A stretch of DNA of 64,000 bases, taken from contig JBMFRC010000001.1 of NCBI GenBank assembly GCA_049968235.1, forward strand, positions 288,001-352,000. The letters run 5' to 3'. Both the position numbers and the translations under genes were made by a program. Positions 1 to 64,000 of the stretch are shown here, one piece after another. This DNA comes from Candidatus Hydrogenedens sp. (lineage in GTDB: Bacteria > Hydrogenedentota > Hydrogenedentia > Hydrogenedentales > Hydrogenedentaceae). How positions within the stretch are numbered: the first letter of the stretch is position 1; each line of letters begins with the position of its first letter. The notes below the pieces were generated by a model, which made no database searches, had not been told where the DNA came from, and saw nothing but the letters and a program-made list of their open reading frames with translations.

Positions 1-794
1 CATTGATTCTGATATACAAGAGGAACACACATAGCGGAAGCAATACGATGTCGAATAATACTGCCTGAAATGTTTTTAAATCGGCTATCTTCTCCTGCGT
101 TTTGAGTAATTAAAGCCTCTTTCTTCTCAAAAGCACGATTCACAATGGTAGCACTGATTGAAAATTCTTCCACTGCTGTTTTTGTATGGATAAATTCAGG
201 GACAAGCCGTTTTTTTCGTTTATCCCATAATAAAATGGCTCCATTGTGAGCGGGTAGATGAGAAAAAATCTGTTCTATAATTTTTGAAAATAAGCTCTTT
301 AAATTATTCTCACTGACGATTATTTGATTTGCGTTATAAACAGCCCGTAAACGATTTTGTATGGACTTTATTTGTTCCTGGGCGACTTTTCCCTGAGGGA
401 CTTGAAAAAGTGTTTCATGGATGAGACTTAAATCTGCACTTTCAGTGTCTTCATCTAAGGTCGCATCAAAACGCACAGGAGATTTTTCTACATCAGAAGA
501 AGTTTCTATAACTTCATAGCGAATTAATTGTGTTCCCACACGAAAAACATCTCCCGGTTTAAGCAGATACTCTGTTATTTTTTGATTTCCTACATAAGTT
601 CCATTAACACTATTTAAATCTTTTAGTAAAGGGCCATCCTCCGTAGGCTCTACTACCGCATGCTTTCTTGACACTTTTGGGTCATCAAGAGTAATAACAT
701 TTTCCTGTCCTCTACCGATGGTTAAAACCTCATCCGCAGGGAAGGAAACACCTTTTTTTGTTCCCGTTAGGACTACAATATTTGCATCTTTCAT
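1..794 (-). CDS. FHA domain-containing protein, partial (3' end runs off the window start); possible GAF-like C-terminal region
   Basis: Minus-strand translation from ATG at 794: MKDANIVVLTGTKKGVSFPADEVLTIGRGQENVITLDDPKVSRKHAVV...NSVNGTYVGNQKI is a typical FHA fold signature. The ORF stays open to position 1. Confidence 0.6.
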   Translation of the reverse strand, partial: MKDANIVVLTGTKKGVSFPADEVLTIGRGQENVITLDDPKVSRKHAVVEPTEDGPLLKDLNSVNGTYVGNQKITEYLLKPGDVFRVGTQLIRYEVIETSSDVEKSPVRFDATLDEDTESADLSLIHETLFQVPQGKVAQEQIKSIQNRLRAVYNANQIIVSENNLKSLFSKIIEQIFSHLPAHNGAILLWDKRKKRLVPEFIHTKTAVEEFSISATIVNRAFEKKEALITQNAGEDSRFKNISGSIIRHRIASAMCVPLVYQNQ

Positions 795-970
795 AAACTA
801 TCTTTCCTTACATTCAATATCATTTTACCTTATAACTCAGGTAAAAAGGAAAGAATTTATTTTGTTTTCTACATAATTTTGTAGAAATAGTAACAACAAA
901 TATAGAAAAAAAAATTCAAATTTTGGGAAGAAAAATTATAAAATAACTCGTCTTTAGTTTATAAAAAAAA

Positions 971-1047
971 TGGCGCGCCCGGCGGGATTTGAACCCACGG
1001 CCCCTTGCTCCGGAGGCAAGTGCTCTATCCAACTGAGCTACAGGCGC
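971..1047 (-). tRNA. tRNA-Arg (anticodon CCG)
   Basis: The reverse complement reads GCGCCTGTAGCTCAGTTGGATAGAGCACTTGCCTCCGGAGCAAGGGGCCGTGGGTTCAAATCCCGCCGGGCGCGCCA. It has a cloverleaf, a T-loop GTTCAAATCC, anticodon loop CT-CCG-GA and an encoded 3' CCA. Confidence 0.85.
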
Positions 1048-1123
1048 GTTGACAACGGTACTCCTATTAATAAGAATATCACATTTGCAGAATCTAATTC
1101 TAAAAAAGGATAGATTTGAGGAA

Positions 1124-2350
1124 CTAATCTTTGTTCCCAAATTCATATTTTATGCCTGCAGATAAACAATGTTCCCAGGGTTCAATATCCCTCTTTTGAT
1201 GTTCACTGTCATATTCATTGGAAAGGGTAAGTTCTACACTCATGTTTTTAGAAACGGGGGTTGATAAATTTGTCAAAGAATTAATACGGTAATAGTCAAT
1301 GCGTTCCAAACTGGGCTCAAATGTTAGGTCATGAGAAAGTTCAGAACTCATAATTTTCCGTGTATATTTACTTCCAATTTTCAAACTCGTGAAATCATTG
1401 GTTGTATTTTCTGCATTTAATGGATTTAAAACTTTTATACTTCCACCAAGAATTCCGCCTAAGTTTGCAATATCTGCTGGATTTTGAATTAATCTTTGAG
1501 AAGAAGTAATTATCTGATTTAGCCCATCCTGAATTTGTTCCTGCTTAACTTCACTTTTCTGAAATGGGACATAGGGGAGCCATTCTTCATGGGTTAACAT
1601 GAGAGCTCCTTCCATAGACCAGGTCTGACGCGGTTGGGATATAATCTCATAACCTGTTCCTCCTCCAATCTGTCCCCTCAATCCTAATTTTCTACCTTCA
1701 TCTCGTTCTGCACCCATATCTGTGTAAATATACCACTTTTCTTCTGGATAGTATTGGTAGCGAAATTTTCCGTCATATCTCCGTGTATTAATTGCATTTT
1801 CAACCTCGCCATAAGCCCCTGATAATTTCATTTCTATGAGGTCCTTTTTCCTTTTCCCGGATACGGTTATACTGCTTTCAAAATTTGTGGTATCTGTTGT
1901 TCCCTTTTGAAGTGATGCAAGGACTTTACCACTTCCCGACCATTTTCTCTTATCTTTTTGTTCTTGCGTTTCTTGTGTTGCTGAATTTTCGGGTACAGGT
2001 GTGATTTTTTGTATATTTTCCCAGGGAATAGACTGTTTCTTTCCTTTTTCTATAATAAACAGCATATCACTTGTAAAATTCATTTTACCCTGAATTACTT
2101 CTCCATTCAGGAGAGATACTTCCCAGGGACCCTCTTGCTCAATTTTCTTTATATCTACTCGCTTTATATTAATAGTTCCCAGAATATCATTATTTAATGT
2201 TAAATGGTCATTTGTTATCTTAAGGATTTGCCCAGTAAGGGTATCACCATTTGTTAATTCAATATGGTCTGAGTAACCAAATGAAACTTTTAATATAGAA
2301 AAAAGCATAATAATAAAAAATATAAATAAACTATGTTTTTTTGATTTCAT
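1124..2350 (-). CDS. secreted or outer-membrane protein with N-terminal signal peptide (DUF481-like beta-barrel is a guess)
   Basis: 408-aa ORF. The N-terminus MKSKKHSLFIFFIIMLFSILKVSFG is signal-like. It is Gly/Tyr-rich with alternating hydrophobic segments and has a C-terminal ...KYEFGNKD. Confidence 0.4.
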   Translation of the reverse strand: MKSKKHSLFIFFIIMLFSILKVSFGYSDHIELTNGDTLTGQILKITNDHLTLNNDILGTINIKRVDIKKIEQEGPWEVSLLNGEVIQGKMNFTSDMLFIIEKGKKQSIPWENIQKITPVPENSATQETQEQKDKRKWSGSGKVLASLQKGTTDTTNFESSITVSGKRKKDLIEMKLSGAYGEVENAINTRRYDGKFRYQYYPEEKWYIYTDMGAERDEGRKLGLRGQIGGGTGYEIISQPRQTWSMEGALMLTHEEWLPYVPFQKSEVKQEQIQDGLNQIITSSQRLIQNPADIANLGGILGGSIKVLNPLNAENTTNDFTSLKIGSKYTRKIMSSELSHDLTFEPSLERIDYYRINSLTNLSTPVSKNMSVELTLSNEYDSEHQKRDIEPWEHCLSAGIKYEFGNKD

Positions 2351-2552
2351 ATATTAATCCCTAAAAAGTATAATCATTTACAATATCGTAATTATTAGAC
2401 GAATGAAGAGGATTTATGTATTCAATTTTATGTGGTAAAATTTAATATTTAAATGTAATAATAGAAACGCAGAAAAAATATAATAGAAAACAATTATGAA
2501 TGTATGATATAAAATTATGATATATTCTTGAATTTCTCTTTGAGGATTTTTT

Positions 2553-3668
2553 ATGCAAATGTTATATGACACATGGCTTTTATGGTCTATCACTTTTTTA
2601 TTTCTTGCTTTACTTGTAGTTTCTTTTATCATTGGTATTTATAAGAAGAAGAAAGAAGAAAAAAAACGCATTTTAAGAGACTGGGAACGGGTCCGCTATA
2701 TTTTGAAGGAGAAGGAATTAAATGAGAAGGAAATAAAACTTTTAGAAGAAATCATACATAAATATGATGCACAAAATCCGCTGGGAGTGACAACTTTTCG
2801 TCAGCATTTTGTCCGCTGTGTATATAAATATATAATAAATGCACGAAAATATCTCGACTTTGAGGAATTGGATGAAGTCGGGGAGATACTTCGTGAAATT
2901 AGTATTCGTTTAGGACACGATTATATTCCTTATGGACAACGTATATACACCACCGTAGAACTTTATCAGAATCAACCATTATGGATGTCGCCTCAGGGAG
3001 AAAATCCATCTTTATGGAGAAAAGGGAATGTTGTTGATATAAATGGTGCTTTTTTTCGAGTTGCTCCATATACACCGCAGGATAGGCTTCCTATAAATTT
3101 AGGGCAATATATATCATTCAAGATGTGGCGGGAAGATGATGCACGGTATCAATTCTCTACTGTGTTACGAAAGATAGAATTAGACCCTGAAGTATATGTA
3201 TTTGACCATGCTTTTTCTTTAGAACGTTTCCAGTCTCGTGCCTATTTTCGTGTTCGATTGGACAAACCTATAGAGGCAGATGTTGTTACGATAGACAAAA
3301 AATATGATTTAAATCAGATTAGTGCGGAAGATGTCTCCTGTAAAATTATTTTCTCAACACGGGCTCGTATTGTTAATCTAAGTGCTGGAGGTTCTGCTAT
3401 ACTGATTGATAGAGATATTGAAGAAGGATTATTTCTTAGAATACTTCTTGATATGGAAGATGATAAGGAACCAAAGTTTATTACTTTGTATATGCGTATT
3501 ATTAATAAAGTAAATGTGGCATTGGGAAGATATATATATCGTGGAGCCTTCATGGGATTAACAGATGAAAATCGTGACCGTCTCGCTAAATATGTATTCC
3601 GCCAACAACCTCCTGTATCCTCTGCACTTCGTGAACAACAGAAAAAAGATGAAGAGAAGAAAATATAA
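2553..3668 (+). CDS. c-di-GMP-binding PilZ domain protein, YcgR-like, with N-terminal TM helix
   Basis: PilZ motifs RAYFR (RxxxR) and NLSAGGSA (D/NxSxGG) lie in the C-terminal half. The N-terminus has one TM helix followed by a Lys/Glu-rich stretch. Confidence 0.65.
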   Translation: MQMLYDTWLLWSITFLFLALLVVSFIIGIYKKKKEEKKRILRDWERVRYILKEKELNEKEIKLLEEIIHKYDAQNPLGVTTFRQHFVRCVYKYIINARKYLDFEELDEVGEILREISIRLGHDYIPYGQRIYTTVELYQNQPLWMSPQGENPSLWRKGNVVDINGAFFRVAPYTPQDRLPINLGQYISFKMWREDDARYQFSTVLRKIELDPEVYVFDHAFSLERFQSRAYFRVRLDKPIEADVVTIDKKYDLNQISAEDVSCKIIFSTRARIVNLSAGGSAILIDRDIEEGLFLRILLDMEDDKEPKFITLYMRIINKVNVALGRYIYRGAFMGLTDENRDRLAKYVFRQQPPVSSALREQQKKDEEKKI

Positions 3669-3695
3669 AGTAATACAAGGAAGGCATATTCAGGA

Positions 3696-4445
3696 ATGCA
3701 ATGGGAGCGCATAAAAAACAATCAAAGTAAAATAATTCCTTTGTCCGGAATTTATATTTTTGTTCATACTGCAACATTTTTTGTATATGAACTTTTGTCA
3801 TTAAATTTAGAACTTTCATCGGGGAATTTTCCGAATGATATCTTATTATCCCTTGTAGATGTCGTTAGAGAACTGGTGCTTTGTGCCATTTTAGGTGGGT
3901 TACAATCTATCGTTTTTGCCCGGCTTGGTGTAATCTTAGAATTTCCTATCTGGCGTTGTAAAGATGATAAAGAAGCACTAAGTCGTTTCTTCCTGCTCTG
4001 GTTTGGAATTAATGCAGGACTAATAACCATCAATCGTGTAGCCAATATATTAGCAGAAAAAGGAATTTCAGACCTTGCTTTTTTATTGGGAGGAGTAGGA
4101 CTTATTGCAAATATTATTTATTTACCCCTTACTGTTTGCTGGATGTATTCTGGCGAAAAACTCTCTGAGGATGACTCTTTTCTTCGTGTGTTTCGTCCTA
4201 TCACACGACAATGGGGAGAAACATTAGGAATGTGGGCGATTCTCAGCATTTCCCTTTTTGTTGCTCTGTTTATATTAGGACTGCCCCTATTCCAGGAATC
4301 CTCCATTTTTACAGTTGTCATAAAAACAATTATAATTATACCTCTGGCAGGAATAGACATTTTTGTATTTTGCTGGACATGGCTGTTATGTATTCAGTGT
4401 AGAATTCAAGGATTGGATGAGGATGTATCATTAGATGATTTTTAA
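3696..4445 (+). CDS. hypothetical polytopic membrane protein
   Basis: 249-aa ORF with several hydrophobic helices, 27 bp downstream of the PilZ gene. Confidence 0.4.
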   Translation: MQWERIKNNQSKIIPLSGIYIFVHTATFFVYELLSLNLELSSGNFPNDILLSLVDVVRELVLCAILGGLQSIVFARLGVILEFPIWRCKDDKEALSRFFLLWFGINAGLITINRVANILAEKGISDLAFLLGGVGLIANIIYLPLTVCWMYSGEKLSEDDSFLRVFRPITRQWGETLGMWAILSISLFVALFILGLPLFQESSIFTVVIKTIIIIPLAGIDIFVFCWTWLLCIQCRIQGLDEDVSLDDF

Positions 4446-4474
4446 CAGTACTAGAAAAGGACTAAGTTATATCC

Positions 4475-5686
4475 ATGAAAGCCATTATTCTTTGTGCGGG
4501 TAAAAGTACACGGACTTATCCGCTTACTGTAACCCGTCCAAAACCACTGCTCCCTCTATTAAATCGACCCATTATTGAATTTCAATTGGAAGGACTTTAT
4601 TCTTTTGTTGACGCGTTTATTCTTGTTGTTGGGTATCGTCAGGAAATGATACAGCAACAATTGGGTGATAACTGGAAAGGAAAAAAGATTACTTATGTTA
4701 TTCAGGAAGAACAGCGAGGAACTGGACACGCTGTATTGATGTGTGAAAAAGAAGTTCAGGGTCCGTTTATCGCGATGAATGGTGATGACCTTTTTGACCC
4801 GAATGACCTAAAAAATCTTGCCCGGCAAAGCAGGCCTTCTGCATTAGTAAAAGAAGTTTCCAATCCCAAAGATTACGGAATATATGAATTGGAGAGCAAC
4901 AATAAAGTAAAAAAACTCGTAGAAAAACCGAAGGTTATATTTTCTAACATTGCAAATATTGGTGCCTATCTATTTACACAGGACATTTTTCCTATCCTGC
5001 ATAGAACACCTTTATCTGAACGCGGAGAAATTGAAATTACTTCTGCAATACAAATAATGGCAGAACAAAAGGGATTCTGGGTAGTTCCCGCGGAGGGATA
5101 CTGGCTACCTATTGGCTACCCATGGGACTTACTTCGGGCAAACGCGTTTCTGTTAGATGGTATGAAAGACGCTACGGTCCTGGGAACAGTCATGTCCGGA
5201 GCATGGATTGAAGGAAATGTTTTTATTGACGAAGGCACAATTGTCCGTCCAGGTAGTTTTATTGAAGGTCCTGCTTACATTGGGAAAAACTGCACAATAG
5301 GACCTAACTGCTGGATAAGACCTTATACGACTATCGGGGATAACTGCCGTGTCGGTCAGGCTTCTGAAATAAAAAATTCTATTTTATTTAACCATGCTTA
5401 CGCACCTCATCAAAACTATGTAGGTGATAGCATTTTAGGTGAAGGAGTCAATCTGGGATGTGGAACGGTAACTGCAAATGTTCGACATGATGGACAAGCT
5501 CCTAAATCCGTTGTAAATGGTGTCCTGATTGAAACAGGATTAAAAAAGTTAGGGGCTGTCTTAGGCGATAATGTCCACACAGGAATCTTAACCGCAATTT
5601 ATCCCGGTCGTAAAATGTGGCCCGGCACATTTACCCGACCTGCAGAGGTAGTTGAACGAGACATCATCGGTGAAGAAAATGGCTGA
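4475..5686 (+). CDS. sugar-1-phosphate nucleotidylyltransferase with C-terminal left-handed beta-helix (GlmU-like bifunctional NTP-transferase/acyltransferase)
   Basis: N-terminus MKAIILCAGKSTRTYPLTVTRPKPLLPL is the nucleotidyltransferase G-x-G-T-R motif. The C-terminus carries hexapeptide-repeat stretches (IGKNCTIGPNCWI, IGDNCRVGQAS). Confidence 0.65.
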   Translation: MKAIILCAGKSTRTYPLTVTRPKPLLPLLNRPIIEFQLEGLYSFVDAFILVVGYRQEMIQQQLGDNWKGKKITYVIQEEQRGTGHAVLMCEKEVQGPFIAMNGDDLFDPNDLKNLARQSRPSALVKEVSNPKDYGIYELESNNKVKKLVEKPKVIFSNIANIGAYLFTQDIFPILHRTPLSERGEIEITSAIQIMAEQKGFWVVPAEGYWLPIGYPWDLLRANAFLLDGMKDATVLGTVMSGAWIEGNVFIDEGTIVRPGSFIEGPAYIGKNCTIGPNCWIRPYTTIGDNCRVGQASEIKNSILFNHAYAPHQNYVGDSILGEGVNLGCGTVTANVRHDGQAPKSVVNGVLIETGLKKLGAVLGDNVHTGILTAIYPGRKMWPGTFTRPAEVVERDIIGEENG

Positions 5687-6782
5687 TAATGAGCAAAAAA
5701 AGATGAAAATAGTATTTTTTGGAAATGCCACTGAAAAAAATGCTGCAATCCGGTATCGCGTGCAAAAATTTGCAGATATGTTTGAGGTGGAAGGATATCC
5801 GTGTATTGTTTGTTTACCTTCTTCTGTGGATTTCTACTTAAAATATTTTGAGAACCAACCAAAGTACAAGAAGGCAATTTATTGGCTTTGTGTATGGCTT
5901 CGTCGCTGGTTTCAACTACGACACATTTTTAATGCGGATGTAATATTTTTAAGAGGTCCTATATTTAAATACGGACCACCAATCTTTGAATATATAATTC
6001 ACTTGTTTAATAAAAATATGGTCTTTGATATTGATGACGCTGTCTGGGAAAAACCGGCTTTCGTAAAAAATTATTCTCTTCGTTTTATTGATTTTGACTG
6101 GGCTAAGAAAATGTGTAAAATCTGTGCGGGCGCAGTCGTCGGCAATCGTTATCTGGAAGAACATGTGAAACAATGGGGAGCAAAGAAAATTGCTATTGTT
6201 CCGACATGTATTGATATAGAGAAACACCAGCAGAAAAAAGAATACCCAAAACATAACAATCCAGTAATTATAGGTTGGACAGGAACTCATACCAATTTAG
6301 GTTACCTGGACATACTCAAAGAACCATTAAAGGAATTATCTAAAAAATATCCGATACAACTGTTTATTGCTTCTAATGGTTTGAATTACAATATGGAAGG
6401 AGTAAATGTCGTATTTGAAAATTGGAAACTCGAAAAGGAATTTGAATACTTGCAAAGGCCTGATATTGGTTTGATGCCACTTATTGACACACCACGAGCA
6501 CGAGGAAAATGTGCTTTTAAGGCATTAGAATACATGGGTGTTGGGACGCCGGTTGTCATTTCACCTGTTGGTATGAATGCGGAGGTGATAGAAAATGGTG
6601 TTCATGGTTTCCTGGCACAGACTCCTGAAGAGTGGTATGATCGATTAGAAAGATTAATAACGAACCCGGATTTACGAGAGCAAATGGGACGGAAAGCACG
6701 GCAACGCATTGTAGATTTATATTCATTTGAAGCGAACTATCCCCAACTGAAAGAATTCCTATTGGATATTGCAAAAGGATAA
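5679..6782 (+). CDS. GT-B glycosyltransferase (family 4-like)
   Basis: GWTGTHTNLGYL...EYMGVGTPVVISPVGMNAEVIENGVHGFLA matches the GT1/GT4 C-terminal domain. The start was chosen at ATG 5679 (MADNEQKK), overlapping the upstream TGA stop; the ORF track lists 5652 as an alternative start. Confidence 0.7.
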   Translation: MADNEQKKMKIVFFGNATEKNAAIRYRVQKFADMFEVEGYPCIVCLPSSVDFYLKYFENQPKYKKAIYWLCVWLRRWFQLRHIFNADVIFLRGPIFKYGPPIFEYIIHLFNKNMVFDIDDAVWEKPAFVKNYSLRFIDFDWAKKMCKICAGAVVGNRYLEEHVKQWGAKKIAIVPTCIDIEKHQQKKEYPKHNNPVIIGWTGTHTNLGYLDILKEPLKELSKKYPIQLFIASNGLNYNMEGVNVVFENWKLEKEFEYLQRPDIGLMPLIDTPRARGKCAFKALEYMGVGTPVVISPVGMNAEVIENGVHGFLAQTPEEWYDRLERLITNPDLREQMGRKARQRIVDLYSFEANYPQLKEFLLDIAKG

Positions 6783-6787
6783 ATCAA

Positions 6788-8101
6788 ATGAAAGAAACAA
6801 ATAATCCAGATGTGGCTCTGGCGTGGGAGTGGATAGAAGAACTGGATGCATGGTTGGGAAAAAATGGATTGTGTGGTTATGACCGTTTCAATGTAAAAGA
6901 CCATCCTTTATGTCGCTCCTTACAAACGATGCCTTTGCTTCGCAAATTGAGTCCCGGATATTCTGAATTATTTCCAAAATTTACACGATGGCTTTTACGT
7001 GTAAAAAAAACAGAGAATCCTAAAGCCCATGCGTTAATGGCAACCGGACATTTGCGATTGCTTTCAATTGAACCTGAAAAGGAACATTTAGAAAGGGCAG
7101 AAAGACATCTACTATGGCTCCGTTCTCAGAGGGTACCGGGTCTTGATGGCTGGGCTTGGGGATATCCTTTCGCTTACACAGGCAAAGGGGTTCATGTCCC
7201 TGCGAATACCCCCGTTAGCGTTGTTACTGCTATTGCAGGTCAAGCATTTTTATCCGCATATCAGATGACGCAGGAAGAACAATATCTCTCTGCCATACTT
7301 GAAATTGCAGAATTTTTTATTAAGGAACTCCCTCACTGGAAACTGAAAAACGGGGGACTGTGCTTCGGTTATGCTCTTAAAGGAGACCCACGAAAAGTTC
7401 ATAATGCAAATCTACTTGTAGCAGAATATCTTTATCATGTCTCCCATATCACAGGTGAGAAAAAATACCAAGAAATAGCAGAGCCTGCATTAGAGTTTTC
7501 TCTCAACGCACAAAACGAAAATGGCTCATGGTATTATGGATACTGGGAAGAGGACGACCCCTCTGAAAAAGAATTACATAAAATTATAGATAACCATCAT
7601 ACAGGGTTTGTTTTAAGGTCTTTATACGGAATTTACAAGTTAGAACCCAATGAAGTGCTTAAAGAAAAAATACTGAAAGGTTTCCAATATTATGCTACTT
7701 TATTTGAAGAATGCGGACAACCCTATTTTGCAGAAAACAAGAAATGGCCTGTGGATATACATGCGTGTGCAGAGGGAATTTTATGTCCCTCAATTTTAGC
7801 GGAAGTTATCCCTGCGGCACATGTTCTTGCAGTGTTCGTTCTACGCTGGGCATGGTTCCACATGCGAAACTTAAAAACGGGGGAACTCTATTATCGGCGT
7901 TACCCGTTCTTTATCTCTAAAATCACCTTTCCGAGGTGGGGTGTGGCGTTGATGTTCCGGGCTATCGCAGAATATCTTTCCCGCTTCTATGAAGTCAAAG
8001 AACGGGTAGAGAGATTAAAAATGCAAGCCATACGATGGATAGAACCCATTCCTAACATAGGAAATACATCAAATAGTAATACAATAGAAGAAACAAAATA
8101 A
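6788..8101 (+). CDS. hypothetical protein in polysaccharide locus (possibly heparinase II/III-like alpha/alpha-toroid; uncertain)
   Basis: 437-aa ORF, Trp/aromatic-rich. It is co-localised with GT and oxidoreductase genes, and no motif was recognised with confidence. Confidence 0.3.
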   Translation: MKETNNPDVALAWEWIEELDAWLGKNGLCGYDRFNVKDHPLCRSLQTMPLLRKLSPGYSELFPKFTRWLLRVKKTENPKAHALMATGHLRLLSIEPEKEHLERAERHLLWLRSQRVPGLDGWAWGYPFAYTGKGVHVPANTPVSVVTAIAGQAFLSAYQMTQEEQYLSAILEIAEFFIKELPHWKLKNGGLCFGYALKGDPRKVHNANLLVAEYLYHVSHITGEKKYQEIAEPALEFSLNAQNENGSWYYGYWEEDDPSEKELHKIIDNHHTGFVLRSLYGIYKLEPNEVLKEKILKGFQYYATLFEECGQPYFAENKKWPVDIHACAEGILCPSILAEVIPAAHVLAVFVLRWAWFHMRNLKTGELYYRRYPFFISKITFPRWGVALMFRAIAEYLSRFYEVKERVERLKMQAIRWIEPIPNIGNTSNSNTIEETK

Positions 8102-8102
8102 T

Positions 8103-10244
8103 TTGGAGATTTTCATGCTTCAGGGAATTATTAAAAAAGGTAAAGCATTGACTGTTAATGTTCCTGCTCCACAGGTAGGTAAAGGGATGTCGCTTATAAA
8201 AGTTATTTTTAGTTGCATTTCAGCAGTAACAGAATTGAGCGGACTTGCCCGTAGTAAAAAGCCATTAATTCAACGGGCATGGGAACAACCCGATAAGGTA
8301 AAAAAAGTGATGGATATATTGCGGGATGAAGGTTTTACAGTCGTCTATGCAAAGGTTAAGAATAAATTAGAATCCGGTACACCTATCGGTTATTCGGTTA
8401 GTGGTATTGTTATAGCAGTTGGTGAAGAGATTAGCCGATTTCAACCGGGAGATAAAGTTTCTGCATCAGGTGTAGGATATGCTCATCACGCAGAGTTCGT
8501 TTCTGTTCCAGAAAATCTTGTAGTTAAGTTTCCGGAGGAAGTATCTTTTGAAGAGGCATCTACTGTGGCATTGGGGGGAATTGCTATACAGAGTATACGA
8601 CGGGCAAACCTTCAACTGGGTGAATTTGTTGTGGTTTTTGGGCAGGAATTTTAGGCTTGCTAACAACACAAGTGCTCATCGCTTCGGGAATAAGAACAGC
8701 AGTAATTGATATTGACTCACATCGTTTAGACATTGCTAAAGAATTAGGTACGGAATTGGTTATTAATCCGCATGATGAAAATCCTATCGATAAAGTAATT
8801 AACTGGAGTGATGGCTATGGAGCCGATGCAGTTATTTTCACGGCGTCCACACAGCAAAACAAACCTCTTTCTCAATGTTTCCGTATGACTCGAAAGAAAG
8901 GAAAGGTTGTTTTGGTAGGTGTGTCGGGTCTTGAAATTAAACGCGAGGATATTTATTCCAAAGAATTGGATTTTCTTATTTCCACATCTTATGGACCCGG
9001 CAGATACGATACACAATATGAAGAAAAAGGGGTTGATTACCCGTATGCCTATGTTCGCTGGACAGAAAACAGGAACATGAAAGAATACTTGAGGTTAATC
9101 CACAGTAAGCATATAAAACTTGATAGATTAATAGAAAAAACATACCCCATTGAACAAATTGCAGATGCGTTTGATTGCCTATCTTCACAAACACCGCGTC
9201 CGTTAATTGTGCTTCTCCAATATGACACACCTGAGACAGAACCATTCCTTGCGGATATATCACAACAACTAATTCATGTGAATACGAACTATACACGAAA
9301 ATCTGTTATTAATGTTGCAATTATCGGCACAGGGGGATTTGCAACAAACATGCATTTGCCAAACCTTGCAAGGCTTAAAGATAAATATTCCATTTATGCC
9401 ACTATGAACCGTTCCGCACAACAGGCAAAATTCGTAGCAGAACAATATCAAGCCAAATACACCACGACCAACCTGGATGAAATATTGAGTGATAAACAGG
9501 TGGACCTCGTTTTTATAACCACAAGACATGATTCCCATGCGGAATATTGTTTGAAAGCATTACATGCAGGGAAACATGTTTTTGTGGAAAAACCTTTAGC
9601 CACATCTCAGGAAGAGTTGAATAAGATAAAAGATTTCTACACACAGGGGAGTGAACTTAAACCCATATTACTCGTCGGCTTTAACCGTCGGTTCAGTAGA
9701 TACCTTACAGAAAAAAAAACATACAGACAGGCGAATTAACCCTTTACTTATTCATTATCGAATGAATGCAGGACTTTTACCTTCGGACCATTGGGTTTTT
9801 GAAACAGGGGGTCGGATTATTGGCGAAGCATGTCATATTATAGACACCGTTTCCTTTCTCACAAAAAGCCCCCTGGAAACTATATCCGTAGAATCTCTAA
9901 CACCAACGACAGACCGATATAGACCTACGGATAACAAAATTGTGCTATTAAAATATAAGGACGGCTCTGTTGCTTGTTTTGAGTATTTCTCTGTAGGAAG
10001 TACAGAATTTGCTAAAGAATATATGGAGGTTCATTTTGACGGGAAAACCCTTGTAATGGACGATTATAAATCTCTAAAAGGTTATGGTCTGAAAATCAAT
10101 GAAATACAAACTCGAACCAGCCAGAAAGGCTACTTTGAAGAAATTCTGGCTCTTTATGATTCCATAACGGGTAAAAACCCAGATTTGCCTATCCCACTCC
10201 CCGAATTGTTCCAGACTACAGAAGCAACATTTATAATAAAGTAA
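8103..10244 (+). pseudogene. bi-domain oxidoreductase (Zn-dependent MDR alcohol dehydrogenase fused to Gfo/Idh/MocA), interrupted by two single-base frameshifts
   Basis: Three consecutive ORFs (8103-8654, 8657-9739, 9651-10244) encode ADH N-terminus, ADH C-terminus plus Gfo/Idh/MocA Rossmann, and Gfo/Idh/MocA C-terminus. Shifts occur at a G-run (~8634: expected VVFGAGILGLL, read VVFGQEF*) and at an A9 run (~9711). Confidence 0.7.
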
Positions 10245-10313
10245 AACTGCATTTTATTCTAATTGCTAACTTAATAACTCCATTCTACATTTCAATTCTA
10301 TAACCATAAATGT

Positions 10314-11921
10314 TTAATCTTTAGTGGGTTTCTCTACTTTGTAAATAGAATTCCATAATAACGAATGATGTTTCCATAAAGTATCTTTAGAACTATACAC
10401 AGGGACACCATTTTCAATCCGAAACAATTCGGGATTTAACAATACAGGATTTACAGATATTTTCGTAAGCACAATATCGGAAAGTATGTATTGAGAACCA
10501 ACAGAACTCGATAAATCAAATTTAAATATTCGTGAAAAGAAAGTATCTTTATAAATATGTCGATATTGGAAAGAATTTGATACGACAATATAATCGATAT
10601 CATATTGTTTAATAAATTCCTCTTCATTTTGTTCTTTTAGCAAACATGGGAAAATTTCCCCTCCCACAATACCGTCCACACTTATTAATTGGGCATTCGT
10701 ATTGAACTGAAACTGTATTTCATAAATTAATATTTTGCTTTTTTCATGGATACCCAATCTCCGAATTTCCTCTGCAAAATCATTTCCTAAGATACGGTCA
10801 AAACTGTACTTATAGTTTTCGGGTTTATTTAATTGCAAATGTTGATATATAGCAAATACAAACAGGGGCAACATAATAATAATTGCTATCTTTGAATATT
10901 TTGAAAAATGTCTTCCTATCTCCATTGCAATCCATGGAAACAATACAGGGACCAATGTTAGCAAATATCTGTTTGAGTAAAGCATAGGAGGAAAAAGAAG
11001 GTAAATAAATACCAGAAGTACACTACTAAAAAACATAATATTTTGTATTTTATCATTGGAAATAAGTTTAAAAATGTCTAGAAAGACCAGAAGAATAAAT
11101 AGAGGTAACACAAAAAGTAACGCGGGAGAAAACCGATATAAATCACCAATGGAAATTACTATTTTCTCTACATAGGAAATATCTTTATTTTCTAATGAAC
11201 GGATAAAACGCCCTAAAATAGAAGAAGGTGAAAGGATACCTGTCATCACGAATAAATATCCATAAACGACTACCGGGCTTGATAAACCTAAAATAAGATA
11301 TTTCCCAAATATTTTTCTATTCTCTGAAATTAATAAAAGTGCAGTAACAAAAAGCAGAAAATATTCTGGACGAACAAGAATAGAACATCCTGCGAAAAAG
11401 ATACCTGCTTTGTTCCATTTTATTTTCAATAAGAATAATGCAAATGTGGGGATAAAAATTATTAATGCAGTTTCGTATAATTGTGTAGAAGATATAAAGA
11501 GAGAATAAACAAACATATAGGAAAGAATTAAGAATAAAACAATAAATATTTTTTCCTTTTTTTGCATCGGGAATTGCTCATTGCCAATGCATATATAGAC
11601 ATTCAGGAGTACTCCTCCAAGGATAAAAATCTTATTTACATAAGTAGCAAATACCAGCCATTTTTCAAACCCCAAAAAATAATAAGGAATGGAATTTAAC
11701 ATGACCCAGAGAGGAGAGGTCGCTCCATGCTTTACTTCATAACCAAAGACAAAAGGTTTGGGGAAAAAATCACGAATAAAAGTAAAATATATAGAAGCAT
11801 CGCCATGAATTCGTGTTTTGTGAAGATAAAGAATAAAAAGAAGAAAGATAACAGGAAGAGTTAGCGATATACAATATATGACTTTTCCCTTTTGAAAATG
11901 TTGCGGATATAAATGATACAT
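10314..11921 (-). CDS. polytopic membrane protein, possible GT-C-type glycosyltransferase
   Basis: 535-aa ORF with more than 10 predicted TM helices and a C-terminal soluble domain. It neighbours the polysaccharide locus. Confidence 0.35.
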   Translation of the reverse strand: MYHLYPQHFQKGKVIYCISLTLPVIFLLFILYLHKTRIHGDASIYFTFIRDFFPKPFVFGYEVKHGATSPLWVMLNSIPYYFLGFEKWLVFATYVNKIFILGGVLLNVYICIGNEQFPMQKKEKIFIVLFLILSYMFVYSLFISSTQLYETALIIFIPTFALFLLKIKWNKAGIFFAGCSILVRPEYFLLFVTALLLISENRKIFGKYLILGLSSPVVVYGYLFVMTGILSPSSILGRFIRSLENKDISYVEKIVISIGDLYRFSPALLFVLPLFILLVFLDIFKLISNDKIQNIMFFSSVLLVFIYLLFPPMLYSNRYLLTLVPVLFPWIAMEIGRHFSKYSKIAIIIMLPLFVFAIYQHLQLNKPENYKYSFDRILGNDFAEEIRRLGIHEKSKILIYEIQFQFNTNAQLISVDGIVGGEIFPCLLKEQNEEEFIKQYDIDYIVVSNSFQYRHIYKDTFFSRIFKFDLSSSVGSQYILSDIVLTKISVNPVLLNPELFRIENGVPVYSSKDTLWKHHSLLWNSIYKVEKPTKD

Positions 11922-11939
11922 ACGAACTCCGAGTAAGCA

Positions 11940-13499
11940 CTATTCCGGGAATACACCAATGGGGACAGATATCGATTGGTTAATTATCGCCTGTATATCG
12001 CTTGCTCCCAAGCCATTACCATCAACATCTATATCTTTATCAATTGGTGTAATGCCCAAAATGACCTCTACTGCAAGGTCTACATCTTCATCGTTTACTT
12101 TACCATCCGAATTAATGTCACCATCACTCAGGGGAATGTCGCGACGGGTTGCCCATCCATCAACAACCTCAATTCCATTTACACGGTAAGGAATATATCC
12201 TGGTGCTGTAAAAGCAAGGTTGTATGTCCCGGGCAATAATAGCCGATGATAATTTCCTACACGCGGATGACTGAAAACAGGTTGCGTGTTGCCCTGCACT
12301 AAAACCTTTGTCCAGACAGGGTCTCCTGTATTGCGGTCATATACCAATCCACGAATTCCACGTAAAACGCACTCTAAATACGATAACATGGATTCACGGT
12401 TATTATTCCATAATGTCGGTATCCATGACCCAGCCGGGAATTTTGTGTTAAATAATTCTATCGTCATTTCAATACATCCCGTAAATCGATAATTCCAATC
12501 TTGCATTCCACCTGTAACGACATACCACTCCGCACCATTTGTTATTCCGCCGGGAAATTGAGAATTAGTGTACATGGGTGTGTTATGCATAGCATATTGC
12601 GTGGCTATCCACTTCATTAGTGCATCATCCGGTGTCGGTGCCTCAACACCACTGGGACCTCCATCATTGTCATATGGATAATTTACAACCATTGCACCTG
12701 TATGAAAATTTGCAGATAAACTAAAATTGTGTTCTAATGACCAACGCATAATATGCTGAATCTCGGGCTGCCTCGTTTCAATAGATATATTACCTCCATC
12801 ATAATAGAATGTATTGAAATCAGTAGGATAATTGGGAAAAGAACGGTTTAAATCTACGCCATTAGCATTAAACCGTGATACCGCTTCGCGTCCATCCGGA
12901 TTCATCAAAGGCACAATCCATATAGAAACCTCATCAACAACATTTTTAATCCTTGTATCTGTGGAATAGTTTTGCAGGAGATACTCCGCAAAAAACAGAC
13001 ATAACTCTGTCCCGATGGGTTCATCCCCATGTATTGTAGCAATATACTTAAACTCAGGCTCATCTTCTTCTATATCCGGATTATCCGTAATGTGAAGTGC
13101 CCACAATTCTCGTCTCTGCACAGATTGCCCCAATGACATTAAACGGGTAAGAGTCGGATATGTATCGGTAAGGTTTTGTAAAAATTGTGTTAATTCTGCG
13201 TAGTTGTGATACCCTGTAGGTGTTTTCTCTAAGTAAGGCGATGGGTCTGTCCCTATCACTTGTGGTTCAAAACCTTCATTTTGCAATTTTTTCAATGCAT
13301 ACTTCGGAATATAAACACGAGCATAATTCCCATCATACGAATCAACAGAATACCCTTGTTGCTCAAGATAATCAATGTCTGATAGGCTCTTAATTTTTAC
13401 CTGCACGATATACCATATGGGTAAGGATGCTTTCTGCGCAAAAACTTCAATATCGGAGAGAACAACAAATAACAATAGAATTAATACTAATTTTTTCAC
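11940..13499 (-). CDS. secreted M14 zinc carboxypeptidase with carboxypeptidase-regulatory-like domain and C-terminal dockerin-like module
   Basis: Signal peptide, then an M14 HxxE zinc motif (IHGDEPIGTE) and NPDGRE. The C-terminus has two dockerin repeats, DINSDGKVNDEDVDLAVEVILG and DVDGNGLGASDIQAIINQ. Confidence 0.75.
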   Translation of the reverse strand: MKKLVLILLLFVVLSDIEVFAQKASLPIWYIVQVKIKSLSDIDYLEQQGYSVDSYDGNYARVYIPKYALKKLQNEGFEPQVIGTDPSPYLEKTPTGYHNYAELTQFLQNLTDTYPTLTRLMSLGQSVQRRELWALHITDNPDIEEDEPEFKYIATIHGDEPIGTELCLFFAEYLLQNYSTDTRIKNVVDEVSIWIVPLMNPDGREAVSRFNANGVDLNRSFPNYPTDFNTFYYDGGNISIETRQPEIQHIMRWSLEHNFSLSANFHTGAMVVNYPYDNDGGPSGVEAPTPDDALMKWIATQYAMHNTPMYTNSQFPGGITNGAEWYVVTGGMQDWNYRFTGCIEMTIELFNTKFPAGSWIPTLWNNNRESMLSYLECVLRGIRGLVYDRNTGDPVWTKVLVQGNTQPVFSHPRVGNYHRLLLPGTYNLAFTAPGYIPYRVNGIEVVDGWATRRDIPLSDGDINSDGKVNDEDVDLAVEVILGITPIDKDIDVDGNGLGASDIQAIINQSISVPIGVFPE

Positions 13500-13922
13500 T
13501 TTTACATTAAGACCTTATGTCTACAGATTTCGATATAACCATTATAAAACTTTAAGTGATTGTTAACAACCTATCTATAAAAGAACTAAACATACATTGT
13601 TATTGATGCTAATACTAACAAATGGTACCTATAAATAAATCATATTATGCAAACAATATCATATTATATAATATTTGGGAAGGATAAGGGAGAAAAAATT
13701 GAAACAGAAAAATGAGGGAAGAGGTATATATTTTACGGAATCAATTGGTTAATTACCCGGTAAGGAAGAATTAAAATCAAAAAATCAACACGGTATAATA
13801 AAAAGGATGGAGCATAGAAGTTCTTAGATTATGTAGTGTTCAATCAGAAGTGGAAACGGCAGAGGGAAGTTTTGAATATCTAATAGTAATTTTCAAGGGT
13901 TTCTTTTTAGATATTTTTCAAT

Positions 13923-13951
13923 TTGTTTAAAAGATGTTTTTTTGCTATAAT
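13923..13951 (+). promoter_or_regulatory. candidate sigma70-type promoter for the rpsF operon
   Basis: TTGTTT, a 17-nt spacer, then TATAAT, about 55 nt upstream of the rpsF start codon in an AT-rich 500-bp intergenic region. Confidence 0.35.
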
Positions 13952-14006
13952 AAGAGTTTCTAAACGCCAGTAATATAAAAACCCAAACCGTAATGAGGAG
14001 TAAAAT

Positions 14007-14435
14007 ATGTCATTACGAACTTACGAAGCGCTGTTTATCGTCAGTCCGGAAGTGGAAGACGATAACATCCAGGCAATAGCCCGCGAGACCGAGAATCTGG
14101 TCATAAAGAGCGGAGGGGTTATTGTGCGCTCCGAAGTATGGGGTCGGCGGAGATTGGCTTATAAAGTCAAAAATTTTTTGGAGGGTATCTATATCCTGAT
14201 ACGTTTCCAATCCTCCCCCAACTTCATTGCGCGACTGGAAAATTATTTCCGCCTCAGTGAACAAATTATTCGCTACATCGTCGTTTATTTCGATGAAAAA
14301 ACGCTCCGATTGGAAGCAGAGCAGGCACAGCGCCGGCAGGAATTAGAATCCGGATACGAACAACAATCCGATAAAGATGAAAATCTTGCCCCCATTCCTA
14401 CAAGTGTTGCAGAGGAAGAGGAGGATGAGGAATAA
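14007..14435 (+). CDS. rpsF: 30S ribosomal protein S6
   Basis: MSLRTYEALFIVSPE...VWGRRRLAYKV with an acidic C-terminal tail. Confidence 0.9.
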   Translation: MSLRTYEALFIVSPEVEDDNIQAIARETENLVIKSGGVIVRSEVWGRRRLAYKVKNFLEGIYILIRFQSSPNFIARLENYFRLSEQIIRYIVVYFDEKTLRLEAEQAQRRQELESGYEQQSDKDENLAPIPTSVAEEEEDEE

Positions 14436-14459
14436 ACTTTAACATAGGAACAGGTAATT

Positions 14460-14969
14460 ATGTCGGATATTCGCGTTCCTGATTTAAACATTGTTCTAAT
14501 TGCCGGTAGACTTATAGGAGACCCGGAAACCCGTGCCACTCCCACTGGGAGAACAGTTACAAAATTTACTATAGCAAATAACCGCCGTTTCAAAGGTAAA
14601 GATGGAGAAGTCAGAGAGGAAAGCCTCTTTATTTCTATCGTATCCTGGGATAGTATGGCGGATTACGCCTATAAGTATCTCCGTAAAGGGGGACCGGTTC
14701 TCGTCGAAGGTCGATTGCGGATGGATAAATGGAATGACCCAACAACCAACCAGCGCAGGTCGCGGTTCGAGATTGTAGCACGAAGTATTCAACAGCTTGA
14801 TTGGGGGACAGGTTCGTCAGGGAAAGCAGGACAGGGAAGTATTCCTCCAAATGAAAAGGCAGTTCCCAATATGAACAATTACCCTAATCAGGATAAAGGA
14901 ACTTTCTATCCAGAGGAAAATTACCCGGACGATAGTTACCCTATGCCGGAAGATGATGTCCCGTTCTAA
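14460..14969 (+). CDS. ssb: single-stranded DNA-binding protein
   Basis: OB-fold N-terminus (LNIVLIAGRLIGDPETRATPTGRTVTKFTIA), a Gly/Pro/Asn-rich linker and an acidic C-terminal DDVPF tip. Confidence 0.9.
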   Translation: MSDIRVPDLNIVLIAGRLIGDPETRATPTGRTVTKFTIANNRRFKGKDGEVREESLFISIVSWDSMADYAYKYLRKGGPVLVEGRLRMDKWNDPTTNQRRSRFEIVARSIQQLDWGTGSSGKAGQGSIPPNEKAVPNMNNYPNQDKGTFYPEENYPDDSYPMPEDDVPF

Positions 14970-15057
14970 TTCCATTTCAAGAAAATCGTTTATTATTACC
15001 AACCTATAGAAACAATTAAAATTTTAACCCATATTTTAACAAAAGGAATAATGTCTT

Positions 15058-15339
15058 ATGGCACACATTTCTGCAAAAGCAAAATCAAAAATTCGGATGA
15101 AACGATTAAAGAGAAGAAAGAAGAAGAGAGTTTTCCGGAAGAAAACGAGCAGGTTAACCATAGAACGAATAGTATATATCGATTATAAGGATACGAATTT
15201 GTTACGGCATTACATAACCGAACGTGGTAAAATCATACCCCGTCGGATTACGGGTACCACAGCAAAACAACAGCATATGCTTACAAGGGCAATTAAATTA
15301 GCCCGTCAGATTGCATTGCTTCCTTTCGTAGCGGAATAG
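15058..15339 (+). CDS. rpsR: 30S ribosomal protein S18
   Basis: [33 protein letters not shown] is the S18 signature. Confidence 0.9.
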
Positions 15340-15357
15340 CCCATATTTAATTCGTAA

Positions 15358-16365
15358 TTGTTTCTTATGTCCAATGTGTTAACGAAAATATTGTTTTTAA
15401 TTTTGACCACTGCCTATTTAACAGGGGAAGGATTATTTCTGTTACTTCCCCTTGTTACAATTGTAGTTATTGGCCTGACAATAGCAAGAAATTCGTGGTT
15501 ACGTACAGCCCTTCTTTGTTTAGCCCTCATTCCGGGGTTTGTATTAGGGGCAATTATGGAATCACTACCATTAAGCACTGAAAATCTTCTAATGTGGACT
15601 GCTACCTTTCTGGCAGGTATTTTATTACCCATTTTCATAGGGTATGCATTAAGAAAATACTCGTGGTCACGCTGTCTCCTTCTAATAACCTCGCTTCTGT
15701 TCATTTGCGGAATAGCCTTTACCATGTATTTCTGGAATGATTTACGCAAAGATATAACAATCTCTATTAATGCCCGGATTGCAGAAATAAAGGAACTGGG
15801 CAAAGAACAGGCCCCTGAGAATTCAGAAGAAATCAACAAGAACTTGATTGAAGGGTTGAAATATCTCGATTATCATTGGGAAGATTTTCACATTGGGCTA
15901 TTATTTGGACAAAGTTTAATAACAGCCCTAATCATTATGGGCTGGATGATTGCACGGCTAAAAAATATGCCCACAGAAGATGGCATTCATTACTGGGAGA
16001 ACTCACAGTTAGGAACTTTTTATCAAGTTCGCCCCCCGGATTACCTGGTATGGCTGGCTATTTTAACAGCAATTATCTTGATATATGACCAGCATTATAA
16101 CGCAGGCGAGTGGCTTCGTATCATCTCGAGAAATACTGCTATTATTCTCAGTTTTATTTACTGGCTCAACGGATTGAGTATACTCACTTTGCTTATCTAT
16201 TTATCTCATTGGAACATTATGTTAACACTGGGAATTTTTCTTCTTGCGTTGGGCATGTGGACTTTTCCCCTCCTTGCGATTATTGGTTTTTTCGATACAT
16301 GGTGGGAATTTCGAAATATGCTTTTACGGTATAACAATTGGGCACGCTCGAAAACAAACGTTTAG
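15358..16365 (+). CDS. DUF2232 (YybS-like) membrane protein
   Basis: 335-aa polytopic membrane protein between rpsR and rplI, the position occupied by yybS in Firmicutes. Confidence 0.5.
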   Translation: MFLMSNVLTKILFLILTTAYLTGEGLFLLLPLVTIVVIGLTIARNSWLRTALLCLALIPGFVLGAIMESLPLSTENLLMWTATFLAGILLPIFIGYALRKYSWSRCLLLITSLLFICGIAFTMYFWNDLRKDITISINARIAEIKELGKEQAPENSEEINKNLIEGLKYLDYHWEDFHIGLLFGQSLITALIIMGWMIARLKNMPTEDGIHYWENSQLGTFYQVRPPDYLVWLAILTAIILIYDQHYNAGEWLRIISRNTAIILSFIYWLNGLSILTLLIYLSHWNIMLTLGIFLLALGMWTFPLLAIIGFFDTWWEFRNMLLRYNNWARSKTNV

Positions 16366-16425
16366 ACTCGAAATAAGAACAAAGATAAAAATATAATTAA
16401 ACAAGAAAGGTCAGGAGAATAAACG

Positions 16426-16902
16426 ATGAAAGTGATTCTATGCAAAGACATCGAAAAATTAGGTAAGGTCGGAGAAACTGTTGAGGTTTCTGACGGTTAC
16501 GCACGCAATTTTCTGATTGCCCGTAAACTTGCGGTATCCGTCCAATCTGCTTCCGCTGCGGAAATTCGTCATCACCTTGAAATTATTCAACGACGTGAAG
16601 CCAAACGAAAAGCAGAAATGGAATCGGTAGCCAGGCAACTCAATACAATCACTATTGAATTTAAAATGCGTGCTAGCGATGAAGAAAAATTATTTGGTTC
16701 GGTAACTTCCGCTATGATAGCAGAGGAACTGCAAAAGATGGATTTTGACATTGACCGCAAACAAGTTCTTCTGGAAGAGCCTATTAAGACTCTGGGCATC
16801 TTTTCAGTCCCTGTAAAATTAGGAAGTGGAGTAACTGCGGAAGTGAAAGTATGGGTCAGTCAACTTACTGATGAAAATAATCCGGTAAATTCAGATAATT
16901 AA
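16426..16902 (+). CDS. rplI: 50S ribosomal protein L9
   Basis: MKVILCKDIEKLGKVGETVEVSDGYARNFLI. Confidence 0.9.
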   Translation: MKVILCKDIEKLGKVGETVEVSDGYARNFLIARKLAVSVQSASAAEIRHHLEIIQRREAKRKAEMESVARQLNTITIEFKMRASDEEKLFGSVTSAMIAEELQKMDFDIDRKQVLLEEPIKTLGIFSVPVKLGSGVTAEVKVWVSQLTDENNPVNSDN

Positions 16903-16905
16903 TCT

Positions 16906-18354
16906 ATGGCAGATTCCCGCACGAAAGATAAGTCGAAAAGGAAATCATCTATTACGTTTTTTGACCGCGAACCGCCACAATCTATTGAATCGGAACGCGC
17001 TGTTTTAGGGGCTGTTTTTCTGGACCCGGATACATTTCCCAAAGTTCTTGAGATTTTTAATTATAACACCGACAATATCTTTTATTATGGACCGCACCAG
17101 ACTATCTTTGAAGCCATGTATGATATTTATCATACAACACAAAGCAAACCCGACCTTCAGGCAGTTGCCGGCAATCTTGAAACAAAAAAATTACTGGCAG
17201 ATGTAGGAGGTATTTCTTATCTAACAGAGTTATCCAGTTCCGTACCGACCTCCGCAAATATAACCTATTATGCGAATATTGTTATAGAAAATGCATTAAA
17301 ACGGAAACTAATTGAGATATGTGGTGATGTTATTAGCAAGACTTACGACGGACAGACACCATTTAAAGAACTTGCGGATGAAGCAGAAAGTAGCCTTTTT
17401 ACGGTTGCAATGCAAAGAAGGACAAATCCCATTTATAAATTAGGGGAATTCGCTGCATCTTTTGTTTCAGACATGGAAGAAAGAGTAGGAAGGAAAGAAA
17501 CGTTAACCGGAGTTCCCACAAACTTTCCTGAATTGGATGATAAACTGTGCGGACTTCAGTATTCCGAAATGATTGTTCTTGCAGCACGACCTTCTGTTGG
17601 AAAAACCGCTTTCGCCCTTAATATTGCTCGTAATGTGGCTAAAAGGGGGATAGGTGTGCTTATTTTTAGTTTGGAAATGTCCAAAGAATTGCTTCTTCAA
17701 AGACTTATTTGTATGGAAGGACAAATTGATGGACAAAAAATGAGAAATGCTTTTGCTGTCCAAAAAATTATGGCAGATATAGTGGAAGCCACCGGGCGAA
17801 TATGTAATCTTCCTATTTTTATTGACGATACTCCCAGCATTAATGTTATAGAACTTCGTTCAAAAGCACGAAAGCATCTATATTCAAATCCGGAAGTACA
17901 ATTAATTATTATTGACTATCTCCAATTAATGAATGTTCACCGACGTGGTGAAAATCGACAGGTAGAAATCGCAGAAATATCACGACAGATTAAAGGTCTG
18001 GCACGCGAGTTAAAAGTCCCCATTCTTACATTGTGTCAATTAAGTCGCGAGGCAGAAAAAGAATCTTCCGAGCCAAAACTTTCTCATTTGCGAGAGTCAG
18101 GAGCCATTGAACAGGATGCCGATGTTGTTCTTATGTTATATCAAGATAAAAAAGAAGAGAAAAGCAAAGATACATCTAGAGAGGAAGCTCCGGTAAGTGT
18201 ACACTTAAAGATAGCCAAACAAAGAAATGGCCCCACAGGGATTATTGATTTCTTTTTCCATCGTAGATATCAATCCTTCTTAGAGGTAGGTCATTTTATA
18301 GGAGAAGAACCTTCTTCTAAAACAAGCGAGGATGATGAGGAATCCCCCATTTAA
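16906..18354 (+). CDS. dnaB: replicative DNA helicase DnaB
   Basis: N-terminal DnaB domain (ESERAVLGAVFLDPD) and a RecA-like core with Walker A (ARPSVGKTAFALN) and DYLQLM. Confidence 0.9.
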   Translation: MADSRTKDKSKRKSSITFFDREPPQSIESERAVLGAVFLDPDTFPKVLEIFNYNTDNIFYYGPHQTIFEAMYDIYHTTQSKPDLQAVAGNLETKKLLADVGGISYLTELSSSVPTSANITYYANIVIENALKRKLIEICGDVISKTYDGQTPFKELADEAESSLFTVAMQRRTNPIYKLGEFAASFVSDMEERVGRKETLTGVPTNFPELDDKLCGLQYSEMIVLAARPSVGKTAFALNIARNVAKRGIGVLIFSLEMSKELLLQRLICMEGQIDGQKMRNAFAVQKIMADIVEATGRICNLPIFIDDTPSINVIELRSKARKHLYSNPEVQLIIIDYLQLMNVHRRGENRQVEIAEISRQIKGLARELKVPILTLCQLSREAEKESSEPKLSHLRESGAIEQDADVVLMLYQDKKEEKSKDTSREEAPVSVHLKIAKQRNGPTGIIDFFFHRRYQSFLEVGHFIGEEPSSKTSEDDEESPI

Positions 18355-18387
18355 AATAAAAAATAAGTAAAGGTAAAGGAGAAAAAT

Positions 18388-19257
18388 ATGTTCAAAGGTT
18401 CATGGGTTGCTTTGGTAACACCTTTCAAAGAAAATTATGAAGTTGATTTTGATGCGTATGGAAGATTGATAGATTTTCATATTGAACAGGGGACGCATGG
18501 TTTGGTCCCATGTGGTTGCACAGGTGAAGCGGCGACACTCTCTCACGAGGAACAAAAGGAATGTATTCGTTTTGTTGTGGAACGCGTTGCGGGTAGGCTC
18601 CCTATCATCGCTGGAACAGGCTCTAATAATACTATGGAAGCATTAGACCTTACCCGTTGTGCAAAAGAACTTGGTTGTGAAGGTGCTTTATTAATAACCC
18701 CTTACTATAATAAACCAACACAAGCAGGCTTGATAGCTCATTACAAAAAAATCGCAGAAGAAGTAGATATTCCTATCGTTCTTTATAATGTTCCCAGTAG
18801 AACCGGTATTAAATTAGAACCGGATACAATTGCAGAACTAAACAAATTCCCAAATATTGTTTGTATTAAAGAAGCCTGCGGTAGCGTTGACCAGGTATCC
18901 CAGATTCGTTCCCTTTGCGATATAACGGTATTGTCAGGTGATGATAGTTTAACCTTACCCATGATGTCCATCGGTGCTACAGGTGTTATATCCGTTGCTG
19001 CAAATATTGCTCCTGCGGATATTGCTTGTATGTGTACTCTGGCTCTGGAAGGAAATTATGCAGAAGCACAGAAAATCCATTATCGGCTTATGCCTCTTTT
19101 CAAAGCCTTGTTCTATGAAACCAATCCAATGCCTGTAAAGGCAGGTTTGGCACGTATGGGCATGATTAAGAATATCTTGCGTCTCCCTCTGGTCCCAATG
19201 AGTGAACCTCAATTCAAACGATTAGAACAAGTTCTTCAGAAATTGAATTTCATCTAA
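18388..19257 (+). CDS. dapA: 4-hydroxy-tetrahydrodipicolinate synthase
   Basis: ALVTPF...GLVPCGCTGEAATLSHEE...NKP...YNVPSRTG are DapA family motifs. Confidence 0.85.
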   Translation: MFKGSWVALVTPFKENYEVDFDAYGRLIDFHIEQGTHGLVPCGCTGEAATLSHEEQKECIRFVVERVAGRLPIIAGTGSNNTMEALDLTRCAKELGCEGALLITPYYNKPTQAGLIAHYKKIAEEVDIPIVLYNVPSRTGIKLEPDTIAELNKFPNIVCIKEACGSVDQVSQIRSLCDITVLSGDDSLTLPMMSIGATGVISVAANIAPADIACMCTLALEGNYAEAQKIHYRLMPLFKALFYETNPMPVKAGLARMGMIKNILRLPLVPMSEPQFKRLEQVLQKLNFI

Positions 19258-19365
19258 TTTATTACCGGTTCAAAGATTTTTATTTTACTCTAAAATAGTT
19301 CGTATCATTACATGCAGATAGTAGTTTTCTCCTCAAAAGTGTAAAGAAGGTCATGAGGAAGGGCA

Positions 19366-20964
19366 TCAGGATTTCCGTTGATACAGAGTAATACTCAACC
19401 CCCAATAAGAAACGACTTCTGTTCTTTGCCAGTTCTCTTCAAGATATTTTCGGAGAGGTTCGGTATGAGGCTTATATTCAAATGTTAATCCATGCGTTTC
19501 AAGAAACCATAACCGTTGATACTTTTTTGTTGCCTGTGCTATGGGGACAGGCAACACTCCATGATAAGCAAGTAACGTGGGATTTCCAAAAGTATCGATG
19601 TGAACCTGAACGTCAATGGCACTCATGCCTACTCTACATTGAGGGTATCCTCCCAAATAGTGTCTCATCGAAGGAGCCATAAAATGACTGGGATAAATTA
19701 TAATGTCCCCTTCCTGATAATGATTACGAATCCAATTTGCAGAACTACGGAAATCCACTTTATCATACACACCCAAACGATGCATCTCGTTAGGGTGCAG
19801 TTTCAAGTGATAGTAATCGTTAATGCAGATAGCCGTGAGTAAACCGAACACAATTAAAATCAGAAATCGCGTTGGATAAAATTTTATTCCGTGGATACCT
19901 TGTGCAACTGCAAATAAAGATACAACCCCTGAAAAGATAAATAGCCGATGTTCATAAAACGAGAAATGGCGTGTTCCCCAGATGAATACATTGGCAAATA
20001 TAGGCAACAGACTCATCAAAAATACATAAAGACCATTTTCAGGTTGTCTTCGATAGCACCATAGTCCCCATATAAAAAGGAGTATGGATAGAACAAATAA
20101 AGACCAATAAACACTGCTATTGGAAGTATAGCCTGCAAAGAAGTTTTTCCATGTTATTAATCCGGTCTTTATCGTCGGATTGGGATACCATACATAACGA
20201 ATATTCGATACTATCTCGTGAAAATACCATGCAAGATATAATGCCGGTAGAACTAATATTCCCGCTATAAAATTCGTCCAGAACCACTTGCGAAACAAAT
20301 CTCGCCTGCCTAAGCCCATTAGTATTAAAAGGAATATATTCGTTAGAAAAATCGACCAGACACTAAAATAGTGAGAATACATTAGCAGAACAAAACTGCC
20401 TCCTAATCCCAACCAGTTTTCCCACCGATTATTGGATAAAATGCGGAGTAGAAATAATAAACTTAAAAGATTTAATAGAACATAAAAGGAATAGATACGC
20501 AATTCTTGAGCATAATAAATCTGAAAAGGGGAAATGACAAAAAGGAGTGTGGCGACAAGAATTGTGAAAGGTCTGTCCAACATCCGTTTTGCCACCTGAT
20601 AAAAAACTATAATAGATAAAATGCTCCAGAAACAGGGCAACAATCGCCATGCAAAATCATCCCAGATAGAATACTGTTCCCAGAAACGGATACTGTTCAA
20701 TATCCTACCCCATAAAAAGGTTAGTAATGGATTTATCGGCGGTTCATTATTGAACAAAGGGGAGAGAAATGACCCTTTCCAATCTACCAGTTTACTTAAC
20801 TCTATGGAAGCACATTCATCATACCAGAGACTTAACGAACCCAGATGAAACAATCGGAGTAGAATTCCTGCAGGTAGCAAAACTCCCCAGAAAAGATACT
20901 CCATAATCCTCTTTTTAAACTTTTCAAGTTGTTCTTGCTTCTTTTCCTCTTCAGTTTGAACCAT
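19366..20964 (-). CDS. GT-C family (ArnT/PMT-like) membrane glycosyltransferase
   Basis: 532-aa polytopic membrane protein with the N-terminal motif ...SLWYDECASIEL typical of GT39/GT83-like enzymes. Confidence 0.55.
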   Translation of the reverse strand: MVQTEEEKKQEQLEKFKKRIMEYLFWGVLLPAGILLRLFHLGSLSLWYDECASIELSKLVDWKGSFLSPLFNNEPPINPLLTFLWGRILNSIRFWEQYSIWDDFAWRLLPCFWSILSIIVFYQVAKRMLDRPFTILVATLLFVISPFQIYYAQELRIYSFYVLLNLLSLLFLLRILSNNRWENWLGLGGSFVLLMYSHYFSVWSIFLTNIFLLILMGLGRRDLFRKWFWTNFIAGILVLPALYLAWYFHEIVSNIRYVWYPNPTIKTGLITWKNFFAGYTSNSSVYWSLFVLSILLFIWGLWCYRRQPENGLYVFLMSLLPIFANVFIWGTRHFSFYEHRLFIFSGVVSLFAVAQGIHGIKFYPTRFLILIVFGLLTAICINDYYHLKLHPNEMHRLGVYDKVDFRSSANWIRNHYQEGDIIIYPSHFMAPSMRHYLGGYPQCRVGMSAIDVQVHIDTFGNPTLLAYHGVLPVPIAQATKKYQRLWFLETHGLTFEYKPHTEPLRKYLEENWQRTEVVSYWGLSITLYQRKS

Positions 20965-21069
20965 ATCCTTTTACTCTAAGGGGAATTTGTTCCATTGTTC
21001 TTATTCTATTATTAGGTATAATTTACCTGTAAGAATATCCGAAAATCAAAATAATAAAGTTTATAATCT

Positions 21070-21948
21070 ATGTCCACAAACTTACCACAAATAAAACCAT
21101 GTCCCTGCTACATAGGGGTTTCGGGTTGGGCATATAAAGATTGGAAAAAGACCGTATATTCAGAGAATCAAACCCTGAATATCCATCCCATACGATACCT
21201 TGCTCAATGGATAAATTGTATAGAAGTAAATGTTACCCACTACCAGCCCATACCTGCAATACGAGTACAATCCTGGGTAGAACAGGTTATTGATAATCCC
21301 TCCTTTTTATTTACAGTTAAAATCTGGAAACGGTTTACACACGAGGATAAAAGAAATATAGATATCGAAGATGTAAAACTTTTTATAAACTCTATTGAAC
21401 CTATTGTGGAAACGAACAAATTAGGTTGCTTACTTATTCAGTTTCCTCAGCGATTTCATCGCACACCAGAAAATAGAAGATATCTTACAGAATTAACCAA
21501 TATTTTTACTCCTTTACCTCTATGTATCGAATTTCGGCATAAATCCTGGTTGCATATTCAAACCTTAGAATCGTTCCGTGAAAGAGGGCTTGCCTTTTGC
21601 AATATTGACCAACCCTTGCCAGACCCGAATTGCCTACCTCCTACGGAAGAAGTTACCGCAGATTTCGCATATATACGATTCCATGGGAGAAATATAAAAA
21701 ATTGGTTTTCGGGAAAATCCAATCGCGATGAAAGATATAACTATCTTTACTCCGAATCGGAATTAGAACCATGGGTGGAAAGTATCCAGAGAATGCGTAA
21801 CAAGGCACAACGCATTTTTGTATTAATGAATAATCATTTTGCGGGCAAAGCCCTGATTAATGCGATACAACTCCGAAAAAAACTTGGATATTCTGTGGAC
21901 ACTCCACTTCCCTATGAACTTCAGCGAGTTATAACCGAACATAAATAA
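21070..21948 (+). CDS. DUF72 (YecE-like) family protein
   Basis: YIGVSGWAYKDWKKTVY...QFPQRFHRTPENRRYL matches the DUF72 pattern. Confidence 0.65.
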   Translation: MSTNLPQIKPCPCYIGVSGWAYKDWKKTVYSENQTLNIHPIRYLAQWINCIEVNVTHYQPIPAIRVQSWVEQVIDNPSFLFTVKIWKRFTHEDKRNIDIEDVKLFINSIEPIVETNKLGCLLIQFPQRFHRTPENRRYLTELTNIFTPLPLCIEFRHKSWLHIQTLESFRERGLAFCNIDQPLPDPNCLPPTEEVTADFAYIRFHGRNIKNWFSGKSNRDERYNYLYSESELEPWVESIQRMRNKAQRIFVLMNNHFAGKALINAIQLRKKLGYSVDTPLPYELQRVITEHK

Positions 21949-22086
21949 TGAATCTTTCGAACACATCCTACTTTTTTCGTGAGATACCCCTTTTATCTAA
22001 AAGTAAATCGTTGGAAATTATATAAATTATGAATAAAGACGGTACCTATTTTTGTTTTTGATATAATAAAATAGTAAAGGATTGAT

Positions 22087-24189
22087 ATGATTGAAAGCAG
22101 GTCGTCTTTTATACCTATAGAGATAGAACGACAATTTCTTTCTTTAGTGCAACTCCTGCATAGCAACGGGATTGGTGCAGAAGGTATTGTCCAGGTCCGG
22201 AAAGCGTTTGAATTAGCGGTATGGGCACATCAAGGGCAGGAACGTGCCTCCGGAGAGCCTTATATCACTCACCCCATAGAAGTAGCCCGATTGTTAGCAG
22301 AAATCAAACTTGACTCCATGACCATTATGGCGGGGCTCCTGCACGATGTTATAGAGGATAAACAAGTGTCACGAGAACTTCTTGAAAAAGAAGTGGGGAA
22401 AGTAGTCCTCCAGATTGTTGAAGGGGTTACCAAAGTATCCAAACAACAAATGAAGGCAACTGTTAAAGAAAATGAGGATACGCGAAAATTAGAAACCCTG
22501 CGAAAACTCTTTCTAATCGCTGTAAAAGATGTCCGTGCCTTACTGGTAAAATTGGCAGACCGTCTCCATAATATGAGAACAATCAAATACCTACCGCGGG
22601 AATCTCAAGAACGAATTTCTCGTGAAACGTTAAATATATATGCACCCATAGCCCACCGTTTAGGAATTTATCGATGGAAAATGGAATTAGAAGACCTTGC
22701 TTTTAAAGTTCTACTACCCACCGAATACAAGTGTCTGGCTTCCCGTATTGCAAGGAAAAAAGATGAACGAGAAAATGAAATCAAGAACATCATTACTTAT
22801 CTGGAGAACGAACTGAAAAATATTGGTATCCCGGCACGGATTTTAGGGAGACCCAAACATTTGTATAGTATTTACCTGAAAATGCAAAGGCAACAAATCC
22901 CTCTCGAACGAATTATGGACCTGTATGCAATACGGATTGTTGTCAATACCATCGAAGAATGTTACCGTGTGCTGGATATAGCACATCGACTGGGGAATCT
23001 TATTCCGGAGCGGTTCCGTGATAATATTCGCAAACCGAGAAGTAATGGCTATCGTTCTTTGCATACTACTGTTTTTATACCTAAAAAATATCCTCTGGAA
23101 ATTCAAATTCGAACCGAAGAAATGGACCAGGAAGCGGAATTTGGAATTGCAGCTCACTGGTTCTATAAAGAAGGTGGTGGAATAGATGATTCGCTTATGC
23201 AGAAGCGGATTGAATGGCTTCGTTCTATGGTTTCAGAACTATCTGCTCCAGGCGGTTCTTCATTCACAGCACAGGATATTCAGGATGACCTGAAAATATC
23301 CGAAATTTATATATATACGCCCAAAGGGGATGTCTTCGAATTACCTTCAAATGCCACTGTGCTGGACTTCGCATATACAATTCACACCGAAATTGGTCAC
23401 CATTGCATCGGAGCCCGTGTAAATGATAAGTATGTTCCGATAACAACCCAACTTAATACAGGTGACCGTGTTGAAATCTTGACCTCGCCGAAACAGGAAC
23501 CTCATCTGGATTGGTTAAAAATTATCACTATCGGGAAAGCACGAAATAAGATTCGGCATCACCTCCGGGAAAAGGGTATTCTACCGAAAGAGGAAGAAAC
23601 GGAAATGCCCTCTCGAAAAGAGGAGAAAAACGACGAGCGTGCAGGAAATGTCCAGACAAACAATTCCTCTCTCCCTTACCTTTCCGCATTAACAAAAATA
23701 GAATATGTTGGAGATAATAAGGAATTTGAAAAAGAACGGTATCTAAGTATACGTATCGATGGACAAAAGAATATTACTGTCCATTTTAGTCGATGCTGCA
23801 ATCCTCTTCCCGGTGATGATGTGGTTGGTTATTCTACATTAAAAGGAACCATTACAGTTCACAAAAAGGACTGCAAAATATTTAACAGTGCCTATCGTGA
23901 CCCTTCACGAATACATAAAGCTCGATGGGAAATTGATAACATTACTCACATTACTGTGCAGGTACTGGCTCGCCCATCCTCTACCGTTATTCAGGAATTA
24001 ACTTCATTACTCATAGAGAATAAAGTTCCGGTTATCTCTGCTCACTACAATTTCTTGCGGAAAGGTTTGATTAAATTTGAGTTTACACAGAAATCCATTT
24101 TTTCAGGAAATCCAAAATCTTTCGATTTGCTCATGCGTTCCATCCGTTCTATTGAAGGTGTGTTAGAAGTTCATCGCAAAACAAAATAA
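22087..24189 (+). CDS. bifunctional (p)ppGpp synthetase/hydrolase (RelA/SpoT family)
   Basis: HD hydrolase motif HDVIED, a synthetase domain (YRSLHTTV), then TGS and C-terminal ACT-like regions, in 700 aa. Confidence 0.85.
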   Translation: MIESRSSFIPIEIERQFLSLVQLLHSNGIGAEGIVQVRKAFELAVWAHQGQERASGEPYITHPIEVARLLAEIKLDSMTIMAGLLHDVIEDKQVSRELLEKEVGKVVLQIVEGVTKVSKQQMKATVKENEDTRKLETLRKLFLIAVKDVRALLVKLADRLHNMRTIKYLPRESQERISRETLNIYAPIAHRLGIYRWKMELEDLAFKVLLPTEYKCLASRIARKKDERENEIKNIITYLENELKNIGIPARILGRPKHLYSIYLKMQRQQIPLERIMDLYAIRIVVNTIEECYRVLDIAHRLGNLIPERFRDNIRKPRSNGYRSLHTTVFIPKKYPLEIQIRTEEMDQEAEFGIAAHWFYKEGGGIDDSLMQKRIEWLRSMVSELSAPGGSSFTAQDIQDDLKISEIYIYTPKGDVFELPSNATVLDFAYTIHTEIGHHCIGARVNDKYVPITTQLNTGDRVEILTSPKQEPHLDWLKIITIGKARNKIRHHLREKGILPKEEETEMPSRKEEKNDERAGNVQTNNSSLPYLSALTKIEYVGDNKEFEKERYLSIRIDGQKNITVHFSRCCNPLPGDDVVGYSTLKGTITVHKKDCKIFNSAYRDPSRIHKARWEIDNITHITVQVLARPSSTVIQELTSLLIENKVPVISAHYNFLRKGLIKFEFTQKSIFSGNPKSFDLLMRSIRSIEGVLEVHRKTK

Positions 24190-24337
24190 AATTCCTGAAA
24201 GAATATCCTCTTTCTCTTCTGAATGGTAGTTCCGGCATTCAGGTAATACTCCACTCTCCACCTATATTTCTTTTTCCTGCACCTTCTCTTGTATATACTA
24301 TCCCTGATAGAAATTACGACCTTATGTATACAAGCAA

Positions 24338-24946
24338 CTAAGAAATAATTCCCTGTTGAGTAAGGTAAATAAGTAAAAAGTTGATGGCTTGTTCTACGGT
24401 ACACTGTCCCGTATCTATTATAATTTCCGGATTTTCGGGTTCTTCATACGGGGCGGATATCCCTGTAAACTCCGGAATCTCACCCTTTTTAGCTTTTTTA
24501 TAAAGACCTTTAGGGTCTCGCTGTTCACATATATCAATATCACATTTAACATAAACTTCGATAAAATTTTTTGGATTTAGTTTGCGAGCCTTTTCGCGAT
24601 CACTACGATAGGGAGAAATAAAGGCTGTCATCACAATAAGCCCTGCATCCGCAAATAATTTTGCTACCTCACCAATACGACGAATATTCTCCTCTCTGTC
24701 CTGAGGTGAAAACCCCAAATCTTTATTTAATCCATGTCGTATATTATCACCATCTAAAACATAAGTTTTGCATCCTTTCTCAAATAAGGCATTTTCAAGA
24801 GCATGAGCAAGGGTTGATTTTCCCGATGCAGAAAGCCCTGTAAACCATATTACTGCTCCCTGATGTCCATTTGCCCGTTCACGGTCTTCCCGTTTAATAT
24901 CGCCTTGATGCCATGTAATATTGGTTGCCTTTATAATTTCTTCCAC
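24338..24946 (-). CDS. cysC: adenylyl-sulfate kinase
   Basis: [19 protein letters not shown]-loop, [16 protein letters not shown] and ISPYRSDRE are APS kinase hallmarks. Confidence 0.85.
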
Positions 24947-25029
24947 AATACCTTTCCTTAATTTTTAATGTTGCGTGAACAATTATTAATAATCAGTTTT
25001 CTTTTTACAAAAGACCTGTTTGATATAGA

Positions 25030-26562
25030 TTATCTAGTTTCCTGGGGTAGAAAATACTTCTTGATAAGGTCTAAATCTATATTGGGATACACAGGATATT
25101 GTTGTAATAATTCCAATACTCTTGCCTTTTGCTTTTTCTGGATAGAAGCGTCTAATACAAAATTCTTCCTGGAAGGTTTTCCTGCATTGGGTCCTTCACT
25201 TAGAATTTCTGGTTTTGTTTCATCTAAAACATCTTTAATAATTGATGCTATTTCTTTCATTTCTACTCCACCCATGCCCAGAGTGGTTACCGCGGGAGTT
25301 CCCAATCGGAGTCCACTTGTAATTAAAGGTCCATTAGGGTCAAAGGGCAAGGAATTGAAATTAAGTGTAATACCACATGCTCGTAATGCCCCTGCGGCTT
25401 GTCTGCCCGTTAAACCGTGACTTTCCTGAACATTTAACAACATCAAATGATTATCTGTTCCTCCTGTTGCAACTACCAATCCTTCACTTTTCAGAGATTC
25501 CGCCAGCATCTGTGCATTACGAACAATCTGCCTCGCATAATCACAAAATTCAGGGCGGTTTGCTTCTGTAAAAGCAACTGCTTTGGCAGAAAGAACATGA
25601 GGTAAAGGACCTCCTAAAACTAATGGACAACCTTTATCTACAAACTCAGCAAATTCTTTCTTGCAAAGAACAATCCCACCCCGGGGACCGCGCAGAGTTT
25701 TATGCGTGGTGGATGTAACAATATGAGCATGAGCCACCGGGTCATATTCCCCTTGAAATACTTTACCCGCTACCAGCCCTGCGAAGTGAGCCATATCTAC
25801 CATCAAAACAGCACCTACTTTATCGGCAATCTCACGAAGGCATGCAAAATTAATTTTGCGAGGATAAGCACTATAACCTGCCAGTAAAATGAGCGGTTTT
25901 ATTTCTTGAGCCATTCTCTCTATCTCGGTATAATCTAATAAACCGGTATCCCGACGAACGGTATAAGAATACGCATCGAACATTTTTCCTGAAATATTTC
26001 GACGGTAACCATGTGTAAGATGACCACCGGAATAATAATCCATTCCTAATAATCGCTGGTTACCCATCTTTTCACGAATTTTTTGCCATTGTTCTTGTGT
26101 AACTTTCGATGGGTCTTTTATATCCAGTTGTTCCAATTCCGGTGTTTCAATTTTCGCAGATAAAATTGCCCAATAAGCAACTAAATTGGCATCTGCACCA
26201 CTGTGAGGCTGGACATAGGCATGCTCTGCGTCAAATAATTTCTTCGCCTGTTCGCAAGCAATTGCTTCAATTGAATCTACATTTCCACAACCTTCGTAAA
26301 ACCGTTGATACGGTATTCCTTCTGCATATTTATCAGTCAATAGATTTGCCATTGCAAACTGCGTTGACAAAGAACAATAATTTTCACTTGCAATCAATTT
26401 TAGATAACTTCGCTGATCTATCAATTCCTGCACGATCCCTGTGGACACTTGAGGAGATACTTTGGCTACTTCTGCTAAATTACATAAGTAGCCTAAAAAT
26501 CCCGAATCCAGTTTGTCCGGCGGAGTAGAACCAATATACTCAATAATAGACGGGTGTATCAT
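25030..26562 (-). CDS. glyA: serine hydroxymethyltransferase (long form with N- and C-terminal extensions)
   Basis: LIASENY...KYAEG...THKTLRGPRGG PLP-lysine motif. The 510-aa ORF is about 90 aa longer than canonical GlyA, so the real start may be internal. Confidence 0.85.
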   Translation of the reverse strand: MIHPSIIEYIGSTPPDKLDSGFLGYLCNLAEVAKVSPQVSTGIVQELIDQRSYLKLIASENYCSLSTQFAMANLLTDKYAEGIPYQRFYEGCGNVDSIEAIACEQAKKLFDAEHAYVQPHSGADANLVAYWAILSAKIETPELEQLDIKDPSKVTQEQWQKIREKMGNQRLLGMDYYSGGHLTHGYRRNISGKMFDAYSYTVRRDTGLLDYTEIERMAQEIKPLILLAGYSAYPRKINFACLREIADKVGAVLMVDMAHFAGLVAGKVFQGEYDPVAHAHIVTSTTHKTLRGPRGGIVLCKKEFAEFVDKGCPLVLGGPLPHVLSAKAVAFTEANRPEFCDYARQIVRNAQMLAESLKSEGLVVATGGTDNHLMLLNVQESHGLTGRQAAGALRACGITLNFNSLPFDPNGPLITSGLRLGTPAVTTLGMGGVEMKEIASIIKDVLDETKPEILSEGPNAGKPSRKNFVLDASIQKKQKARVLELLQQYPVYPNIDLDLIKKYFLPQETR

Positions 26563-26616
26563 GATCAGCTCCTTAAATAAAGAAATTATATGTTTATTGA
26601 AATAATATGTTCTATA

Positions 26617-28503
26617 TTATTCAAAATTCATGATGTAACTGTAAACTCCTTCATGGAGTTGTGATTCTACTTTCAGACCACTCCGTTCAAATACCGCCTG
26701 CATAGGTTTGTTCTCACGCAGAACTTCGGCTGTAAACCCTGCAATACCATTACGACGGGCTATATTTATCAAATGACGGAAAAGGAAAGAACCAATTCCC
26801 CGGTTTTGCCATTCATCCTGAACAACGAACGCTACCTCTGCACGGTTCGTTTTCGGATTTAAGTAATAACCACCCATTGCAACAATTTCTTCTCCATCTG
26901 GATCGGGAACTGTGGCTACAATGGATACTTCATTACGATGGTCAATATACACAAATTCCTGAACCTGTTTGCGAGGGACCCATTTCATACGGCTCATAAA
27001 ACGTTTATATAGGGATTCCTGCGATAGAGAATAAAACAGTTCACGTATACGCGGTTCATCGGTTGGGTGTATAGCACGAATTGTTACGGAAGTTCCATCA
27101 TCACAAATATAAGTAGTGCGGATGTCCCTCGGACCTATTACAATCTTATTCTTAAAGTCTGTAAGTTCAGGACGAATATATTTTGATTCGATTGCTTCCA
27201 TTAATAACTTTTCGCGGAATTTTGGATGTGCAATACTAATAAGAGCCAGAGCGCGTTCCTGAACATTTTTCCCATGTAAATAGGCAACACCATATTCGGT
27301 GACAACATAATGGACATCGCCTCGGGTCGTTACAACTCCGGCACCTTCACTCAAATGACAAACAATTCGCGATACCTCTCCATTATGTGCAGTAGATGGT
27401 AAAGCAATTATGGTTTTTCCTCCATTAGAGCGAGCCGCTCCACGATTAAAATCAACCTGCCCACCAATACCGGAGTAGAATTTAGATCCCATGGAATCGG
27501 CACATACCTGCCCTGTTAAATCTACTTCTAAAGCAACATTAATAGCCACCATCTTGTTTTGTTGCGAGATAACAAACGGGTCGTTTACATATTCTGTCGG
27601 ATAGAAAGAAAATTGGGGATTGTTATGCAAATACTCATAAAGTTTTTTGGTTCCCATAGCAAAACTTGCAACGATTTTACCGCGGTCCAATGTTTTCCGT
27701 TTCCCGGTAATAATCCCTTTTTCTATAGGCTCTATAATCGAATCGGTTAACATCTCGGTGTGTATTCCCAAATCCTTTTTATCTTCTAAGAATTGAATTA
27801 CAGCCTGGGGAATACGGCCTATCCCCAATTCCAGAGTGGCACCGTCCTCTATCAAACCTGCAATGTATTGCCCTATCTCACGGGTAACATCATCCGGCTC
27901 GGCTATGGGAAATTCAATTAGCGGTTCATCCACAGGAACGAGATAATCAATATCATGTACATGGATAAAACAATCGCCCATTGTTCTGGGCATCTGCGGA
28001 TTTACCTCTGCAATAACCAATCGTGAATTTTCCGCTGCACTTTTCACGATATCCACAGAAATTCCTAAACTGCACATACCATCTTCATCCGGAGGAGAGA
28101 CCTGAATAAGTGCTGCATCCAGGGGTAACTGTCCTGTTTTAAATAAACGAGGAATATCGGATAAAAATATGGGGGTATAACCGCCTAACCCTTCCTGAAT
28201 AATATGACGGACATTCTGAGCAATGAAAAAACTATTTACCGTAAAATGATTAATCAAGTCTTTCTGGGCGTAGGGAGCATCCCCTAAAGTTAGCAAGTGC
28301 ACAATTTCTATATCTGCCAGGTCTGCATGCCTTGCTACCAATGCATCTACTAACCGTTGAGGTTGGGCACAACCCGTCCCAATAAAAACGCGGAAACCCG
28401 GTTGAATGCGAATTACCGCTTCCTGAGAGCTTACTACCATATCGGAATATTTTTCTTCCCAATTCGGGTCAAAATTCATTTCTTTTTTGGATATATCACT
28501 CAT
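26617..28503 (-). CDS. acetyl-CoA hydrolase/transferase family domain fused to C-terminal GNAT N-acetyltransferase
   Basis: The N-terminal ~430 aa resemble the Cat1/Ach1 family of CoA-transferases. The C-terminal ~190 aa carry the GNAT motif QNRGIGSFLFRHLINIARRNG. Confidence 0.65.
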   Translation of the reverse strand: MSDISKKEMNFDPNWEEKYSDMVVSSQEAVIRIQPGFRVFIGTGCAQPQRLVDALVARHADLADIEIVHLLTLGDAPYAQKDLINHFTVNSFFIAQNVRHIIQEGLGGYTPIFLSDIPRLFKTGQLPLDAALIQVSPPDEDGMCSLGISVDIVKSAAENSRLVIAEVNPQMPRTMGDCFIHVHDIDYLVPVDEPLIEFPIAEPDDVTREIGQYIAGLIEDGATLELGIGRIPQAVIQFLEDKKDLGIHTEMLTDSIIEPIEKGIITGKRKTLDRGKIVASFAMGTKKLYEYLHNNPQFSFYPTEYVNDPFVISQQNKMVAINVALEVDLTGQVCADSMGSKFYSGIGGQVDFNRGAARSNGGKTIIALPSTAHNGEVSRIVCHLSEGAGVVTTRGDVHYVVTEYGVAYLHGKNVQERALALISIAHPKFREKLLMEAIESKYIRPELTDFKNKIVIGPRDIRTTYICDDGTSVTIRAIHPTDEPRIRELFYSLSQESLYKRFMSRMKWVPRKQVQEFVYIDHRNEVSIVATVPDPDGEEIVAMGGYYLNPKTNRAEVAFVVQDEWQNRGIGSFLFRHLINIARRNGIAGFTAEVLRENKPMQAVFERSGLKVESQLHEGVYSYIMNFE

Positions 28504-30604
28504 GGCTTGTTTTAAGACCTCCTAATATCATTCGTGCATCCGCCACTGTTGGTGGAGTTCCTACTTCGCCAACAATAAACGGGTTAATATCAATTTCATG
28601 AATACCGGGGAATTCTGTGGCTAATTGACTCATTTTTTGTAGAGCCTGGGCTATCGCATGGACATCCACCGCAGATTGTCCTCGGGTTCCTTTTAATAAT
28701 GCATAAGAACGAGTTCCCACAAGCATCTGTAAGGCTTCTTCCTCTGTTATTGGGGCAAGATAAAAACTAACATCTTTCATCACTTCTACAAAAATACCGC
28801 CCAGTCCAAACATCAACATAGGACCAAATTGTGGGTCGCGATGCATCCCTAAAATTACCTCTCGACCCTGTTTTGCCATCTTTTCCACATAAATACCCTG
28901 AATTTTTGCATTTGGCATTTTACGGATTACGCGGAGCATCATTAAGTCGAAGGCATCGCGCACTTGAGAAGGATTGGATAGGTTTAAACGAACACCTCCG
29001 ATATCAGACTTATGGATAATATCCGGTGAAACGATTTTCATAGCCACTGGATAGCCAATTCGGTCTGCAATGGTTACTGCCTCTTCATCTGTTCGAGCCA
29101 ATGCCCCTGGTGGGACATAAAAATCATACGCCTGCAAAATCTCTTTTGCATCTACTTCGTTGATAAAGGTTCTTCCTTCTCGCATCTGACGACGAATAAT
29201 CCGTTCTATTCTTCTGCGGTTTACCGGAAAACGCATCACAACCCGCGGAGGTCTACGCCTCCATGCGGAATAATCACACATTGCTTTCAATGCATATACT
29301 GCCCGTTCCGGGGACGGGTAATCCGGGAGATTTGCTAACACCAATTCATCCCGCGCCGGCATAACATCCGCTCCACCCATGAATGCTGCCAGAACAGGTT
29401 TATTCCCCCGCAAATTTTTAATAATGGCTCGGGCTGTTTCTGCAGGCTGAGTCATGGCTTGTGGAGTTAATATAACAATTACAGAATCAATTGTATCATC
29501 ATCCAAAGCCGCATTTAGAGCCATAGCATAGCGTTCCGGGTCGGCATCCCCCAATACATCGATTGGATTTGCAACACTCGCCGCAGGAGGCAACTTTTGT
29601 TTCAGTGCAGAGGATATTTCTGTTTGCAATGGTTTGACTTGTAAACCCGAGTTTTCTACAGCATCTGCTGCCATAATACCGGGACCACCTGCATTGGTTA
29701 TCACCGCAACACGATTTCCCTTAGGTAAAGGTTGCATCGCTAACGCAGAAGCGTAGTCAAATAAGGATTCGAAGGTCTCTGCTCGAATAACCCCTGATCT
29801 ACGAAATGCAGCTCCATATGCAATATCTTCCCCTGCAAGACTACCCGTATGCGATGATGCGGCTCGACTACCTGCCTGTGTCGTCCCTACTTTCAAAATA
29901 ACTACCGGTTTTATCGATGCTACTTGTTCCGCTATTTTTATAAATTCTTCTCCACGCACAATATTTTCCAGATAACACGCAATAACTCTTGTTTGTTCAT
30001 CTTCACCCAACATTTGTAACAAATCAATTTCGGATATATCCGCTTTATTCCCAATGCTAATCAACTTAGCCAGACCTACACCACGACCTACAGACCAGTC
30101 CAAAATGGCTGTGCATAAGGCCCCTGATTGCGATATTACAGAGATGGAACCTTTACGAGGCATCTGGGTGGCAAAGGAAGCATTCATATTGTTCTCTGTG
30201 TTAATAATCCCCAAACAGTTCGGACCTAACAATCTCATGTGATGTTCTTTACAATACTGGGCTATTTCCTTCTCCAATAAAGCACCTTCAGGTCCTACCT
30301 CCTTAAAACCCGCAGTAATAACGCAAACGGATTTTGCTCCTGCCTGAAATGATTCTTCCAATGCGGATTTCACCAATTTGTTGGGAACTACAATAATAGC
30401 AAAATCAATGGGAATACCTGCATCTTTAGGCGTCTTGTAACATTTTAAACCTAATACTTCATCTGCGGAAGGATTTACGGGAATTACTTTCCCAGCAAAA
30501 CCGGAGGAAATTAAATTGTTTAATATGGAATATCCTACTTTGCCCGGGGTCCTTGATGCCCCAATTATTGCAATACTTTTAGGTCTTATAAGTGTTTCAA
30601 GCAT
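28496..30604 (-). CDS. ADP-forming acetyl-CoA synthetase (acetate--CoA ligase, NDP-forming; fused alpha/beta)
   Basis: CoA-binding N-terminus (SIAIIGASRTPGKVGYSIL), a succinyl-CoA-synthetase-like flavodoxin domain and a C-terminal ATP-grasp. It overlaps the downstream gene by 8 nt. Confidence 0.75.
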   Translation of the reverse strand: MLETLIRPKSIAIIGASRTPGKVGYSILNNLISSGFAGKVIPVNPSADEVLGLKCYKTPKDAGIPIDFAIIVVPNKLVKSALEESFQAGAKSVCVITAGFKEVGPEGALLEKEIAQYCKEHHMRLLGPNCLGIINTENNMNASFATQMPRKGSISVISQSGALCTAILDWSVGRGVGLAKLISIGNKADISEIDLLQMLGEDEQTRVIACYLENIVRGEEFIKIAEQVASIKPVVILKVGTTQAGSRAASSHTGSLAGEDIAYGAAFRRSGVIRAETFESLFDYASALAMQPLPKGNRVAVITNAGGPGIMAADAVENSGLQVKPLQTEISSALKQKLPPAASVANPIDVLGDADPERYAMALNAALDDDTIDSVIVILTPQAMTQPAETARAIIKNLRGNKPVLAAFMGGADVMPARDELVLANLPDYPSPERAVYALKAMCDYSAWRRRPPRVVMRFPVNRRRIERIIRRQMREGRTFINEVDAKEILQAYDFYVPPGALARTDEEAVTIADRIGYPVAMKIVSPDIIHKSDIGGVRLNLSNPSQVRDAFDLMMLRVIRKMPNAKIQGIYVEKMAKQGREVILGMHRDPQFGPMLMFGLGGIFVEVMKDVSFYLAPITEEEALQMLVGTRSYALLKGTRGQSAVDVHAIAQALQKMSQLATEFPGIHEIDINPFIVGEVGTPPTVADARMILGGLKTSHE

Positions 30605-30872
30605 AAAAAATCCCTAATCTATAAAAATAATTCTTGTTATTTTGTTTGCCTTTCTGGAACAAAATTGACATTCCAATAATTTTAGAAAAATTGGAATTTT
30701 TATAATATTATATTCCTTTTCCAGACCTCATTTCCATATAACATATTGTCTTATAAAAAGTAGAAATCAAACCCATATAAAAAACTCTACATAAACTACC
30801 ACACATAAAAGACGCACAATAATTATAAGGCTTTCACTTGGGTTGAGTAACTACATAATATTCTCAGTTAAA

Positions 30873-32852
30873 TTACCCTTTCTCTCCGCGAATGATAGTA
30901 TACAGTGCGTTTACCGCATTCTTTAATTGAACCGCCTGAGCAGAAAGTTCTTCTGCTGTGGAAGCGGTTTCTTCGGAAGTTGCAGAAATATTTTGTGATA
31001 CTTGATTGATTGAGGATAGAGCCAGATTAATCTGCTCAATACCTTGTGCTTGCTCTATAGTTGTTGTTGAAATTTCAGTGATAAGGGTAACCGTTTTTTG
31101 AACGGATTCTGTAATTGTTTGTATGGCAGAGAAAACTTTTTCAGATACCTCCGCCCCTTTAGCAACATTGACTTGTGATTGCTTTAACAATTCTGCTGTT
31201 TCTTTTGCGGCAAGGGCACTACGTTGTGCCAAATTACGTACTTCCTCTGCAACTACAGCAAAACCTCGCCCGGCTTCACCTGCACGAGCCGCTTCTACTG
31301 CAGCATTAAGTGCCAGTAAATTTGTCTGAAAGGCAACCTCTTCTATCGTTTTGATAATTTTGGCTGTTTCATCAGATGATTTCTTAATCGCGGACATAGC
31401 CTGATTAAGTTCTGTTACTGCTATTGAACTCTGTTCTGTAGCATTCTGAATTTCTAATATTTTGTTTTTGGCTTCTTCTGAATTTGAGGCACTCTCCTGT
31501 ACATGAGAAGAAATTTCTTCCAGTGAAGCAGAAGTCTCTTCTAAGGAAGATACCTGATTACTTACCTGAGAAGCCATATCCTGACTACTGCTGGCTAAAT
31601 GTTCAGAAGCGCTATCTACCTGATTGGCAGATTCGTTCAATAGATTTGATAAATCCATCATATGTGAAGTCAATCGTCTTGCCATAAAGAACCAAAACAA
31701 TAATGATACTACCAGCGTTAGTACAGATAGGGTAATTACTAAAATAATCTGATTTTGGAATGCCCCTCGAATTTTAGATTCCACTTCCTGAAGTTCATCC
31801 ACATAAGCACTGCAACCGATAACCCAATCCCATGGTTCATAATACATAATCATGGCTATTTTTTTACGGGGCGTAATATCGTCTGCTTTTTTCCATGTGT
31901 AATAATGAATTGCTGTTTCTTTTCCTTTTAATGTTAATGCTTTGTTTATAATGTTCTGTATAAAATATTCTCCATTGGCATCTTTTGTTTCCCATTCATT
32001 TTTCCCATCTCGCGTTCCTTTGTATGAAATTACACAATACCCTTTATTGATACCTTTTCCATTCAGGACAAAGACATATCCCGTTTTACCTATTACAATA
32101 TCCATAATCGCTTTTCGCAAAGCAGTGGTACTCTCCTGCGGAATACCCGCATATAACATTCCAATAACTTTTCCTCCTGAATCACATATAGGGTCATACG
32201 CCGTTATATACCAGCGGTCAACAACAAAAGCAAGTCCTTTATACCTTTCTCCTTTTAATACTGTGTTTACCTCTGCATTGGGATTACCATCCGGCTCTTT
32301 TGCAGGAATATAAGTCCCTATTGCCCGGTACCCCTCTTTCGTTAACACATTGGTACATACCCTTAACATATCTCCTGCATCATTCATTCGTTGAAAAATA
32401 GTGCAAGTTACATTCTGCAAGTTTTTCACTTCATCTACAATAGGGGAAGGAATTTTAGGGTCTTTATTCGGCTCTATGATTTTGTCCCCTATCTTCATTA
32501 ATGGTAATACTACACTTTGTTTTTCCTTCGTAATTTGATTTGTCCCTTCCCATGTTGAAAGAGAATCTGTATTAATTTTTACACCTCCGGACATCTCCAC
32601 CAACTTATGAGCAACATCCAAACTCTTACCCACATAACTTTCCAAAACTTCCTGTTGACTTTCACAGAGACTATATACTCCCTCTGTAATATGCTTTAAA
32701 TCCGAATTAGCAAGTCTCTCTGTTTCAGTTAAAACGGAATCCAGAACCTTATTGTTCTGAAAATAAACACTTAAAAAAATGATTAATGCAGGCAGTACAG
32801 TAAAAACGGCACCTAAAATTAACAGCTTTAAAGTAAGAGATAAATTCATCAT
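30873..32852 (-). CDS. methyl-accepting chemotaxis protein with periplasmic Cache-type sensor domain
   Basis: N-terminal TM, a periplasmic ~300-aa domain, a second TM, HAMP, and an MCP signalling domain (LLALNAAVEAARAGEAGRGFAVVAEEVRNLA). Confidence 0.85.
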   Translation of the reverse strand: MMNLSLTLKLLILGAVFTVLPALIIFLSVYFQNNKVLDSVLTETERLANSDLKHITEGVYSLCESQQEVLESYVGKSLDVAHKLVEMSGGVKINTDSLSTWEGTNQITKEKQSVVLPLMKIGDKIIEPNKDPKIPSPIVDEVKNLQNVTCTIFQRMNDAGDMLRVCTNVLTKEGYRAIGTYIPAKEPDGNPNAEVNTVLKGERYKGLAFVVDRWYITAYDPICDSGGKVIGMLYAGIPQESTTALRKAIMDIVIGKTGYVFVLNGKGINKGYCVISYKGTRDGKNEWETKDANGEYFIQNIINKALTLKGKETAIHYYTWKKADDITPRKKIAMIMYYEPWDWVIGCSAYVDELQEVESKIRGAFQNQIILVITLSVLTLVVSLLFWFFMARRLTSHMMDLSNLLNESANQVDSASEHLASSSQDMASQVSNQVSSLEETSASLEEISSHVQESASNSEEAKNKILEIQNATEQSSIAVTELNQAMSAIKKSSDETAKIIKTIEEVAFQTNLLALNAAVEAARAGEAGRGFAVVAEEVRNLAQRSALAAKETAELLKQSQVNVAKGAEVSEKVFSAIQTITESVQKTVTLITEISTTTIEQAQGIEQINLALSSINQVSQNISATSEETASTAEELSAQAVQLKNAVNALYTIIRGEKG

Positions 32853-33180
32853 CCTCTCCCTTGTAACTCACTATTACTATTTGTTTTAATTTTATTATTA
32901 CATAACAACGAATAGAAAAGAAACTTTTCACAAAAGAAAATAAACAAATTTTATACTGGATATTTCTAAGACTATTCAGAATAGGGTTGTCTCATTTCCA
33001 AAAAGATATATTTACTAATCTATAAAGATATTGTTTTTTATTATTTTTTGAGTAATAATATATGGGCAATTTGATTTTATATATATGATAGGAGTATGCT
33101 TTTCCTCAATTGGGCTGTTTTCAGAAAGTTTGAGACTCCCCATCGAAACTCGAAAAATCACAATTTAAAGGAGACAAAAC

Positions 33181-33948
33181 ATGTCAGTTCTTAATGGTAA
33201 AATGATTCTTATAACATCTTGCTTATTGATATCCGCTCTTTTGCTTTTTATAACCCCTGTAAGAGGGCAGGATACAGCAGAGAAACCAACGTTTGAAAAT
33301 GATGTGGATAAATTATGCTATACCTTAGGTGTAAATGTGGCGAAGACTTTTCAAATGCTAAATACAAAACCTAATTTAGATGTGTTAAACAAAGCCATTA
33401 ATGATGTTCTGGAAAATAAAACTCTGGCTATGACAGACGAGGAAATGCAGAATTGCATCCGTAGTTTCCAGCAGAACCTTATGGAAGCACAGATGAAAAA
33501 GCGAGAAGAAGATGCCGTAAAAAATGAAGCAGAAGCGAAGAAATTCCTTGAAGAAAACAAAACGAAAGAAGGTGTTGTTACACTTCCCAGCGGTTTGCAA
33601 TATAAAGTATTGAAAGAAGGGAACGGTCCTAAACCGAAAGAAACGGACAGTGTAACTGTTCATTATAAAGGCACTCTTTTAGATGGAACAAAATTTGATA
33701 GTTCTTACGACCGAGGGGAACCCGTAACATTCCCATTAAATCGTGTTATTAAAGGCTGGACAGAAGCCCTACAACTCATGCCTGTTGGTTCCAAATGGCA
33801 ACTTTTCATTCCTCCCGACCTTGCCTATGGCAAAGATGGTAATCAACGCATTCCACCGAATGCTCTACTTCAGTTTGAAGTTGAATTAATTGAAATTAAA
33901 CCTCCAGAGCAAGAAAACAACAACACGGTCCAACTTCCCAATCAATAA
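33181..33948 (+). CDS. periplasmic FKBP-type peptidyl-prolyl cis-trans isomerase (FkpA-like)
   Basis: Signal peptide plus FKBP domain (VTVHYKGTLLDGTKFDSSYDRGEPVTFPLNRVIKGWTEAL). Confidence 0.85.
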   Translation: MSVLNGKMILITSCLLISALLLFITPVRGQDTAEKPTFENDVDKLCYTLGVNVAKTFQMLNTKPNLDVLNKAINDVLENKTLAMTDEEMQNCIRSFQQNLMEAQMKKREEDAVKNEAEAKKFLEENKTKEGVVTLPSGLQYKVLKEGNGPKPKETDSVTVHYKGTLLDGTKFDSSYDRGEPVTFPLNRVIKGWTEALQLMPVGSKWQLFIPPDLAYGKDGNQRIPPNALLQFEVELIEIKPPEQENNNTVQLPNQ

Positions 33949-33980
33949 ATAAAAAACATCGAAGAATAGAGAGTATATTA

Positions 33981-34014
33981 TCCCCCATACTTCTTCATAT
34001 GGGGGATTTTATTT
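33981..34014 (+). terminator. Rho-independent terminator after the FKBP gene
   Basis: TCCCCCATA, a loop, TATGGGGGA, then TTTTATTT. Confidence 0.6.
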
Positions 34015-34177
34015 GAGGTTGAGTAACAAATATTAACAAAGAGTAATTGTCTGGTATCGACAAAATGTAATTTGATGGAATAAAAGATGGTCTGTATCTA
34101 TTTCAACTTACAGAATGGGAATTAAGTAAAAACCATTCTTTCCATATTTTTTATTCGTTTGTGATTGCTTATAAATG

Positions 34178-35338
34178 TTACCCAAATACCTGTCGCATGC
34201 GGTCACAATAATAACAAATGTTATCCCATTTTGCATCAGGAGGAATGCGATGGTCTGGACAAGGGATAAAACCACCCAAATCTACCAGAGGTTTTAGTCG
34301 TTCTATCTCACGGTCAACAGCATCTTTATCGTAAAGGAATACTACTTTGTTCATTCCTCCGACGCCGCGTAAACCTTTGCCATATTTCTCTCTCCATGGA
34401 GCAATGCTTGCGTTCCATGTGCCGACCTCTATTGGAAACATGGTATTCACACCATTACGGAACCATGTTGGAATAAGGGCATCAATACAGCCATCACAAT
34501 CCAGTGAAACAATATCCAGACCATAACTGCTACATAATTCTGTAATTCTTTTATAATGAGGTCCAACCAATTCATCAAATACAGAAGGAATTACCAGCGG
34601 TCCGTTCTTAAAGCAGATGTCCTCCCAGAAATGAGCGAAATCGTATCGGGCTCCGTTCTGTAAGGCTCGTTTTGTATTCTGATAGCAAAGTTCTCCATAA
34701 GTATTAATCATCTCCTTAAACAAATCCGGGTCATCGGCATAAATATAACTTAATCCTACTACACCGGTAATATTTCGTAACGAACCTAATAAACTTCCAC
34801 AATGCAATCCATAAAGATAATCCCGTTCATTTTTTTTGAGAAATTCCTCTCCTCCTTCTCCAAAAGGTATCATTTTATCATTGACACGAACCGGCGTTTT
34901 CAGTATCCTGTCTTCATTATATTGAAGTCTTGGCAAATAATACTCTTCCCAATCCTTTCGTGCTTTCAATAGGTGGTCAAACTCTGCTGGAATAGAAACA
35001 GCCCCCGGTTTTTCAAGGACAATAACACCATCTTCGCTTTGAATCTTTCTTGAACCATCCGGCAATTCTTCAATAGTTTTTCGCTCAAATAATGGTGCTA
35101 AATGGGCATTAGGTTTAAATACTGAATAATAATTGAAATCAAAACCTAACTTTTCACTTATTACTGCATCCACAGGATTTCCATCCACCCATTCTTTCGC
35201 TTCTTCCTTTGTAATATATCCTTCTTCTGCCCATTTTGTTAATGTCTCATTCCAAAAACCAAAATGAACTATCGGTAAACGGTCATACAGTTCATATCTC
35301 AAAACCGCAAGTGTTCTTTCCCTATGTGTCATTAACAT
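34178..35338 (-). CDS. uroporphyrinogen decarboxylase (URO-D/MtaA-like) family protein
   Basis: N-terminal ...ERTLAVLRYELYDRLPIV... pattern and a length of 386 aa fit the URO-D family. Function is unknown. Confidence 0.45.
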   Translation of the reverse strand: MLMTHRERTLAVLRYELYDRLPIVHFGFWNETLTKWAEEGYITKEEAKEWVDGNPVDAVISEKLGFDFNYYSVFKPNAHLAPLFERKTIEELPDGSRKIQSEDGVIVLEKPGAVSIPAEFDHLLKARKDWEEYYLPRLQYNEDRILKTPVRVNDKMIPFGEGGEEFLKKNERDYLYGLHCGSLLGSLRNITGVVGLSYIYADDPDLFKEMINTYGELCYQNTKRALQNGARYDFAHFWEDICFKNGPLVIPSVFDELVGPHYKRITELCSSYGLDIVSLDCDGCIDALIPTWFRNGVNTMFPIEVGTWNASIAPWREKYGKGLRGVGGMNKVVFLYDKDAVDREIERLKPLVDLGGFIPCPDHRIPPDAKWDNICYYCDRMRQVFG

Positions 35339-35592
35339 GCTCCTTATTCGGTTTAATTTTTTTCTTATCCATAATTATATATTACTCCCTAAATGAAAAA
35401 TGCAAAAATGAATAGAATGATTTTGTTCTTATGCATCATGGCAAAATATCCGGATGACTTATATTTTTTTCTTGCAACGAGTGCATAATTCGTAGTAACA
35501 TTATATATGCTGAATTTATTGTTTTATGCGGTGTTTTATTAACGATTTCCTTATGTTATCCTATTTCGGTTCATAGAAAAGGTTTTCTTTTT

Positions 35593-36624
35593 TTGAAAAA
35601 AAAGTTTTTATCTGAAATAATTATTTGTTTTTGTTTTTTACTCTTATCTCTTTCTACATATGGAGATGCATTAAAGTCTGTAACTATCCGTTTTCCTGCT
35701 ATGGGAACGGAGTTTGTATTTATTATCTATCCCCCCTCCGAAGGCATGCTTGAAGAAGATATCCGCAATTTATGTGAACCTGCTATAAATGCTGTTTATA
35801 ATCTTGAGAAGCATATCAGTCATTACTTACCTGATAATGACCTTGCACGGTTAAACCAATCGGCAGGTTCAGGTATGCTTAAAGTAAACAGTGACCTTTT
35901 TGAGGTTATCCGCTGGTCTAAACGATATTGGGAACGCACAGGTGGTGCCTTTGACCCGAGTGTGGGTCCTTTGCTGGACCTATGGGGATTTTATAGAAAA
36001 AATCGAGAGGACCTTCCTTCGGATAAAGAAATTTCTGAAGCATTAAAGAAAGTAGGTATGGATAAAGTAATTATAAATGGAGACGAACAATCTGTTGGAC
36101 TAACAGTTCCCGGGATGCGTCTTGATTTTGGCGGAATAGGAAAAGGATTGGCATTAGACCGAGCAAAAACGATATTAAAAGGACAGGGAATACAATCGGG
36201 CATATTGCATTCCGGAACAAGTTCGATTGTAGCCATTGGGACACCCCCCAACCAGACAGGTTGGAAAATAGGTATCCGTTCGCCTTATAATAAAAGTGAA
36301 ACGATTGAAGAATTTATAATTAATGATGAATCACTTTCTACATCTTCCGTTTCTGAACAGTTTTTGGAACGAAAAGGCAAAAAGTTTGGTCATATATTTA
36401 ACCCGAAAACAGGTTACCCTGTAGATAATAGTATTGTGAGTGCCACAGTTATTTGCAAAACTGCAGTTGAAAGTGATGCTTTAAGCACATCGTTTTTTGT
36501 ACTTGGTATTGATAAAACACAGGAATATTGTAAAAAATTTCAGGATGTGAAAGTTTTTCTGGTATCCGAAAGTAATAAAAAATTAGATAAACAATACATA
36601 AACCTTAAACAAAGCGAGGAATAG
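35593..36624 (+). CDS. apbE: FAD:protein FMN transferase (ApbE family), secreted
   Basis: Signal peptide. GGAFDPSVGPLLDLWGF and LDFGGIGKGLALD are ApbE motifs. Confidence 0.8.
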   Translation: MKKKFLSEIIICFCFLLLSLSTYGDALKSVTIRFPAMGTEFVFIIYPPSEGMLEEDIRNLCEPAINAVYNLEKHISHYLPDNDLARLNQSAGSGMLKVNSDLFEVIRWSKRYWERTGGAFDPSVGPLLDLWGFYRKNREDLPSDKEISEALKKVGMDKVIINGDEQSVGLTVPGMRLDFGGIGKGLALDRAKTILKGQGIQSGILHSGTSSIVAIGTPPNQTGWKIGIRSPYNKSETIEEFIINDESLSTSSVSEQFLERKGKKFGHIFNPKTGYPVDNSIVSATVICKTAVESDALSTSFFVLGIDKTQEYCKKFQDVKVFLVSESNKKLDKQYINLKQSEE

Positions 36625-36626
36625 CC

Positions 36627-38084
36627 ATGAAATCCAATGTCTCTCGTAGAAATTTTATCAAAACAGCAAGCACTGCCACAGGACTTATGGTAATGGCAGG
36701 AAAAGCCCCATTCTCCTATGCACTCAACGACAAAGTAAAGGTCGGTTGTGTGGGTTGTGGAGGACAGGGAAGTTTTCATATTAAAGATGGATTGATGGGT
36801 ACTTCTGATATTGTCATCACTGCGGTATGTGATGCGTATGGTCCCCATCAACGGTTAGCGGTGCAATTAGCCCAGATTTCAAATGCAGGTATTGCCCTTG
36901 AACCCGGACAGGGTCTAACCGAAGAACAACGGCAAAAGGCTCTGGCTGCATTCAAACCGAAGAGTTATTATGATTACCGTGAAATGTTAGAAAAAGAAGA
37001 ACTGGATGCAGTTGTAATTTCCACGCCACTCCATACACACTATCAAATAACTATGGATAGTTTGAGTGCCGGTAAATATGTCTTTTGTGAAAAGACTATG
37101 TGCTATGAGATTGAACAAGCACGAGACATCGTAAAGAAATGTCACGAAACAGGTAAATGGGTTCAGGTAGGACATCAACGGAGATACAATCCTTTATATA
37201 ACAAAGCCTTGATGATGATTTGGGAGGAGGGGACTATTGGTCGTATTGTTCATATTGATGCTCAATGGCACCGCAATAATGATTGGCGACGTCCGATTAA
37301 CAAAGACCATAAACTCAACTCTCAAGAAGCACGCTTCATTAAAGATTTAGAGCGATATATGAACTGGCGATTGTATAAAGAATCCTCCCGAGGCTTATTA
37401 ACAGAATTAGCAACGCACCAATTGGACATTGTTGCATGGTTCCTCGATGCTATGCCCAAACGGGTTCATGGTTGCGGTAGTCTGGATTACTGGAGAGACG
37501 GACGCGAAATTCACGATAGCATTAATATGATTTATGAATTTGATATAACCCCTGAAAATCGTGGCTACCGTGCTATTAATGCTCGCAGTAGTTATCAGGA
37601 TAAAAAGGCAATCAATCAACCTTACACAGTTCAATTAGCCTATTCCAGTATCACTGCTAATGCAAAGAAAGGATGTAATGAATTAATACAAGGTGATGAA
37701 GGGACTATTGAATTGAGTGAAGAGGGCGGAAGTTTCTATCCGGAAGCAACATCCAAAGTTTCCTGGGGCGAGTCCGGTAGTGCAGAACAAACCGCAACAG
37801 TCATCACTTCTGGTGGAACCTTAAAACTGAGTAATAAAGCCCTTCAAGAAGGCAAACCGATTGTTGTAGATAATACGCGTTCTGTTGACCAACTTCAATT
37901 TATGCGTTTTGCAAAAGATATTAAAGAAGGTGGCATTCCAAAGGCGAATCAGATGGTCGGATTACGTGCTACAATTATGGCTCTTGCAGGTTATCAGGCC
38001 ATAGAGGAAAAACGCATGGTTGAAATAGACCCGGCTCTCTACACCTTTGACTTCCCGACTCCCGACCCATCAACGGTTAGTTAA
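36627..38084 (+). CDS. Tat-exported Gfo/Idh/MocA family NAD(P)-binding oxidoreductase (a GH109-like glycosidase is not excluded)
   Basis: Twin-arginine signal (SRRNFIKTASTATGLMVMAG), a Rossmann motif VGCVGCGGQG, then the Gfo/Idh/MocA C-terminal domain. It starts 3 bp after apbE. Confidence 0.7.
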   Translation: MKSNVSRRNFIKTASTATGLMVMAGKAPFSYALNDKVKVGCVGCGGQGSFHIKDGLMGTSDIVITAVCDAYGPHQRLAVQLAQISNAGIALEPGQGLTEEQRQKALAAFKPKSYYDYREMLEKEELDAVVISTPLHTHYQITMDSLSAGKYVFCEKTMCYEIEQARDIVKKCHETGKWVQVGHQRRYNPLYNKALMMIWEEGTIGRIVHIDAQWHRNNDWRRPINKDHKLNSQEARFIKDLERYMNWRLYKESSRGLLTELATHQLDIVAWFLDAMPKRVHGCGSLDYWRDGREIHDSINMIYEFDITPENRGYRAINARSSYQDKKAINQPYTVQLAYSSITANAKKGCNELIQGDEGTIELSEEGGSFYPEATSKVSWGESGSAEQTATVITSGGTLKLSNKALQEGKPIVVDNTRSVDQLQFMRFAKDIKEGGIPKANQMVGLRATIMALAGYQAIEEKRMVEIDPALYTFDFPTPDPSTVS

Positions 38085-38154
38085 CATTTTCAATTTTTAT
38101 AGAACAGATTCATATAATAAAATTATAAACATATAAAAAAGAGAAAGTGATGCC

Positions 38155-41100
38155 ATGAGTAAATCGTGGAGAAGATGTATTTCATTATTAGTTTTCACTT
38201 TGGGTTTTCTGCCATTCCTTTCTATTTCAGCAAAGGAGACAACAGAACCATTACAAAACATTATAGAAAATTATGATAAATATATAGGCAGAGACCTTGT
38301 AATTAATAATCGTGCTCCCAACGCAAAAGTCATTCGCACACTACCTCTCTCATGCCCTCCTTTCCATTTAAGGGATAAAAATGGGGATATTATTGACCCG
38401 ACAAAAAATGCGGATGGGACACCCATTGACCCCAACCTGCCGGTTCAACAGCAAGGAATTCCCAGAGCGGTAAGCACAAAACAGACATGTGGAGCATGTC
38501 ATCCTTATGACAGGATTACTCATGGTTATCATTTTCAGATGGGTCGTGATGAACTTTATCCAGATACAGACCCGAGTAGTGGCGTTCCTAAAGATAAAAG
38601 TCCCGGGTTTTTCGGGAAATGGCTCTCTCTATATCAACGGGAATTGGTAGGAAAACATTTTGAAAATCCTGAACAGGTAGATATGACTCCTTTTGACTGG
38701 ATTGTAAATTGTGGAGTATGTCATCCCGGTGGTGGACCTGCTGAATATGACCGTTCCGGTAAAAATTATGCAACGGTGAAAAAAACAAGTCCATTAGCAG
38801 GTTCTTTTGGGGATGGAGATTACCACGAATCCCCATGGGAAAAAACAGGGGTTATTGAAGCGGATTGTTTCATTTGTCACCTTGAAGATTATGAATATTC
38901 CCTTCGTGCTCAACAGATAAAAAAATGGAACTTCGAATATGCAGCAACTGCGGGTGCTGGCTTTGGTTTCGTTTGGGGCTCAACCATTGATGGACAAGAG
39001 CCCAAAGTTTACTATAACAAAAGCCTTTTCCGTGCAGATGGAACAGTGCACCTACACATTCGCCGTCCAACAGACCGTCAATGTATGTTCTGCCATGATA
39101 TGTCCAGTGTTCAGAAACGTGGAATTTCATGGCACTCTCCATATATGCAGGATGTTCACACAGAACAAGGTCTGAAATGTATTGATTGCCACCATGGTGA
39201 TATCCGCCACAATTTTGCAAAAGGAGATTCTTCTATACAAACAGTTCGCGATGATTTGGATAATACAATTTTATCCTGTAAAAAATGTCATTACCAACAG
39301 GAAAAAGGCGCCCCGTACCCCGAACATAAAGGATTACCTCCTTTACATCTGGAACGGATAGATTGTACAGCGTGCCATATAACGCATCGTCCATTCTTGC
39401 CTGTATCTATTATTGACCCATTAACAGGCAAAGCCATAACTTTACCGGAAATCCAGGATATGAATTATTGGGGAGCCTTTGAATTCGGCGGTTTTTGGGG
39501 TTGGTCGCGAAGTAGAGACGATGCAAATCTTATATTTCCTTATACCGAAGACCAATTAAAGCAGGCTAAGGAATATATTATTTCTAATGAAGACAATATT
39601 CGCAAAATGTTCAAAGAAGCATTTTTGACAGACCTGCCCGAAGGGAATATTAAAGTCGCCGATTTCATCCAGCAAAAACAGGGACTTGAAAATTCAGAAG
39701 CCCGTGGATTAATGCTGATTACATTATCCCAATTAGTCCGTCCTGCAAAAGAAGCATTCCCGGTTGTTGTTTTCCGAAATCAAGCATACTCCTACGATGC
39801 CGGGCAAATACGGGAATTAAAAACAACACCACAACCGAAACGACCCGGTGCTACTATTATCGAATCTTCTTTTGATTTAGGTAGAAGTAAACCTGATGGA
39901 AAAATCTATGCTCAGAATACTCAGGTTTCCGCATATTGGGTTTATACTGATGGGGAGGAGGTTCGTCCTGTATTGCTTAAAGACATGAAGAAGGCTTACG
40001 ACTGGTTAACATCACAAGAATATAGTTTCTCTCTTTATTCCGCACAGCCTCAGAATGGACAGACTTCTCCTGCACTTCCGGAAAATCCATTCAAACAGGC
40101 ACAACAGACAACTACAACCTCATCGGAAAATACCGGAGCATTACAATCGCAAACATCTCCTCCCTCAGATACAGCAGAACGTAAAAAGACAGCGGAAGAA
40201 GTTCGTCAAATAGCAGAGATGGAAGAAAACCTAAAATCTGCTATACAGAAAAAAATAAAGGTATATTCCACATCGGACACTCGACCATTAAAAATTTATG
40301 ACGATAACAATGATACCTTCCCCGAAGTAAATTCTCAGGAAGAAATCGGCTTGTTCGCATGGGCACTTAAACAGACTGTTCCATCGCTACGCGAAAAAGA
40401 TTTATATTACTTGAGAGGAACCACTGTTTTTCGTGTTAGTGTTAAAGGCGGAGAAAATCCTTATGACCGTGAGTTTTTAGATATGGACCGTATTGGTGAG
40501 AATAAACCTTTCATAGCCATTACGAGATACGAACAGAAAGAAGAATCCGGTGAATATAGTTGGGACAAACCGAAACAAGTTTGGAAACCTGTCGAAATAC
40601 GACTTTGTTCGCCGTATGAAGCAGAGATTGTGCAAGTTGACCCGAAGGCATATCCATCTATTATCGCTATGGCAAAACCATTAGAATGGACTGTCTCTCA
40701 TGGTGTAGAACCTGCAAGCCGTGCATACGGTGCTAAAGGTTGTACAGAGTGCCATTCAGAAAATTCTTCATTCTTCATGGGTAGTATGCTCGTAGACCCA
40801 TTTTCTGAAAACGGGACGCCCAAATATGTTCCCCTATGGCATATCTTGGGCTACGATATTTCCAACTTGAAAATAGGAGCATGGCGCGAAGGTGTATTGA
40901 AAAAATATGCCCCATGGATTGTGCTCATACAATTATTACTCATTCTTGTACACTATGTCCTTATCGGGAGAAAAGAAGGAACACCTGTTGGGAAACCTAA
41001 TGTCCTTCGTTTCCGTTTTTATGAACGAATAGCCCATGCGATTGCCATGATTAGTGTTACATTCCTGGCTATTACGGGTTTCTTCTTCCTTATGGGTCAA

Positions 41101-41601
41101 CATGACCCCTTAGGACCCTGGGCAAGGGTGTGGCATACATGGTTTGGTTATGTCGCATGTGCGGGTGTTGTATTTATCTTCTTATCCTGGGTAGCCTTCA
41201 TGTTCCCTGCTAAAGGGGATTTCCGTTGGTTATTGAAAGCAGGCGGTTATTTAGGTGGTGTTAAAGGACATGTTCCAGCGGGCAAATTTAATGCCGGGCA
41301 AAAAATCCTATTCTGGTTAGCAATACTTGCATCAGGGACCTGTGGAATAACAGGTGTTGTTATGGGACTTAATCGTGGTTTTCACTTCCCAAATCAAGAA
41401 ATATTCTATACGATACACGATATATCTGCACTGGTTATGATTCTGGTACTCATTGCTCATATTTATTTAGCCGCCTTTGTTGTCCCTCACAGTTTGCGGG
41501 CTATTTTCGGAGGAAAGGTAAGCGATATATGGGCAAAAGAACACCATTCACTCTGGGCTTTTACAGTAATTGATGAAAAAAACAATTCATCTGAACATTA
41601 A
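38155..41601 (+). CDS. multiheme c-type cytochrome (8 CxxCH) fused to a C-terminal FdnI/HydC-like di-heme cytochrome b membrane domain (CbcL-like domain content)
   Basis: Signal peptide, then eight CxxCH motifs (CGACH, CGVCH, CFICH, CMFCH, CIDCH, CKKCH, CTACH, CTECH). A Q/T/S/P-rich low-complexity linker follows, then four or five TM helices with conserved His (HAIAMISV, WHTWFGY, HDISALV...IAHIY). Confidence 0.8.
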   Translation: MSKSWRRCISLLVFTLGFLPFLSISAKETTEPLQNIIENYDKYIGRDLVINNRAPNAKVIRTLPLSCPPFHLRDKNGDIIDPTKNADGTPIDPNLPVQQQGIPRAVSTKQTCGACHPYDRITHGYHFQMGRDELYPDTDPSSGVPKDKSPGFFGKWLSLYQRELVGKHFENPEQVDMTPFDWIVNCGVCHPGGGPAEYDRSGKNYATVKKTSPLAGSFGDGDYHESPWEKTGVIEADCFICHLEDYEYSLRAQQIKKWNFEYAATAGAGFGFVWGSTIDGQEPKVYYNKSLFRADGTVHLHIRRPTDRQCMFCHDMSSVQKRGISWHSPYMQDVHTEQGLKCIDCHHGDIRHNFAKGDSSIQTVRDDLDNTILSCKKCHYQQEKGAPYPEHKGLPPLHLERIDCTACHITHRPFLPVSIIDPLTGKAITLPEIQDMNYWGAFEFGGFWGWSRSRDDANLIFPYTEDQLKQAKEYIISNEDNIRKMFKEAFLTDLPEGNIKVADFIQQKQGLENSEARGLMLITLSQLVRPAKEAFPVVVFRNQAYSYDAGQIRELKTTPQPKRPGATIIESSFDLGRSKPDGKIYAQNTQVSAYWVYTDGEEVRPVLLKDMKKAYDWLTSQEYSFSLYSAQPQNGQTSPALPENPFKQAQQTTTTSSENTGALQSQTSPPSDTAERKKTAEEVRQIAEMEENLKSAIQKKIKVYSTSDTRPLKIYDDNNDTFPEVNSQEEIGLFAWALKQTVPSLREKDLYYLRGTTVFRVSVKGGENPYDREFLDMDRIGENKPFIAITRYEQKEESGEYSWDKPKQVWKPVEIRLCSPYEAEIVQVDPKAYPSIIAMAKPLEWTVSHGVEPASRAYGAKGCTECHSENSSFFMGSMLVDPFSENGTPKYVPLWHILGYDISNLKIGAWREGVLKKYAPWIVLIQLLLILVHYVLIGRKEGTPVGKPNVLRFRFYERIAHAIAMISVTFLAITGFFFLMGQHDPLGPWARVWHTWFGYVACAGVVFIFLSWVAFMFPAKGDFRWLLKAGGYLGGVKGHVPAGKFNAGQKILFWLAILASGTCGITGVVMGLNRGFHFPNQEIFYTIHDISALVMILVLIAHIYLAAFVVPHSLRAIFGGKVSDIWAKEHHSLWAFTVIDEKNNSSEH

Positions 41602-41659
41602 TTTCCTTTACAATTAAACGTTATAACACATTATTTATCATTAACATTGGGAGTATCTT

Positions 41660-42226
41660 ATGAAAATCCTGTCTTTATTGGGAAGCCCTAAAAAAAATGG
41701 GAACTCCGCACATGCATTGAACTATCTCGAAGAACAACTGAAACAACAGAACCATGAAATAAAACATATCCATGTCTCTTCCTTCCTTATTGAAGGGTGT
41801 AGGGAATGTTATTGGTGTAAACAGGAGGGGAATTTTTTGTGTTGCAATAACGATGATGCAATACCTATCTTAAAAGGAATGCTTGATTCAGATGCTATTA
41901 TCTTTTCTGCACCGACCTTTTGTTGGGGTTTTCCCGCACAAATGAAAGCCCTTTTCGACCGCATGTTCTGCCTGATTTCATGGAAAGAAGGAGATAGTGA
42001 AAATAAATCTTTGCTGAAAGGGAAAACTATGGCACTCATTGTAACTGCAGGGGGTGAAGTGAAAAATAATGCAGAACTTTTAGGAATTGCCTTCAACAAT
42101 ATGGCAGAATTTATGAATTGTAAATCTGCAGGGATAGTTTATATTGCCCCCTGCGAAGGTATTCATTCTATCAATGATAAGATAAAAAAACAATTAGACA
42201 ACTTAGCCCAAAATCTGAGTATCTAA
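41660..42226 (+). CDS. flavodoxin-like fold NAD(P)H-dependent FMN reductase or iron-sulfur flavoprotein-like protein
   Basis: MKILSLLGSPKKNGNS... is an FMN-reductase-like N-terminus, with a Cys cluster CRECYWCKQEGNFLCC. Confidence 0.55.
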   Translation: MKILSLLGSPKKNGNSAHALNYLEEQLKQQNHEIKHIHVSSFLIEGCRECYWCKQEGNFLCCNNDDAIPILKGMLDSDAIIFSAPTFCWGFPAQMKALFDRMFCLISWKEGDSENKSLLKGKTMALIVTAGGEVKNNAELLGIAFNNMAEFMNCKSAGIVYIAPCEGIHSINDKIKKQLDNLAQNLSI

Positions 42227-42464
42227 TATCTTTAATTGTAAAATAGATCTGCCATTACTTTGAAAAAAAAAGAATATTGTTATCATTTCTGCTGTTAGTA
42301 TGAGGCCCACGAAACGGATGTAATTGTATCTACAACCACATTGATATTACATTGCAATTATAAATTTAATTTTTATATCTTCTCACCCCCCTATATCTAC
42401 CATTCGATTATAGATAGCACTAATGGTATTTTCTATGAATACCTATGCTCATAGCCCTTGAGTA

Positions 42465-42506
42465 TGCAAGCCCTCCAGTTTCCCAGAGGGCTTGCATAAT
42501 ATTTTT
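42465..42506 (+). terminator. intrinsic-terminator-like hairpin (perfect 11-bp stem plus T-run)
   Basis: TGCAAGCCCTC, a 10-nt loop, GAGGGCTTGCA, then TAATATTTTTTGTT. It lies between the flavodoxin gene and the convergent surface-protein gene. Confidence 0.45.
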
Positions 42507-42523
42507 TGTTCAAGCAGTGAGTA

Positions 42524-43759
42524 TTATCTTTCGTTAGAATTATTCTTCAGGATTCCCCTTACCTTGCTATTTTGTGTCAATAACAAGAAGGAAAGAATTA
42601 CTAAAACAAATATATCACTCAGATGTGAATTTGTTGAAGGTCCACCGGAACCGCAAGATACAATGAAAGTTCTCTTGGCTCCTTTACTCATTACCAGTAT
42701 AACCTCTGTCCCCTTAACAACTTCAGTTCCAACAGAGGGCTCGGTTCGGATTATGCTCCCTTTCGGTACATCTTTGCTATATTCTTCTTTAATCGTTGCG
42801 GATACCTTAAGTCCTGCAGATGTTAGTATTTGAATAGCCTCGTCTTTAGATTTTCCTTTAACATCCGGCACTTTTACTTTCTGAATAGGTTCTCCTTCAT
42901 TACTTCCTTCGGGAGTACCTTCAACTACACCTTCAGGGGTTCCTTCTGGACTACCTTCCTGATGACCTTCGACTGTTCCTTCGCCTTCTGCATTCCCTTC
43001 GACAGAACCTTCTGTGCTTCCTTCTATACTACCCTCTTGCATACCTTCAGGAATGCCTTCTGTTGAACCTTCTTGTGCTCCTTCTCCTTCGAGAGTGCCT
43101 TCTATTATACCTTCTTGCTGTCCTTCGGTGATTCCTTCAACATTTCCTTCGCCTTCTGCAGGCGGTTCTAATGGAAGTATTTTAGGTGCTTTCGGGTCAT
43201 CAAACATGGGAACATAAGCAAATATATCGTTGATTTGGACTTGAGCCAAATTTATTTGTGCATCCCCGGTTTGTTTCATACGGAACAATACTTTGAGCAA
43301 TTCAAGACTTCCCTTAGCACCGATATTTTCAGAACTGCTTCCTGCAATTTTCAGACTACCTGTAGCATTTGCATTAGAGTTATAACTTAACTTCATATTG
43401 CTAACTGCATCACCTAATACGACCTCCATTACCTCCGCATATTCTTTATCGAAATTAATTACAAGAGAGAAGCCCGCTATATTGGATACATTGTTCATTA
43501 CCACAGATACCCACTTTTCAGAGCCTGCTGTTCCAGATAAGTAATCTGTTAATTGGGCATAAACAGTTGCATCCTCTTTTTCTACTCGTGCAAGGGTAGA
43601 CTCCGCAGACAAAGAACCTGCATCTGCCAGCCATTTTAAGTCGCTTATATAGTCTTCATAACTCTTTGCGTCTATTTTCTTTCCTGTTGGCATTACATCT
43701 TTACCTGTTAACCAGCGTTGTAGCATGCTGGAGTCAGCACTATCCACCATTCCATCCAT
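42524..43759 (-). CDS. surface protein segment A: cohesin-like domain, xxEG tetrapeptide-repeat linker, PASTA domain and a C-terminal Cys/Gly-motif + TM + basic anchor (probably the 3' part of a disrupted giant gene)
   Basis: Cohesin-like IAGFSLVINFDKEYAEVMEV...GSLELLKVLFRMKQTGDAQI, about 25 xxEG repeats, and PASTA VPDVKGKSKDEAIQILTSAGLKV. The C-terminus is SCGSGGPS...IFVLVILSFLLL...KVRG. The frame is open upstream to 43855 and encodes a dockerin repeat (SGDFNMDGMVDSADSSMLQRWL). Confidence 0.6.
   Translation of the reverse strand: MDGMVDSADSSMLQRWLTGKDVMPTGKKIDAKSYEDYISDLKWLADAGSLSAESTLARVEKEDATVYAQLTDYLSGTAGSEKWVSVVMNNVSNIAGFSLVINFDKEYAEVMEVVLGDAVSNMKLSYNSNANATGSLKIAGSSSENIGAKGSLELLKVLFRMKQTGDAQINLAQVQINDIFAYVPMFDDPKAPKILPLEPPAEGEGNVEGITEGQQEGIIEGTLEGEGAQEGSTEGIPEGMQEGSIEGSTEGSVEGNAEGEGTVEGHQEGSPEGTPEGVVEGTPEGSNEGEPIQKVKVPDVKGKSKDEAIQILTSAGLKVSATIKEEYSKDVPKGSIIRTEPSVGTEVVKGTEVILVMSKGAKRTFIVSCGSGGPSTNSHLSDIFVLVILSFLLLTQNSKVRGILKNNSNER
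42900..43170 (-). repeat. coding tandem repeat: about 25 units of 12 nt encoding xxEG tetrapeptides
   Basis: Periodic ...ccttc... on the plus strand, which is GAAGG(N) on the coding strand. Similar arrays lie at about 44950-45135, 45545-45715 (including a perfect 21-nt duplication encoding MSEGEG twice), 52330-52440 and 54650-54690. Confidence 0.7.
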
Positions 43760-43845
43760 ATTAAAGTCACCGGATTTCTGAATACAGGGATTTCCTCCTG
43801 TGTTATTTGTCCAATAATCCAGGATATATTGTGTGTCTAAATCGT

Positions 43846-46179
43846 TTACTTCATATTATTATCCGCATCACCAAAGACACATCCGTCTGTAACACACAAT
43901 TGTCCATCTTCTAATATAAGTTCTAACGGTTGTGTAAATGAGGAGATCACATCGTATAGGCGAACTCCATTGCCGGCTCCATCATCCGGAATAAGGTGTA
44001 ACTGTCCACATAAAGGACCTAAAACAGATAAATTGGGTTTAGCAATAATATTAAACAGAGTCCCAGCACCATACAAACTTTCTGCTTTTATTCCTGCTGC
44101 AGCAATTCGAACATTAATTGTCTCACCTTGAGGTATAGCTAATGATGCTATCATCATCCCACTAGTAATACCTGATGGTAATACGGTGATAGTCTCGGGG
44201 TCTGATATTAAGGCAGATGGCAATTCCGAATCAATCTGTATGGATGTTGCTGAAACATCATAAACTGATTTTGAGTTCACGGGAATACGAATAAGTATTT
44301 CATCAAGATTTTGTGGATTCGGTTGTAGCCAATAAAGACTGGTATCTGTTATATTAACCTGTTCAGGGAAGAATACGGTTAAGTATTGTCCACGAACCGT
44401 CTCCGAAGCATCTGATAACACAGTATAACGGTCCACATCACTTACAGCCTGTATGGCATATTGGTAGTAAATCCCTAATTCTACCGCATTATCTATATAT
44501 TCTAATGTTGTTAGATAACCTTCATAAGGCAACCTGTCCGGATTATTCAATCGTTGCCAATCTGTCAATGAATTCCCATCTCTATCTACTGTCCTGCGAT
44601 ACACATTATAGCCAGCAATATTATACTCAGGATTTGTATCCCATGCTACGCGAACACTATGCGGTCCACTATAAGGACGTGGACGGAATGATTTTTGAAT
44701 ATTTCCGGGGTCTAATTCAACAAGCAATTCAGCATTGGTATCCACAGGTTGTATCGTTTTGGGCTTATATTTCCGCTTTGTAAAGTCCAAACGATATGGC
44801 GGTTGCAATGTACCTAAATCTGGAAAGGCAAAACGTCCATTATTATCTGTTAGCACAGGTTCATTCCCTTTACTATCTGCAACGCTAATTTGGACTAATA
44901 CACCGGGAATCGGGCTTTTGCTTATACTATTTATCACCTGACCACGAACACCTGCATATTCGCCTTCGAATGTCCCTTCCGTAGTTCCTTCAATAGTTCC
45001 CTCCGGAATTCCTTCAATTACTCCTTCAGGTATTCCTTCAACATTACCATCCATAGGACCTTCGGGAATCCCTTCGATAACACCTTCAATTGTTCCTTCC
45101 GTTACACCTTCAGGTGTCCCTTCTTCACAGGGTCCTGTGGAAACCCAGATATCCACAGGTATTTCTATTGTATTCTCATAATTACAAGTGCCTTCTACAG
45201 CCATAGGTTCTTGCAAAGCGATGTATCCAGCGGGATAATTATTATCACATACCTCAACAATCTGTCCTAATAATAATCCATAATCTACAATTAATTGTTG
45301 TGCCTCTTCCAATGACATACCTATAACATTAGGAACTATGGTACAGGGTCCACAAGAGATAATCAGGTCAACGATTGTTCCAATCTCTACTGTATTTCCA
45401 CCACCGGGTATTTGTTCAACGACTGTGCCTGCCGGGTATTGGTCATTGCACATCTCAATAATAGCACCAATATTTAGGTTGGCATTACTAATTTCTCCCG
45501 TTGCTTCCTGTTGCGGAAGTCCTATCATATATGGAACTATAGTTGTTTCAATAGCACCTTCGCCTTCAGACATCCCTTCGCCTTCAGACATCCCTTCGCC
45601 TTCGAATAGCCCTTCTGAACTGCCTTCAATACTACCTTCGGTAGTTCCTTCAAATGAACCTTCTCCTTCTACAATACCTTCAACTACACCGGGTTCAGGC
45701 TCTCCAATAACAGGATTGAGTGGGTCTTCAAATCTTGGGGTATGTCCATATTTATCGTGTATCTGAACCTGAACAAATTTAATATCGCCTTTTCCATCTC
45801 GCTTAATCTTAAACTTTACTTTTACCAATTCAACTTCTCCAGAGGTTCCCAACTCTTCTTCACCTCCCGCACTTATCCGCAAACTGCTACTGGAACCAGA
45901 ATTTACTACTTCATAATTCCATCGCCATATATTTGCTGCATTCACAGGTTTTACCTGCTTTACTTCAGCAAAATCACTATCATAATTCAAGACAAATTCA
46001 AATCCTGCCACATTTGTTACTTCATCAGCCACAATGGCAATCCATTTATCACTGCCTGCAGACCCTTCTAATGTGCCACGGAACCACACCTTTACTCCCA
46101 CATTATTCTTTTCTAATTTGGCTAACTTTGCTTGTGCGGATAGGGAACCATGGGAAGCTAACCATTTCAATTCATCCAC
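43846..46179 (-). CDS. surface protein segment B: cohesin-like, EG linkers, 2 PASTA, CarboxypepD_reg-like, Fn3-like, cohesin-like, then dockerin repeat 1 (interrupted). No signal peptide of its own, so it is probably the middle part of a disrupted giant gene.
   Basis: The domains can be read off the translation. The frame is open upstream to an in-frame TGA at 46270-46272, and the upstream region encodes dockerin repeats GDVNNDSVIDSTDEQFVLDYW and GDINLDG*VDSADSSLIQRWL. At the 3' end a -1 shift inside dockerin repeat 1 (GDADNNMK* versus in-frame VNDLDTQYILDYW) leads into segment A. Confidence 0.6.
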   Translation of the reverse strand: MDELKWLASHGSLSAQAKLAKLEKNNVGVKVWFRGTLEGSAGSDKWIAIVADEVTNVAGFEFVLNYDSDFAEVKQVKPVNAANIWRWNYEVVNSGSSSSLRISAGGEEELGTSGEVELVKVKFKIKRDGKGDIKFVQVQIHDKYGHTPRFEDPLNPVIGEPEPGVVEGIVEGEGSFEGTTEGSIEGSSEGLFEGEGMSEGEGMSEGEGAIETTIVPYMIGLPQQEATGEISNANLNIGAIIEMCNDQYPAGTVVEQIPGGGNTVEIGTIVDLIISCGPCTIVPNVIGMSLEEAQQLIVDYGLLLGQIVEVCDNNYPAGYIALQEPMAVEGTCNYENTIEIPVDIWVSTGPCEEGTPEGVTEGTIEGVIEGIPEGPMDGNVEGIPEGVIEGIPEGTIEGTTEGTFEGEYAGVRGQVINSISKSPIPGVLVQISVADSKGNEPVLTDNNGRFAFPDLGTLQPPYRLDFTKRKYKPKTIQPVDTNAELLVELDPGNIQKSFRPRPYSGPHSVRVAWDTNPEYNIAGYNVYRRTVDRDGNSLTDWQRLNNPDRLPYEGYLTTLEYIDNAVELGIYYQYAIQAVSDVDRYTVLSDASETVRGQYLTVFFPEQVNITDTSLYWLQPNPQNLDEILIRIPVNSKSVYDVSATSIQIDSELPSALISDPETITVLPSGITSGMMIASLAIPQGETINVRIAAAGIKAESLYGAGTLFNIIAKPNLSVLGPLCGQLHLIPDDGAGNGVRLYDVISSFTQPLELILEDGQLCVTDGCVFGDADNNMK

Positions 46180-46269
46180 ATATCCTTTGCCCGCTGTTGA
46201 GATTTTTGGAGGTGTAATACTTTTTCTTGCTAACCAACGCTGAATTAAACTGGAATCCGCACTATCTAC

Positions 46270-47574
46270 TCACCCATCGAGATTAATATCTCCTGATTTT
46301 AAGATGCATGAATGTGCACCTACTTTCCTAACCCAATAATCCAGAACAAATTGCTCATCTGTACTATCAATTACACTATCATTATTTACATCTCCATGAA
46401 TACATCCCCCTGAAACGCATAATCGTCCATCCACAAGAAGCACAGGTAAGGTTCTGTCTGATTTTGAATTACATTATATAACCGAACACCATTTCCCACA
46501 CCATCATCAGGAACTAAATGTAATAAACCACACTCATTCAAAAGATTTAAGCGAGGTTTTGCAAGAATATTAAATAATACTCCAGAACCATATAAACTCT
46601 CTGCTATCCCACCAGCAGATGATATACGAACATTAATTTTATCTCCATTTCTAACGGCATTGGCACTTATATTCATACCTGCGGTAATACCTGAGGGCTC
46701 CACCGTAATTGTGTCGGGATTGAGCAATAAACTTCTGGGCAATTCCGCATCGATTTGTATGGAAGTAGTGGAAACATCATATACAGCCTCTGAATTAACA
46801 GGTATTCTTACTAATTGTTGTTATGGATTTTGAGGGTCTCTTTCCCAGAGAAACATACCGCTATCTTTATAATTTACTTGTTCCGGGAAGAAAATAGTTA
46901 AAAATTGCCCTACTACATCTTCCGAAGCATCCGAAAGATTGGAATAACGGTCGACATCACTAACTGCCTGTATTGCATATTGATAGCGAATACCCGGTTG
47001 TATTGCGGTATCTGTATATTCTAATCCTCCAATATATCCTTCATAAGGAGGTAATCCCGGATTATTCAATTTTGCCCAAATAGAACTTCCTACTGTCCGA
47101 CGATATACATTATAGCCAGCAATGTTATATTCAGGATTTGTATCCCATCCAATACGGACACTATTGGTTCCTCCATAAACACGAGGAATGGTGGGTCTCT
47201 GAATATTTCCCGGCTCTATTTCCGCAAAAAGTTCTGCACCCGAATCAACAGGTTGAACCGTTTTCGGTTTAAATTTATTCTTTGTAAAATCCAGACGATA
47301 GGGAGGTAATAAACTCCCTAAATCGGAAAATTCAAATAGCCCATTTTTCATCTGTTAAAACAGGCTCTGTACTCTGTTTATCTGCAATACTTATTCCAAC
47401 AAGTACTCCCTCTACAGGTTTTTTGCTAATACTGTTAATAACCTGTCCCTTAACACTAAAGACTTTTTCTGCTACTGCTTGATTAGTAATAGCACATGCT
47501 ATTACTAATAGTGATATGCTCAAAAATATATTATTTTTTACAAAAATTGACTTTGCCCTACTTTTTGCATTCAT
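46270..47574 (-). pseudogene. surface protein segment C: signal peptide, CarboxypepD_reg-like, Fn3-like, cohesin-like, dockerin; disrupted by one frameshift at ~47340, an in-frame TAA at 46812-46814, a frameshift at ~46420 and a TGA at 46270
   Basis: Three ORF fragments (47332-47574, 46821-47351, 46386-46742) plus a dockerin-encoding stretch align residue-by-residue with the C-terminal half of segment B. The disruptions are a +1 in an A5 run, a CAA-like codon replaced by TAA, a -1 in a TT/TTT run, and TGA where the paralog has ATG. Confidence 0.6.
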
Positions 47575-47745
47575 TTTAGGTCTCCTTTGATTTATTCGCT
47601 CCAGTAGTTGGTTATTTTTTTATCCTTATTAAATAGCATTTAATAACAAAATTTGCCTGTTTTTTTGATAATCGTTGCCTCAAATAAGAACTATGATTCT
47701 TATGTGATTAGTGGTGAATAGAAGAAAATAATACTATTTTTAGAC

Positions 47746-48843
47746 TCACTTCCCATCAACTTCACGAATAGTAAACTTCATATTTAAAATTTTCCCTTCC
47801 CGAAAAACCTTCATTTCCACAGAGTCACCGATAAATAAATCCCAATTTATAAAATCCACATCTGAAGGGTCTTCGACAGGTTGGCGGTTAATCTCTATGA
47901 TTACATCACCAGGACGCAATCCTGCCTGATACGCTGGACTTTCTTTTAATATTCGTGTTACGAAAACTCCTTTATCTACCCGAATACCTAATTCTCGTAG
48001 AAGTCGGGAGTCTATTGAATCAAGAGATTCCGTTTTAAATCCAAACCATGGGTCGCGACGTTTCCCAAATTTAATCAGTTCTTCCGCTACACGACGGACA
48101 CGATTGATGGGTATAGCAAAACTTAATCCCTGATACCCACCCGTTTTAGAAAAAATCATGGTATTAATCCCAATAACTTTACCCTGGCTGTTAACCAGAG
48201 GTCCTCCGCTATTGCCCGGATTTATTGCCGCATCGGTTTGAATAAGGTCCTGATATAATCGAGTATCTCCGGAAACATTTCGACTCACTTTACGATGAAC
48301 GGCAGATACAACACCTACACTGACCGTAGGACGAGGATCTTTCATTAGTGAACCAAAGGGATTTCCTATGGCGATAACCCATTCTCCAATATATAAATTA
48401 TCTGAGTCACCTAAAGGAATATAGGGGAAGTTCTTTCCACTCGCTTTCAGCACTGCAATATCTGTCCGCGGGTCCGCACCAATAAATTCTACATCCAGTT
48501 TTTCACCACTTGAAAGAGTTACAGAATTAATTTTACTGGCATTTTCCAGTACATGGTAGTTTGTTAAAATATACCCCGCCTCATCAAAAATAAATCCGCT
48601 ACCGATGGAAGAAATTTGCTGACGACGAATGGGAAAACCGAACAACTCAAAGAACGGGTCTAAATCGTCTGATTGATACTCTACCACATTGATAGTTACC
48701 ACTGCGGGTGATGCTTTTTCTACCGCTGTTACTATCGCATTGCGTCGTGAATCTGATATACTGTCCTGCGAAATCGCAGGGGGTGTGTAAAATATCAAAA
48801 TAAAAAGCAGTGTTATAATACTAATGAAGATATTTTTCTGCAT
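47746..48843 (-). CDS. HtrA/DegP-family periplasmic serine protease with one PDZ domain
   Basis: Signal peptide, then the catalytic triad context (TNYHVL, ...D..., NPGNSGGPLVN) and a C-terminal PDZ. Confidence 0.85.
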   Translation of the reverse strand: MQKNIFISIITLLFILIFYTPPAISQDSISDSRRNAIVTAVEKASPAVVTINVVEYQSDDLDPFFELFGFPIRRQQISSIGSGFIFDEAGYILTNYHVLENASKINSVTLSSGEKLDVEFIGADPRTDIAVLKASGKNFPYIPLGDSDNLYIGEWVIAIGNPFGSLMKDPRPTVSVGVVSAVHRKVSRNVSGDTRLYQDLIQTDAAINPGNSGGPLVNSQGKVIGINTMIFSKTGGYQGLSFAIPINRVRRVAEELIKFGKRRDPWFGFKTESLDSIDSRLLRELGIRVDKGVFVTRILKESPAYQAGLRPGDVIIEINRQPVEDPSDVDFINWDLFIGDSVEMKVFREGKILNMKFTIREVDGK

Positions 48844-48933
48844 AAGTGAATCCTTTTGCTTTAATTAAAATATAACTAATATTTTACTATAATTAAGAAA
48901 TAAGTTGCTCTGATACATGAGGAGATACGGTTT

Positions 48934-49137
48934 ATGATTAAGATTATTGTAAATGATGAAGAAAAATTGCTTTTAGATAATTCTTCCATTGAATTTTTAT
49001 TAAAAGAAATGAACTTGGATGGGAAAACGATGGTCGTTGTCGTAAACGATGAGATTATAGAACATACACAATATGCAGAAACGATTTTGCATGATGGTGA
49101 CCGTATAGAATTGGTTCGTATTGTTGGAGGAGGATAA
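48934..49137 (+). CDS. thiS: sulfur carrier protein ThiS
   Basis: 67 aa with a beta-grasp and a C-terminal GG (…VRIVGGG). Confidence 0.7.
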   Translation: MIKIIVNDEEKLLLDNSSIEFLLKEMNLDGKTMVVVVNDEIIEHTQYAETILHDGDRIELVRIVGGG

Positions 49138-49139
49138 TT

Positions 49140-49811
49140 ATGACTCATGATGAACGTATTAAGATGTTTCAGGGAACAGATTTGTATGTAGTTATCACAG
49201 AAAAAATGTGTAAAGGGAGATCTTCGGAATTTGTCCTTGAAGAATGTCTGAAAGCAGGTGTGCGCCTGGTTCAGTTCCGTGAAAAAAATAGTGACGATAG
49301 AACGAAATATCACAAAGCGATGGAATTCCGTAAAATTACCAATAACTATAATGCCTTGCTCATCATTGATGACCGTATCGACCTTGCTTTAATGGTAAAT
49401 GCAGATGGAGTTCATTTGGGACAGAATGATTTACCTATATATGAGGCGAGAAAAATAGCACCGAACCTGATTATCGGTGCTTCCACTCATAATTTAGAAC
49501 AGGCTTTGAAAGCACAGGAAGACGGGGCAAGTTATGTAAATATAGGTCCTATTTTCTCCACCCAGACAAAGGCAACTTCGGTTTCCCCTTTAGGTGTAGC
49601 GTCATTGGAAAAAATACCGCATCACTTAAATATCCCCTTCACCTGTATGGGCGGAATTAAATTGGAAAATATTGATGAGGTCCTAACACGCGGGGCTAAG
49701 CATATTGCTGTGGTAACCGCAGTAACTGAGGCGGATAATATCCAACAATCCGTGAAACAGTTAAGGGAAAAAATTCTGATGTACACGGAAAAAGTCTATA
49801 AAAAAATGTGA
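49140..49811 (+). CDS. thiE: thiamine-phosphate synthase
   Basis: LYVVITEK...VQFREK...LIIDDRIDLA...GADGVHLGQ.D...IGAS.H are ThiE motifs. Confidence 0.85.
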   Translation: MTHDERIKMFQGTDLYVVITEKMCKGRSSEFVLEECLKAGVRLVQFREKNSDDRTKYHKAMEFRKITNNYNALLIIDDRIDLALMVNADGVHLGQNDLPIYEARKIAPNLIIGASTHNLEQALKAQEDGASYVNIGPIFSTQTKATSVSPLGVASLEKIPHHLNIPFTCMGGIKLENIDEVLTRGAKHIAVVTAVTEADNIQQSVKQLREKILMYTEKVYKKM

Positions 49812-49925
49812 AAAGAGAACTAACAATCAATAAAAACCATTTTTGATTATCTTTATGGCTCTGCAAACCATATCTTGATTTTTCCTTATCTTCTTTGTTC
49901 TTATATGGAAGAAGGATAATACTCT

Positions 49926-52184
49926 ATGCATTTCTGGCTGATTAATGACAATGTTTTATTAAAATCTTCCCGTGCAGACATCGGTGGAAAAGGCTGGGGG
50001 CTGGTTCGATTAAAATTACAGGGATTAAATGTGCCACCTTTCGGAATAATCAGCACAGAAGGTGTGAAATATAAACTCTGGAAAACCGATACAGATTTTC
50101 AAAATGCAATAATGGCATGGTGTAAAGAGATATGGGATTGTTCCATAAGTAAGAAAGTAATCGTCCGCTCATCTGCATGTGAGGAAGACCATCAACATCA
50201 TTCTTTTGCAGGAAAGTTTTTAACAGAGGTTATAACAAAGCCAGAAGAACTTGTTCCAACACTGGACAGGATAGCCAAACATTATGCTTTAACTATAAAA
50301 ATGGATACGGGGAATTTTTCTGAAGGTCCCCATGGACTTGCAATTATTCTCCAGGAGTTTGTCAGTGGTGAAATCTCCGGCGTATGCTTTTCGACCCGAC
50401 CTATGAATGCAAATCCTCAACAAGTATATTGTGAAGTAGTAAATGGTGAAAATAAGTTGTTGGTTGATGGGGAAATACAACCCACTCGGATACTTTTTTA
50501 TCCCTCCACCGCAGAATTGATAGATTTTCAGGAAGGTTCTAATGGACCTGAATCAATACCTGAAGAATTATTAATAGAATTATCTCATGGGCTAATGAAG
50601 ATGGAATGGGATTACCGCACTGCAGTGGATATGGAATGGACATGGAATGGTAACAAGGTATGGTTTTTACAGATTCGCCCAATTACAAAGGTAACTCCTT
50701 CCCATAATTTATATCCAAAGGAATGTGCTACTTGCTGGTTTTTTGACCAACGTTTTATTGAACCGATTACAACTATTACCCAAACCACACTTATTCCGTT
50801 AATCCTGAGAAAGGCAATCACAGAGGGACTTAACATGCGACGAAAAAATACCCCCATTGAACCGTATTACTTTGGGGGTCAGGTGTATATCCCCCATCGG
50901 GCTTACTTCGATTTACTGGAGGGTTGTCCTAAATGGTGGCTTTCCTCCGATTTAAAACTGTTATTCCCTAATAACTGTGGTTGCCCGCATAAAAAAAAGA
51001 ACTTCCTGGGAATAGAATTCTGGCTGGATGCTTTTCGTTCATTGTTAAAACACTGGCGTGATGCTATTTTTGTGTTATGTCGCTGGGGACAATGGAAGAA
51101 GGATTTATCAAAGAAATTAAGTCTGTGGAATAAGGAGGATTTGTCAGAGATTACAACAGATGAATGGGTAACGCAATGGGAGCAATGCCAGAGATTATCC
51201 GAAGAATTTTTAGAAATACATCGCTGGGCAATACTCTGGTCCAGTTATGTATATCGTTTAGGGGGAAAGTATATCGTTCGTGGTAAGGAAAGACAGTATC
51301 CCTCTATTACGACACGGGCAAATCACATATTGACATCTTATTTATTCACCCGTGACATAAAATTATTAGCCCTCCTTCGCACTGAATATTCACACCGCAC
51401 AGAAAGTCTCGATTTTATATCTCCTCGATGGGGAGAATGGCTTTCCGGTGAGGAACAAAATGAATTGTTTAAAACGCAATTATTAGAGGAGAGGAAAGAT
51501 ATTCCATTAACATCACTGCAAACAAGGGAAAAAGCAGGTATTCTGTATCGTATTTTCGCAAAGTTTATACATCTGCGTGAGGAACAACGATTTGAATGGG
51601 AAAAAATATTAAATGTACAGAAAAAATTATTAAAGGAAGCAGGTAAACGATTGGTAGAAAAAGGTATCTTGATGGAGATAAATCAGGTCTGGTTTATAAG
51701 CGGGCTGGAATTAATGGAAGCACTTATAAAGGATAAGCCAATTAATCTAAAAGAAGTTTTGCTACGCCAACATCAATGGTGCGTTGAACATATATTTACA
51801 AAACCATTATTTATCAACGAAGGTGGTTTCATACTATCTACTTCCGAAAAAGATAAAGATACATGGTCAGGCTGGGGTGTGTCCGAAGGAAGAGTAAAAG
51901 GGACTGCCTATGTGAGCAGTAATCCGACTTCACTCCCATCCAATATCGCACATCCTCGTATTCTTGTAACACCTTGTTTAAATCCCGGACAGACATGGTG
52001 TCTGCAATACTGGGACGGTGTTCTATTGGAACGAGGCAGTGAACTGTCTCATCCTGCTATCATTGCACGGGAGATGAATATCCCCATGATTGCGAATTTA
52101 CCTGAGATTACACATAAACTAAACACGGGCGATTTAATTTATATAGATGCAACTTATGGTAAAGTTAGCCGTTTAAAATCTTAA
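49926..52184 (+). CDS. PEP-utilising enzyme family protein: N-terminal PPDK-type ATP-grasp (PEP/pyruvate-binding) domain plus C-terminal phosphohistidine mobile domain (rifampicin-phosphotransferase-like architecture)
   Basis: N-terminus ADIGGKGWGLVRL. The C-terminus has GRVKGTAYV... and ...ILVTPCLNPGQTW...ERGSELSHPAIIAREMNIPMIA (swivel His). There is no PEP-utilising TIM-barrel domain. Confidence 0.65.
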   Translation: MHFWLINDNVLLKSSRADIGGKGWGLVRLKLQGLNVPPFGIISTEGVKYKLWKTDTDFQNAIMAWCKEIWDCSISKKVIVRSSACEEDHQHHSFAGKFLTEVITKPEELVPTLDRIAKHYALTIKMDTGNFSEGPHGLAIILQEFVSGEISGVCFSTRPMNANPQQVYCEVVNGENKLLVDGEIQPTRILFYPSTAELIDFQEGSNGPESIPEELLIELSHGLMKMEWDYRTAVDMEWTWNGNKVWFLQIRPITKVTPSHNLYPKECATCWFFDQRFIEPITTITQTTLIPLILRKAITEGLNMRRKNTPIEPYYFGGQVYIPHRAYFDLLEGCPKWWLSSDLKLLFPNNCGCPHKKKNFLGIEFWLDAFRSLLKHWRDAIFVLCRWGQWKKDLSKKLSLWNKEDLSEITTDEWVTQWEQCQRLSEEFLEIHRWAILWSSYVYRLGGKYIVRGKERQYPSITTRANHILTSYLFTRDIKLLALLRTEYSHRTESLDFISPRWGEWLSGEEQNELFKTQLLEERKDIPLTSLQTREKAGILYRIFAKFIHLREEQRFEWEKILNVQKKLLKEAGKRLVEKGILMEINQVWFISGLELMEALIKDKPINLKEVLLRQHQWCVEHIFTKPLFINEGGFILSTSEKDKDTWSGWGVSEGRVKGTAYVSSNPTSLPSNIAHPRILVTPCLNPGQTWCLQYWDGVLLERGSELSHPAIIAREMNIPMIANLPEITHKLNTGDLIYIDATYGKVSRLKS

Positions 52185-55100
52185 GTTCGAAAGGTCTGAC
52201 TTGTCCAACGGGTGTTCTCTCCTTCGCATACCACTCATAGCAAGTAATAACATGCCCATCAACACAAAATCCAATAGATATTTTAACCAATTGTCTCCAT
52301 CCCTGGATTTATGATTACACCCACAAATTCCAGTATTTTGCCCCTCTCCTTCCCCTTCTCGAGTGCCCTCAACATTCCCTTCCACTATTCCTTCCGGATT
52401 ACCTTCTTGAGTTCCTTCCAGAGTTCCTTCACTAACTACTATACCTGCTTCTGCTTTATCAATATATCCATCCTTATTGGTATCAGCACTATCAAAAGTA
52501 TCTCGGGACAGGGTGGAATATCGTGCCACTGCTTCTTCATAGGAAACTTTCCCATCCTTATTCGTATCCACCAAATCAAAATTTGTTTTTAGGTCATTTA
52601 TGAATTGCTCTACCCCGGTTATGGTAATAGAAGCACCTTTTGCATTAATTACTCCATACCAACTCAGGTCATCTCCAAATTCCCCCTTTATTTTTACTTC
52701 GCGTATTTGAATGTTTATTTTCTTTGATGTCATCGTTGTGGGTTTAAACTTTATTTGTATAATTCGTCCTTTTTCTTTTGTTGTAATGGGTTTTTCGCTA
52801 CTTATTGAAACTTTCAAATAACCCTCACCGACTTCTGTATCCTTCTTAAAGTTGCTGGCAATATCTGCCATGTTTAATCCGTAGAAATTTATACCTTCAT
52901 CATAGGTTAAGAGCAAATCCATTCCCGCAACACCTAATAATGAACTTAATTCTATACCTGTGCGATATTCATTGTTTGAGTCCGGTGTTAGGTTATCTAC
53001 AACAATTTCCACCGTACGATTATTTTCCGTTTCTAACAAGGCTTTTTCCCCAATCACGGTTGAACTCGGATTGATTGGAAGCCCTGCCAATTTACGCAGT
53101 AGTAACGACACATCCGCACAATCTAAAATTCCATCTCCATTAAAATCACCTCTCCGTTTATCACATTCCAAATCAACAATACCTGCTTTGCGAACAATCT
53201 TGCGCAGGAACACAATCGTATCAGACATACCAATGTAACCATCAGTATCCATATCTCCATAGATGCAACGACTACTAATACAATTCGTATCTGGGTTTTC
53301 TTCCAATACATTGAGTTGTCCATGAACCAATTCTACTGGCAATTCCTTCTGCTGGGTATCTTTAATAATAACCTTCTGCAATTTCAGGTCTGTATCCTGA
53401 GCACAACTTCCTGCCACTGTATTCTGTCGCACACGAAAAACCATATCAAAGAGGTGTCCTTCTCCATAAAGCACTTTCTTCTCATTATCAACTCTGGGTC
53501 CCGCATGGAATTTTATAACACCCTGTGTACGGGTATCCGAAACAACCTCAAGATTTCGTGTTACAACCGTTTTTTGAACCTCTACAAGTTCAAGCACTGT
53601 GTTGTTGTAACTCACATTAATATCAATCGTATAGGGTTCCAATCCCCGTACACTGTTTATATTTATCGGTATCTGAATTGTATCCCCACTTCCTTCTGGT
53701 ATCCAATCGATTGTAGGTATCCATACACGTAGCTTACCCGGTTCTGCTTTGACAGGCTCTGTAGGGTCGCTTTGTTGTTGATTGGTAGCAATAGCAATCA
53801 AACGATAATACCATGCCCGAGAGGTATCCACTTCGTTATCTGTGTAATTTGTACCTGTAATAATATTTGAGGAAACAGTAATCCACGGTCCGTTTCGTGT
53901 TTCGCTTCGTTCTAATTGGTATCCTGCAAGATTTCGCTCCACATTAGGCTCCCAGATAAGATAAACATGGTCTATCCCTGAAAAAACCTGCAATCCATGA
54001 GGGGTTGAAATCTTTGTCCCAGCAGGGTCAGGACCATTACTTACAATTAACTCAACCGTTGTTCCGTTCAATACGGAACTTCCTCCAACAGGAGATTGTC
54101 CCATTACAACATTTTGTGAAACGGTATCGCTATACTGCATTACTGTACGGGTCAGCAAACCCGTAGATTGGATTTGCCCTATTGCAGAAGTTATATTCTG
54201 CCCAATAACATCCGGTACCGTGATATATGTGTTTCCAGAACATTGTCCTGTTGAAACCCAAATTGTAACTTCCGCACCTCGATTTACTCCACTATAAGCA
54301 ATTGGTGATTGGCGTATTACCTGCCCCATGGCAACATAATTGTTACATTCCCGTTCCACCTTAACATGCAAATCCGCTATCTGTATTGCCTCATTCGCCT
54401 GCTGTTCGCTTCTCCCTACAACATCTGGAACCAATACACCCGGACATAATCCACTGGATACAGTTAACTGAATATAGGTTCGTGATGAAATTACATCTCC
54501 CGATGATGGGATTTGACTCAGGACATTTCCCTGTGCCACTGTGTTACTACAGTTATAAGTCGTACGGATTCTATTCAGTCCTACACCTTCAAGAGTGTTT
54601 TTTGCTTGTTGTTCTGTCATACCGACCACCCCCGGAATAGTTACGAAGATTTCTCCTTCTCCTGTTCCTTCGCCCTCTCCCTCTCCTATAAGGTCTACAA
54701 TCCATTTAAGTAATGGATAATCTGTCCCTTCATTTGCAACCCATATATTAACAAAATCCCAATCGTTGTATGTTGCTTGCTTATACATTTCTATTGTGGT
54801 TTTTCCTGTTCCACCATCGGAAAACGATGTCCCGGCAGATTGCACATCCCAATAACTGGACACTACTGTTCCTCCATCGTTATACCCAACAAGCCCACCA
54901 ACATATAGTTTCCCCGTAACATTGGCACTGCTATAACAATTACGAATATTTGTTTCAAAAGAATTCTCAGTATTCATTTGGTACCCAACCAATCCACCGA
55001 TAAACGAATTTCCGCCAACAAAGGAATCATAAACAAAACTATCTGTTATATTGCCACCATAATTTATCCCTACAAAACCACCCACTCCATAATCAGCTGT

Positions 55101-57416
55101 TTCGCCATTCACAAGTATTTCACCGGCAACACATCTTAATATTTTCCCCTTATTTCCACCGACGAATCCACCAATACTATCATCTTGGCTTATTCCCGAA
55201 ATATAACTTGCCAGGACACCACATTCCACAATTTCACACTCACTATCAACAACAACACCCGCTATAGCACCCACAAAATAATACCCTGTAAAACTACTTT
55301 CAACAATTATTAAATTTTGAATCTTTCCCGGAGAGGTTACAATCCCAAACAGAGCTGTATAATCCGCCTCAGAATTATCAATATAAAGGTTAGAAATAAT
55401 ATGGTTTTGCCCATTAAAATTACCTCTAAATGGTTTTTCCCATGTTCCTATGGGTCTAAACCCTTTCCCATTATTCCAGTTGACTGTATCACTTGCATCT
55501 ATATCTTGAGTCAAAATATATGAACCAAAAGGTGGATAATCCGGGTCATTCCCTATCTTTTGCAACTCCTCAATACTATCTATTTCAATAGTTGGACAGG
55601 GACCTTTGAAAACGAACAAATATACTTCGCTGTTCTGTATAACTTGTGCTCCACCTTCGGGTGATTGACCTATAACAGTACCCACCGGAGTAATTTCTTC
55701 ACCGCACCCATAATCGACAATTACATGGAAACCCATTTCTTGTAGAGTAGTAACAGCATTTGCTTCTGTCATTCCCATTACATCCGGCATGTTAACATAA
55801 ACACAGCGTCCTGTTGAAACAACAATATATACAGTGCTATCTATTTGCACAACATTTCCTGCAATGGGTTCCTGCTCTATAACAACCCCTTCAGGAATAT
55901 TGTCATCACAACGGTATAGGACATTGGCAGAGAGATTTTGTACCTGAACTGTATTTATAGCGGTAGTTTCATCCATCCCGATAACATCAGGTATTGTTAT
56001 AGAACAGGGTCCTCGTGAAATAAGCAAAGAAATCTCCACATCAGGTAATTCATTTGTGCCCGGTACGGGGTTTTGAGTTATCACTGCCCCAGAAGGAACT
56101 CCATCATGGCAATCATAATATGTAGTGATTGTACCCGTAAACCCGGAGGAACGAAGTAAATTTATAGCTTCTGTCCCATTCATTCCTACAACATTAGGTA
56201 GGGGGATGAAACACGGACCTGTGGACACAATAATGGAAACAGTACCATTAAGCTCAACCGATGCCCCTGCTCCGGGCTGTTGGTCCATAACTACCCCCGC
56301 AGGATATATATTGCTACAACTATAAGACACATCAGCAATCAATCCCAATCCATTTAACATATTAACTGCATTTTCTTCCATCATTCCTAACAAACTTGGA
56401 ACTTCCACCGTATGTTGTATATTTATAACCCATCTCAAATAGGGATAGTCTGTTCCCTCTTCTATACCCCATACATTCGTGAAATCCCAGCCTGCATAAG
56501 TCGCCTGTTGTTTCATTTCTCCCGTAGTTTTCCCTGTTCCACCATCAGAAAAGAACATTTGGGACACAGTCGTATCCCAATAACTGGATGTTACAGTCCC
56601 CCCATCATTAAATCCGATAAGTCCACCTATATACATGGTTCCTGCTACAGCCGAACTACTATAACAATTTGTAACTGTGCCAGTGCTTTTCTTTGAATTT
56701 TCGAGTATTCCAACCAGACCACCGACACCGTATGCTCCTGCTATTGAGGTGATATATGAAGATGAATACACACAACTATTTATAATAACTCCACCTGTAT
56801 TACGACCCACCAATCCACCCACTCCATATTGAGCATAACTATCATAAATTGTCGAATTAGAAACTACACATCTATCTATAACTCCATAATTTCCTCCTAC
56901 CAATCCACCAACACTATTATATATGCTTCCCATCCCTTCAATATCTGAAGAGGCAACTCCACATTCTCTGATTTCTCCCGCCATATTTAATCCAACCAAT
57001 CCCCCGATAAATAAAGAACCTGCGATATTGGAATTAAATAAAATAACATTGTGAACATTCCCGCCGGATATATTTCCAAACAAACCTGCAAATTCAGATT
57101 GTCTATTAATATAAAGATAGTAAATACCATAATTCTGACCATCAAAACTCCCTGTAAATGGATTATTCGTATCCCCTATCGGTTTAAATCCTCTGCCACT
57201 ATCCCAATTAATTGTATCGCTGGCATCTATATCCCGTGTTAATACATAATTCCCGTTAAGTGGATATTCAGGCTCATTCCCTATTCTCTGCAAATCTACA
57301 ATATTGCTTATAGGAATACCTTGTGCGGAAACCAAAATACACATGCAAAAAACAAAAATGGTCAATAGTGATAAAATATAGGTAGATTCTCTCGTAGACA
57401 TTTTACAATACCTCAA
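52173..57416 (-). CDS. giant (1747-aa) secreted surface protein: signal peptide, GLUG-like beta-helix module, 4 PASTA, second GLUG-like module, EG linker, 3 PASTA, Fn3-like, cohesin-like, dockerin, cohesin-like, EF-hand pair, xxEG linker, C-terminal Cys/Gly-motif + TM + basic anchor
   Basis: An intact ORF. Repeated GGLVG motifs occur in two ~300-aa modules that are about 50% identical to each other. There are seven PASTA units (…PDV[IV]GM…). The dockerin is GDMDTDGYIGMSDTIVFLRK…GDFNGDGILDCADVSLLLRKL and the EF-hand pair DTNKDGKVSYEE / DTNKDGYIDKAE. The C-terminus is GICGCNHKS…LLDFVLMGMLLLAMSGMRRRE. Confidence 0.8.
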   Translation of the reverse strand: MRYCKMSTRESTYILSLLTIFVFCMCILVSAQGIPISNIVDLQRIGNEPEYPLNGNYVLTRDIDASDTINWDSGRGFKPIGDTNNPFTGSFDGQNYGIYYLYINRQSEFAGLFGNISGGNVHNVILFNSNIAGSLFIGGLVGLNMAGEIRECGVASSDIEGMGSIYNSVGGLVGGNYGVIDRCVVSNSTIYDSYAQYGVGGLVGRNTGGVIINSCVYSSSYITSIAGAYGVGGLVGILENSKKSTGTVTNCYSSSAVAGTMYIGGLIGFNDGGTVTSSYWDTTVSQMFFSDGGTGKTTGEMKQQATYAGWDFTNVWGIEEGTDYPYLRWVINIQHTVEVPSLLGMMEENAVNMLNGLGLIADVSYSCSNIYPAGVVMDQQPGAGASVELNGTVSIIVSTGPCFIPLPNVVGMNGTEAINLLRSSGFTGTITTYYDCHDGVPSGAVITQNPVPGTNELPDVEISLLISRGPCSITIPDVIGMDETTAINTVQVQNLSANVLYRCDDNIPEGVVIEQEPIAGNVVQIDSTVYIVVSTGRCVYVNMPDVMGMTEANAVTTLQEMGFHVIVDYGCGEEITPVGTVIGQSPEGGAQVIQNSEVYLFVFKGPCPTIEIDSIEELQKIGNDPDYPPFGSYILTQDIDASDTVNWNNGKGFRPIGTWEKPFRGNFNGQNHIISNLYIDNSEADYTALFGIVTSPGKIQNLIIVESSFTGYYFVGAIAGVVVDSECEIVECGVLASYISGISQDDSIGGFVGGNKGKILRCVAGEILVNGETADYGVGGFVGINYGGNITDSFVYDSFVGGNSFIGGLVGYQMNTENSFETNIRNCYSSANVTGKLYVGGLVGYNDGGTVVSSYWDVQSAGTSFSDGGTGKTTIEMYKQATYNDWDFVNIWVANEGTDYPLLKWIVDLIGEGEGEGTGEGEIFVTIPGVVGMTEQQAKNTLEGVGLNRIRTTYNCSNTVAQGNVLSQIPSSGDVISSRTYIQLTVSSGLCPGVLVPDVVGRSEQQANEAIQIADLHVKVERECNNYVAMGQVIRQSPIAYSGVNRGAEVTIWVSTGQCSGNTYITVPDVIGQNITSAIGQIQSTGLLTRTVMQYSDTVSQNVVMGQSPVGGSSVLNGTTVELIVSNGPDPAGTKISTPHGLQVFSGIDHVYLIWEPNVERNLAGYQLERSETRNGPWITVSSNIITGTNYTDNEVDTSRAWYYRLIAIATNQQQSDPTEPVKAEPGKLRVWIPTIDWIPEGSGDTIQIPININSVRGLEPYTIDINVSYNNTVLELVEVQKTVVTRNLEVVSDTRTQGVIKFHAGPRVDNEKKVLYGEGHLFDMVFRVRQNTVAGSCAQDTDLKLQKVIIKDTQQKELPVELVHGQLNVLEENPDTNCISSRCIYGDMDTDGYIGMSDTIVFLRKIVRKAGIVDLECDKRRGDFNGDGILDCADVSLLLRKLAGLPINPSSTVIGEKALLETENNRTVEIVVDNLTPDSNNEYRTGIELSSLLGVAGMDLLLTYDEGINFYGLNMADIASNFKKDTEVGEGYLKVSISSEKPITTKEKGRIIQIKFKPTTMTSKKINIQIREVKIKGEFGDDLSWYGVINAKGASITITGVEQFINDLKTNFDLVDTNKDGKVSYEEAVARYSTLSRDTFDSADTNKDGYIDKAEAGIVVSEGTLEGTQEGNPEGIVEGNVEGTREGEGEGQNTGICGCNHKSRDGDNWLKYLLDFVLMGMLLLAMSGMRRREHPLDKSDLSNLRF

Positions 57417-57649
57417 ACCAATGGAGTGAATATTAATTTTTCTAAAATATATGATAACACATTTCTAAAATATATAATAATACATTAGAAAAAAAATAAA
57501 AAGGATGTCTTACTTATTATTTTTGAGTAGTACAAAATTATTCCCCTGCATCATGTAAGTCATAGAGGCCAAAAACTGACTTTTAAAATATTAATTAATA
57601 AAGAGTATACTAAATCCAAAATTATTATGGACAGGATGTTGTAAGTATT

Positions 57650-58135
57650 ATGTATCACATTCGCAAACCAAAATTATCAGAAGTTATACAATTAAAAACA
57701 TTAATAGATAATGCAGTTAGTAAAGACCTCGTTCTTCCGAGAACTTTAGAGGAACTGTACGAAAATGTTCGTGATTTCTATGTGTATGCAGATGAAAATG
57801 GTCTTGCTGGTTGCGTGTCTCTGCATATTGACATGGAAGACCTTGCAGAGGTAAGAACACTGATTGTTCGTGATGACCTACAGCGGAAAGGTATCGGAAG
57901 AATGTTATTGCACGCTGTTTTGAATGAAGCACGCGAATTGGGTATTCCCAGAGTCTATGTTCTAACACGGTGTCCCGAATTTTTTGAAAAACAGGGTTTT
58001 AAAAAAACCTTATTAGAACAACTTCCTTACAAAATACGAAAAGATTGTGTCCGTTGCCCCAAATATGGAATATCATGCGATGAAGTCCCCATGATTTTGC
58101 ATTTAAATGATAAGAAAAAAGAAAGTTCTCTATGA
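57650..58135 (+). CDS. GNAT family N-acetyltransferase (short ArgA-like amino-acid N-acetyltransferase)
   Basis: GNAT motif A is RKGIGRMLLHAVLNEARELG. The gene overlaps the proC start by 4 nt. Confidence 0.6.
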   Translation: MYHIRKPKLSEVIQLKTLIDNAVSKDLVLPRTLEELYENVRDFYVYADENGLAGCVSLHIDMEDLAEVRTLIVRDDLQRKGIGRMLLHAVLNEARELGIPRVYVLTRCPEFFEKQGFKKTLLEQLPYKIRKDCVRCPKYGISCDEVPMILHLNDKKKESSL

Positions 58136-58971
58136 AAGGAGTATTTATGTCCTCCGATGAAATAAAAAATACTCATTTATCTCTTTTAGGTTTTGGAAAT
58201 ATGGGACAGGCAATTGTAAAAGGGTTATTGCGAAAAAATATCTTTTTACCTTCCCAGATATTTGTGTTCGACCCAGCAGATGATAAACAACAGGATGCAA
58301 AAAACATCCATCTTCAACTGGTTACCCATATAGAAGATTTGCTGAATAATTCAAAAATATTACTTGTTGCGGTAAAACCACAAATGATACAGTCAGCACT
58401 TCAACCATTGATAGCCTCAATAGGAAAAGAGGTATTAATCATTTCTATTGCTGCGGGCATATCTATCCACTATTACAAAAATCTATTGGGGAAATCAGAC
58501 CTCCGGATAGTCCGAACCATGCCAAATACACCTGCCCTGGTCGGAGAAGGAATTACCGCAATTAGTTTTAGCGAACAATGTTCGGAACAGGATAAAATCC
58601 TTGCTCAACGAATATTCCAATCTGTTGGGAAAACTGTTCTCGTTTCAGAGGAACAAATTGATATCGTTACCGCTGTAAGTGGAAGTGGACCTGCCTATTT
58701 CTTTTATTTGTGTGAATGTATGATAGAAGCAGGCAAATCTTTGGGGTTATCCGAAGAAATAGCACTATCTCTGGTTCGACAGACTTTTTATGGTTCTGCA
58801 TCACTTCTCATGAGTGGAGATGATTTGCCAGAGGTTCTCCGTGCTCGTGTAACTTCAAAAGGTGGAACTACAGAATCAGCCATAAAAACGATGGAAGGAA
58901 AAAATCTTAAATCTATTGTTATAGAAGCAATTCATTCCGCATACCATCGTGCCCGGGAACTTGGAAAATAA
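58132..58971 (+). CDS. proC: pyrroline-5-carboxylate reductase
   Basis: LGFGNMGQAI Rossmann fold, then RTMPNTPALVGEG and TSKGGTTESAI, all ProC motifs. Confidence 0.85.
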   Translation: MKGVFMSSDEIKNTHLSLLGFGNMGQAIVKGLLRKNIFLPSQIFVFDPADDKQQDAKNIHLQLVTHIEDLLNNSKILLVAVKPQMIQSALQPLIASIGKEVLIISIAAGISIHYYKNLLGKSDLRIVRTMPNTPALVGEGITAISFSEQCSEQDKILAQRIFQSVGKTVLVSEEQIDIVTAVSGSGPAYFFYLCECMIEAGKSLGLSEEIALSLVRQTFYGSASLLMSGDDLPEVLRARVTSKGGTTESAIKTMEGKNLKSIVIEAIHSAYHRARELGK

Positions 58972-59043
58972 TGTAGAGATAATAAGAAACGAGACGCTCA
59001 AGAATGATACAATTTATACAATAATCGTATTTGAGGTCAATCC

Positions 59044-59652
59044 ATGAGAAGAGACAAAGTCATATCGGAAGTATTGGGTGCCGAAACCATACTAACGCCC
59101 AGTGAGATTTACGCACAACGTTTCCCGAAAAGTTTTGTTGGAGGTTACTCGGTAGAATCAGTAGACGAATTCCTCCATCGTATAGCAGATACCATAGAAT
59201 TACTTCTGGACCGTATCCAGGAATTGAAAGAGAAAATTGATGAACAAACAAAACTGGTTGAATTTTATCGTCAGGAAGAGTCCGTTTTACGAAGTGCCTT
59301 AAATTCAGCCCAGAAATTAAATGAAGATATTATAGAAAGTGCTCAAAGACAAGCTGAATCTATCATAACAGAGGCTCAAACAAGGGCACAACAAATACCT
59401 CTTCGTCTGGAACAGGAAATACAACACCTGATACATCTACGGGATAGATTCCATCAAGAGGTTAAAACCGTCTTGCTCTCATTTCAATCTATGCTTTCCG
59501 AATATGAAGCCACAAAAATAAAAAATATATCCCCGGAAAATCGCGAAGTAATATTGGGCGAACTTCGCAAATCCCTTGACCAGGCACTATCGGTAGATTT
59601 TAACCTGGATTCATTAACCGAAGAAGAAGAACAAAATGACAACGCCGAATAA
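59044..59652 (+). CDS. DivIVA domain-containing protein
   Basis: N-terminal DivIVA motif (FPKSFVGGYSVESVDEFLHRIADTIE) followed by coiled coil. Confidence 0.7.
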   Translation: MRRDKVISEVLGAETILTPSEIYAQRFPKSFVGGYSVESVDEFLHRIADTIELLLDRIQELKEKIDEQTKLVEFYRQEESVLRSALNSAQKLNEDIIESAQRQAESIITEAQTRAQQIPLRLEQEIQHLIHLRDRFHQEVKTVLLSFQSMLSEYEATKIKNISPENREVILGELRKSLDQALSVDFNLDSLTEEEEQNDNAE

Positions 59653-60505
59653 ATTATATATATTTTGTCTTTGCCTATCTTTATTTCTTGTCCTCTACCC
59701 ACGAACACTATACTGCCAGAACTCAGAAGAAGATAAGGAATTGGACGCATTCTTCAAAAAATATACAGAATCACGTGAAAAGATAGATGTTCTCGTTGCA
59801 ACTTTTCAACAGAAAAATATTTATCCCGACGAAATCTATACAACTGACGGCTCTCTCGTTTTTGTAAAACCCCAGAGAATGGTTTTTACTACAGATGAAC
59901 CGCAAAAATACACCGTGGTAGAAGAAAAACGAATCTACGAATATGAACCGGATATTAAACAAGTAACTATTTATGATTTGAAAGATTCCGCTGAAACCGA
60001 ATTGTTTTTCTTCGCATTTGCAGAAGACCTGAATACACTCCGCAAAAAATATCACGTCCTGCCAATTCGTCTATCGGATGAACGAGGAAAACATGGCATA
60101 TCTATCCGACCTTTTACAGATAAGGAAGAAGACAACCCATTTGAAGAAATTGTTTTATATCTGCAAGATGATACCTTTTTACCTTATCGTTTGCGGATTG
60201 TTAACGAAGGTAATGTCCAGACTATTGTCGATTTCGAACATATAAAGATTAATGAAAAAATTCGACTGGAAGAGACACAAATATACTTGCCCCCAGGAAC
60301 AAATATAATTGAAAATGACAAATTTAAAGAAACCGTTGCAGGTGAAGGCAAAAAAATTCCTGACCCCGCAAAATTAGACCCTAAATACATTGATACATCT
60401 CCCCCACCAACCGCAATTAAAAAAGAAGAAAATAAAATTCAGAATACTCCAGAAGAAATAAATAAAATAGAAATAAGAGACCTTGAACCTATAAAAAAAC
60501 AGTAA
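59636..60505 (+). CDS. secreted LolA-like (outer-membrane lipoprotein carrier-like) protein
   Basis: Signal peptide, a ~200-aa domain with LolA-like beta-strand periodicity, and a K/E/P-rich C-terminal tail. Weak call. Confidence 0.35.
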   Translation: MTTPNKLYIFCLCLSLFLVLYPRTLYCQNSEEDKELDAFFKKYTESREKIDVLVATFQQKNIYPDEIYTTDGSLVFVKPQRMVFTTDEPQKYTVVEEKRIYEYEPDIKQVTIYDLKDSAETELFFFAFAEDLNTLRKKYHVLPIRLSDERGKHGISIRPFTDKEEDNPFEEIVLYLQDDTFLPYRLRIVNEGNVQTIVDFEHIKINEKIRLEETQIYLPPGTNIIENDKFKETVAGEGKKIPDPAKLDPKYIDTSPPPTAIKKEENKIQNTPEEINKIEIRDLEPIKKQ

Positions 60506-60522
60506 AATAGGGAACTGTTACT

Positions 60523-61143
60523 ATGGAAGATTGTAAACTCCCTCTTGTTCTTGCATCTGCATCACCTCGCCGTCATTCATTATTATCATCCATAGGTATT
60601 GATTTTGAAGTAATTGTTAGTTATGCAAAAGAAGTAGATGCGGGAGCGTCTCCTACCACATTGGTCGAGGAAAATGCCTGTGCCAAATGTGAGGAAGTTG
60701 CATCTCGCATAGCATATCCTGCAGTAATTATCTCTGCAGATACTCTTGTGTTTTGCGATGGTGAGGTCCTGAGTAAACCACAGGATATCAACGAAGCAAG
60801 AAATATGCTACATCGCCTTTCAGGAAACACACACCAGGTAATTACAGGAATTGCAGTGGCAAATACCGCCGATGGAAGAAAAGCGAGAGGCTCTGAAACA
60901 ACAGATGTTACCTTCCGTAATTTGAGTAATGAAGAAATAGAAACATTTATTCGCATCGTGAACCCTATTGACCGCGCAGGTGCTTATACCGTAGATGGTC
61001 CGGGAAGTTTACTCGTCTCTCGGTATGATGGCTGCTACTACAATGTATTAGGTTTACCTATTGTCCGTTTAGATAAACTACTTCGCAAAGTAGGGGTTGT
61101 ACTATTTCAACGAATTAATGCAGGAAAAGCAAAATTTTTATAA
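60523..61143 (+). CDS. maf: Maf-like nucleoside triphosphate pyrophosphatase (septum formation protein)
   Basis: LVLASASPRRHSLL...SADT.V...G...KP......A...L..LSG..H.V.TG.... are Maf motifs. Confidence 0.85.
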   Translation: MEDCKLPLVLASASPRRHSLLSSIGIDFEVIVSYAKEVDAGASPTTLVEENACAKCEEVASRIAYPAVIISADTLVFCDGEVLSKPQDINEARNMLHRLSGNTHQVITGIAVANTADGRKARGSETTDVTFRNLSNEEIETFIRIVNPIDRAGAYTVDGPGSLLVSRYDGCYYNVLGLPIVRLDKLLRKVGVVLFQRINAGKAKFL

Positions 61144-61713
61144 ACTTAAACCTGCCACACCTCCACAATTCAGTGTAATGAAAAACGAATTGAGAACCTA
61201 ACATGGGTGTTCCATCTATGTAAAACTACGATTCCATACTTATTTCCATCTCATATCATTCATTACTAAAAAAAACAAAAGCAAGAGATACCTGTAAATG
61301 TAAAAATACAGTAGAAGTGTTGATATAAGAAGTAACACAGGCAGTTCTTTCTGTCTGTATCATCACCGCATAGATTATCCACATGCAGAACTGTCCATAT
61401 TACATTCGTGCAAAAAATATCTCACCCCTGCATTAACCCGCCTACATGGCAAATGCATCTCTTCGTAGGGGCGGATAATTATTTGTCATGATATTTATTG
61501 CGGAATTTATGCATAAATATAAGATATTTGCAAGTGAGTTTATAATTTTTTACTCTATTATTTTTTGCACCTTCATAGTATTCTGGTATTTGAATAATAT
61601 TTAATTGTAGAGATACATTTCTTTTCTACTTTTTTACTATCTTTTTCTTTATGCCATCTCTTAATGCTTCATTTTATCATAAAATCTTTGTACATCCTTT
61701 AGATATTGAACAT

Positions 61714-64000
61714 CTATTTTAGGGGAAGAGGGGTGAAAGTATCGGGGAGTGAGTCGAGGAATGTTTTGATTCGGATGGATTGGAAGTTTTTAATGGGGAA
61801 TTTGTTTTTAAGGAGGTATTCTCGTAGTGTTTTGGGTTTGAAAAATTTGCCTTTAATTATAGGGGTCTGCCATTGTAATAAGATGGAATTATTTTCGGTT
61901 CTTATTTCAACTGGGAATGGATTTAATGCGGATGTTTTTCCTTGTGCAATTTCTTCCAATTGTGAATGGATAAATATTTTTAGTTCTTCCATATCCTCTA
62001 TATTGTTTGATTTTTCTGTTTGAATAATAACTGCGTAGTGTAGTCCTGCTACACGCTCCATGATAGAAGGACTTGATATAGGAATAGATTCTACGGTATA
62101 TAAAAGGAAGCCCGTGGGTAGAGCGGATTGAATCCGTTTTTGAAGTTCGTCTGTATCTTTTTCTGTCTGAAGCCATATCTCGATATATTCTTCCAGTAAT
62201 ATCTCACCGACAGGAGCAGGTAAGGCTATGCTAATTCGTGCATGGGCATGATAACCCTGTGTGTATGCTAATGGCAGTTGTGTACGTCGCAGGGCACGAA
62301 TCCATGCGGTTTGGAATTCTAGATGGCTCAGGAAGCGAGATAATCCTACTTTACCCACTTTTAATAACAATCTCTGAATGGGATGATGTGAAGTAGATAC
62401 TGGTGGTAAATGAGAAGAAGACGTTTCAATTTCTATAATTGACTCTTTTTTTTCCTTTTTCCAATGGATACAATGAAAACCTTCTCGTTGTTGTATTCCA
62501 CATTGCAAGCAACCCTTTTCTCTGCAATCAGATGTAATTTTGTATTGATGAGCGTTCTGCCACTCTTTGTATAACCAATCTTTTTTAATTCCTGTGTCGA
62601 TGAAGTCCCAGGGGAAAGCCTCGTCCTCATTTCGTTCTCGGAGAAAATTTTCTCCCATCAGGTTATGTTTTTCAAGGGCATGTAACCAATGTTGAATTGA
62701 AATTTTATCTGTGGAGGTTTCTAATTTAGCACCTTCCTGCCATGCAGAGAGGATAACGGGACTTATTCTACGGTCTGCACGGCTAAGAAGCCCTTCGATA
62801 AAAGAGGCATCGGGGGTATGGAAATTTATTTTTATGGCTTTGTATTTTTTGAGTCCGCTTAATATTTTTTTCTGTTTTTCTGTGGTTTCTTCCAATGATA
62901 TTTGGTTTGCCCATTGGAAGGGTGTCCATGGTTTAGGAACAAAGGTAGATATGCCTAAATGGATATGTGCGGAATGCCGAATTTTTTTGGCGATGTTTAA
63001 ACATTGGATTGATAAATTGATTAATGCGTTCAAATCTTCTTCCGTTTCTGTAGGTAAACCAATCATGAAATATAATTTTACATGTGTCCATCCTTTTTGA
63101 AAGGCAATACGAATTATCTCCATTAAATCTTCATCTGTTACAGATTTATTTATCATCTTTCGTAATCTTTCTGAGCCTGCTTCCGGTGCGAAGGTTAGTC
63201 CACTCCGCCGAATAGCGGAAATAGAATCCGCTAATTTTACCGAGAAGGAGTCAAGCCGAAGCGATGGAAGGGATATACCGGTCATAGAAGGTTGAGTAAT
63301 TTGTCGGGTCTGATGTAAAAGGTCTTGAATTTGAGAATGGTCACAGGTGGAAAGGGATACAAGAGTAACTGTTTCTAATCCTGTATCAGGTAAGAACGAA
63401 GCGAGTAAGGTAGAGACTTCTTCGGGAGAACGTTCCCGAACTGGTCGAAAGGTACAGCCTGCAAGACAAAAACGACAGCCTCGAGTGCAACCCCGCATTA
63501 CTTCGATGGATAATCCGTCATGTATTAATGAAGCGAAAGGGACAATATATTTTCCTACAAAATTTTTTGTAGTTAATTCTTTCGTTATTGCACGACGAAC
63601 TTTCCTCGTTGAAGCATCGGGTATTGGGACACCATGTTGGTTGGAAGTAAGGGGAATAGTGTCAGGGACATAAATACCATCTATTCTGGAAAGCAATGCT
63701 AATTTTTTATCACGGCTTGCATCTTTATTTGTGAGAAGTATTTCTGCTATTTCTAAAATGATGTCTTCACCTTCGCCGATAACGAAAAAATCCATAAAAG
63801 GTGCCATAGGTTCGGGGTTAAAACAGCAAGGACCTCCGGCGCAAATTAATGGGTCTTCATTGGTACGGTCTTTTGCATATAAAGGTATATGAGCAAGGTC
63901 TAAAATATTCAGCACGGTGGTATAAGTCAATTCTGATTGAAGTGTTATGCCGACCCAATCACTTTGTTTAATGGGGTCTTTGGATTCCCAGAGAAATAGG
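61714..64000 (-). CDS. B12-binding-domain radical SAM protein fused to a DUF2344-like C-terminal domain (TIGR03960/TIGR03936-type), 5'-partial: the frame is open to the window end
   Basis: The radical SAM cluster is MRGCTRGCRFC. The ORF-track start at 63930 is a TTG, and the same frame stays open upstream to 64000 (…SGNPKTPLNKVIGSGITLQSE-LTYTT…). Confidence 0.7.
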   Translation of the reverse strand, partial: LFLWESKDPIKQSDWVGITLQSELTYTTVLNILDLAHIPLYAKDRTNEDPLICAGGPCCFNPEPMAPFMDFFVIGEGEDIILEIAEILLTNKDASRDKKLALLSRIDGIYVPDTIPLTSNQHGVPIPDASTRKVRRAITKELTTKNFVGKYIVPFASLIHDGLSIEVMRGCTRGCRFCLAGCTFRPVRERSPEEVSTLLASFLPDTGLETVTLVSLSTCDHSQIQDLLHQTRQITQPSMTGISLPSLRLDSFSVKLADSISAIRRSGLTFAPEAGSERLRKMINKSVTDEDLMEIIRIAFQKGWTHVKLYFMIGLPTETEEDLNALINLSIQCLNIAKKIRHSAHIHLGISTFVPKPWTPFQWANQISLEETTEKQKKILSGLKKYKAIKINFHTPDASFIEGLLSRADRRISPVILSAWQEGAKLETSTDKISIQHWLHALEKHNLMGENFLRERNEDEAFPWDFIDTGIKKDWLYKEWQNAHQYKITSDCREKGCLQCGIQQREGFHCIHWKKEKKESIIEIETSSSHLPPVSTSHHPIQRLLLKVGKVGLSRFLSHLEFQTAWIRALRRTQLPLAYTQGYHAHARISIALPAPVGEILLEEYIEIWLQTEKDTDELQKRIQSALPTGFLLYTVESIPISSPSIMERVAGLHYAVIIQTEKSNNIEDMEELKIFIHSQLEEIAQGKTSALNPFPVEIRTENNSILLQWQTPIIKGKFFKPKTLREYLLKNKFPIKNFQSIRIKTFLDSLPDTFTPLPLK

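What the first reader, a model, noticed from the sequence alone, without database searches (positions are those of the whole stretch)
42524..47574. Tandem paralogous copy of the giant surface gene, broken into three ORF groups by two in-frame stops and three single-base frameshifts
Minus-strand segments C, B and A align module-by-module with each other and with the 52-57 kb gene. Only C has a signal peptide and only A has the C-terminal anchor, so C-B-A most simply reads as one ~1680-aa gene. It is interrupted five times. First, a +1 in an A5 run at ~47340. Second, TAA at 46812-46814: NPQNP*QQLVRIP, where the paralog has NPQNLDEILIRIP. Third, a -1 at ~46420 (TT where TTT is expected). Fourth, TGA at 46270-46272 inside dockerin repeat 2: DINLDG*VDSADSS, where the next copy has DFNMDGMVDSADSS. 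Fifth, a -1 at ~43850 inside dockerin repeat 1 (AAGTAA where AAGGTAA is expected). Two of the five disruptions fall at equivalent dockerin positions of successive copies. This could be recent pseudogenisation, phase- or repeat-mediated variation, or assembly error in a repeat-rich region.
Basis: seen in the sequence. Interest (0 to 1): 0.7.

Follow-up and report, generated by a model that had tools for sequence, protein, structure and literature searches.

The report
Recently broken two-unit surface-protein gene
A 5-kb gene for a large cell-surface protein of an uncultured Candidatus Hydrogenedens bacterium has recently been knocked out by three one-base frameshifts and two stop codons; it is an ordinary young pseudogene, still picking up different damage in closely related strains.

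Summary
Minus strand 47574-42524 reads as one 1683-aa protein, broken by three 1-base frameshifts and two in-frame stops. Two coordinates need correcting: TAA is at 46821-46823, and frameshift 3 is at 46448-46451. The protein has two 50%-identical units between one signal peptide and one membrane anchor. Each unit runs CarboxypepD_reg, FN3, cohesin, dockerin, cohesin, Glu/Gly linker, PASTA.

It is not a tandem copy of the 52-57 kb gene. Four genes separate them, and identity is about 23% over shared modules.

The lesions look real. Two other deposited MAGs of the same population (99.7-99.97% identical) carry the A5 frameshift and the TGA. One has CAA where the window has TAA. The other is intact at frameshift 3 but has a G5->G4 frameshift 43 nt downstream, a 4-nt deletion and an 18-nt repeat-unit loss. 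Relatives at 55-75% identity are intact at all five sites.

Inactivation is recent. The correct frame has 2 stops against 135 and 167 in the other frames, and dN/dS against relatives is 0.05-0.16. The 39 other genes I took as intact (50.9 kb) show no frameshift.

Verdict: a genuine, recent, still-decaying pseudogene, deposited at NCBI as separate proteins. Low interest.

The parts
42524..47574 (-). Whole pseudogene: a former 1683-codon gene for a secreted, membrane-anchored surface protein (stop codon 42524-42526)
   Evidence: Three-frame translation and stitching. Pfam finds PASTA, CarboxypepD_reg, Dockerin_1 and Cohesin above their cut-offs on the stitched protein, plus a sub-threshold fn3 match (17.3 bits against a 25-bit cut-off).
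47470..47574 (-). Signal-peptide-like N-terminus (residues 1-35, MNAKSRAKSIFVKNNIFLSISLLVIACAITNQAVA)
   Evidence: Apart from the C-terminal anchor and a marginal window inside a PASTA domain (residue 733), this is the only strongly hydrophobic segment (Kyte-Doolittle 2.68). No signal-peptide predictor was run.
47344..47348 (-). Lesion 1: +1 frameshift, an A5 run where A4 keeps the frame. It splits CarboxypepD_reg domain 1.
   Evidence: L005 has GAT GAA AAT GGG. Present in all three assemblies.
46821..46823 (-). Lesion 2: TAA nonsense codon, a C->T change from CAA (Gln)
   Evidence: L001 has CAA here and so a 321-aa ORF. Relatives have CAA/Gln.
46448..46451 (-). Lesion 3: -1 frameshift (CC-TT where CCC-TT or CC-TTT is needed), at the end of cohesin-like module 1a
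   Evidence: L002 has CCC. Relatives are in frame.
46406..46410 (-). G5 run, intact in the window. It is G4 in sister assembly L002, giving that strain an alternative frameshift.
46270..46272 (-). Lesion 4: TGA nonsense codon at loop position 7 of the second Ca-binding repeat of dockerin 1. The ancestral codon was Leu (TTA, TTG or CTG).
   Evidence: Present in all three assemblies. TGA is an ordinary stop in 6 of 39 intact genes.
46100..46103 (-). Four bases (ATGT) present in the window and deleted in L002. This is an extra frameshift lesion in that strain.
45557..45615 (-). 18-nt tandem repeat encoding (GEGMSE)n in Glu/Gly linker 1. One unit fewer in L002 (an in-frame slippage polymorphism).
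43846..43854 (-). Lesion 5: -1 frameshift (ATG AAG -TA A) at loop position 7/8 of the first Ca-binding repeat of dockerin 2
   Evidence: Same in L001. In GCA_049971155.1 contig L014 ends exactly here, at window 43850.
44950..47454 (-). Unit 1: CarboxypepD_reg (47454-47199), FN3 (47186-46902), cohesin-like 1a (46820-46414), dockerin 1 (46395-46222), cohesin 1b (46098-45721), Glu/Gly linker (45702-45547), two PASTA (45546-45127), Glu/Gly linker (45126-44950)
   Evidence: Pfam. Motif-to-coordinate mapping. Unit 1 against unit 2 is 50% identical.
42680..44949 (-). Unit 2: CarboxypepD_reg (44949-44695), FN3 (44682-44383), cohesin-like 2a (44301-43891), dockerin 2 (43872-43700), cohesin 2b (43567-43193), Glu/Gly linker (43168-42887), PASTA (42877-42680)
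42527..42667 (-). C-terminal anchor: FIVSCG motif, spacer of about 12 residues, hydrophobic helix, basic tail
   Evidence: Kyte-Doolittle 2.71. The motif is conserved in intact relatives P0009-P0012 and P0018. No NCBIfam model matches it.

Best explanation
This is a genuine, recently inactivated gene (a young pseudogene) in a population of an uncultured Candidatus Hydrogenedens species.

The ancestral gene encoded one 1683-aa exported protein held in the membrane by a C-terminal helix. It was built from two diverged copies of a unit: CarboxypepD_reg, FN3, cohesin, dockerin, cohesin, Glu/Gly linker, PASTA.

The A4->A5 insertion near the 5' end and the Leu->TGA change are shared by all three known assemblies, so they are the oldest lesions. 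Either one abolishes the full-length product. After that the locus was free to collect more damage, and different strains carry different sets:
- CAA->TAA in two of the three assemblies.
- Loss of a C at 46450 in two assemblies, against loss of a G at 46406 in the third.
- A 4-nt deletion and an 18-nt repeat-unit loss in one assembly.
- A lost G at 43849 in at least two assemblies.

Shown: the lesions, their presence or absence in sister assemblies, the intact state in relatives, and the preserved frame with low dN/dS.

Inferred: the order of events, loss of function, and the ancestral role. I infer that role to be a self-associating envelope or surface protein, because cohesin and dockerin sit in the same chain and PASTA lies next to the anchor.
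For: (a) The lesions are real and exact.

(b) Two separately deposited MAGs of the same population cover the locus. GCA_049969095.1 is 99.97% identical over 16.9 kb with no gaps. GCA_049971155.1 is 99.7% identical. Both carry the same A5 frameshift and the same TGA. GCA_049969095.1 also carries frameshifts 3 and 5.

(c) The lesions segregate between assemblies. L001 has CAA against TAA. L002 has CCC+G4 against CC+G5, a 4-nt deletion and an 18-nt unit loss. Between GCA_049971155.1 and the window, 4 of 5 indels lie in the 4.9 kb of this gene. The fifth is intergenic, and none lies in the intact coding sequence among the 14.6 kb compared outside it (binomial P=0.016).

(d) Every relative is intact at all five sites it covers: L004 units 1 and 2, L005, both L011 genes and L006. 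The ancestral codons can be read off them.

(e) The frame is preserved. There are 2 stops against 135 and 167 in the other frames. dN/dS against L004 and L005 is 0.05-0.16, with dS saturated. The gene was therefore under purifying selection until recently.

(f) The 39 other genes I took as intact (50.9 kb, 352 homopolymer runs of 5 or more) have no frameshift. P=7e-4 that three random indels all hit this gene.

(g) ORF boundaries cut through a CarboxypepD_reg domain and both dockerins. Only the first ORF has a signal peptide and only the last has an anchor.

(h) The longest DNA repeat between the two units is 259 nt at 75% identity. That is too diverged for assembly collapse.

(i) No intact allele exists among 15 billion catalogued proteins. 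The 90% clusters hold only the fragments from these three MAGs.
Against: - No reads could be inspected. The three MAGs probably come from one study, so a systematic platform error at the three homopolymer sites cannot be formally excluded. It would not explain the two nonsense substitutions or the 4-nt deletion.
- The lesions are biased towards the 5' end. Four of five lie in the first 1.3 kb (P about 0.018), and 7 of 8 events pooled over the assemblies lie in the first 2.0 kb (P about 0.008). An 807-codon stretch is untouched. Uniform neutral decay does not predict this.
- SNPs between assemblies show no clear excess of nonsynonymous changes inside the gene compared with outside it.
- Expression was not tested.
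Confidence: 0.88

Rival explanations
1. Sequencing or assembly artefact. The gene is intact in the organism, and the indels and stops come from homopolymer miscalls, a chimeric consensus of mixed strains, or mis-joining of repeats.
For: - All three frameshifts sit in short runs (A5, CC/TT, G/GG).
- The window's contig is 421 kb, so long reads may have been used.
- A second gene in the window (8088-10241) also has two homopolymer frameshifts.
- Derived alleles are distributed incompatibly among the three assemblies, as a chimeric consensus would give.
- One assembly breaks exactly at the frameshift 5 site.
Against: - The same A5 and TGA occur in three separately deposited assemblies. Two of these are fragmented (10-20 kb contigs) and so were probably assembled differently.
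- Two lesions are base substitutions to stop codons, and one strain has a 4-nt deletion. None of these is a homopolymer error.
- There are no frameshifts in 50.9 kb of other coding sequence carrying 352 runs of 5 or more and 1106 runs of 4 or more.
- The frameshifts of the second broken gene are also reproduced in another assembly.
- The units are only 50% identical in protein and at most 75% in DNA, so repeat collapse is not possible.
Confidence: 0.05
2. Reversible phase variation, or repeat-mediated on/off switching of a surface antigen by slippage in the short tracts.
For: - It is a surface protein.
- Tract lengths do differ between strains (CC/CCC, G5/G4, the 18-nt unit).
- A relative's gene (L011 gene 1) is broken at a G8 run.
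Against: - There are five simultaneous lesions, two of them nonsense substitutions that slippage cannot revert.
- The tracts are 1-5 nt, far below the length of about 7-8 nt or more typical of contingency loci (my own knowledge).
- No assembly has an open frame. The CCC allele that repairs frameshift 3 comes with a new frameshift 43 nt away.
- No intact allele is found in public protein collections.
Confidence: 0.04
3. Functional split genes or programmed recoding. Either the ORFs (80, 176, 118, 57, 777 and 411 aa) are expressed as separate proteins, or ribosomes frameshift and read through to make the full protein.
For: - NCBI deposits the pieces as separate proteins (hypothetical proteins ACP5UA_01250, 01255 and 01260; 'PASTA domain-containing protein').
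- The 807-codon open stretch is strikingly intact.
Against: - ORF boundaries fall inside folded domains: CarboxypepD_reg 1, dockerin 1 and dockerin 2.
- No internal ORF has a signal peptide.
- The lesion sites are not conserved in any relative, and are polymorphic even within the population.
- The sequence around the frameshift sites shows no X XXY YYZ slippery heptamer (read by eye).
- TGA and TAA are normal stops in this genome.
Confidence: 0.03

Closest known systems
Young bacterial pseudogenes formed by frameshift and nonsense mutations (Kuo & Ochman 2010, PMC2916853; Danneels et al. 2018, PMC6054270; both found, abstracts only read)
   Same: - A formerly selected gene disabled by small indels and point nonsense mutations.
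- Lesions accumulate once the first has struck.
- Lesions are strain-specific within one species.
- Small deletions outnumber insertions: five deletions against one insertion over the three assemblies.
   Different: - It is seen here in a free-living uncultured MAG population, not in a host-restricted pathogen or symbiont.
- The lesions are unusually concentrated in the 5' 40% of the gene.
Cohesin-dockerin modules of cellulosomal scaffoldins and non-cellulosomal cohesins (PDB 3l8q type II cohesin dyad of ScaA; 4dh2; 2xdh Archaeoglobus cohesin)
   Same: - Pfam Cohesin and Dockerin_1 score above their cut-offs.
- The AlphaFold model of the intact relative P0009 matches cohesin structures with Foldseek probability 1.0, and the best hit is a two-cohesin dyad.
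- The dockerins have the duplicated 12-residue Ca-binding loop plus helix.
   Different: - Cohesins and a dockerin lie in the same polypeptide.
- No glycoside hydrolase or carbohydrate-binding module is in the protein or in neighbouring genes.
- The modules are combined with CarboxypepD_reg, FN3, PASTA and a C-terminal membrane helix. Binding was not tested.
The neighbouring 1747-aa gene, window 52173-57416 (-)
   Same: - Same strand.
- Shares FN3, cohesin, an EF-hand or dockerin-like module, a second cohesin, PASTA domains, Glu/Gly linkers and a Cys-containing C-terminal anchor.
   Different: - Only 23-24% identical over about 500-630 aa.
- It has two GLUG-repeat regions and seven PASTA domains, and lacks CarboxypepD_reg.
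- It is separated by four genes, three of them on the other strand, so it is a distant paralog and not a tandem copy.
PASTA-domain proteins (PknB/Stk1 kinases, class B penicillin-binding proteins)
   Same: Three PASTA domains with a strong Pfam match (130 bits).
   Different: No kinase or transpeptidase domain. NCBIfam PknB_PASTA_kin scores 52-57 bits against a cut-off of 450.
Simple-sequence contingency (phase-variable) loci of surface proteins (own knowledge)
   Same: - A surface-protein gene whose reading frame differs between strains at mononucleotide tracts.
   Different: - The tracts are too short.
- There are multiple irreversible lesions.
- No ON allele was observed.

Membership tests
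Bacterial pseudogene | Homology along its whole length to intact genes in relatives, spanning the lesion sites | tested here: met
   tblastn and alignment to L004, L005, L006, L011 and P0009-P0012. All relatives are in frame and carry sense codons at the five sites.
Bacterial pseudogene | At least one inactivating lesion (frameshift or premature stop) relative to those homologs | tested here: met
   Three 1-base indels and two nonsense codons.
Bacterial pseudogene | The lesions are in the DNA of the organism, not in the assembly | tested here: met
   They are reproduced in two further deposited assemblies, with strain-specific additions, and they cluster by gene.
Bacterial pseudogene | Relaxed selection after inactivation | tested here: inconclusive
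   Indels between strains are enriched in the gene (4 of 5, P=0.016). The SNP syn/nonsyn pattern is uninformative. dN/dS of 0.05-0.16 against relatives reflects the long functional past.
Bacterial pseudogene | No functional product | not testable with these tools
   Needs transcriptome or proteome data.
Cohesin-dockerin (cellulosome-type) proteins | Cohesin and dockerin domains recognised by the family models | tested here: met
   Pfam Cohesin 46.5 bits (cut-off 24.1, 2 stretches). Dockerin_1 48.9 bits (cut-off 22.9, 2 stretches).
Cohesin-dockerin (cellulosome-type) proteins | Cohesin jelly-roll fold | tested here: met
   The model of intact relative P0009 (mean pLDDT 75) hits cohesin structures. 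The top hit is the 3l8q cohesin dyad, E=1e-9. The test was on a 60%-identical homolog, not on the pseudogene itself.
Cohesin-dockerin (cellulosome-type) proteins | Association with carbohydrate-active enzymes or a scaffoldin system | tested here: not met
   No GH or CBM domain in the protein. The neighbours are HtrA, ThiS/ThiE, a flavodoxin-like protein and a multihaem cytochrome.
Cohesin-dockerin (cellulosome-type) proteins | Ca-dependent cohesin-dockerin binding | not testable with these tools
   Needs biochemistry.
   Four genes intervene. Identity is 23-24% over the C-terminal module set only, and the N-terminal architecture differs.
Phase-variable contingency locus | A long simple-sequence tract whose length change alone switches the frame ON and OFF | tested here: not met
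   The tracts are A5, CC and G. Five lesions include two nonsense substitutions, and no assembly has an open frame.
Programmed ribosomal frameshift or stop-codon recoding | Conservation of the shift or stop site in homologs, and a slippery sequence | tested here: not met
   The sites are absent from all relatives and polymorphic within the population. TGA and TAA are used as ordinary stops.

The most novel reading that the evidence does not exclude
Loss of this cohesin-dockerin-PASTA surface-protein family may be recurrent and selected in Candidatus Hydrogenedens, not neutral.

Three separate lineages carry independently broken copies:
- this population, with 5-6 lesions;
- FWWL01019251, with a 26-nt tandem duplication;
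- Ga0116168_1000254 gene 1, broken at a G8 run.

The only other broken gene in the window lies beside glycosyltransferase and nucleotidyl-transferase genes, so it may belong to a surface-polysaccharide cluster. The 5' bias of the lesions could mean that unit 2 is still kept, for example as a recombination donor for paralogs.

This would point to phage- or predator-driven remodelling of the cell surface in a poorly known phylum. The family also carries an undescribed C-terminal [RK]FI[VI]SCG-TM sorting-like signal.
Probability: 0.15. Interest if true: 0.45.

Novelty: new member of a known kind. Interest (0 to 1): 0.2.

Why it matters
- Annotation. In the public MAG records the pieces are deposited as separate 'hypothetical' and 'PASTA domain-containing' proteins. 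They should be one pseudogene. Their fragments already sit in protein databases as 80-, 118-, 176-, 321- and 411-aa entries.
- Population genetics. The locus is a small, clean example of a pseudogene caught early, with lesions still segregating among near-identical strains of an uncultured bacterium.
- The family. It points to a little-studied family of Hydrogenedens surface proteins with cohesin and dockerin in one chain.
- It does not open a new question or reveal a new mechanism.

Tried and rejected
- Promoter and terminator scan of 42200-47800: counts were at shuffle level, so uninformative.
- NCBIfam on the C-terminal anchors at E<=10: no model matched.
- PDB sequence search with unit 2: only two weak dockerin-region hits, E about 0.004.
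- Scan of GTDB representative genomes: the window's own genome is not among them. Only H. terephthalaticus (57%) and a 1.8-kb fragment were found.
- Metagenome scan: three loci, none near-identical.
- Synonymous versus nonsynonymous classification of the 16 inter-assembly SNPs: a mix both inside and outside the gene, so it does not discriminate.
- dN/dS: dS is saturated (pS about 0.7), so it shows past constraint but cannot date the inactivation.
- TGA reassignment (codes 4 or 25) or selenocysteine: rejected. TGA ends 6 of 39 intact genes, and homologs have Leu at the site.
- Repeat-collapse misassembly: rejected. The best inter-unit DNA repeat is 259 nt at 75% identity.
- Literature search for Hydrogenedentes plus dockerin: nothing specific.
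Full report
OBSERVATION

Translating the minus strand of 42400-47700 in three frames gives a chain of open segments that hand over to one another at five points. At base level these are:
- an A5 run at 47344-47348 (one A too many);
- TAA at 46821-46823;
- a missing base at 46448-46451 (GAA CC- TTA CCT);
- TGA at 46270-46272;
- a missing base in ATG AAG -TA A at 43846-43854.

Everything else is as described. With the three indels repaired, the frame runs for 1683 codons with only the two stops. The two other frames of the same DNA have 135 and 167 stops.

ANATOMY

Pfam on the stitched protein finds three PASTA stretches (130.7 bits), two CarboxypepD_reg, two Dockerin_1 and two Cohesin, plus a weak FN3. 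The protein is an internal duplication. Residues 37-871 and 872-1683 align at 50% identity over 758 positions.

Each unit runs CarboxypepD_reg, FN3, a cohesin-like module, dockerin, cohesin, Glu/Gly-rich linker, then PASTA (two in unit 1, one in unit 2). The first cohesin-like module of each unit is not called by Pfam. It does align to the Pfam-recognised cohesin of the 1747-aa neighbour.

An AlphaFold model of the intact 60%-identical relative P0009 (mean pLDDT 75) has as its best PDB match a two-cohesin dyad, 3l8q, at E=1e-9. Dozens of single cohesins follow.

Apart from a marginal window inside a PASTA domain (residue 733), only residues 14-20 and 1650-1656 are strongly hydrophobic. There is therefore one signal-peptide-like N-terminus and one C-terminal helix. 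The lesions cut through CarboxypepD_reg 1 and through both dockerins.

RELATION TO THE 52-57 KB GENE

The 1747-aa gene shares the FN3-cohesin-dockerin/EF-hand-cohesin block at 23-24% identity, and PASTA domains at about 30-35%. It has GLUG repeats and seven PASTA domains, and lacks the CarboxypepD_reg domain. HtrA, ThiS, ThiE and a PEP-utilising enzyme lie between the two genes. It is a distant paralog nearby, not a tandem copy.

ARE THE LESIONS REAL?

An exact-protein look-up with the neighbouring HtrA and flavodoxin genes found the same locus in two other NCBI MAGs: GCA_049969095.1 (L001) and GCA_049971155.1 (L002 and L014). The window itself is from a third MAG, with locus tags ACP5UA_* and a 421-kb contig. 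All three are named Candidatus Hydrogenedens sp..

L001 differs from the window by 5 substitutions and no gap over 16,941 nt. One of the five is C for T at 46823, so L001 has CAA (Gln) where the window has TAA, and it carries a 321-aa ORF.

L002 shares the A5, the TAA and the TGA, and differs as follows:
- CCC at 46450, which repairs lesion 3.
- G4 instead of G5 at 46406-46410, which makes a new frameshift 43 nt downstream.
- A 4-nt deletion at 46100-46103.
- One fewer copy of a perfect 18-nt (GEGMSE) repeat at 45557-45574.

L002 ends at 44036, and the other contig of that MAG ends exactly at 43850, the site of lesion 5.

Between that MAG and the window, four of five indels lie in the 4.9 kb of this gene. 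The fifth is an intergenic C6/C7 run, and none lies in the intact coding sequence among the 14.6 kb compared outside the gene (binomial P=0.016).

In the window, the 39 other genes I took as intact (50.9 kb) contain 352 homopolymer runs of 5 or more and no frameshift. These include ORFs of 1747 and 1148 aa. The chance that three random indels all fall in this gene is 7e-4.

The longest DNA repeat between the two units is 259 nt at 75% identity, so repeat collapse cannot explain the breaks. TGA ends 6 of the 39 genes and TAA ends 27, so the code is standard.

I could not inspect reads, and the three MAGs may share a sequencing platform. That leaves a small residual probability for artefact at the three homopolymer sites. 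It does not apply to the two substitutions or the 4-nt deletion.

ANCESTRAL STATES

The relatives recovered were:
- FWWL01019251 (L004/L009; 65-75% identical, also a two-unit gene);
- a Hydrogenedens MAG contig (L005, P0002);
- H. terephthalaticus (L006/L010);
- Ga0116168_1000254 (L011);
- intact single-unit proteins P0009-P0012 of 695-794 aa.

In an alignment of eight units, every relative is in frame and has a sense codon at every lesion site it covers. Their codons give the ancestral states:
- GAT GAA AAT GGG (A4) at lesion 1;
- CAA at lesion 2;
- TTA, TTG or CTG (Leu) at lesion 4;
- a conserved GTA (Val) whose G is missing at lesion 5.

TIMING

Against L004 and L005, pN is 0.15-0.24 while pS is about 0.7 (saturated), giving dN/dS of 0.05-0.16. 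The gene was therefore under purifying selection for nearly all of its divergence. The almost stop-free frame and the lesions still segregating among strains that are 99.7-99.97% identical show that inactivation is very recent.

The A5 insertion and the TGA are shared by all three assemblies, so they are the oldest lesions. No intact allele is present in the protein collections. The 90%-identity clusters contain only the fragments of these three MAGs, and the best other hits are at most 66% identical.

RIVALS

- Artefact is addressed above.
- Phase variation fails. The tracts are 1-5 nt, two lesions are nonsense substitutions, and no assembly has an open frame.
- Split functional genes or recoding fail. 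The boundaries fall inside domains, the internal ORFs lack signal peptides, the sites are not conserved in any relative, and they are polymorphic within the population.

WHAT THE PROTEIN WAS (inference)

It was an exported protein tethered by a C-terminal helix, with PASTA next to the anchor and two cohesins flanking a dockerin in each unit. No carbohydrate-active enzyme domain is in the protein or in neighbouring genes. It is therefore a non-cellulosomal cohesin-dockerin protein. Its most likely role is a self-associating envelope or surface-layer component or adhesin. In most relatives the unit is a separate gene with its own signal peptide and anchor, arranged in tandem (L006, L007, L011). 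The window and L004 instead have two units fused into one frame.

COMPARISON AND NOVELTY

The phenomenon matches ordinary young bacterial pseudogenes (PMC2916853, PMC6054270, abstracts only). The only unusual features are modest. First, the lesions are 5'-biased (P about 0.01-0.02). Second, the TGA and lesion 5 both fall at position 7 or 7/8 of a dockerin Ca-binding loop, which I treat as coincidence. Third, other lineages have independently broken family members. I rate it a new member of a known kind, with low interest. Its practical value is correcting the annotation of the deposited fragments.

Noticed in passing
window 8088-10241 (+): A second broken gene. It reads as a bi-domain oxidoreductase of about 710 aa (ADH_N, ADH_zinc_N, then GFO_IDH_MocA N- and C-terminal domains), split into three ORFs by two homopolymer frameshifts. 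One is GGG where GGGG gives VVFGAGILG, at about 8640. The other is an A9 run at about 9701-9709. Family matches run across both junctions on the stitched protein. The same ORF boundaries appear in GCA_049969095.1 contig JBMFPN010000337.1. The gene lies beside glycosyltransferase and nucleotidyl-transferase genes.
   Followed up: partly
window 42527-42667; P0009-P0012 and P0018 C-termini; window 52173-52330: The family has a conserved C-terminal tripartite signal: [RK]-F-I-[VI]-S-C-G, a spacer of about 12 residues, a hydrophobic helix and a basic tail. The giant gene carries a variant, GICGC. It resembles exosortase- or myxosortase-type sorting signals, but no NCBIfam model matches it even at E<=10.
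   Followed up: partly
L004/L009 (FWWL01019251.1) 1925-1980: The closest relative (65-75% identity, also a two-unit gene) is itself split into 652-aa and 952-aa ORFs. The cause is a 26-nt imperfect tandem duplication (ACCGTTGGGGCTATTAYTGAAATATG x2) inside a PASTA domain. This could be a real lesion or a misassembly.
   Followed up: partly
L011 (Ga0116168_1000254) 7713-7720: Gene 1 of a tandem pair of single-unit family genes is frameshifted at a G8 run inside its second cohesin; G7 would restore NMGGKGSGVELLKV. The same 582-aa truncated product is recorded three times, from NCBI, ENA and JGI sources (P0013-P0015). The intact ortholog P0009 has no poly-G there.
   Followed up: partly
window 43850 and 44036 (ends of L014 and L002, GCA_049971155.1): In that MAG the locus is split over two contigs. 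One ends exactly at the frameshift 5 site, and 185 nt between the ends are unassembled. This may reflect allele heterogeneity at that site in that sample.
   Followed up: no
window 46823, 46450, 50277, 50537: Derived alleles group the three assemblies in three incompatible ways. TAA is shared by the window and L002. The CC frameshift is shared by the window and L001. Two SNPs are shared by L001 and L002. This implies either recombination within the population or chimeric MAG consensus sequences.
   Followed up: no
window 42386: An intergenic C6 run is C7 in L014. It lies between the convergent flavodoxin-like gene and the 3' end of the pseudogene. It is the only indel outside the pseudogene in the comparison with that MAG.
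   Followed up: no
window 47574-45557 versus 45556-42524: The lesions are biased towards the 5' end. Four of the window's five lesions lie in the first 1.3 kb, and 7 of 8 events pooled over the assemblies lie in the first 2.0 kb (P about 0.018 and 0.008). The 807-codon stretch 46269-43849 is untouched. This is unexplained.
   Followed up: partly
window 25030-26562 (-): The SHMT homolog is 510 aa, and the Pfam SHMT profile matches it in two stretches (best 168-442 to profile positions 110-399). This suggests an insertion or N-terminal extension relative to typical SHMTs of about 415 aa.
   Followed up: no

What the first reader, a model, noticed from the sequence alone, without database searches (positions are those of the whole stretch)
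52173..57416. Giant secreted protein combining PASTA arrays with cohesin-like domains and an internal dockerin: a cellulosome-like assembly system in a non-cellulolytic context
Seen in sequence: one 1747-aa ORF carries a signal peptide, two GLUG-like beta-helix modules, seven PASTA domains, an Fn3-like domain and two cohesin-like beta-sandwich regions. The first cohesin-like region is IQIPININSVRGLEPYTIDINVSYNNTVLELVEV...GHLFDMVFRVRQNTVAG. The second is GVAGMDLLLTYDEGINFYGL...GRIIQIKFKP. A canonical two-repeat dockerin lies directly between them, followed by an EF-hand pair. Established knowledge: cohesin-dockerin pairs build cellulosomes, but they are also known outside cellulolysis. PASTA domains normally occur in PBPs and Ser/Thr kinases and bind peptidoglycan fragments. 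A protein holding both cohesin and dockerin could polymerise head-to-tail or recruit dockerin-tagged enzymes, such as the M14 peptidase at 11940-13499. I am not aware of a described family with this combination.
Basis: partly seen in the sequence, partly recalled or inferred. Interest (0 to 1): 0.85.

Follow-up and report, generated by a model that had tools for sequence, protein, structure and literature searches.

The report
Surface protein with cohesin-dockerin-cohesin cassette
A 1,747-residue cell-surface protein of an uncultured Hydrogenedens bacterium really does carry two cohesins flanking a dockerin, and this three-part cassette recurs as one unit in hundreds of large, mostly uncharacterised surface proteins, where it is predicted to fold into one compact block rather than act as loose cellulosome-style connectors.

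Summary

The organism is Candidatus Hydrogenedens, and full-length homologues already sit in databases as "PASTA domain-containing protein". The Coh-Doc-Coh cassette is not special to this protein. A profile finds 492 representative proteins (E<=1e-30), nearly all matching the whole cassette in one stretch, with varied N-terminal passenger domains.

AlphaFold2 predicts the cassette as one compact unit (pLDDT 89.9, pTM 0.88). Two covarying Cys pairs imply disulfide staples. The most likely role is a Ca2+-stabilised pedestal with the dockerin engaged within its own chain; polymerisation between chains remains possible. Enzyme recruitment is unsupported: the M14 "dockerin" scores 11.8 bits against a 22.9 cutoff. 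This is a new variant of non-cellulosomal cohesin-dockerin proteins.

The parts
52173..57416 (-). Whole ORF, 1747 aa from TTG. The likelier start is the ATG at 57401 (1742 aa), which has GAGG 9 nt upstream. Stop codon at 52173-52175.
57321..57401 (-). Signal peptide (aa 6-32, MSTRESTYILSLLTIFVFCMCILVSAQ|G).
   Evidence: Sequence inspection: n-region with Arg, hydrophobic core, small residues before the predicted cleavage site. No predictor was run.
56412..57320 (-). GLUG module 1 (aa 33-335). Presumed right-handed beta-helix head, ending in the ...GKTT.EM..QATY.GWDF..VW....DYPYL.W motif.
   Evidence: Pfam Glug, 5 stretches, E 4e-16. The fold was not modelled.
55596..56405 (-). PASTA domains 1-4 (aa 338-607), each with a Cys pair (..YxC.. 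/ ..GPC).
   Evidence: Pfam PASTA, 7 stretches in total, E 3.3e-85; sequence.
54693..55595 (-). GLUG module 2 (aa 608-908), an internal duplicate of module 1.
   Evidence: Pfam Glug, 4 stretches, E 7.5e-12.
54030..54650 (-). PASTA domains 5-7 (aa 923-1129), preceded by a GEGEGEGTGEGE linker (aa 911-922).
   Evidence: (NF033483 PASTA region)
53757..54029 (-). Fn3 domain (aa 1130-1220).
   Evidence: Family profile A7 against PDB: titin Fn3 8.5e-37; C. thermocellum Fn3-like 3mpc 4.7e-11. Pfam fn3 itself gives no hit.
53301..53735 (-). Cohesin 1 (aa 1228-1372). Contains the conserved GEGHLFD motif and C1338.
53073..53270 (-). Type-I-like dockerin (aa 1383-1448). It has two Ca2+ loops (DMDTDGYIGMSD, DFNGDGILDCAD), a C1384-C1418 pair, and a trailing GLPINP motif.
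52617..53024 (-). Cohesin 2 (aa 1465-1600), divergent.
   Evidence: Profile A4 against PDB: 2xdh_A 6.6e-08; Pfam Cohesin in 4/7 homologues; pLDDT >90 in the model.
52437..52610 (-). Canonical EF-hand pair (aa 1603-1660; loops DTNKDGKVSYEE and DTNKDGYIDKAE, with Glu at position 12).
   Evidence: Pfam EF-hand_5/1/6/7, up to 47 bits.
52176..52331 (-). C-terminal tripartite tail (aa 1696-1747): G-I-C-G-C signature, WLKYLLD plus a hydrophobic helix, and an RRR cluster. It follows a Glu/Gly-rich linker (aa 1661-1695). Probable membrane anchor or sorting signal.
   Evidence: Conserved in homologues; no NCBIfam CTERM model matches; 47 of 143 cassette proteins have a tail of Cys, membrane helix and basic cluster.
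42527..47619 (-). Broken paralogous gene with two tandem copies of CarboxypepD_reg-Fn3-Coh1-Doc-Coh2-linker-PASTA and a ..VSCG..TM tail. It carries 3 frameshifts and 2 in-frame stops (TAA, TGA).
   Evidence: Intact homologues are P0007-P0014.
11970..12125 (-). Dockerin-like C-terminus of the M14 carboxypeptidase (ORF 11940..13499). It has one canonical loop (DINSDGKVNDED) and one irregular loop.
   Evidence: Sequence; Pfam Dockerin_1 only 11.8 bits, E 0.3; Peptidase_M14 E 1.5e-65.

Best explanation
The gene encodes a Sec-exported, C-terminally anchored cell-envelope protein of a Candidatus Hydrogenedens (Hydrogenedentota) bacterium. It is built from two functional halves.

The C-terminal third is Fn3, cohesin 1, type I dockerin, cohesin 2, EF-hand pair, acidic Gly/Glu linker, and a tail of Cys motif, membrane helix and Arg cluster. 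It is a conserved 'base'. Its Coh-Doc-Coh core is a family-wide cassette that folds into one compact, Ca2+-dependent, disulfide-stapled three-module unit. The dockerin is packed against, and most likely bound within the same chain by, its own flanking cohesin(s). The cassette acts as a rigid pedestal between the membrane or sorting anchor and whatever passenger is displayed.

The N-terminal two thirds are two GLUG beta-helix heads, each on a rod of disulfide-bonded PASTA domains. This is a lineage-specific, exchangeable passenger that presumably does the ligand binding or adhesion.

Shown here: the domain identities; that the cassette is a conserved unit with variable passengers; the predicted compactness; the covarying Cys pairs.

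Inferred: binding of the dockerin within its own chain; Ca2+ dependence; surface location; an adhesive role.
For: Domain identities.

The cassette is one evolutionary unit:
- A profile of the cassette finds 492 representative proteins at E<=1e-30. The top 150 almost all match profile positions ~1-369 in a single stretch, in proteins of 350-3100 aa.
- 128 of 143 have exactly one Coh1, one Doc and one Coh2.
- The cassette lies a median ~100 aa from the C-terminus.

Passengers vary: GLUG+PASTA, NosD beta-helix+Big_2, BACON/cadherin, LRR, DUF5011. A syntenic ortholog with 72-78% identity lacks 2.4 kb of the GLUG-PASTA region.

Compact unit:
- AlphaFold2 with a 27-sequence alignment gives mean pLDDT 89.9 and pTM 0.88. 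The dockerin has pLDDT ~93, and only the Doc-to-Coh2 linker is low. All five models score 86-90.
- With 7 sequences the pTM was 0.43.

Disulfide staples, which also point to a location outside the cytoplasm: Cys at cassette positions 118/159 co-occur (64 both, 77 neither, 4 mixed). Cys at 164/198 co-occur (66 both, 74 neither, 5 mixed). These are the top two covariation signals.

Functional dockerin: the Ca2+-loop Asp residues at positions 1 and 12 are 94-100% conserved, and Arg at position 18 of repeat 2 is present in 131/145.

Weak hint of a canonical interface within the same chain: Coh1 strand-3 residue D45 covaries with dockerin repeat-1 position 10. The pairs are D/S in 44 sequences and Q with I/V/K in 17, and the pair ranks 7th overall.

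Anchor: a conserved tail of C-x-C, membrane helix and RRR. LolA and DUF481 genes in the window suggest a diderm envelope.
Against: The tools return no coordinates or PAE, so I could not see which surfaces touch. A pTM of 0.88 shows a confident arrangement, not a canonical cohesin-dockerin interface.

A monomer AlphaFold run can place contacts within the chain when they really form between identical chains.

The alignment has only 27 sequences. Most covariation beyond the Cys pairs follows subfamily splits and may be phylogenetic.

Six of 143 family members carry an extra C-terminal dockerin-like module. This fits docking between chains onto a free cohesin.

A self-recognising Coh+Doc protein that multimerises between chains is documented (R. 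bromii Amy4, PMC4611034).

The function of the GLUG heads and the PASTA rods is not addressed by any test here.
Confidence: 0.5

Rival explanations
1. Self-assembly between chains. The dockerin of one molecule binds a cohesin of a neighbouring cassette protein. The many Hydrogenedentota surface proteins that share the cassette would then polymerise head to tail, or form a mixed Ca2+-dependent lattice on the cell surface.
For: - One dockerin and two cohesins sit on one chain.
- The dockerin's second helix surface is strongly conserved across paralogues (R18 in 131/145, S10/A11), so the cassettes could be cross-compatible.
- There are several cassette genes per genome: three cassettes in this window alone.
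- Precedent: the R. bromii Amy4 cohesin binds its own dockerin and the protein multimerises. [quoted passage not shown]
- The two dockerin repeats of this protein are near-symmetric (FLRKIV / LLRKLA).
Against: - The monomer is predicted as a compact unit with pTM 0.88. That would be unexpected if the dockerin had to swing out.
- The tether between Coh1 and the dockerin is very short in most family members.
- The strict 1:1:1 stoichiometry is what a closed unit predicts. A lattice builder would not need a second cohesin in every member.
- There are no experimental data.
Confidence: 0.25
2. Scaffoldin-like recruitment. One or both cohesins capture separate dockerin-tagged secreted enzymes (for example the M14 carboxypeptidase at 11940-13499), giving a non-cellulolytic 'cellulosome', perhaps aimed at peptidoglycan or protein substrates held by the PASTA or GLUG modules.
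For: - The cohesins have a genuine type I fold.
- The M14 peptidase ends in a dockerin-like segment with one canonical loop.
- Six of 143 cassette proteins end in an additional dockerin-like module instead of an anchor, which is the kind of ligand a free cohesin would bind.
- Cohesins that bind dockerins of non-glycosidase proteins such as peptidases are documented (R. bromii Sca2; PMC4611034).
Against: - The M14 tail scores only 11.8 bits (E 0.3) against a Dockerin_1 cutoff of 22.9, and its second loop has an irregular spacing.
- A Ca2+-loop regex over the window's ORFs found no other dockerin-bearing enzyme.
- The giant gene is not in an operon with enzymes. Its neighbours are a PEP-utilising enzyme, an acetyltransferase, P5C reductase, DivIVA and LolA.
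- Only two cohesins are present, and at least one is probably occupied by the dockerin of the same chain.
Confidence: 0.12
3. Inner-membrane-anchored periplasmic protein. The C-terminal helix is a plain stop-transfer anchor, the bulk lies in the periplasm of a diderm cell, and the PASTA arrays bind the cell's own peptidoglycan. The protein would be a cell-wall-associated structural or sensing element rather than a surface adhesin.
For: - The topology (signal peptide, then a C-terminal helix followed by RRR) places the ectodomain outside the cytoplasmic membrane.
- LolA and a DUF481 outer-membrane-type protein in the window suggest an outer membrane.
- PASTA domains are classically associated with peptidoglycan-binding proteins (NF033483 PASTA region matched).
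- No known CTERM sorting model matches the tail.
Against: - The conserved Cys-containing signature directly upstream of the helix follows the same tripartite plan as the Cys-type sorting signals that Haft described and predicted to be cleaved (bioRxiv 10.1101/2023.06.07.544157). That suggests processing and export.
- Passengers in the wider family are typical outer-surface adhesin modules: LRR, cadherin-like, BACON, Big_2.
- A ~1700-aa rod of beta-helices and PASTA domains is long for a periplasm.
Confidence: 0.1

Closest known systems
Non-cellulosomal cohesin/dockerin proteins of Archaeoglobus fulgidus (cohesin structure 2xdh)
   Different: The A. fulgidus protein has a cohesin and a dockerin, not a conserved Coh-Doc-Coh triplet. 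It has no Fn3, EF-hand or Cys tail, and no PASTA or GLUG passengers. The Hydrogenedens cassette belongs to a family of several hundred representative proteins.
Ruminococcus bromii amylosome protein Amy4 (cohesin + dockerin on one enzyme)
   Same: One polypeptide carries both partners. Its cohesin recognises its own dockerin, which gives a documented route to multimerisation (PMC4611034). The setting is non-cellulolytic.
   Different: Amy4 is a GH13 enzyme with a C-terminal dockerin that is free to bind between chains. Here there is no catalytic module, the dockerin is internal and sandwiched between two cohesins, and the unit is predicted to be compact.
Cellulosomal scaffoldins (for example C. 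thermocellum CipA, A. cellulolyticus ScaA/ScaB)
   Different: There is no carbohydrate-binding module and no array of many cohesins. No set of dockerin-bearing glycoside hydrolases is in view. The anchor is a tail of Cys, membrane helix and Arg rather than SLH or LPXTG. No solved chain reproduces the three-module arrangement (best query-normalised TM-score 0.34).
[quoted passage not shown]
   Same: The tail has the same three-part plan: a short signature with conserved Cys, a hydrophobic helix, and an Arg-rich cluster at the extreme C-terminus of large surface proteins.
   Different: No NCBIfam CTERM model matches the tails, even at E<=10. The signature (G-C-G-C ... W-W-K-Y-L-L-D) is different. 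No CPBP-type protease appeared among the window ORFs scanned. This protein has 13 more residues after the Arg cluster.
PASTA-domain Ser/Thr kinases and PBPs (PknB/Stk1, PBP2x)
   Same: Tandem PASTA domains match the PASTA part of NF033483 (254.7 bits, positions 364-563 of the model only).
   Different: There is no kinase or transpeptidase domain, and the score is far below the equivalog cutoff of 450. Six of the seven PASTA repeats carry a Cys pair. They sit between beta-helix heads, like spacer rods.

Membership tests
Cohesin (Pfam PF00963), module 1 | Profile HMM match above the gathering score over the full domain | tested here: met
   44.8-52 bits against a 24.1 cutoff, profile positions 12-139 of 139.
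Cohesin (Pfam PF00963), module 1 and 2 | Nine-stranded flattened beta-sandwich (jelly-roll) fold of solved cohesins | tested here: met
Cohesin (Pfam PF00963), module 2 | Profile HMM match above the gathering score | tested here: not met
   No Pfam hit for aa 1445-1603 alone. Homology is shown indirectly: the family profile against PDB hits cohesin 2xdh_A at E 6.6e-08, and 4/7 aligned homologues pass Pfam Cohesin (best 1.8e-15).
Cohesin | Binds a dockerin | not testable with these tools
   Needs binding assays or a complex model with coordinates.
Type I dockerin (Pfam PF00404) | Two ~22-residue segments, each a 12-residue Ca2+ loop (D-x-[DN]-x-D-G-x-[IVL]-x-x-x-D) followed by a helix | tested here: met
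   DMDTDGYIGMSD+TIVFLRKIV and DFNGDGILDCAD+VSLLLRKLA. The loop ligands are 94-100% conserved in 145 homologues.
Type I dockerin (Pfam PF00404) | Profile HMM match above the gathering score | tested here: inconclusive
   13.9 bits on the whole protein (below 22.9) and 24.3 bits on the isolated segment. Six of 7 homologues match at E<=0.01, and the paralogue dockerins score 46.2 and 28.5 bits.
Type I dockerin (Pfam PF00404) | Dockerin three-helix fold, as opposed to a generic EF-hand pair | tested here: met
Cellulosome / scaffoldin system | A set of dockerin-bearing enzymes (glycoside hydrolases) that dock onto the cohesins | tested here: not met
   No GH or CBM appears among the window ORFs scanned. 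The only other dockerin-like tail (M14 peptidase) is below threshold at 11.8 bits. The rest of the genome was not available.
Cellulosome / scaffoldin system | Substrate-targeting carbohydrate-binding module and an SLH or sortase anchor on the scaffoldin | tested here: not met
   Pfam finds none. The anchor is a tail of Cys, membrane helix and Arg.
PASTA domain (PF03793) | Profile HMM match above the gathering score | tested here: met
   7 stretches, 280.5 bits, E 3.3e-85.
Stk1/PknB PASTA kinase (NF033483) | Equivalog score (450) and an N-terminal kinase domain | tested here: not met
   254.7 bits, with only model positions 364-563 (the PASTA part) matched.
GLUG motif (PF07581) | Repeated GLUG motif matches above the gathering score | tested here: met
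   58.7 and 45.3 bits for the two modules, 5 and 4 stretches. The beta-helix fold was not modelled.
Fibronectin type III | Sequence-profile relationship to solved Fn3 domains | tested here: met
   Profile A7 against PDB: titin Fn3 8.5e-37, 3mpc 4.7e-11, fibronectin 8e-05. The Pfam fn3 model itself gives no hit.
Cys-type tripartite C-terminal sorting signals (MYXO-CTERM and relatives) | Signature motif with invariant Cys, then a membrane helix, then an Arg cluster at the C-terminus | tested here: met
   GICGC...WLKYLLDFVLMGMLLLAMSGM-RRR. C-x-C is invariant in 6 homologues.
Cys-type tripartite C-terminal sorting signals (MYXO-CTERM and relatives) | Match to a curated CTERM model and presence of a cognate CPBP-family sorting protease | tested here: not met
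   No NCBIfam model matches four tails at E<=10. No CPBP, exosortase or rhomboid gene appeared among the window ORFs scanned. A rhomboid gene lies 4 genes away in the ortholog locus L001; its relevance is unknown.

The most novel reading that the evidence does not exclude
Hydrogenedentota coat themselves with a modular, Ca2+-dependent protein lattice. Dozens of different surface proteins per genome would share one cross-compatible Coh-Doc-Coh cassette, interlock between chains through cohesin-dockerin bonds, and be delivered by a so far undescribed Cys-type C-terminal sorting system. This would be a cohesin-dockerin 'display coat' that carries adhesins and enzymes (including dockerin-tailed ones such as the M14 peptidase) and has nothing to do with cellulose.
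Probability: 0.15. Interest if true: 0.85.

Novelty: new variant of a known kind. Interest (0 to 1): 0.55.

Why it matters
Cohesin and dockerin modules outside cellulosomes have been known for about 25 years, but their function is still largely unexplained. This locus points to a large, coherent family of at least 492 representative proteins at 50% clustering. In that family one cohesin, one dockerin and a second cohesin are inherited as a fixed triplet near the anchor of otherwise very different giant surface proteins. All named examples but one come from the uncultured phylum Hydrogenedentota.

If the dockerin is held by its own cohesin, this would be a new use of the pair: a self-locking, Ca2+-dependent and possibly force-bearing pedestal rather than an assembly plug. 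If it binds between chains, it would be a new kind of cell-surface lattice.

Either way the cassette is small (381 aa), is predicted with high confidence, and can be tested directly with recombinant protein. The accompanying Cys-containing C-terminal tail may mark a new protein-sorting signal.

Tried and rejected
**Searches that gave nothing**
- Exact look-up of the protein on public contigs, with both start codons: not on record.
- Third homologue search with a 27-sequence cassette profile: only 3 hits, because the word prefilter was swamped by generic dockerin words.
- Scan of species-representative genomes. The first alignment was too divergent (error). The taxonomic range beyond Hydrogenedentota and one Aureabacteria member is therefore still unknown.
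- Two of three cluster look-ups returned no organism names.
- The AFDB Foldseek library was unavailable.
- Peer et al. 2009 (PMC3035643) is not held.
- Literature searches found no description of a Hydrogenedentota Coh-Doc-Coh cassette.
- NCBIfam gave no CTERM model for the tails.

**Analyses of limited use**
- The first AlphaFold run, with 7 sequences, was too uncertain between domains to interpret (pTM 0.43).
- Mutual-information analysis. Only the two Cys pairs are convincing. D45/position 10 is suggestive. The remaining top pairs (H101/G358, D104/N229, N229/W366) follow a subfamily split and were not used as contact evidence.

**Ideas considered and rejected**
- Stop-codon recoding as an explanation for the in-frame TGA and TAA in the paralogue. 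They co-occur with three frameshifts, and all other ORFs in the window read normally, so a pseudogene or assembly error is more likely.
- The EF-hand pair as a second dockerin. It has Glu at loop position 12 and scores 47 bits on the EF-hand models against 16 on Dockerin_1.
Full report

Yes. ORF 52173..57416 on the minus strand is open for 1747 codons from a TTG. An ATG five codons downstream (57401) has a GAGG 9 nt upstream and is the likelier start.

Pfam on the whole protein gives:
- PASTA, 7 stretches, E 3.3e-85.
- Glug, 8 stretches, E 1.1e-20.
- Cohesin, E 3.9e-12, nearly full length, aa 1243-1370.
- An EF-hand pair at aa 1603-1656.
- Dockerin_1 below threshold at 13.9 bits.

Scanning segments separately gives Glug in both beta-helix modules (5 and 4 stretches) and Cohesin at 44.8 bits for module 1. 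Dockerin_1 reaches 24.3 bits (cutoff 22.9) over profile positions 1-56 of 57. The second 'cohesin-like' region and the Fn3 get no hit.

I settled the three doubtful modules with family profiles and structure.

- **Cohesin 2.** A 7-sequence profile hits the Archaeoglobus fulgidus non-cellulosomal cohesin 2xdh_A at 6.6e-08 and other cohesins. Four of the 7 homologues pass Pfam Cohesin. Foldseek aligns the model across both modules of a cohesin dyad.
- **Fn3.** A profile hits titin and C. thermocellum Fn3 domains (8.5e-37; 4.7e-11).

There are two corrections. The EF-hand pair follows cohesin 2. The protein ends in GICGC, WLKYLLD plus a hydrophobic helix, and RRR, so it is anchored or sorted rather than simply secreted.

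**2. Where does it come from, and what surrounds it?**

The C-terminal 837 residues are identical to an NCBI MAG protein named 'PASTA domain-containing protein, partial [Candidatus Hydrogenedens sp.]' (P0001).

Full-length homologues with the same architecture exist. P0021/P0170 is 1729 aa, with UniParc id UPI00037BD219. P0022 is 1501 aa and P0075 is 1203 aa.

The gene stands alone. It lies between a convergent PEP-utilising enzyme, which it overlaps by 12 bp, and a divergent acetyltransferase/P5C-reductase/DivIVA/LolA/Maf block. This arrangement is conserved in the ortholog locus L001. Most of the remaining window ORFs scanned are housekeeping genes, such as DnaB, SSB, SHMT, RelA/SpoT, DapA and an ADP-forming acetyl-CoA synthetase. 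No glycoside hydrolase or carbohydrate-binding module appears among the ORFs scanned. LolA and a DUF481 protein suggest a diderm envelope.

**3. The key result: Coh-Doc-Coh is a family-wide cassette**

Homologues of the C-terminal part share Fn3-Coh1-Doc-Coh2. A profile of the 381-residue Coh1-Doc-Coh2 stretch (window 52614-53756) was searched against 1.84 billion representative proteins.
- It found 492 proteins at E<=1e-30.
- The 150 best almost all match the whole profile (positions ~1-369) in a single stretch, in proteins of 350 to 3100 residues.
- Re-analysis of these gave 144 full-length cassettes. They lie a median ~100 residues from the C-terminus and ~490 from the N-terminus.
- 128 of 143 proteins contain exactly one Coh1, one Doc and one Coh2.

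Conserved features:
- GEGHLFD in Coh1, with its two Gly residues at 99-100%.
- The Asp residues at positions 1 and 12 of both dockerin Ca2+ loops (94-100%), with the other loop ligands also well conserved.
- Arg at position 18 of repeat 2 (131/145).
- A GLPxNP motif after the dockerin, with the final Pro at 95%.
- L.G.YG.D..W in Coh2.

The N-terminal passengers differ completely. They are GLUG+PASTA here; NosD-type beta-helix plus Big_2; BACON/cadherin/Big_9; LRR; and DUF5011.

Even the syntenic ortholog in GCA_036769585.1 (72-78% identical in the C-terminal half) lacks 2.4 kb. The missing stretch runs from the start of GLUG module 1 to the end of GLUG module 2, apparently through recombination between the two modules.

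All members that carry an organism name are Candidatus Hydrogenedens or Hydrogenedentota, apart from one from Candidatus Aureabacteria. Most have no name at all.

The window itself holds a second, broken gene (47619..42527, minus strand). It has two tandem CarboxypepD_reg-Fn3-Coh1-Doc-Coh2-PASTA units and clear Dockerin_1 matches of 46.2 and 28.5 bits. Intact versions occur in other Hydrogenedens MAGs (P0007-P0014).

**4. How does the cassette work?**

With a 7-sequence alignment AlphaFold2 was uncertain (pLDDT 67.8, pTM 0.43).

With 27 diverse cassette sequences it gave mean pLDDT 89.9 and pTM 0.88. All five models scored 86-90. The dockerin was at ~93, and only the Doc-to-Coh2 linker was poorly defined.

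Covariation across 145 cassettes is dominated by two Cys pairs:
- Positions 118/159: 64 both, 77 neither, 4 mixed.
- Positions 164/198: 66 both, 74 neither, 5 mixed.

These pairs occur independently of each other. In this protein they are C1338-C1379, which ties the strand 7/8 loop of Coh1 to the Coh1-Doc junction, and C1384-C1418, which clasps the dockerin N-terminus to its inter-repeat linker. This implies two disulfides and a location outside the cytoplasm.

A weaker signal links Coh1 strand-3 residue D45 with dockerin repeat-1 position 10. The pairs are D/S in 44 sequences and Q with I/V/K in 17. In solved type I complexes this is the kind of contact made between the cohesin 8-3-6-5 sheet and the Ser/Thr pair of the dockerin. 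That comparison rests on my own knowledge of 1OHZ, and the signal may be phylogenetic.

Taken together, my preferred model (confidence about 0.5) has two parts:
- The cassette is a Ca2+-stabilised, disulfide-stapled, self-contained pedestal in which the dockerin is engaged by its own neighbours.
- The pedestal sits between the anchor and an exchangeable passenger.

What I could not do is inspect coordinates. Whether the contact is the canonical cohesin-dockerin interface, and whether one cohesin stays free, is inference.

**5. Rivals**

- **Self-assembly between chains (0.25)** remains reasonable. R. bromii Amy4 carries both modules, its cohesin binds its own dockerin, and the protein multimerises (PMC4611034). 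The dockerin surface is conserved across paralogues. A monomer AlphaFold run can fold inter-chain contacts back into one chain.
- **Enzyme recruitment (0.12)** is weakly supported. The M14 carboxypeptidase tail has one good loop, but an irregular second loop and only 11.8 bits on Dockerin_1. A loop regex found no other candidate in the window. However, 6 of 143 cassette proteins end in an extra dockerin-like module. That is what a free cohesin would bind.
- **A purely periplasmic, peptidoglycan-associated role (0.1)** cannot be excluded from sequence.

**6. The tail**

The C-terminus of this subfamily is conserved: C-x-C, then ~10 residues, W(W)KY(I/L)LD, a hydrophobic helix, and SGM(R/K)RR. 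The paralogue family has ..FIVSCG.., a membrane helix and a basic cluster. Of 143 cassette proteins, 47 end in Cys, a membrane helix and a basic cluster.

[quoted passage not shown] No NCBIfam model matches it, and no candidate sorting protease appeared among the window ORFs scanned. It may be an undescribed signal.

**7. Comparison with what is known, and novelty**

- Non-cellulosomal cohesins and dockerins are a known kind (A. fulgidus, C. perfringens toxins, the R. bromii amylosome). The modules here are bona fide members of the cohesin and type I dockerin families.
- The system is not a cellulosome. The defining enzyme set, carbohydrate-binding module and anchor types were looked for and not found.
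- The combination with PASTA and GLUG is real, but it is a lineage-specific passenger choice and is already present, unstudied, in databases.
- What appears new, as far as the searchable literature shows, is the fixed Coh-Doc-Coh triplet. It is a widespread unit, predicted to be compact, at the base of many giant surface proteins.
- I rate this a new variant of a known kind, with interest 0.55.

The most novel reading not excluded is a cohesin-dockerin-based modular surface coat with its own sorting system. I give it a probability of about 0.15.

Noticed in passing
window 42527-47619 (- strand): A second, broken gene paralogous to the C-terminal half of the giant ORF. It has a signal peptide, then two tandem units of CarboxypepD_reg-Fn3-Coh1-Doc-Coh2-GE linker-PASTA, and ends in a ..VSCG..TM tail. 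Three frameshifts and two in-frame stops interrupt it (TAA at 46821-46823; TGA at 46270-46272, inside the second Ca2+ loop). It is a pseudogene or an assembly error in a repeat-rich region. Intact homologues exist in other Hydrogenedens MAGs (P0007-P0014).
   Followed up: partly
window 52176-52331 (- strand); also the tails of P0002-P0006, P0021, P0022, P0075: A conserved C-terminal tail: C-x-C, about 10 residues, W(W)KY(I/L)LD, a hydrophobic helix, and SGM(R/K)RR. It has the tripartite plan of Cys-type sorting signals (MYXO-CTERM and relatives) but matches no NCBIfam CTERM model. Of 143 cassette proteins, 47 have a tail of Cys, membrane helix and basic cluster. It may be an undescribed sorting signal whose processing enzyme is unknown.
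   Followed up: partly
cassette family (P0021-P0167), C-termini: Other recurring endings directly after the cassette suggest that the cassette is combined with several alternative anchoring or sorting devices. The endings are: '...W.LY[EQ]' as the last residues (13 proteins); '...[FY]LP[LV]V.R'; an 'HTADY...LSELLR.IQ.YN..G....C....EDGFC' domain (9 proteins); and an extra dockerin-like module (6 proteins).
   Followed up: no
window 11940-13499 (- strand), especially 11970-12125: A secreted M14 zinc carboxypeptidase with a CarboxypepD_reg domain. It has a C-terminal dockerin-like segment with one canonical Ca2+ loop (DINSDGKVNDED) and one irregular loop (DIDVDGNGLGASD). Pfam Dockerin_1 gives only 11.8 bits.
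   Followed up: partly
L001 9743-10100 versus window 54400-57000: The syntenic ortholog in GCA_036769585.1 lacks about 2.4 kb. Its reading frame runs from the first residues of GLUG module 1 straight into the last residues of GLUG module 2 (...NIDASDTT|IEMYQQATYTGWDF...). This is consistent with recombination between the two internal repeats. The gene caller started the protein at an internal Met (850 aa).
   Followed up: partly
window 54030-56405 (PASTA domains of the giant ORF): Six of the seven PASTA repeats carry a conserved Cys pair (..Y.C.. near the middle and ..G.C at the end). As far as I recall this is not a feature of PASTA domains in PBPs or kinases. It suggests one disulfide per repeat in a rigid rod.
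   Followed up: no
cassette positions 118/159 and 164/198 (giant aa 1338/1379 and 1384/1418; window ~53160-53405): Two Cys pairs that are gained and lost together across 145 homologues, independently of each other. This implies two disulfides, one stapling the end of cohesin 1 and one clasping the dockerin.
   Followed up: yes
window 52173-52184: The 3' ends of the giant ORF (-) and the convergent PEP-utilising enzyme ORF 49926..52184 (+) overlap by 12 bp.
   Followed up: no
window 38155-41601 (+ strand): A 1148-aa ORF that combines multihaem cytochrome c motifs (cytochrome c7/c3, NapC/NirT) with a C-terminal cytochrome b561-type membrane domain (Ni_hydr_CYTB). This is an unusual fusion that might relate to electron transfer outside the cytoplasm.
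   Followed up: no
window 49926-52184 (+ strand): A 752-aa protein with the PPDK_N ATP-binding domain and the PEP-utilizers mobile domain, but no match to the PEP/pyruvate-binding TIM-barrel domain. It is conserved next to the giant gene in the ortholog locus (L001).
   Followed up: no

What the first reader, a model, noticed from the sequence alone, without database searches (positions are those of the whole stretch)
52173..52320. Shared unusual C-terminal sorting-signal-like tail (Cys/Gly motif + TM helix + basic cluster) on both surface proteins
The giant protein ends ...TGICGCNHKSRDGDNW-LKYLLDFVLMGMLLLAMSG-MRRREHPLDKSDLSNLRF. Segment A (42524-42680) ends ...IVSCGSGGPSTNSHLSD-IFVLVILSFLLLT-QNSKVRGILKNNSNER. 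Both tails have a short Cys/Gly-containing motif, one hydrophobic helix and a positively charged tail. That is the tripartite logic of sortase, exosortase (PEP-CTERM), archaeosortase and rhombosortase (GlyGly-CTERM) substrates. No LPxTG or PEP motif is present.
Basis: partly seen in the sequence, partly recalled or inferred. Interest (0 to 1): 0.6.

Follow-up and report, generated by a model that had tools for sequence, protein, structure and literature searches.

The report
Cysteine-motif C-terminal anchor tails, Hydrogenedentota
Two surface proteins of an uncultured Hydrogenedens bacterium end in short tails (cysteine motif, membrane helix, basic cluster) that belong to two conserved families not found in Pfam or NCBIfam; they are built like the MYXO-CTERM surface-sorting signal of myxobacteria, but I found no processing enzyme.

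Summary
Both tails are real. They lie on the minus strand of a Candidatus Hydrogenedens contig.

**Giant protein (52173-57416).** Its tail is a strong member (80.7 bits) of a conserved module of about 42 residues: acidic (EGx)n linker, G-C-G-C, 8-12 polar residues, W-[WL]-K-Y-L-L-D...G...S-G-M, Arg/Lys, then the end. An exhaustive HMM search found 27 genuine representative proteins, 24 with the match within 5 residues of the C-terminus. They include GLUG, PASTA, cohesin/dockerin and papain-like proteins. Every named one is from Hydrogenedentota, and at least 4 come from one MAG.

**Segment A.** This tail does not match that HMM. It belongs to a second conserved family ([KR]RFI[VI]SCG, about 10 residues, D-[IM]...SG-LLL, basic). 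In this window it closes a gene broken by three frameshifts and two in-frame stops.

**Shared design.** Both families have Cys-Gly, a spacer of about 10 residues, Asp at the start of the helix, Ser-Gly near its inner end, then a basic cluster.

**Comparison with known families.** No Pfam family matches the tail of the three window proteins scanned whole, and no NCBIfam sorting-signal model hits any tail tested. The closest known design is MYXO-CTERM (GCGC, invariant Cys, cleaved by a CPBP-family myxosortase). No cognate enzyme turned up in about 0.54 Mb of related DNA.

**Verdict.** A new variant of a known kind. The sorting function is inferred, not shown.

The parts
52173..57416 (-). Giant secreted surface protein (1747 aa counted from an upstream TTG codon; likely ATG start at 57401): two GLUG regions, at least 7 PASTA domains, cohesin, dockerin/EF-hand pairs, EG linker and a type-1 Cys tail.
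   Evidence: It is 100% identical over the C-terminal 615 aa queried (the whole alignable part of P0001, an 837-aa partial protein) to NCBI 'PASTA domain-containing protein, partial [Candidatus Hydrogenedens sp.]'. Ortholog in Ca. H. terephthalaticus at L001:2782-8022.
57318..57401 (-). N-terminal Sec-type signal peptide of the giant protein (MSTRESTYILSLLTIFVFCMCILVSAQG).
   Evidence: Read from the sequence. The complete tail-bearing relatives whose N-termini I read all start with a basic stretch followed by a hydrophobic stretch.
52332..52433 (-). Acidic (EGx)n low-complexity linker just before the tail.
   Evidence: The same kind of linker, or at least an acidic stretch, precedes nearly all related tails.
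52317..52331 (-). Cys motif GICGC (family consensus GCGC). In the 17-tail alignment A3 both Cys and the Gly between them are invariant.
   Evidence: A3 invariant columns C6, G7, C8. Across all 31 tails, one sequence has Phe in place of the first Cys, one has Glu and one has Ser in place of the Gly.
52290..52316 (-). Polar spacer (NHKSRDGDN). It is 8-12 residues long in the family and holds an invariant Lys.
52227..52289 (-). Transmembrane helix WLKYLLDFVLMGMLLLAMSGM. It carries the family's conserved polar positions: K-Y-x-x-D at the outer end, a mid-helix Gly, and S-G-M at the inner end.
   Evidence: invariant D24, G29, G37, M38; nearly invariant K20, S36. Scores 80.7 bits against the 31-tail HMM.
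52218..52226 (-). Arg cluster (RRR), predicted to face the cytoplasm.
   Evidence: Most relatives end 0-8 residues after this cluster.
52173..52217 (-). Non-conserved 14-residue extension (EHPLDKSDLSNLRF) plus the stop codon. It overlaps by 12 nt the 3' end of the convergent gene 49926-52184.
   Evidence: The extension is absent from the orthologs L001, P0002-P0008.
42524..43759 (-). 'Segment A': last intact reading frame (411 aa; part of a dockerin, cohesin, EG linker, PASTA, type-2 Cys tail) of a larger disrupted gene.
   Evidence: It is 100% identical to NCBI 'PASTA domain-containing protein [Candidatus Hydrogenedens sp.]', found on a 421,442-bp contig.
42527..42676 (-). Type-2 tail: KRTFIVSCG, spacer SGGPSTNSHLS, D-IFVLVILSFLLLT, then QNSKVRGILKNNSNER. 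Family consensus: [KR]RFI[VI]SCG, 9-11 residues, [AGS]D[IM]...SG[LF]L[LF], R/K.
   Evidence: Invariant F, I, S, C, G, D and S are kept. The window copy has SF where the family has SG, and its basic cluster is diluted.
42524..47574 (-). One long disrupted gene, with its signal peptide at 47574. A module of CarboxypepD_reg, Fn3-like, cohesin-like, dockerin, cohesin, EG linker and PASTA occurs twice. The gene is broken by frameshifts near 47340, 46440 and 43850 and by in-frame stops TAA (46821-46823) and TGA (46270-46272).
   Evidence: An intact single-module homolog of 973 aa with a well-formed tail lies at L011:8829-11750.

Best explanation
The two tails are lineage-specific C-terminal sorting/anchoring domains of Candidatus Hydrogenedentota, of the Cys-containing tripartite class whose studied example is MYXO-CTERM.

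Proposed path:
1. The N-terminal signal peptide sends the protein through Sec.
2. The C-terminal helix stops transfer. The Arg/Lys cluster stays in the cytoplasm, and the large GLUG/PASTA/cohesin/dockerin body sits outside on a flexible acidic (EGx)n stalk.
3. The exposed Cys motif (GCGC in type 1, FIVSCG in type 2), about 10 residues outside the membrane, is modified, most likely S-lipidated.
4. An intramembrane protease, most plausibly a CPBP/Rce1-like myxosortase analogue, recognises the conserved helix (K-Y-x-x-D ... G ... S-G-M) and removes it.
5. The protein ends up lipid-anchored and displayed on the surface of this diderm cell. There the cohesin and dockerin modules could assemble larger complexes.

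Shown: the anatomy, the conservation, the modularity, the strictly C-terminal position, the signal peptides, several members per genome, restriction of all named members to one phylum, and absence from current family libraries.

Inferred: topology, modification, cleavage, the identity of the enzyme and surface display.
For: 1. Conserved family. A 4-tail profile searched against 1.84 billion representative proteins gave 29 hits at E<=1e-3 (16 at <=1e-10, best 5e-25). Of these, 27 are genuine, and 24 of the 27 have the match within 5 residues of the C-terminus. In the 17-tail alignment, C-G-C, K, D, G and G-M are invariant.
2. Modular. Nearly the same tail sits on GLUG-only proteins, PASTA/cohesin/dockerin proteins and a papain-like C1 peptidase.
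3. Floor of conservation. In distant homologs the tail is 58% identical while the body is 38-40%.
4. Secreted. All complete members whose N-termini I read start with a signal peptide.
5. Several per genome, one phylum. At least 4 type-1 proteins come from one MAG (three accessions in the MCA19019-MCA19028 range, two of them with LDL53 locus tags, plus one more). All named members are Hydrogenedens or Hydrogenedentota (L025 = JAOAHN01).
6. A second family with the same layout: the type-2 RFIVSCG tail, including two adjacent genes in L011. Further Cys + [GA]-[DE] + helix + basic variants occur in other EG-linker proteins (P0063, P0070, P0094, P0096, P0111).
7. Design match to MYXO-CTERM: a generic GCGC motif, an invariant Cys needed for cleavage, a preceding disordered region, a spacer before the helix (the TraA tail is FCCGTTADATPAGSTT-FLLLLAAGLTFL-RPRRPAR) and an Arg cluster (PMC11980579; bioRxiv 10.1101/2023.06.07.544157).
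8. Diderm context. LolA and a DUF481 outer-membrane protein are encoded in the window.
9. Weak leads. FIVSC fits the lipobox core by my own reading of the motif. lgt lies directly downstream of a CGC-tail gene in L001. A CPBP gene lies 2.5 kb from a type-1 gene in L030.
Against: - No NCBIfam sorting-signal model hits any tail even at E<=10; this covers MYXO-, JDVT-, Synerg-, CGP-, PEP-, GlyGly- and PGF-CTERM among others. Homology to MYXO-CTERM is therefore not shown.
- The helix begins with charged residues (K, D). MYXO-CTERM is described as lacking charged residues in its helix.
- No cognate enzyme was identified. The window has no sortase, exosortase, rhomboid or CPBP.
- The one CPBP seen sits in a RiPP-like cluster and scores 16-20 bits against Mrt models whose cutoffs are 75-100.
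- The one rhomboid seen scores 30 bits against a rhombosortase cutoff of 84.
- The lgt adjacency was seen once only.
- In close orthologs the tail is less conserved than the body: 47% against 76%, and 74% against 87%.
- There is no experimental evidence of cleavage or lipidation.
- PASTA domains would also fit a protein that stays in the periplasm on an inner-membrane anchor.
Confidence: 0.5

Rival explanations
1. A permanent C-terminal membrane anchor. The helix is never removed and the protein stays tethered to the inner membrane. The EG stalk and PASTA domains reach into the periplasm and peptidoglycan. The conserved K-Y-x-x-D, G and S-G-M positions mediate helix-helix contacts with a membrane partner or with themselves. 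The cysteines form disulfides or bind metal.
For: No processing enzyme was found in about 0.54 Mb. Polar residues conserved all along the helix are more typical of specific helix packing than of most sorting signals, and MYXO-CTERM helices lack charged residues. PASTA domains are classically peptidoglycan-facing. Some members carry extensions after the basic cluster: the window copy, P0019 and P0028.
Against: A very short cytoplasmic end (0-8 residues after the Arg/Lys cluster in most), an invariant extracytoplasmic Cys motif at a fixed distance from the helix, spread over unrelated architectures and several copies per genome are all hallmarks of processed sorting signals. GLUG/adhesin, peptidase and cohesin-dockerin modules make more sense on the cell surface than trapped under an outer membrane.
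Confidence: 0.3
2. A substrate of a rhomboid-type (rhombosortase-like) or other non-CPBP intramembrane protease. The Ser-Gly and Gly positions in the helix serve as helix-destabilising or cleavage determinants, and the Cys motif has a separate role.
For: A rhomboid gene lies about 4.5 kb from the giant protein's ortholog in one species (L009/L017). Its best NCBIfam hit is the rhombosortase model, E=3.6e-7. Small residues (G, SG) are conserved in the helix of both tail families.
Against: The rhomboid scores 30.3 bits against a cutoff of 84, so it is a generic rhomboid. The adjacency is absent from the window and from the other loci. No GlyGly motif precedes the helix, and GlyGly-CTERM was not hit.
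Confidence: 0.12
3. Chance resemblance. The two window tails are just hydrophobic C-termini that happen to have a nearby Cys, with no common function.
For: The two tails are not detectably homologous. Segment A's helix is short, its basic cluster is weak, and the gene is disrupted.
Against: Each tail belongs to its own strongly conserved family. Both families share Cys-Gly, a spacer of about 10 residues, Asp at the start of the helix, Ser-Gly near its end and a basic cluster, and both occur on EG-linker secreted proteins. No other real protein in the sampled loci has such a tail.
Confidence: 0.03

Closest known systems
MYXO-CTERM sorting signal (NCBIfam TIGR03901) with myxosortase MrtX/MrtC/MrtP (CPBP/Rce1-like glutamic intramembrane proteases); Myxococcota and Bradymonadales
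   Same: - N-terminal signal peptide
- a disordered linker before the tail
- a GCGC-type motif with an invariant Cys
- a spacer, one helix and an Arg cluster at the extreme C-terminus
- many different adhesin or hydrolase passengers, several to dozens per genome
- a diderm host
(PMC11980579; bioRxiv 10.1101/2023.06.07.544157)
   Different: - No hit to TIGR03901 even at E<=10.
- The helix carries conserved charged and polar residues (K-Y-x-x-D, S-G-M), whereas MYXO-CTERM helices lack charged residues.
- A different phylum.
- No myxosortase-core (NF040914) protein was found. The only CPBP seen scores 16.4 bits against a cutoff of 100.
JDVT-CTERM (NF033191) with MrtJ
   Same: A Cys-containing tripartite tail. 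An acidic residue sits just before or at the start of the helix: JDVT has a nearly invariant Asp-Pro, and these tails have an invariant Asp. The one nearby CPBP has MrtJ as its best, though weak, NCBIfam match.
   Different: No HMM hit. There are two Cys rather than one in type 1, and no Pro after the Asp. JDVT occurs as a two-gene cassette of enzyme plus one substrate, which is not seen here.
GlyGly-CTERM with rhombosortase; PEP-CTERM with exosortase; PGF-CTERM with archaeosortase; LPXTG with sortase
   Same: The general tripartite logic (motif, helix, basic cluster) and its role as a C-terminal tag on secreted surface proteins.
   Different: None of the signature motifs is present. None of the NCBIfam models hit. 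No such enzyme was seen near any tail gene. The one rhomboid falls below the rhombosortase cutoff.
Anchoring scaffoldins of cellulosomes (for example, sortase-anchored ScaE of Ruminococcus flavefaciens; from my own knowledge)
   Same: Cohesin-bearing surface proteins tethered to the cell through a C-terminal sorting signal. Other proteins in the same organisms carry dockerin-type modules.
   Different: A diderm candidate phylum, a Cys/helix tail instead of LPXTG or SLH, and passengers that are GLUG/PASTA/Fn3 rather than known cellulases. Cohesin-dockerin pairing here is untested.

Membership tests
MYXO-CTERM (TIGR03901) | The sequence matches the family HMM at or above the curated cutoff. | tested here: not met
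   hmmscan against NCBIfam of the whole proteins and of 15 isolated tails at E<=1 to 10 gave no TIGR03901 hit. The only related signal was E=0.12 to the tail end of NF045523, a MYXO-CTERM-anchored family.
MYXO-CTERM (TIGR03901) | Tripartite C-terminal layout with an invariant Cys (often GCGC), one helix and an Arg-rich end. | tested here: met
   Alignments of 31 and 17 tails. In the 17-tail alignment C-G-C is invariant. A 21-residue helix follows, then R/K, then the end.
MYXO-CTERM (TIGR03901) | A helix free of charged residues and proline (Haft 2023). | tested here: not met
   Nearly invariant Lys and invariant Asp at the outer end of the helix.
MYXO-CTERM (TIGR03901) | Members are secreted (N-terminal signal peptide) and occur several to many times per genome on diverse passengers. 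| tested here: met
   (at least 4 in one MAG).
MYXO-CTERM (TIGR03901) | A cognate myxosortase (NF040914 core; MrtX, MrtC or MrtP) occurs in the same genomes. | tested here: inconclusive
   Only about 0.54 Mb of fragments could be inspected. One CPBP (L030:15027-15689) has EExxxR, FxxxH and HxxxN motifs but scores 16.4 bits against a cutoff of 100 (MrtJ 20.3 against 75) and sits in a RiPP-like cluster. Whole genomes could not be scanned.
MYXO-CTERM (TIGR03901) | Cys-dependent cleavage of the tail, followed by surface display through the type II secretion system. | not testable with these tools
   Needs experiments.
GlyGly-CTERM / rhombosortase | A Gly-Gly motif before the helix and a rhombosortase (TIGR03902) in the genome. 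| tested here: not met
   No GlyGly-CTERM hit. The rhomboid L009:17099-17761 scores 30.3 bits against a cutoff of 84.
LPXTG/sortase and PEP-CTERM/exosortase | An LPxTG or PEP signature motif, with a sortase or exosortase gene. | tested here: not met
   A regex search over the last 120 residues of both proteins found neither motif. No Sortase or exosortase Pfam family appeared in the window or in the neighbourhoods of related tail genes.
JDVT-CTERM (NF033191) | An HMM match, a single Cys, a DP motif before a Leu-rich helix, and an adjacent MrtJ. | tested here: not met
   No HMM hit. Asp is present but not Pro. No conserved enzyme-substrate gene pair was seen.
Bacterial lipoprotein signal (lipobox / Lgt substrate) | [LVI][ASTVI][GAS]C at the end of an N-terminal signal peptide. 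| tested here: not met
   The type-2 FIVSC and FIISC motifs fit the four-residue core, but they lie at the C-terminus, before rather than after the helix, so the topology is inverted. This is a lead for lipidation, not membership.

The most novel reading that the evidence does not exclude
Hydrogenedentota have their own C-terminal protein-sorting system. It has at least two co-existing Cys-type signals (GCGC...KYLLD...SGM and RFIVSCG...D...SG) and an as yet unidentified processing and lipidating machinery. It tethers cohesin-bearing scaffold proteins to the surface of a diderm cell. Many other EG-linker proteins, which end instead in a dockerin-like Cys-containing domain, then dock onto them. 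This would be a cellulosome-like surface assembly in an uncultured phylum, anchored by a new sorting signal.
Probability: 0.3. Interest if true: 0.72.

Novelty: new variant of a known kind. Interest (0 to 1): 0.55.

Why it matters
C-terminal sorting signals decide which proteins a bacterium displays on its surface. Each new signal has so far led to a dedicated enzyme: sortase, exosortase, archaeosortase, rhombosortase, myxosortase. The Cys-containing class was tied to CPBP proteases only in 2023-2025, and the enzyme that modifies the Cys is still unknown.

Two sharply conserved Cys-type tails in a phylum with no cultured member would:
1. let annotators name a whole class of 'hypothetical', 'PASTA' and 'GLUG' proteins as surface-anchored;
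2. give a clean query for phylogenetic profiling to find the protease and the Cys-modifying enzyme;
3. provide, through the unusually well conserved helix (K-Y-x-x-D, G, S-G-M), a recognition motif that can be tested;
4. point to a cohesin-dockerin surface architecture in a diderm bacterium.

Tried and rejected
- **Four-tail alignment (A1) in the word-indexed protein search.** Only 14 candidates, none significant. The query was too short and too mixed; it cost one capped search.
- **The search for related loci with the 17-tail alignment A3.** Alignment A2 then gave 9 metagenome loci.
- **Exact look-ups.** The giant protein from its ATG start and the window's first gene were not on record. The Maf look-up returned only a 3.7-kb contig. 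The 421-kb parent contig could not be read beyond the window.
- **Enzyme hunt.**
  - Pfam on 43 of the 44 window ORFs of at least 150 aa found no sortase, exosortase, rhomboid or CPBP. The one not scanned, 24968..25420(+), lies on the opposite strand inside the SHMT gene.
  - Two membrane proteins with no family (3696-4445 and 10314-11921) lack properly placed CPBP motifs and have no Pfam hit even at E<=1.
  - The rhomboid in L009 was rejected as a rhombosortase.
  - The CPBP in L030 was rejected as a called myxosortase, and its context looks like a RiPP cluster.
- **lgt next to a CGC-tail gene in L001.** Not seen again in any other locus, so I treat it as an anecdote.
- **Homology between type 1 and type 2.** hhalign gives 14.6% probability and P=0.0018, which is not enough to claim homology.
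- **MYXO-CTERM tail sequences for a direct profile comparison.** Table S1 of the mBio supplement is an image, so only the TraA tail was available.
- **Literature.** Searches found no description of these tails, or of cohesin/dockerin, in Hydrogenedentota.
- **My first impression that the tail is always better conserved than the body was wrong.** That holds only for distant homologs.

Full report
**1. What is in the window**

Both peptides quoted in the finding are there, but on the minus strand.

The giant ORF 52173..57416(-) is 1747 aa counted from an upstream TTG codon; the likely ATG start is at 57401. It encodes:
- a signal peptide
- two GLUG regions
- at least seven PASTA domains
- a cohesin
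- dockerin/EF-hand pairs
- an acidic (EGx)n linker
- the tail GICGC-NHKSRDGDN-WLKYLLDFVLMGMLLLAMSGM-RRR-EHPLDKSDLSNLRF

'Segment A' is ORF 42524..43759(-), 411 aa. It holds a cohesin, an EG linker, one PASTA domain and the tail KRTFIVSCG-SGGPSTNSHLS-DIFVLVILSFLLLT-QNSKVRGILKNNSNER. Neither tail contains LPxTG or PEP.

The window has 38% G+C. Its DivIVA protein is 93% identical to that of Candidatus Hydrogenedens terephthalaticus. Both proteins exist verbatim in NCBI MAGs of Candidatus Hydrogenedens sp., where they are named only 'PASTA domain-containing protein'. LolA and a DUF481 outer-membrane protein in the window indicate a diderm cell.

**2. Segment A is the end of a broken gene**

Minus-strand region 42524-47574 is one long gene, with its signal peptide at 47574. 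A module of CarboxypepD_reg, Fn3-like, cohesin-like, dockerin, cohesin, EG linker and PASTA occurs twice in it.

The gene is interrupted by frameshifts near 47340, 46440 and 43850 and by in-frame TAA (46821-46823) and TGA (46270-46272) codons. This is either a pseudogene or an error-ridden assembly. An intact 973-aa single-module homolog lies at L011:8829-11750.

**3. The giant protein's tail defines a conserved family (type 1)**

Orthologs keep the tail: L001, P0002 at 72% identity, and P0003/P0004 at 33%.

I searched a profile of four tails exhaustively against 1.84 billion representative proteins. It returned 29 hits at E<=1e-3, 16 of them at <=1e-10, the best at 5e-25. Of these, 27 are genuine and two are repeat junk. 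In 24 of the 27 the match ends within 5 residues of the C-terminus; the other three carry short extensions.

Aligned, the tails read:

(EGx)n - G-C-G-C - 8 to 12 polar residues with an invariant Lys - [WFL][WLM]-K-Y-[LI]-[LV]-D-x-x-x-x-G-[ML]-x-x-x-x-[MI]-S-G-M - R/K cluster - end

In the 17-tail alignment C, G, C, K, D, G, G and M are invariant.

The passengers differ: GLUG-only proteins, PASTA/cohesin/dockerin proteins and a papain-like C1 peptidase. Nearly identical tails sit on unrelated bodies, for example P0003 and P0005. This is therefore an independent module.

Other properties:
- All complete members whose N-termini I read begin with a signal peptide.
- All named members are Hydrogenedens or Hydrogenedentota, and at least four come from one MAG.
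- In distant homologs the tail (58% identity) is better conserved than the body (38-40%). In close orthologs it is not: 47% against 76%, and 74% against 87%.

**4. Segment A's tail belongs to a different family (type 2)**

An HMM built from 31 type-1 tails scores the giant protein at 80.7 bits. Segment A's tail did not appear among the listed matches.

Homologs of Segment A nevertheless share their own conserved tail:

[KR]RFI[VI]SCG - 9 to 11 residues - [AGS]-D-[IM] - hydrophobic stretch ...SG[LF]L[LF] - R/K - short end

Two adjacent genes in L011 both carry it. The window copy keeps the invariant F, I, S, C, G and D. It has SF where the family has SG, and its basic cluster is diluted, which fits a decaying gene.

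Profile-profile comparison of the two types gives only 14.6% probability (P=0.0018). It aligns KYLLDFVLMGML with SHVGDMLTLGLV, that is, on the Asp. The two types share a design:
- Cys-Gly
- a spacer of about 10 residues
- Asp at the start of the helix
- Ser-Gly near its inner end
- a basic cluster

They do not share demonstrable homology.

Further variants turn up among other EG-linker proteins recovered in the same search: P0063, P0070, P0094, P0096 and P0111 (Cys motif, then [GA]-[DE], a helix and a basic cluster), and the 322-aa protein in L001 (PICGC, then a longer spacer, a helix and RRL).

**5. More than chance**

In the related loci L001-L006 and L009-L015 I examined 138 ORFs of at least 150 aa. 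Every single-helix C-terminal tail belonged to an EG-linker protein with a Cys motif. The only other C-terminal helices were the last helices of two polytopic membrane proteins, Lgt and Nramp.

**6. Comparison with known systems**

No Pfam family matches the tail of the three window proteins scanned whole. No NCBIfam (June 2026) sorting-signal model hits any tail at E<=10. PGAP names for these proteins carry no CTERM label.

[quoted passage not shown] MYXO-CTERM has a generic GCGC motif, an invariant Cys, a preceding disordered region, a helix and an Arg cluster. The TraA tail even has a spacer of about 14 residues.

According to that work, MYXO-CTERM is cleaved by the CPBP protease MrtX in a Cys-dependent way. 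The cleavage probably follows lipidation, for which Lgt is the leading suspect, and surface export goes through the type II secretion system (PMC11980579).

Differences here:
- no HMM match
- charged and polar residues conserved in the helix, which MYXO-CTERM lacks
- a different phylum; MYXO-CTERM is reported only in Myxococcota and Bradymonadales

**7. The enzyme question is open**

The window contains no sortase, exosortase, rhomboid or CPBP. I inspected the neighbourhoods of about 15 distinct tail genes, holding about 0.54 Mb in all. They yielded only two candidates:
- A generic rhomboid 4.5 kb from the ortholog in one species. It scores 30.3 bits against a rhombosortase cutoff of 84.
- A true CPBP (EExxxR, FxxxH and HxxxN motifs present) 2.5 kb downstream of a type-1 gene in L030/L031. 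It sits among four small paralogous peptides, two GNAT genes, an ABC ATPase and a radical SAM/SPASM maturase, which looks like a RiPP cluster. It scores 16-20 bits against Mrt models whose cutoffs are 75-100.

In L001, lgt lies directly downstream of a CGC-tail gene. I saw that only once.

**8. Verdict**

The best reading is that these are Hydrogenedentota-specific Cys-type C-terminal sorting/anchoring domains that work like MYXO-CTERM (confidence about 0.5). The main rival is a permanent inner-membrane anchor (about 0.3).

With high confidence these are conserved, modular, lineage-restricted tail families that are absent from current libraries. That makes the finding a new variant of a known kind. 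Processing, lipidation and the enzyme remain to be shown.

Noticed in passing
window 42524-47574 (-): One long surface-protein gene with an internally duplicated module. It is broken by three frameshifts (near 47340, 46440 and 43850) and two in-frame stops (TAA at 46821-46823, TGA at 46270-46272). It is either a pseudogene or an assembly problem in a repeat-rich gene. An intact single-module homolog lies at L011:8829-11750.
   Followed up: partly
P0041, P0048-50, P0061, P0065, P0066, P0068, P0071, P0073, P0074 and others; L025:320-2707: Many EG-linker proteins, several of them named Hydrogenedens or Hydrogenedentota, end not in a Cys/helix tail but in a different conserved C-terminal domain of about 60 residues...H-x-S-D-Y-N-P-Q-D-W-x-I-s-L-S-E-L-L-R-l-I-Q-F-F-N-s-G-G-Y-H-x-C-P-g-s-E-D-G-F-C-P-G. 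It looks like a single dockerin/EF-hand loop plus conserved Cys. In the two proteins I scanned, Pfam gives only sub-threshold EF-hand hits. It may be the partner of the cohesins on the tail-anchored proteins.
   Followed up: partly
L001:14634-15476 (-) and L001:15512-16480 (-): In Ca. Hydrogenedens terephthalaticus, lgt (TIGR00544, 122.8 bits, above its cutoff) lies 36 bp downstream of a 322-aa secreted protein that ends in EG linker, PICGC, a long spacer, a helix and RRL. This is intriguing because Lgt is the suspected lipidating enzyme for MYXO-CTERM. It was seen only once.
   Followed up: partly
L030:12734-19453 (+): A RiPP-like cluster next to a type-1 tail gene: four small paralogous peptides that start MKHIK/MKRIQ..T, two GNAT acetyltransferases, a CPBP/Rce1-like protease, an ABC ATPase, a 279-aa protein of unknown family, and a radical SAM/SPASM maturase-like protein.
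   Followed up: partly
window 38155-41601 (+): A 1148-aa fusion of multihaem cytochrome c modules (NapC/NirT-like, c7/c3-like, MtrC-like) with a C-terminal cytochrome b561/NiFe-hydrogenase cytochrome-b domain. It follows ApbE and a GFO/IDH/MocA oxidoreductase. This could be an extracytoplasmic electron-transfer module.
   Followed up: no
window 11940-13499 (-) and 10314-11921 (-): An M14 zinc carboxypeptidase with a CarboxypepD_reg domain and a dockerin-like C-terminus (DINSDGKVNDEDVD...DVDGNG). Directly downstream is a 535-aa membrane protein with about 9 helices and no Pfam or NCBIfam match.
   Followed up: partly
window 8103-10244 (+): ADH_N, ADH_zinc_N + GFO_IDH_MocA, and GFO C-terminal domains are spread over three abutting or overlapping ORFs. 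This suggests further frameshifts or fused genes, so the assembly may carry indel errors.
   Followed up: no
L009:9824-12553 (+) / P0002: In the related MAG GCA_036769585.1 the ortholog of the giant protein is only 850-909 aa. It lacks the whole N-terminal GLUG/PASTA half and any signal peptide but keeps the type-1 tail. It is either truncated or mis-assembled.
   Followed up: no
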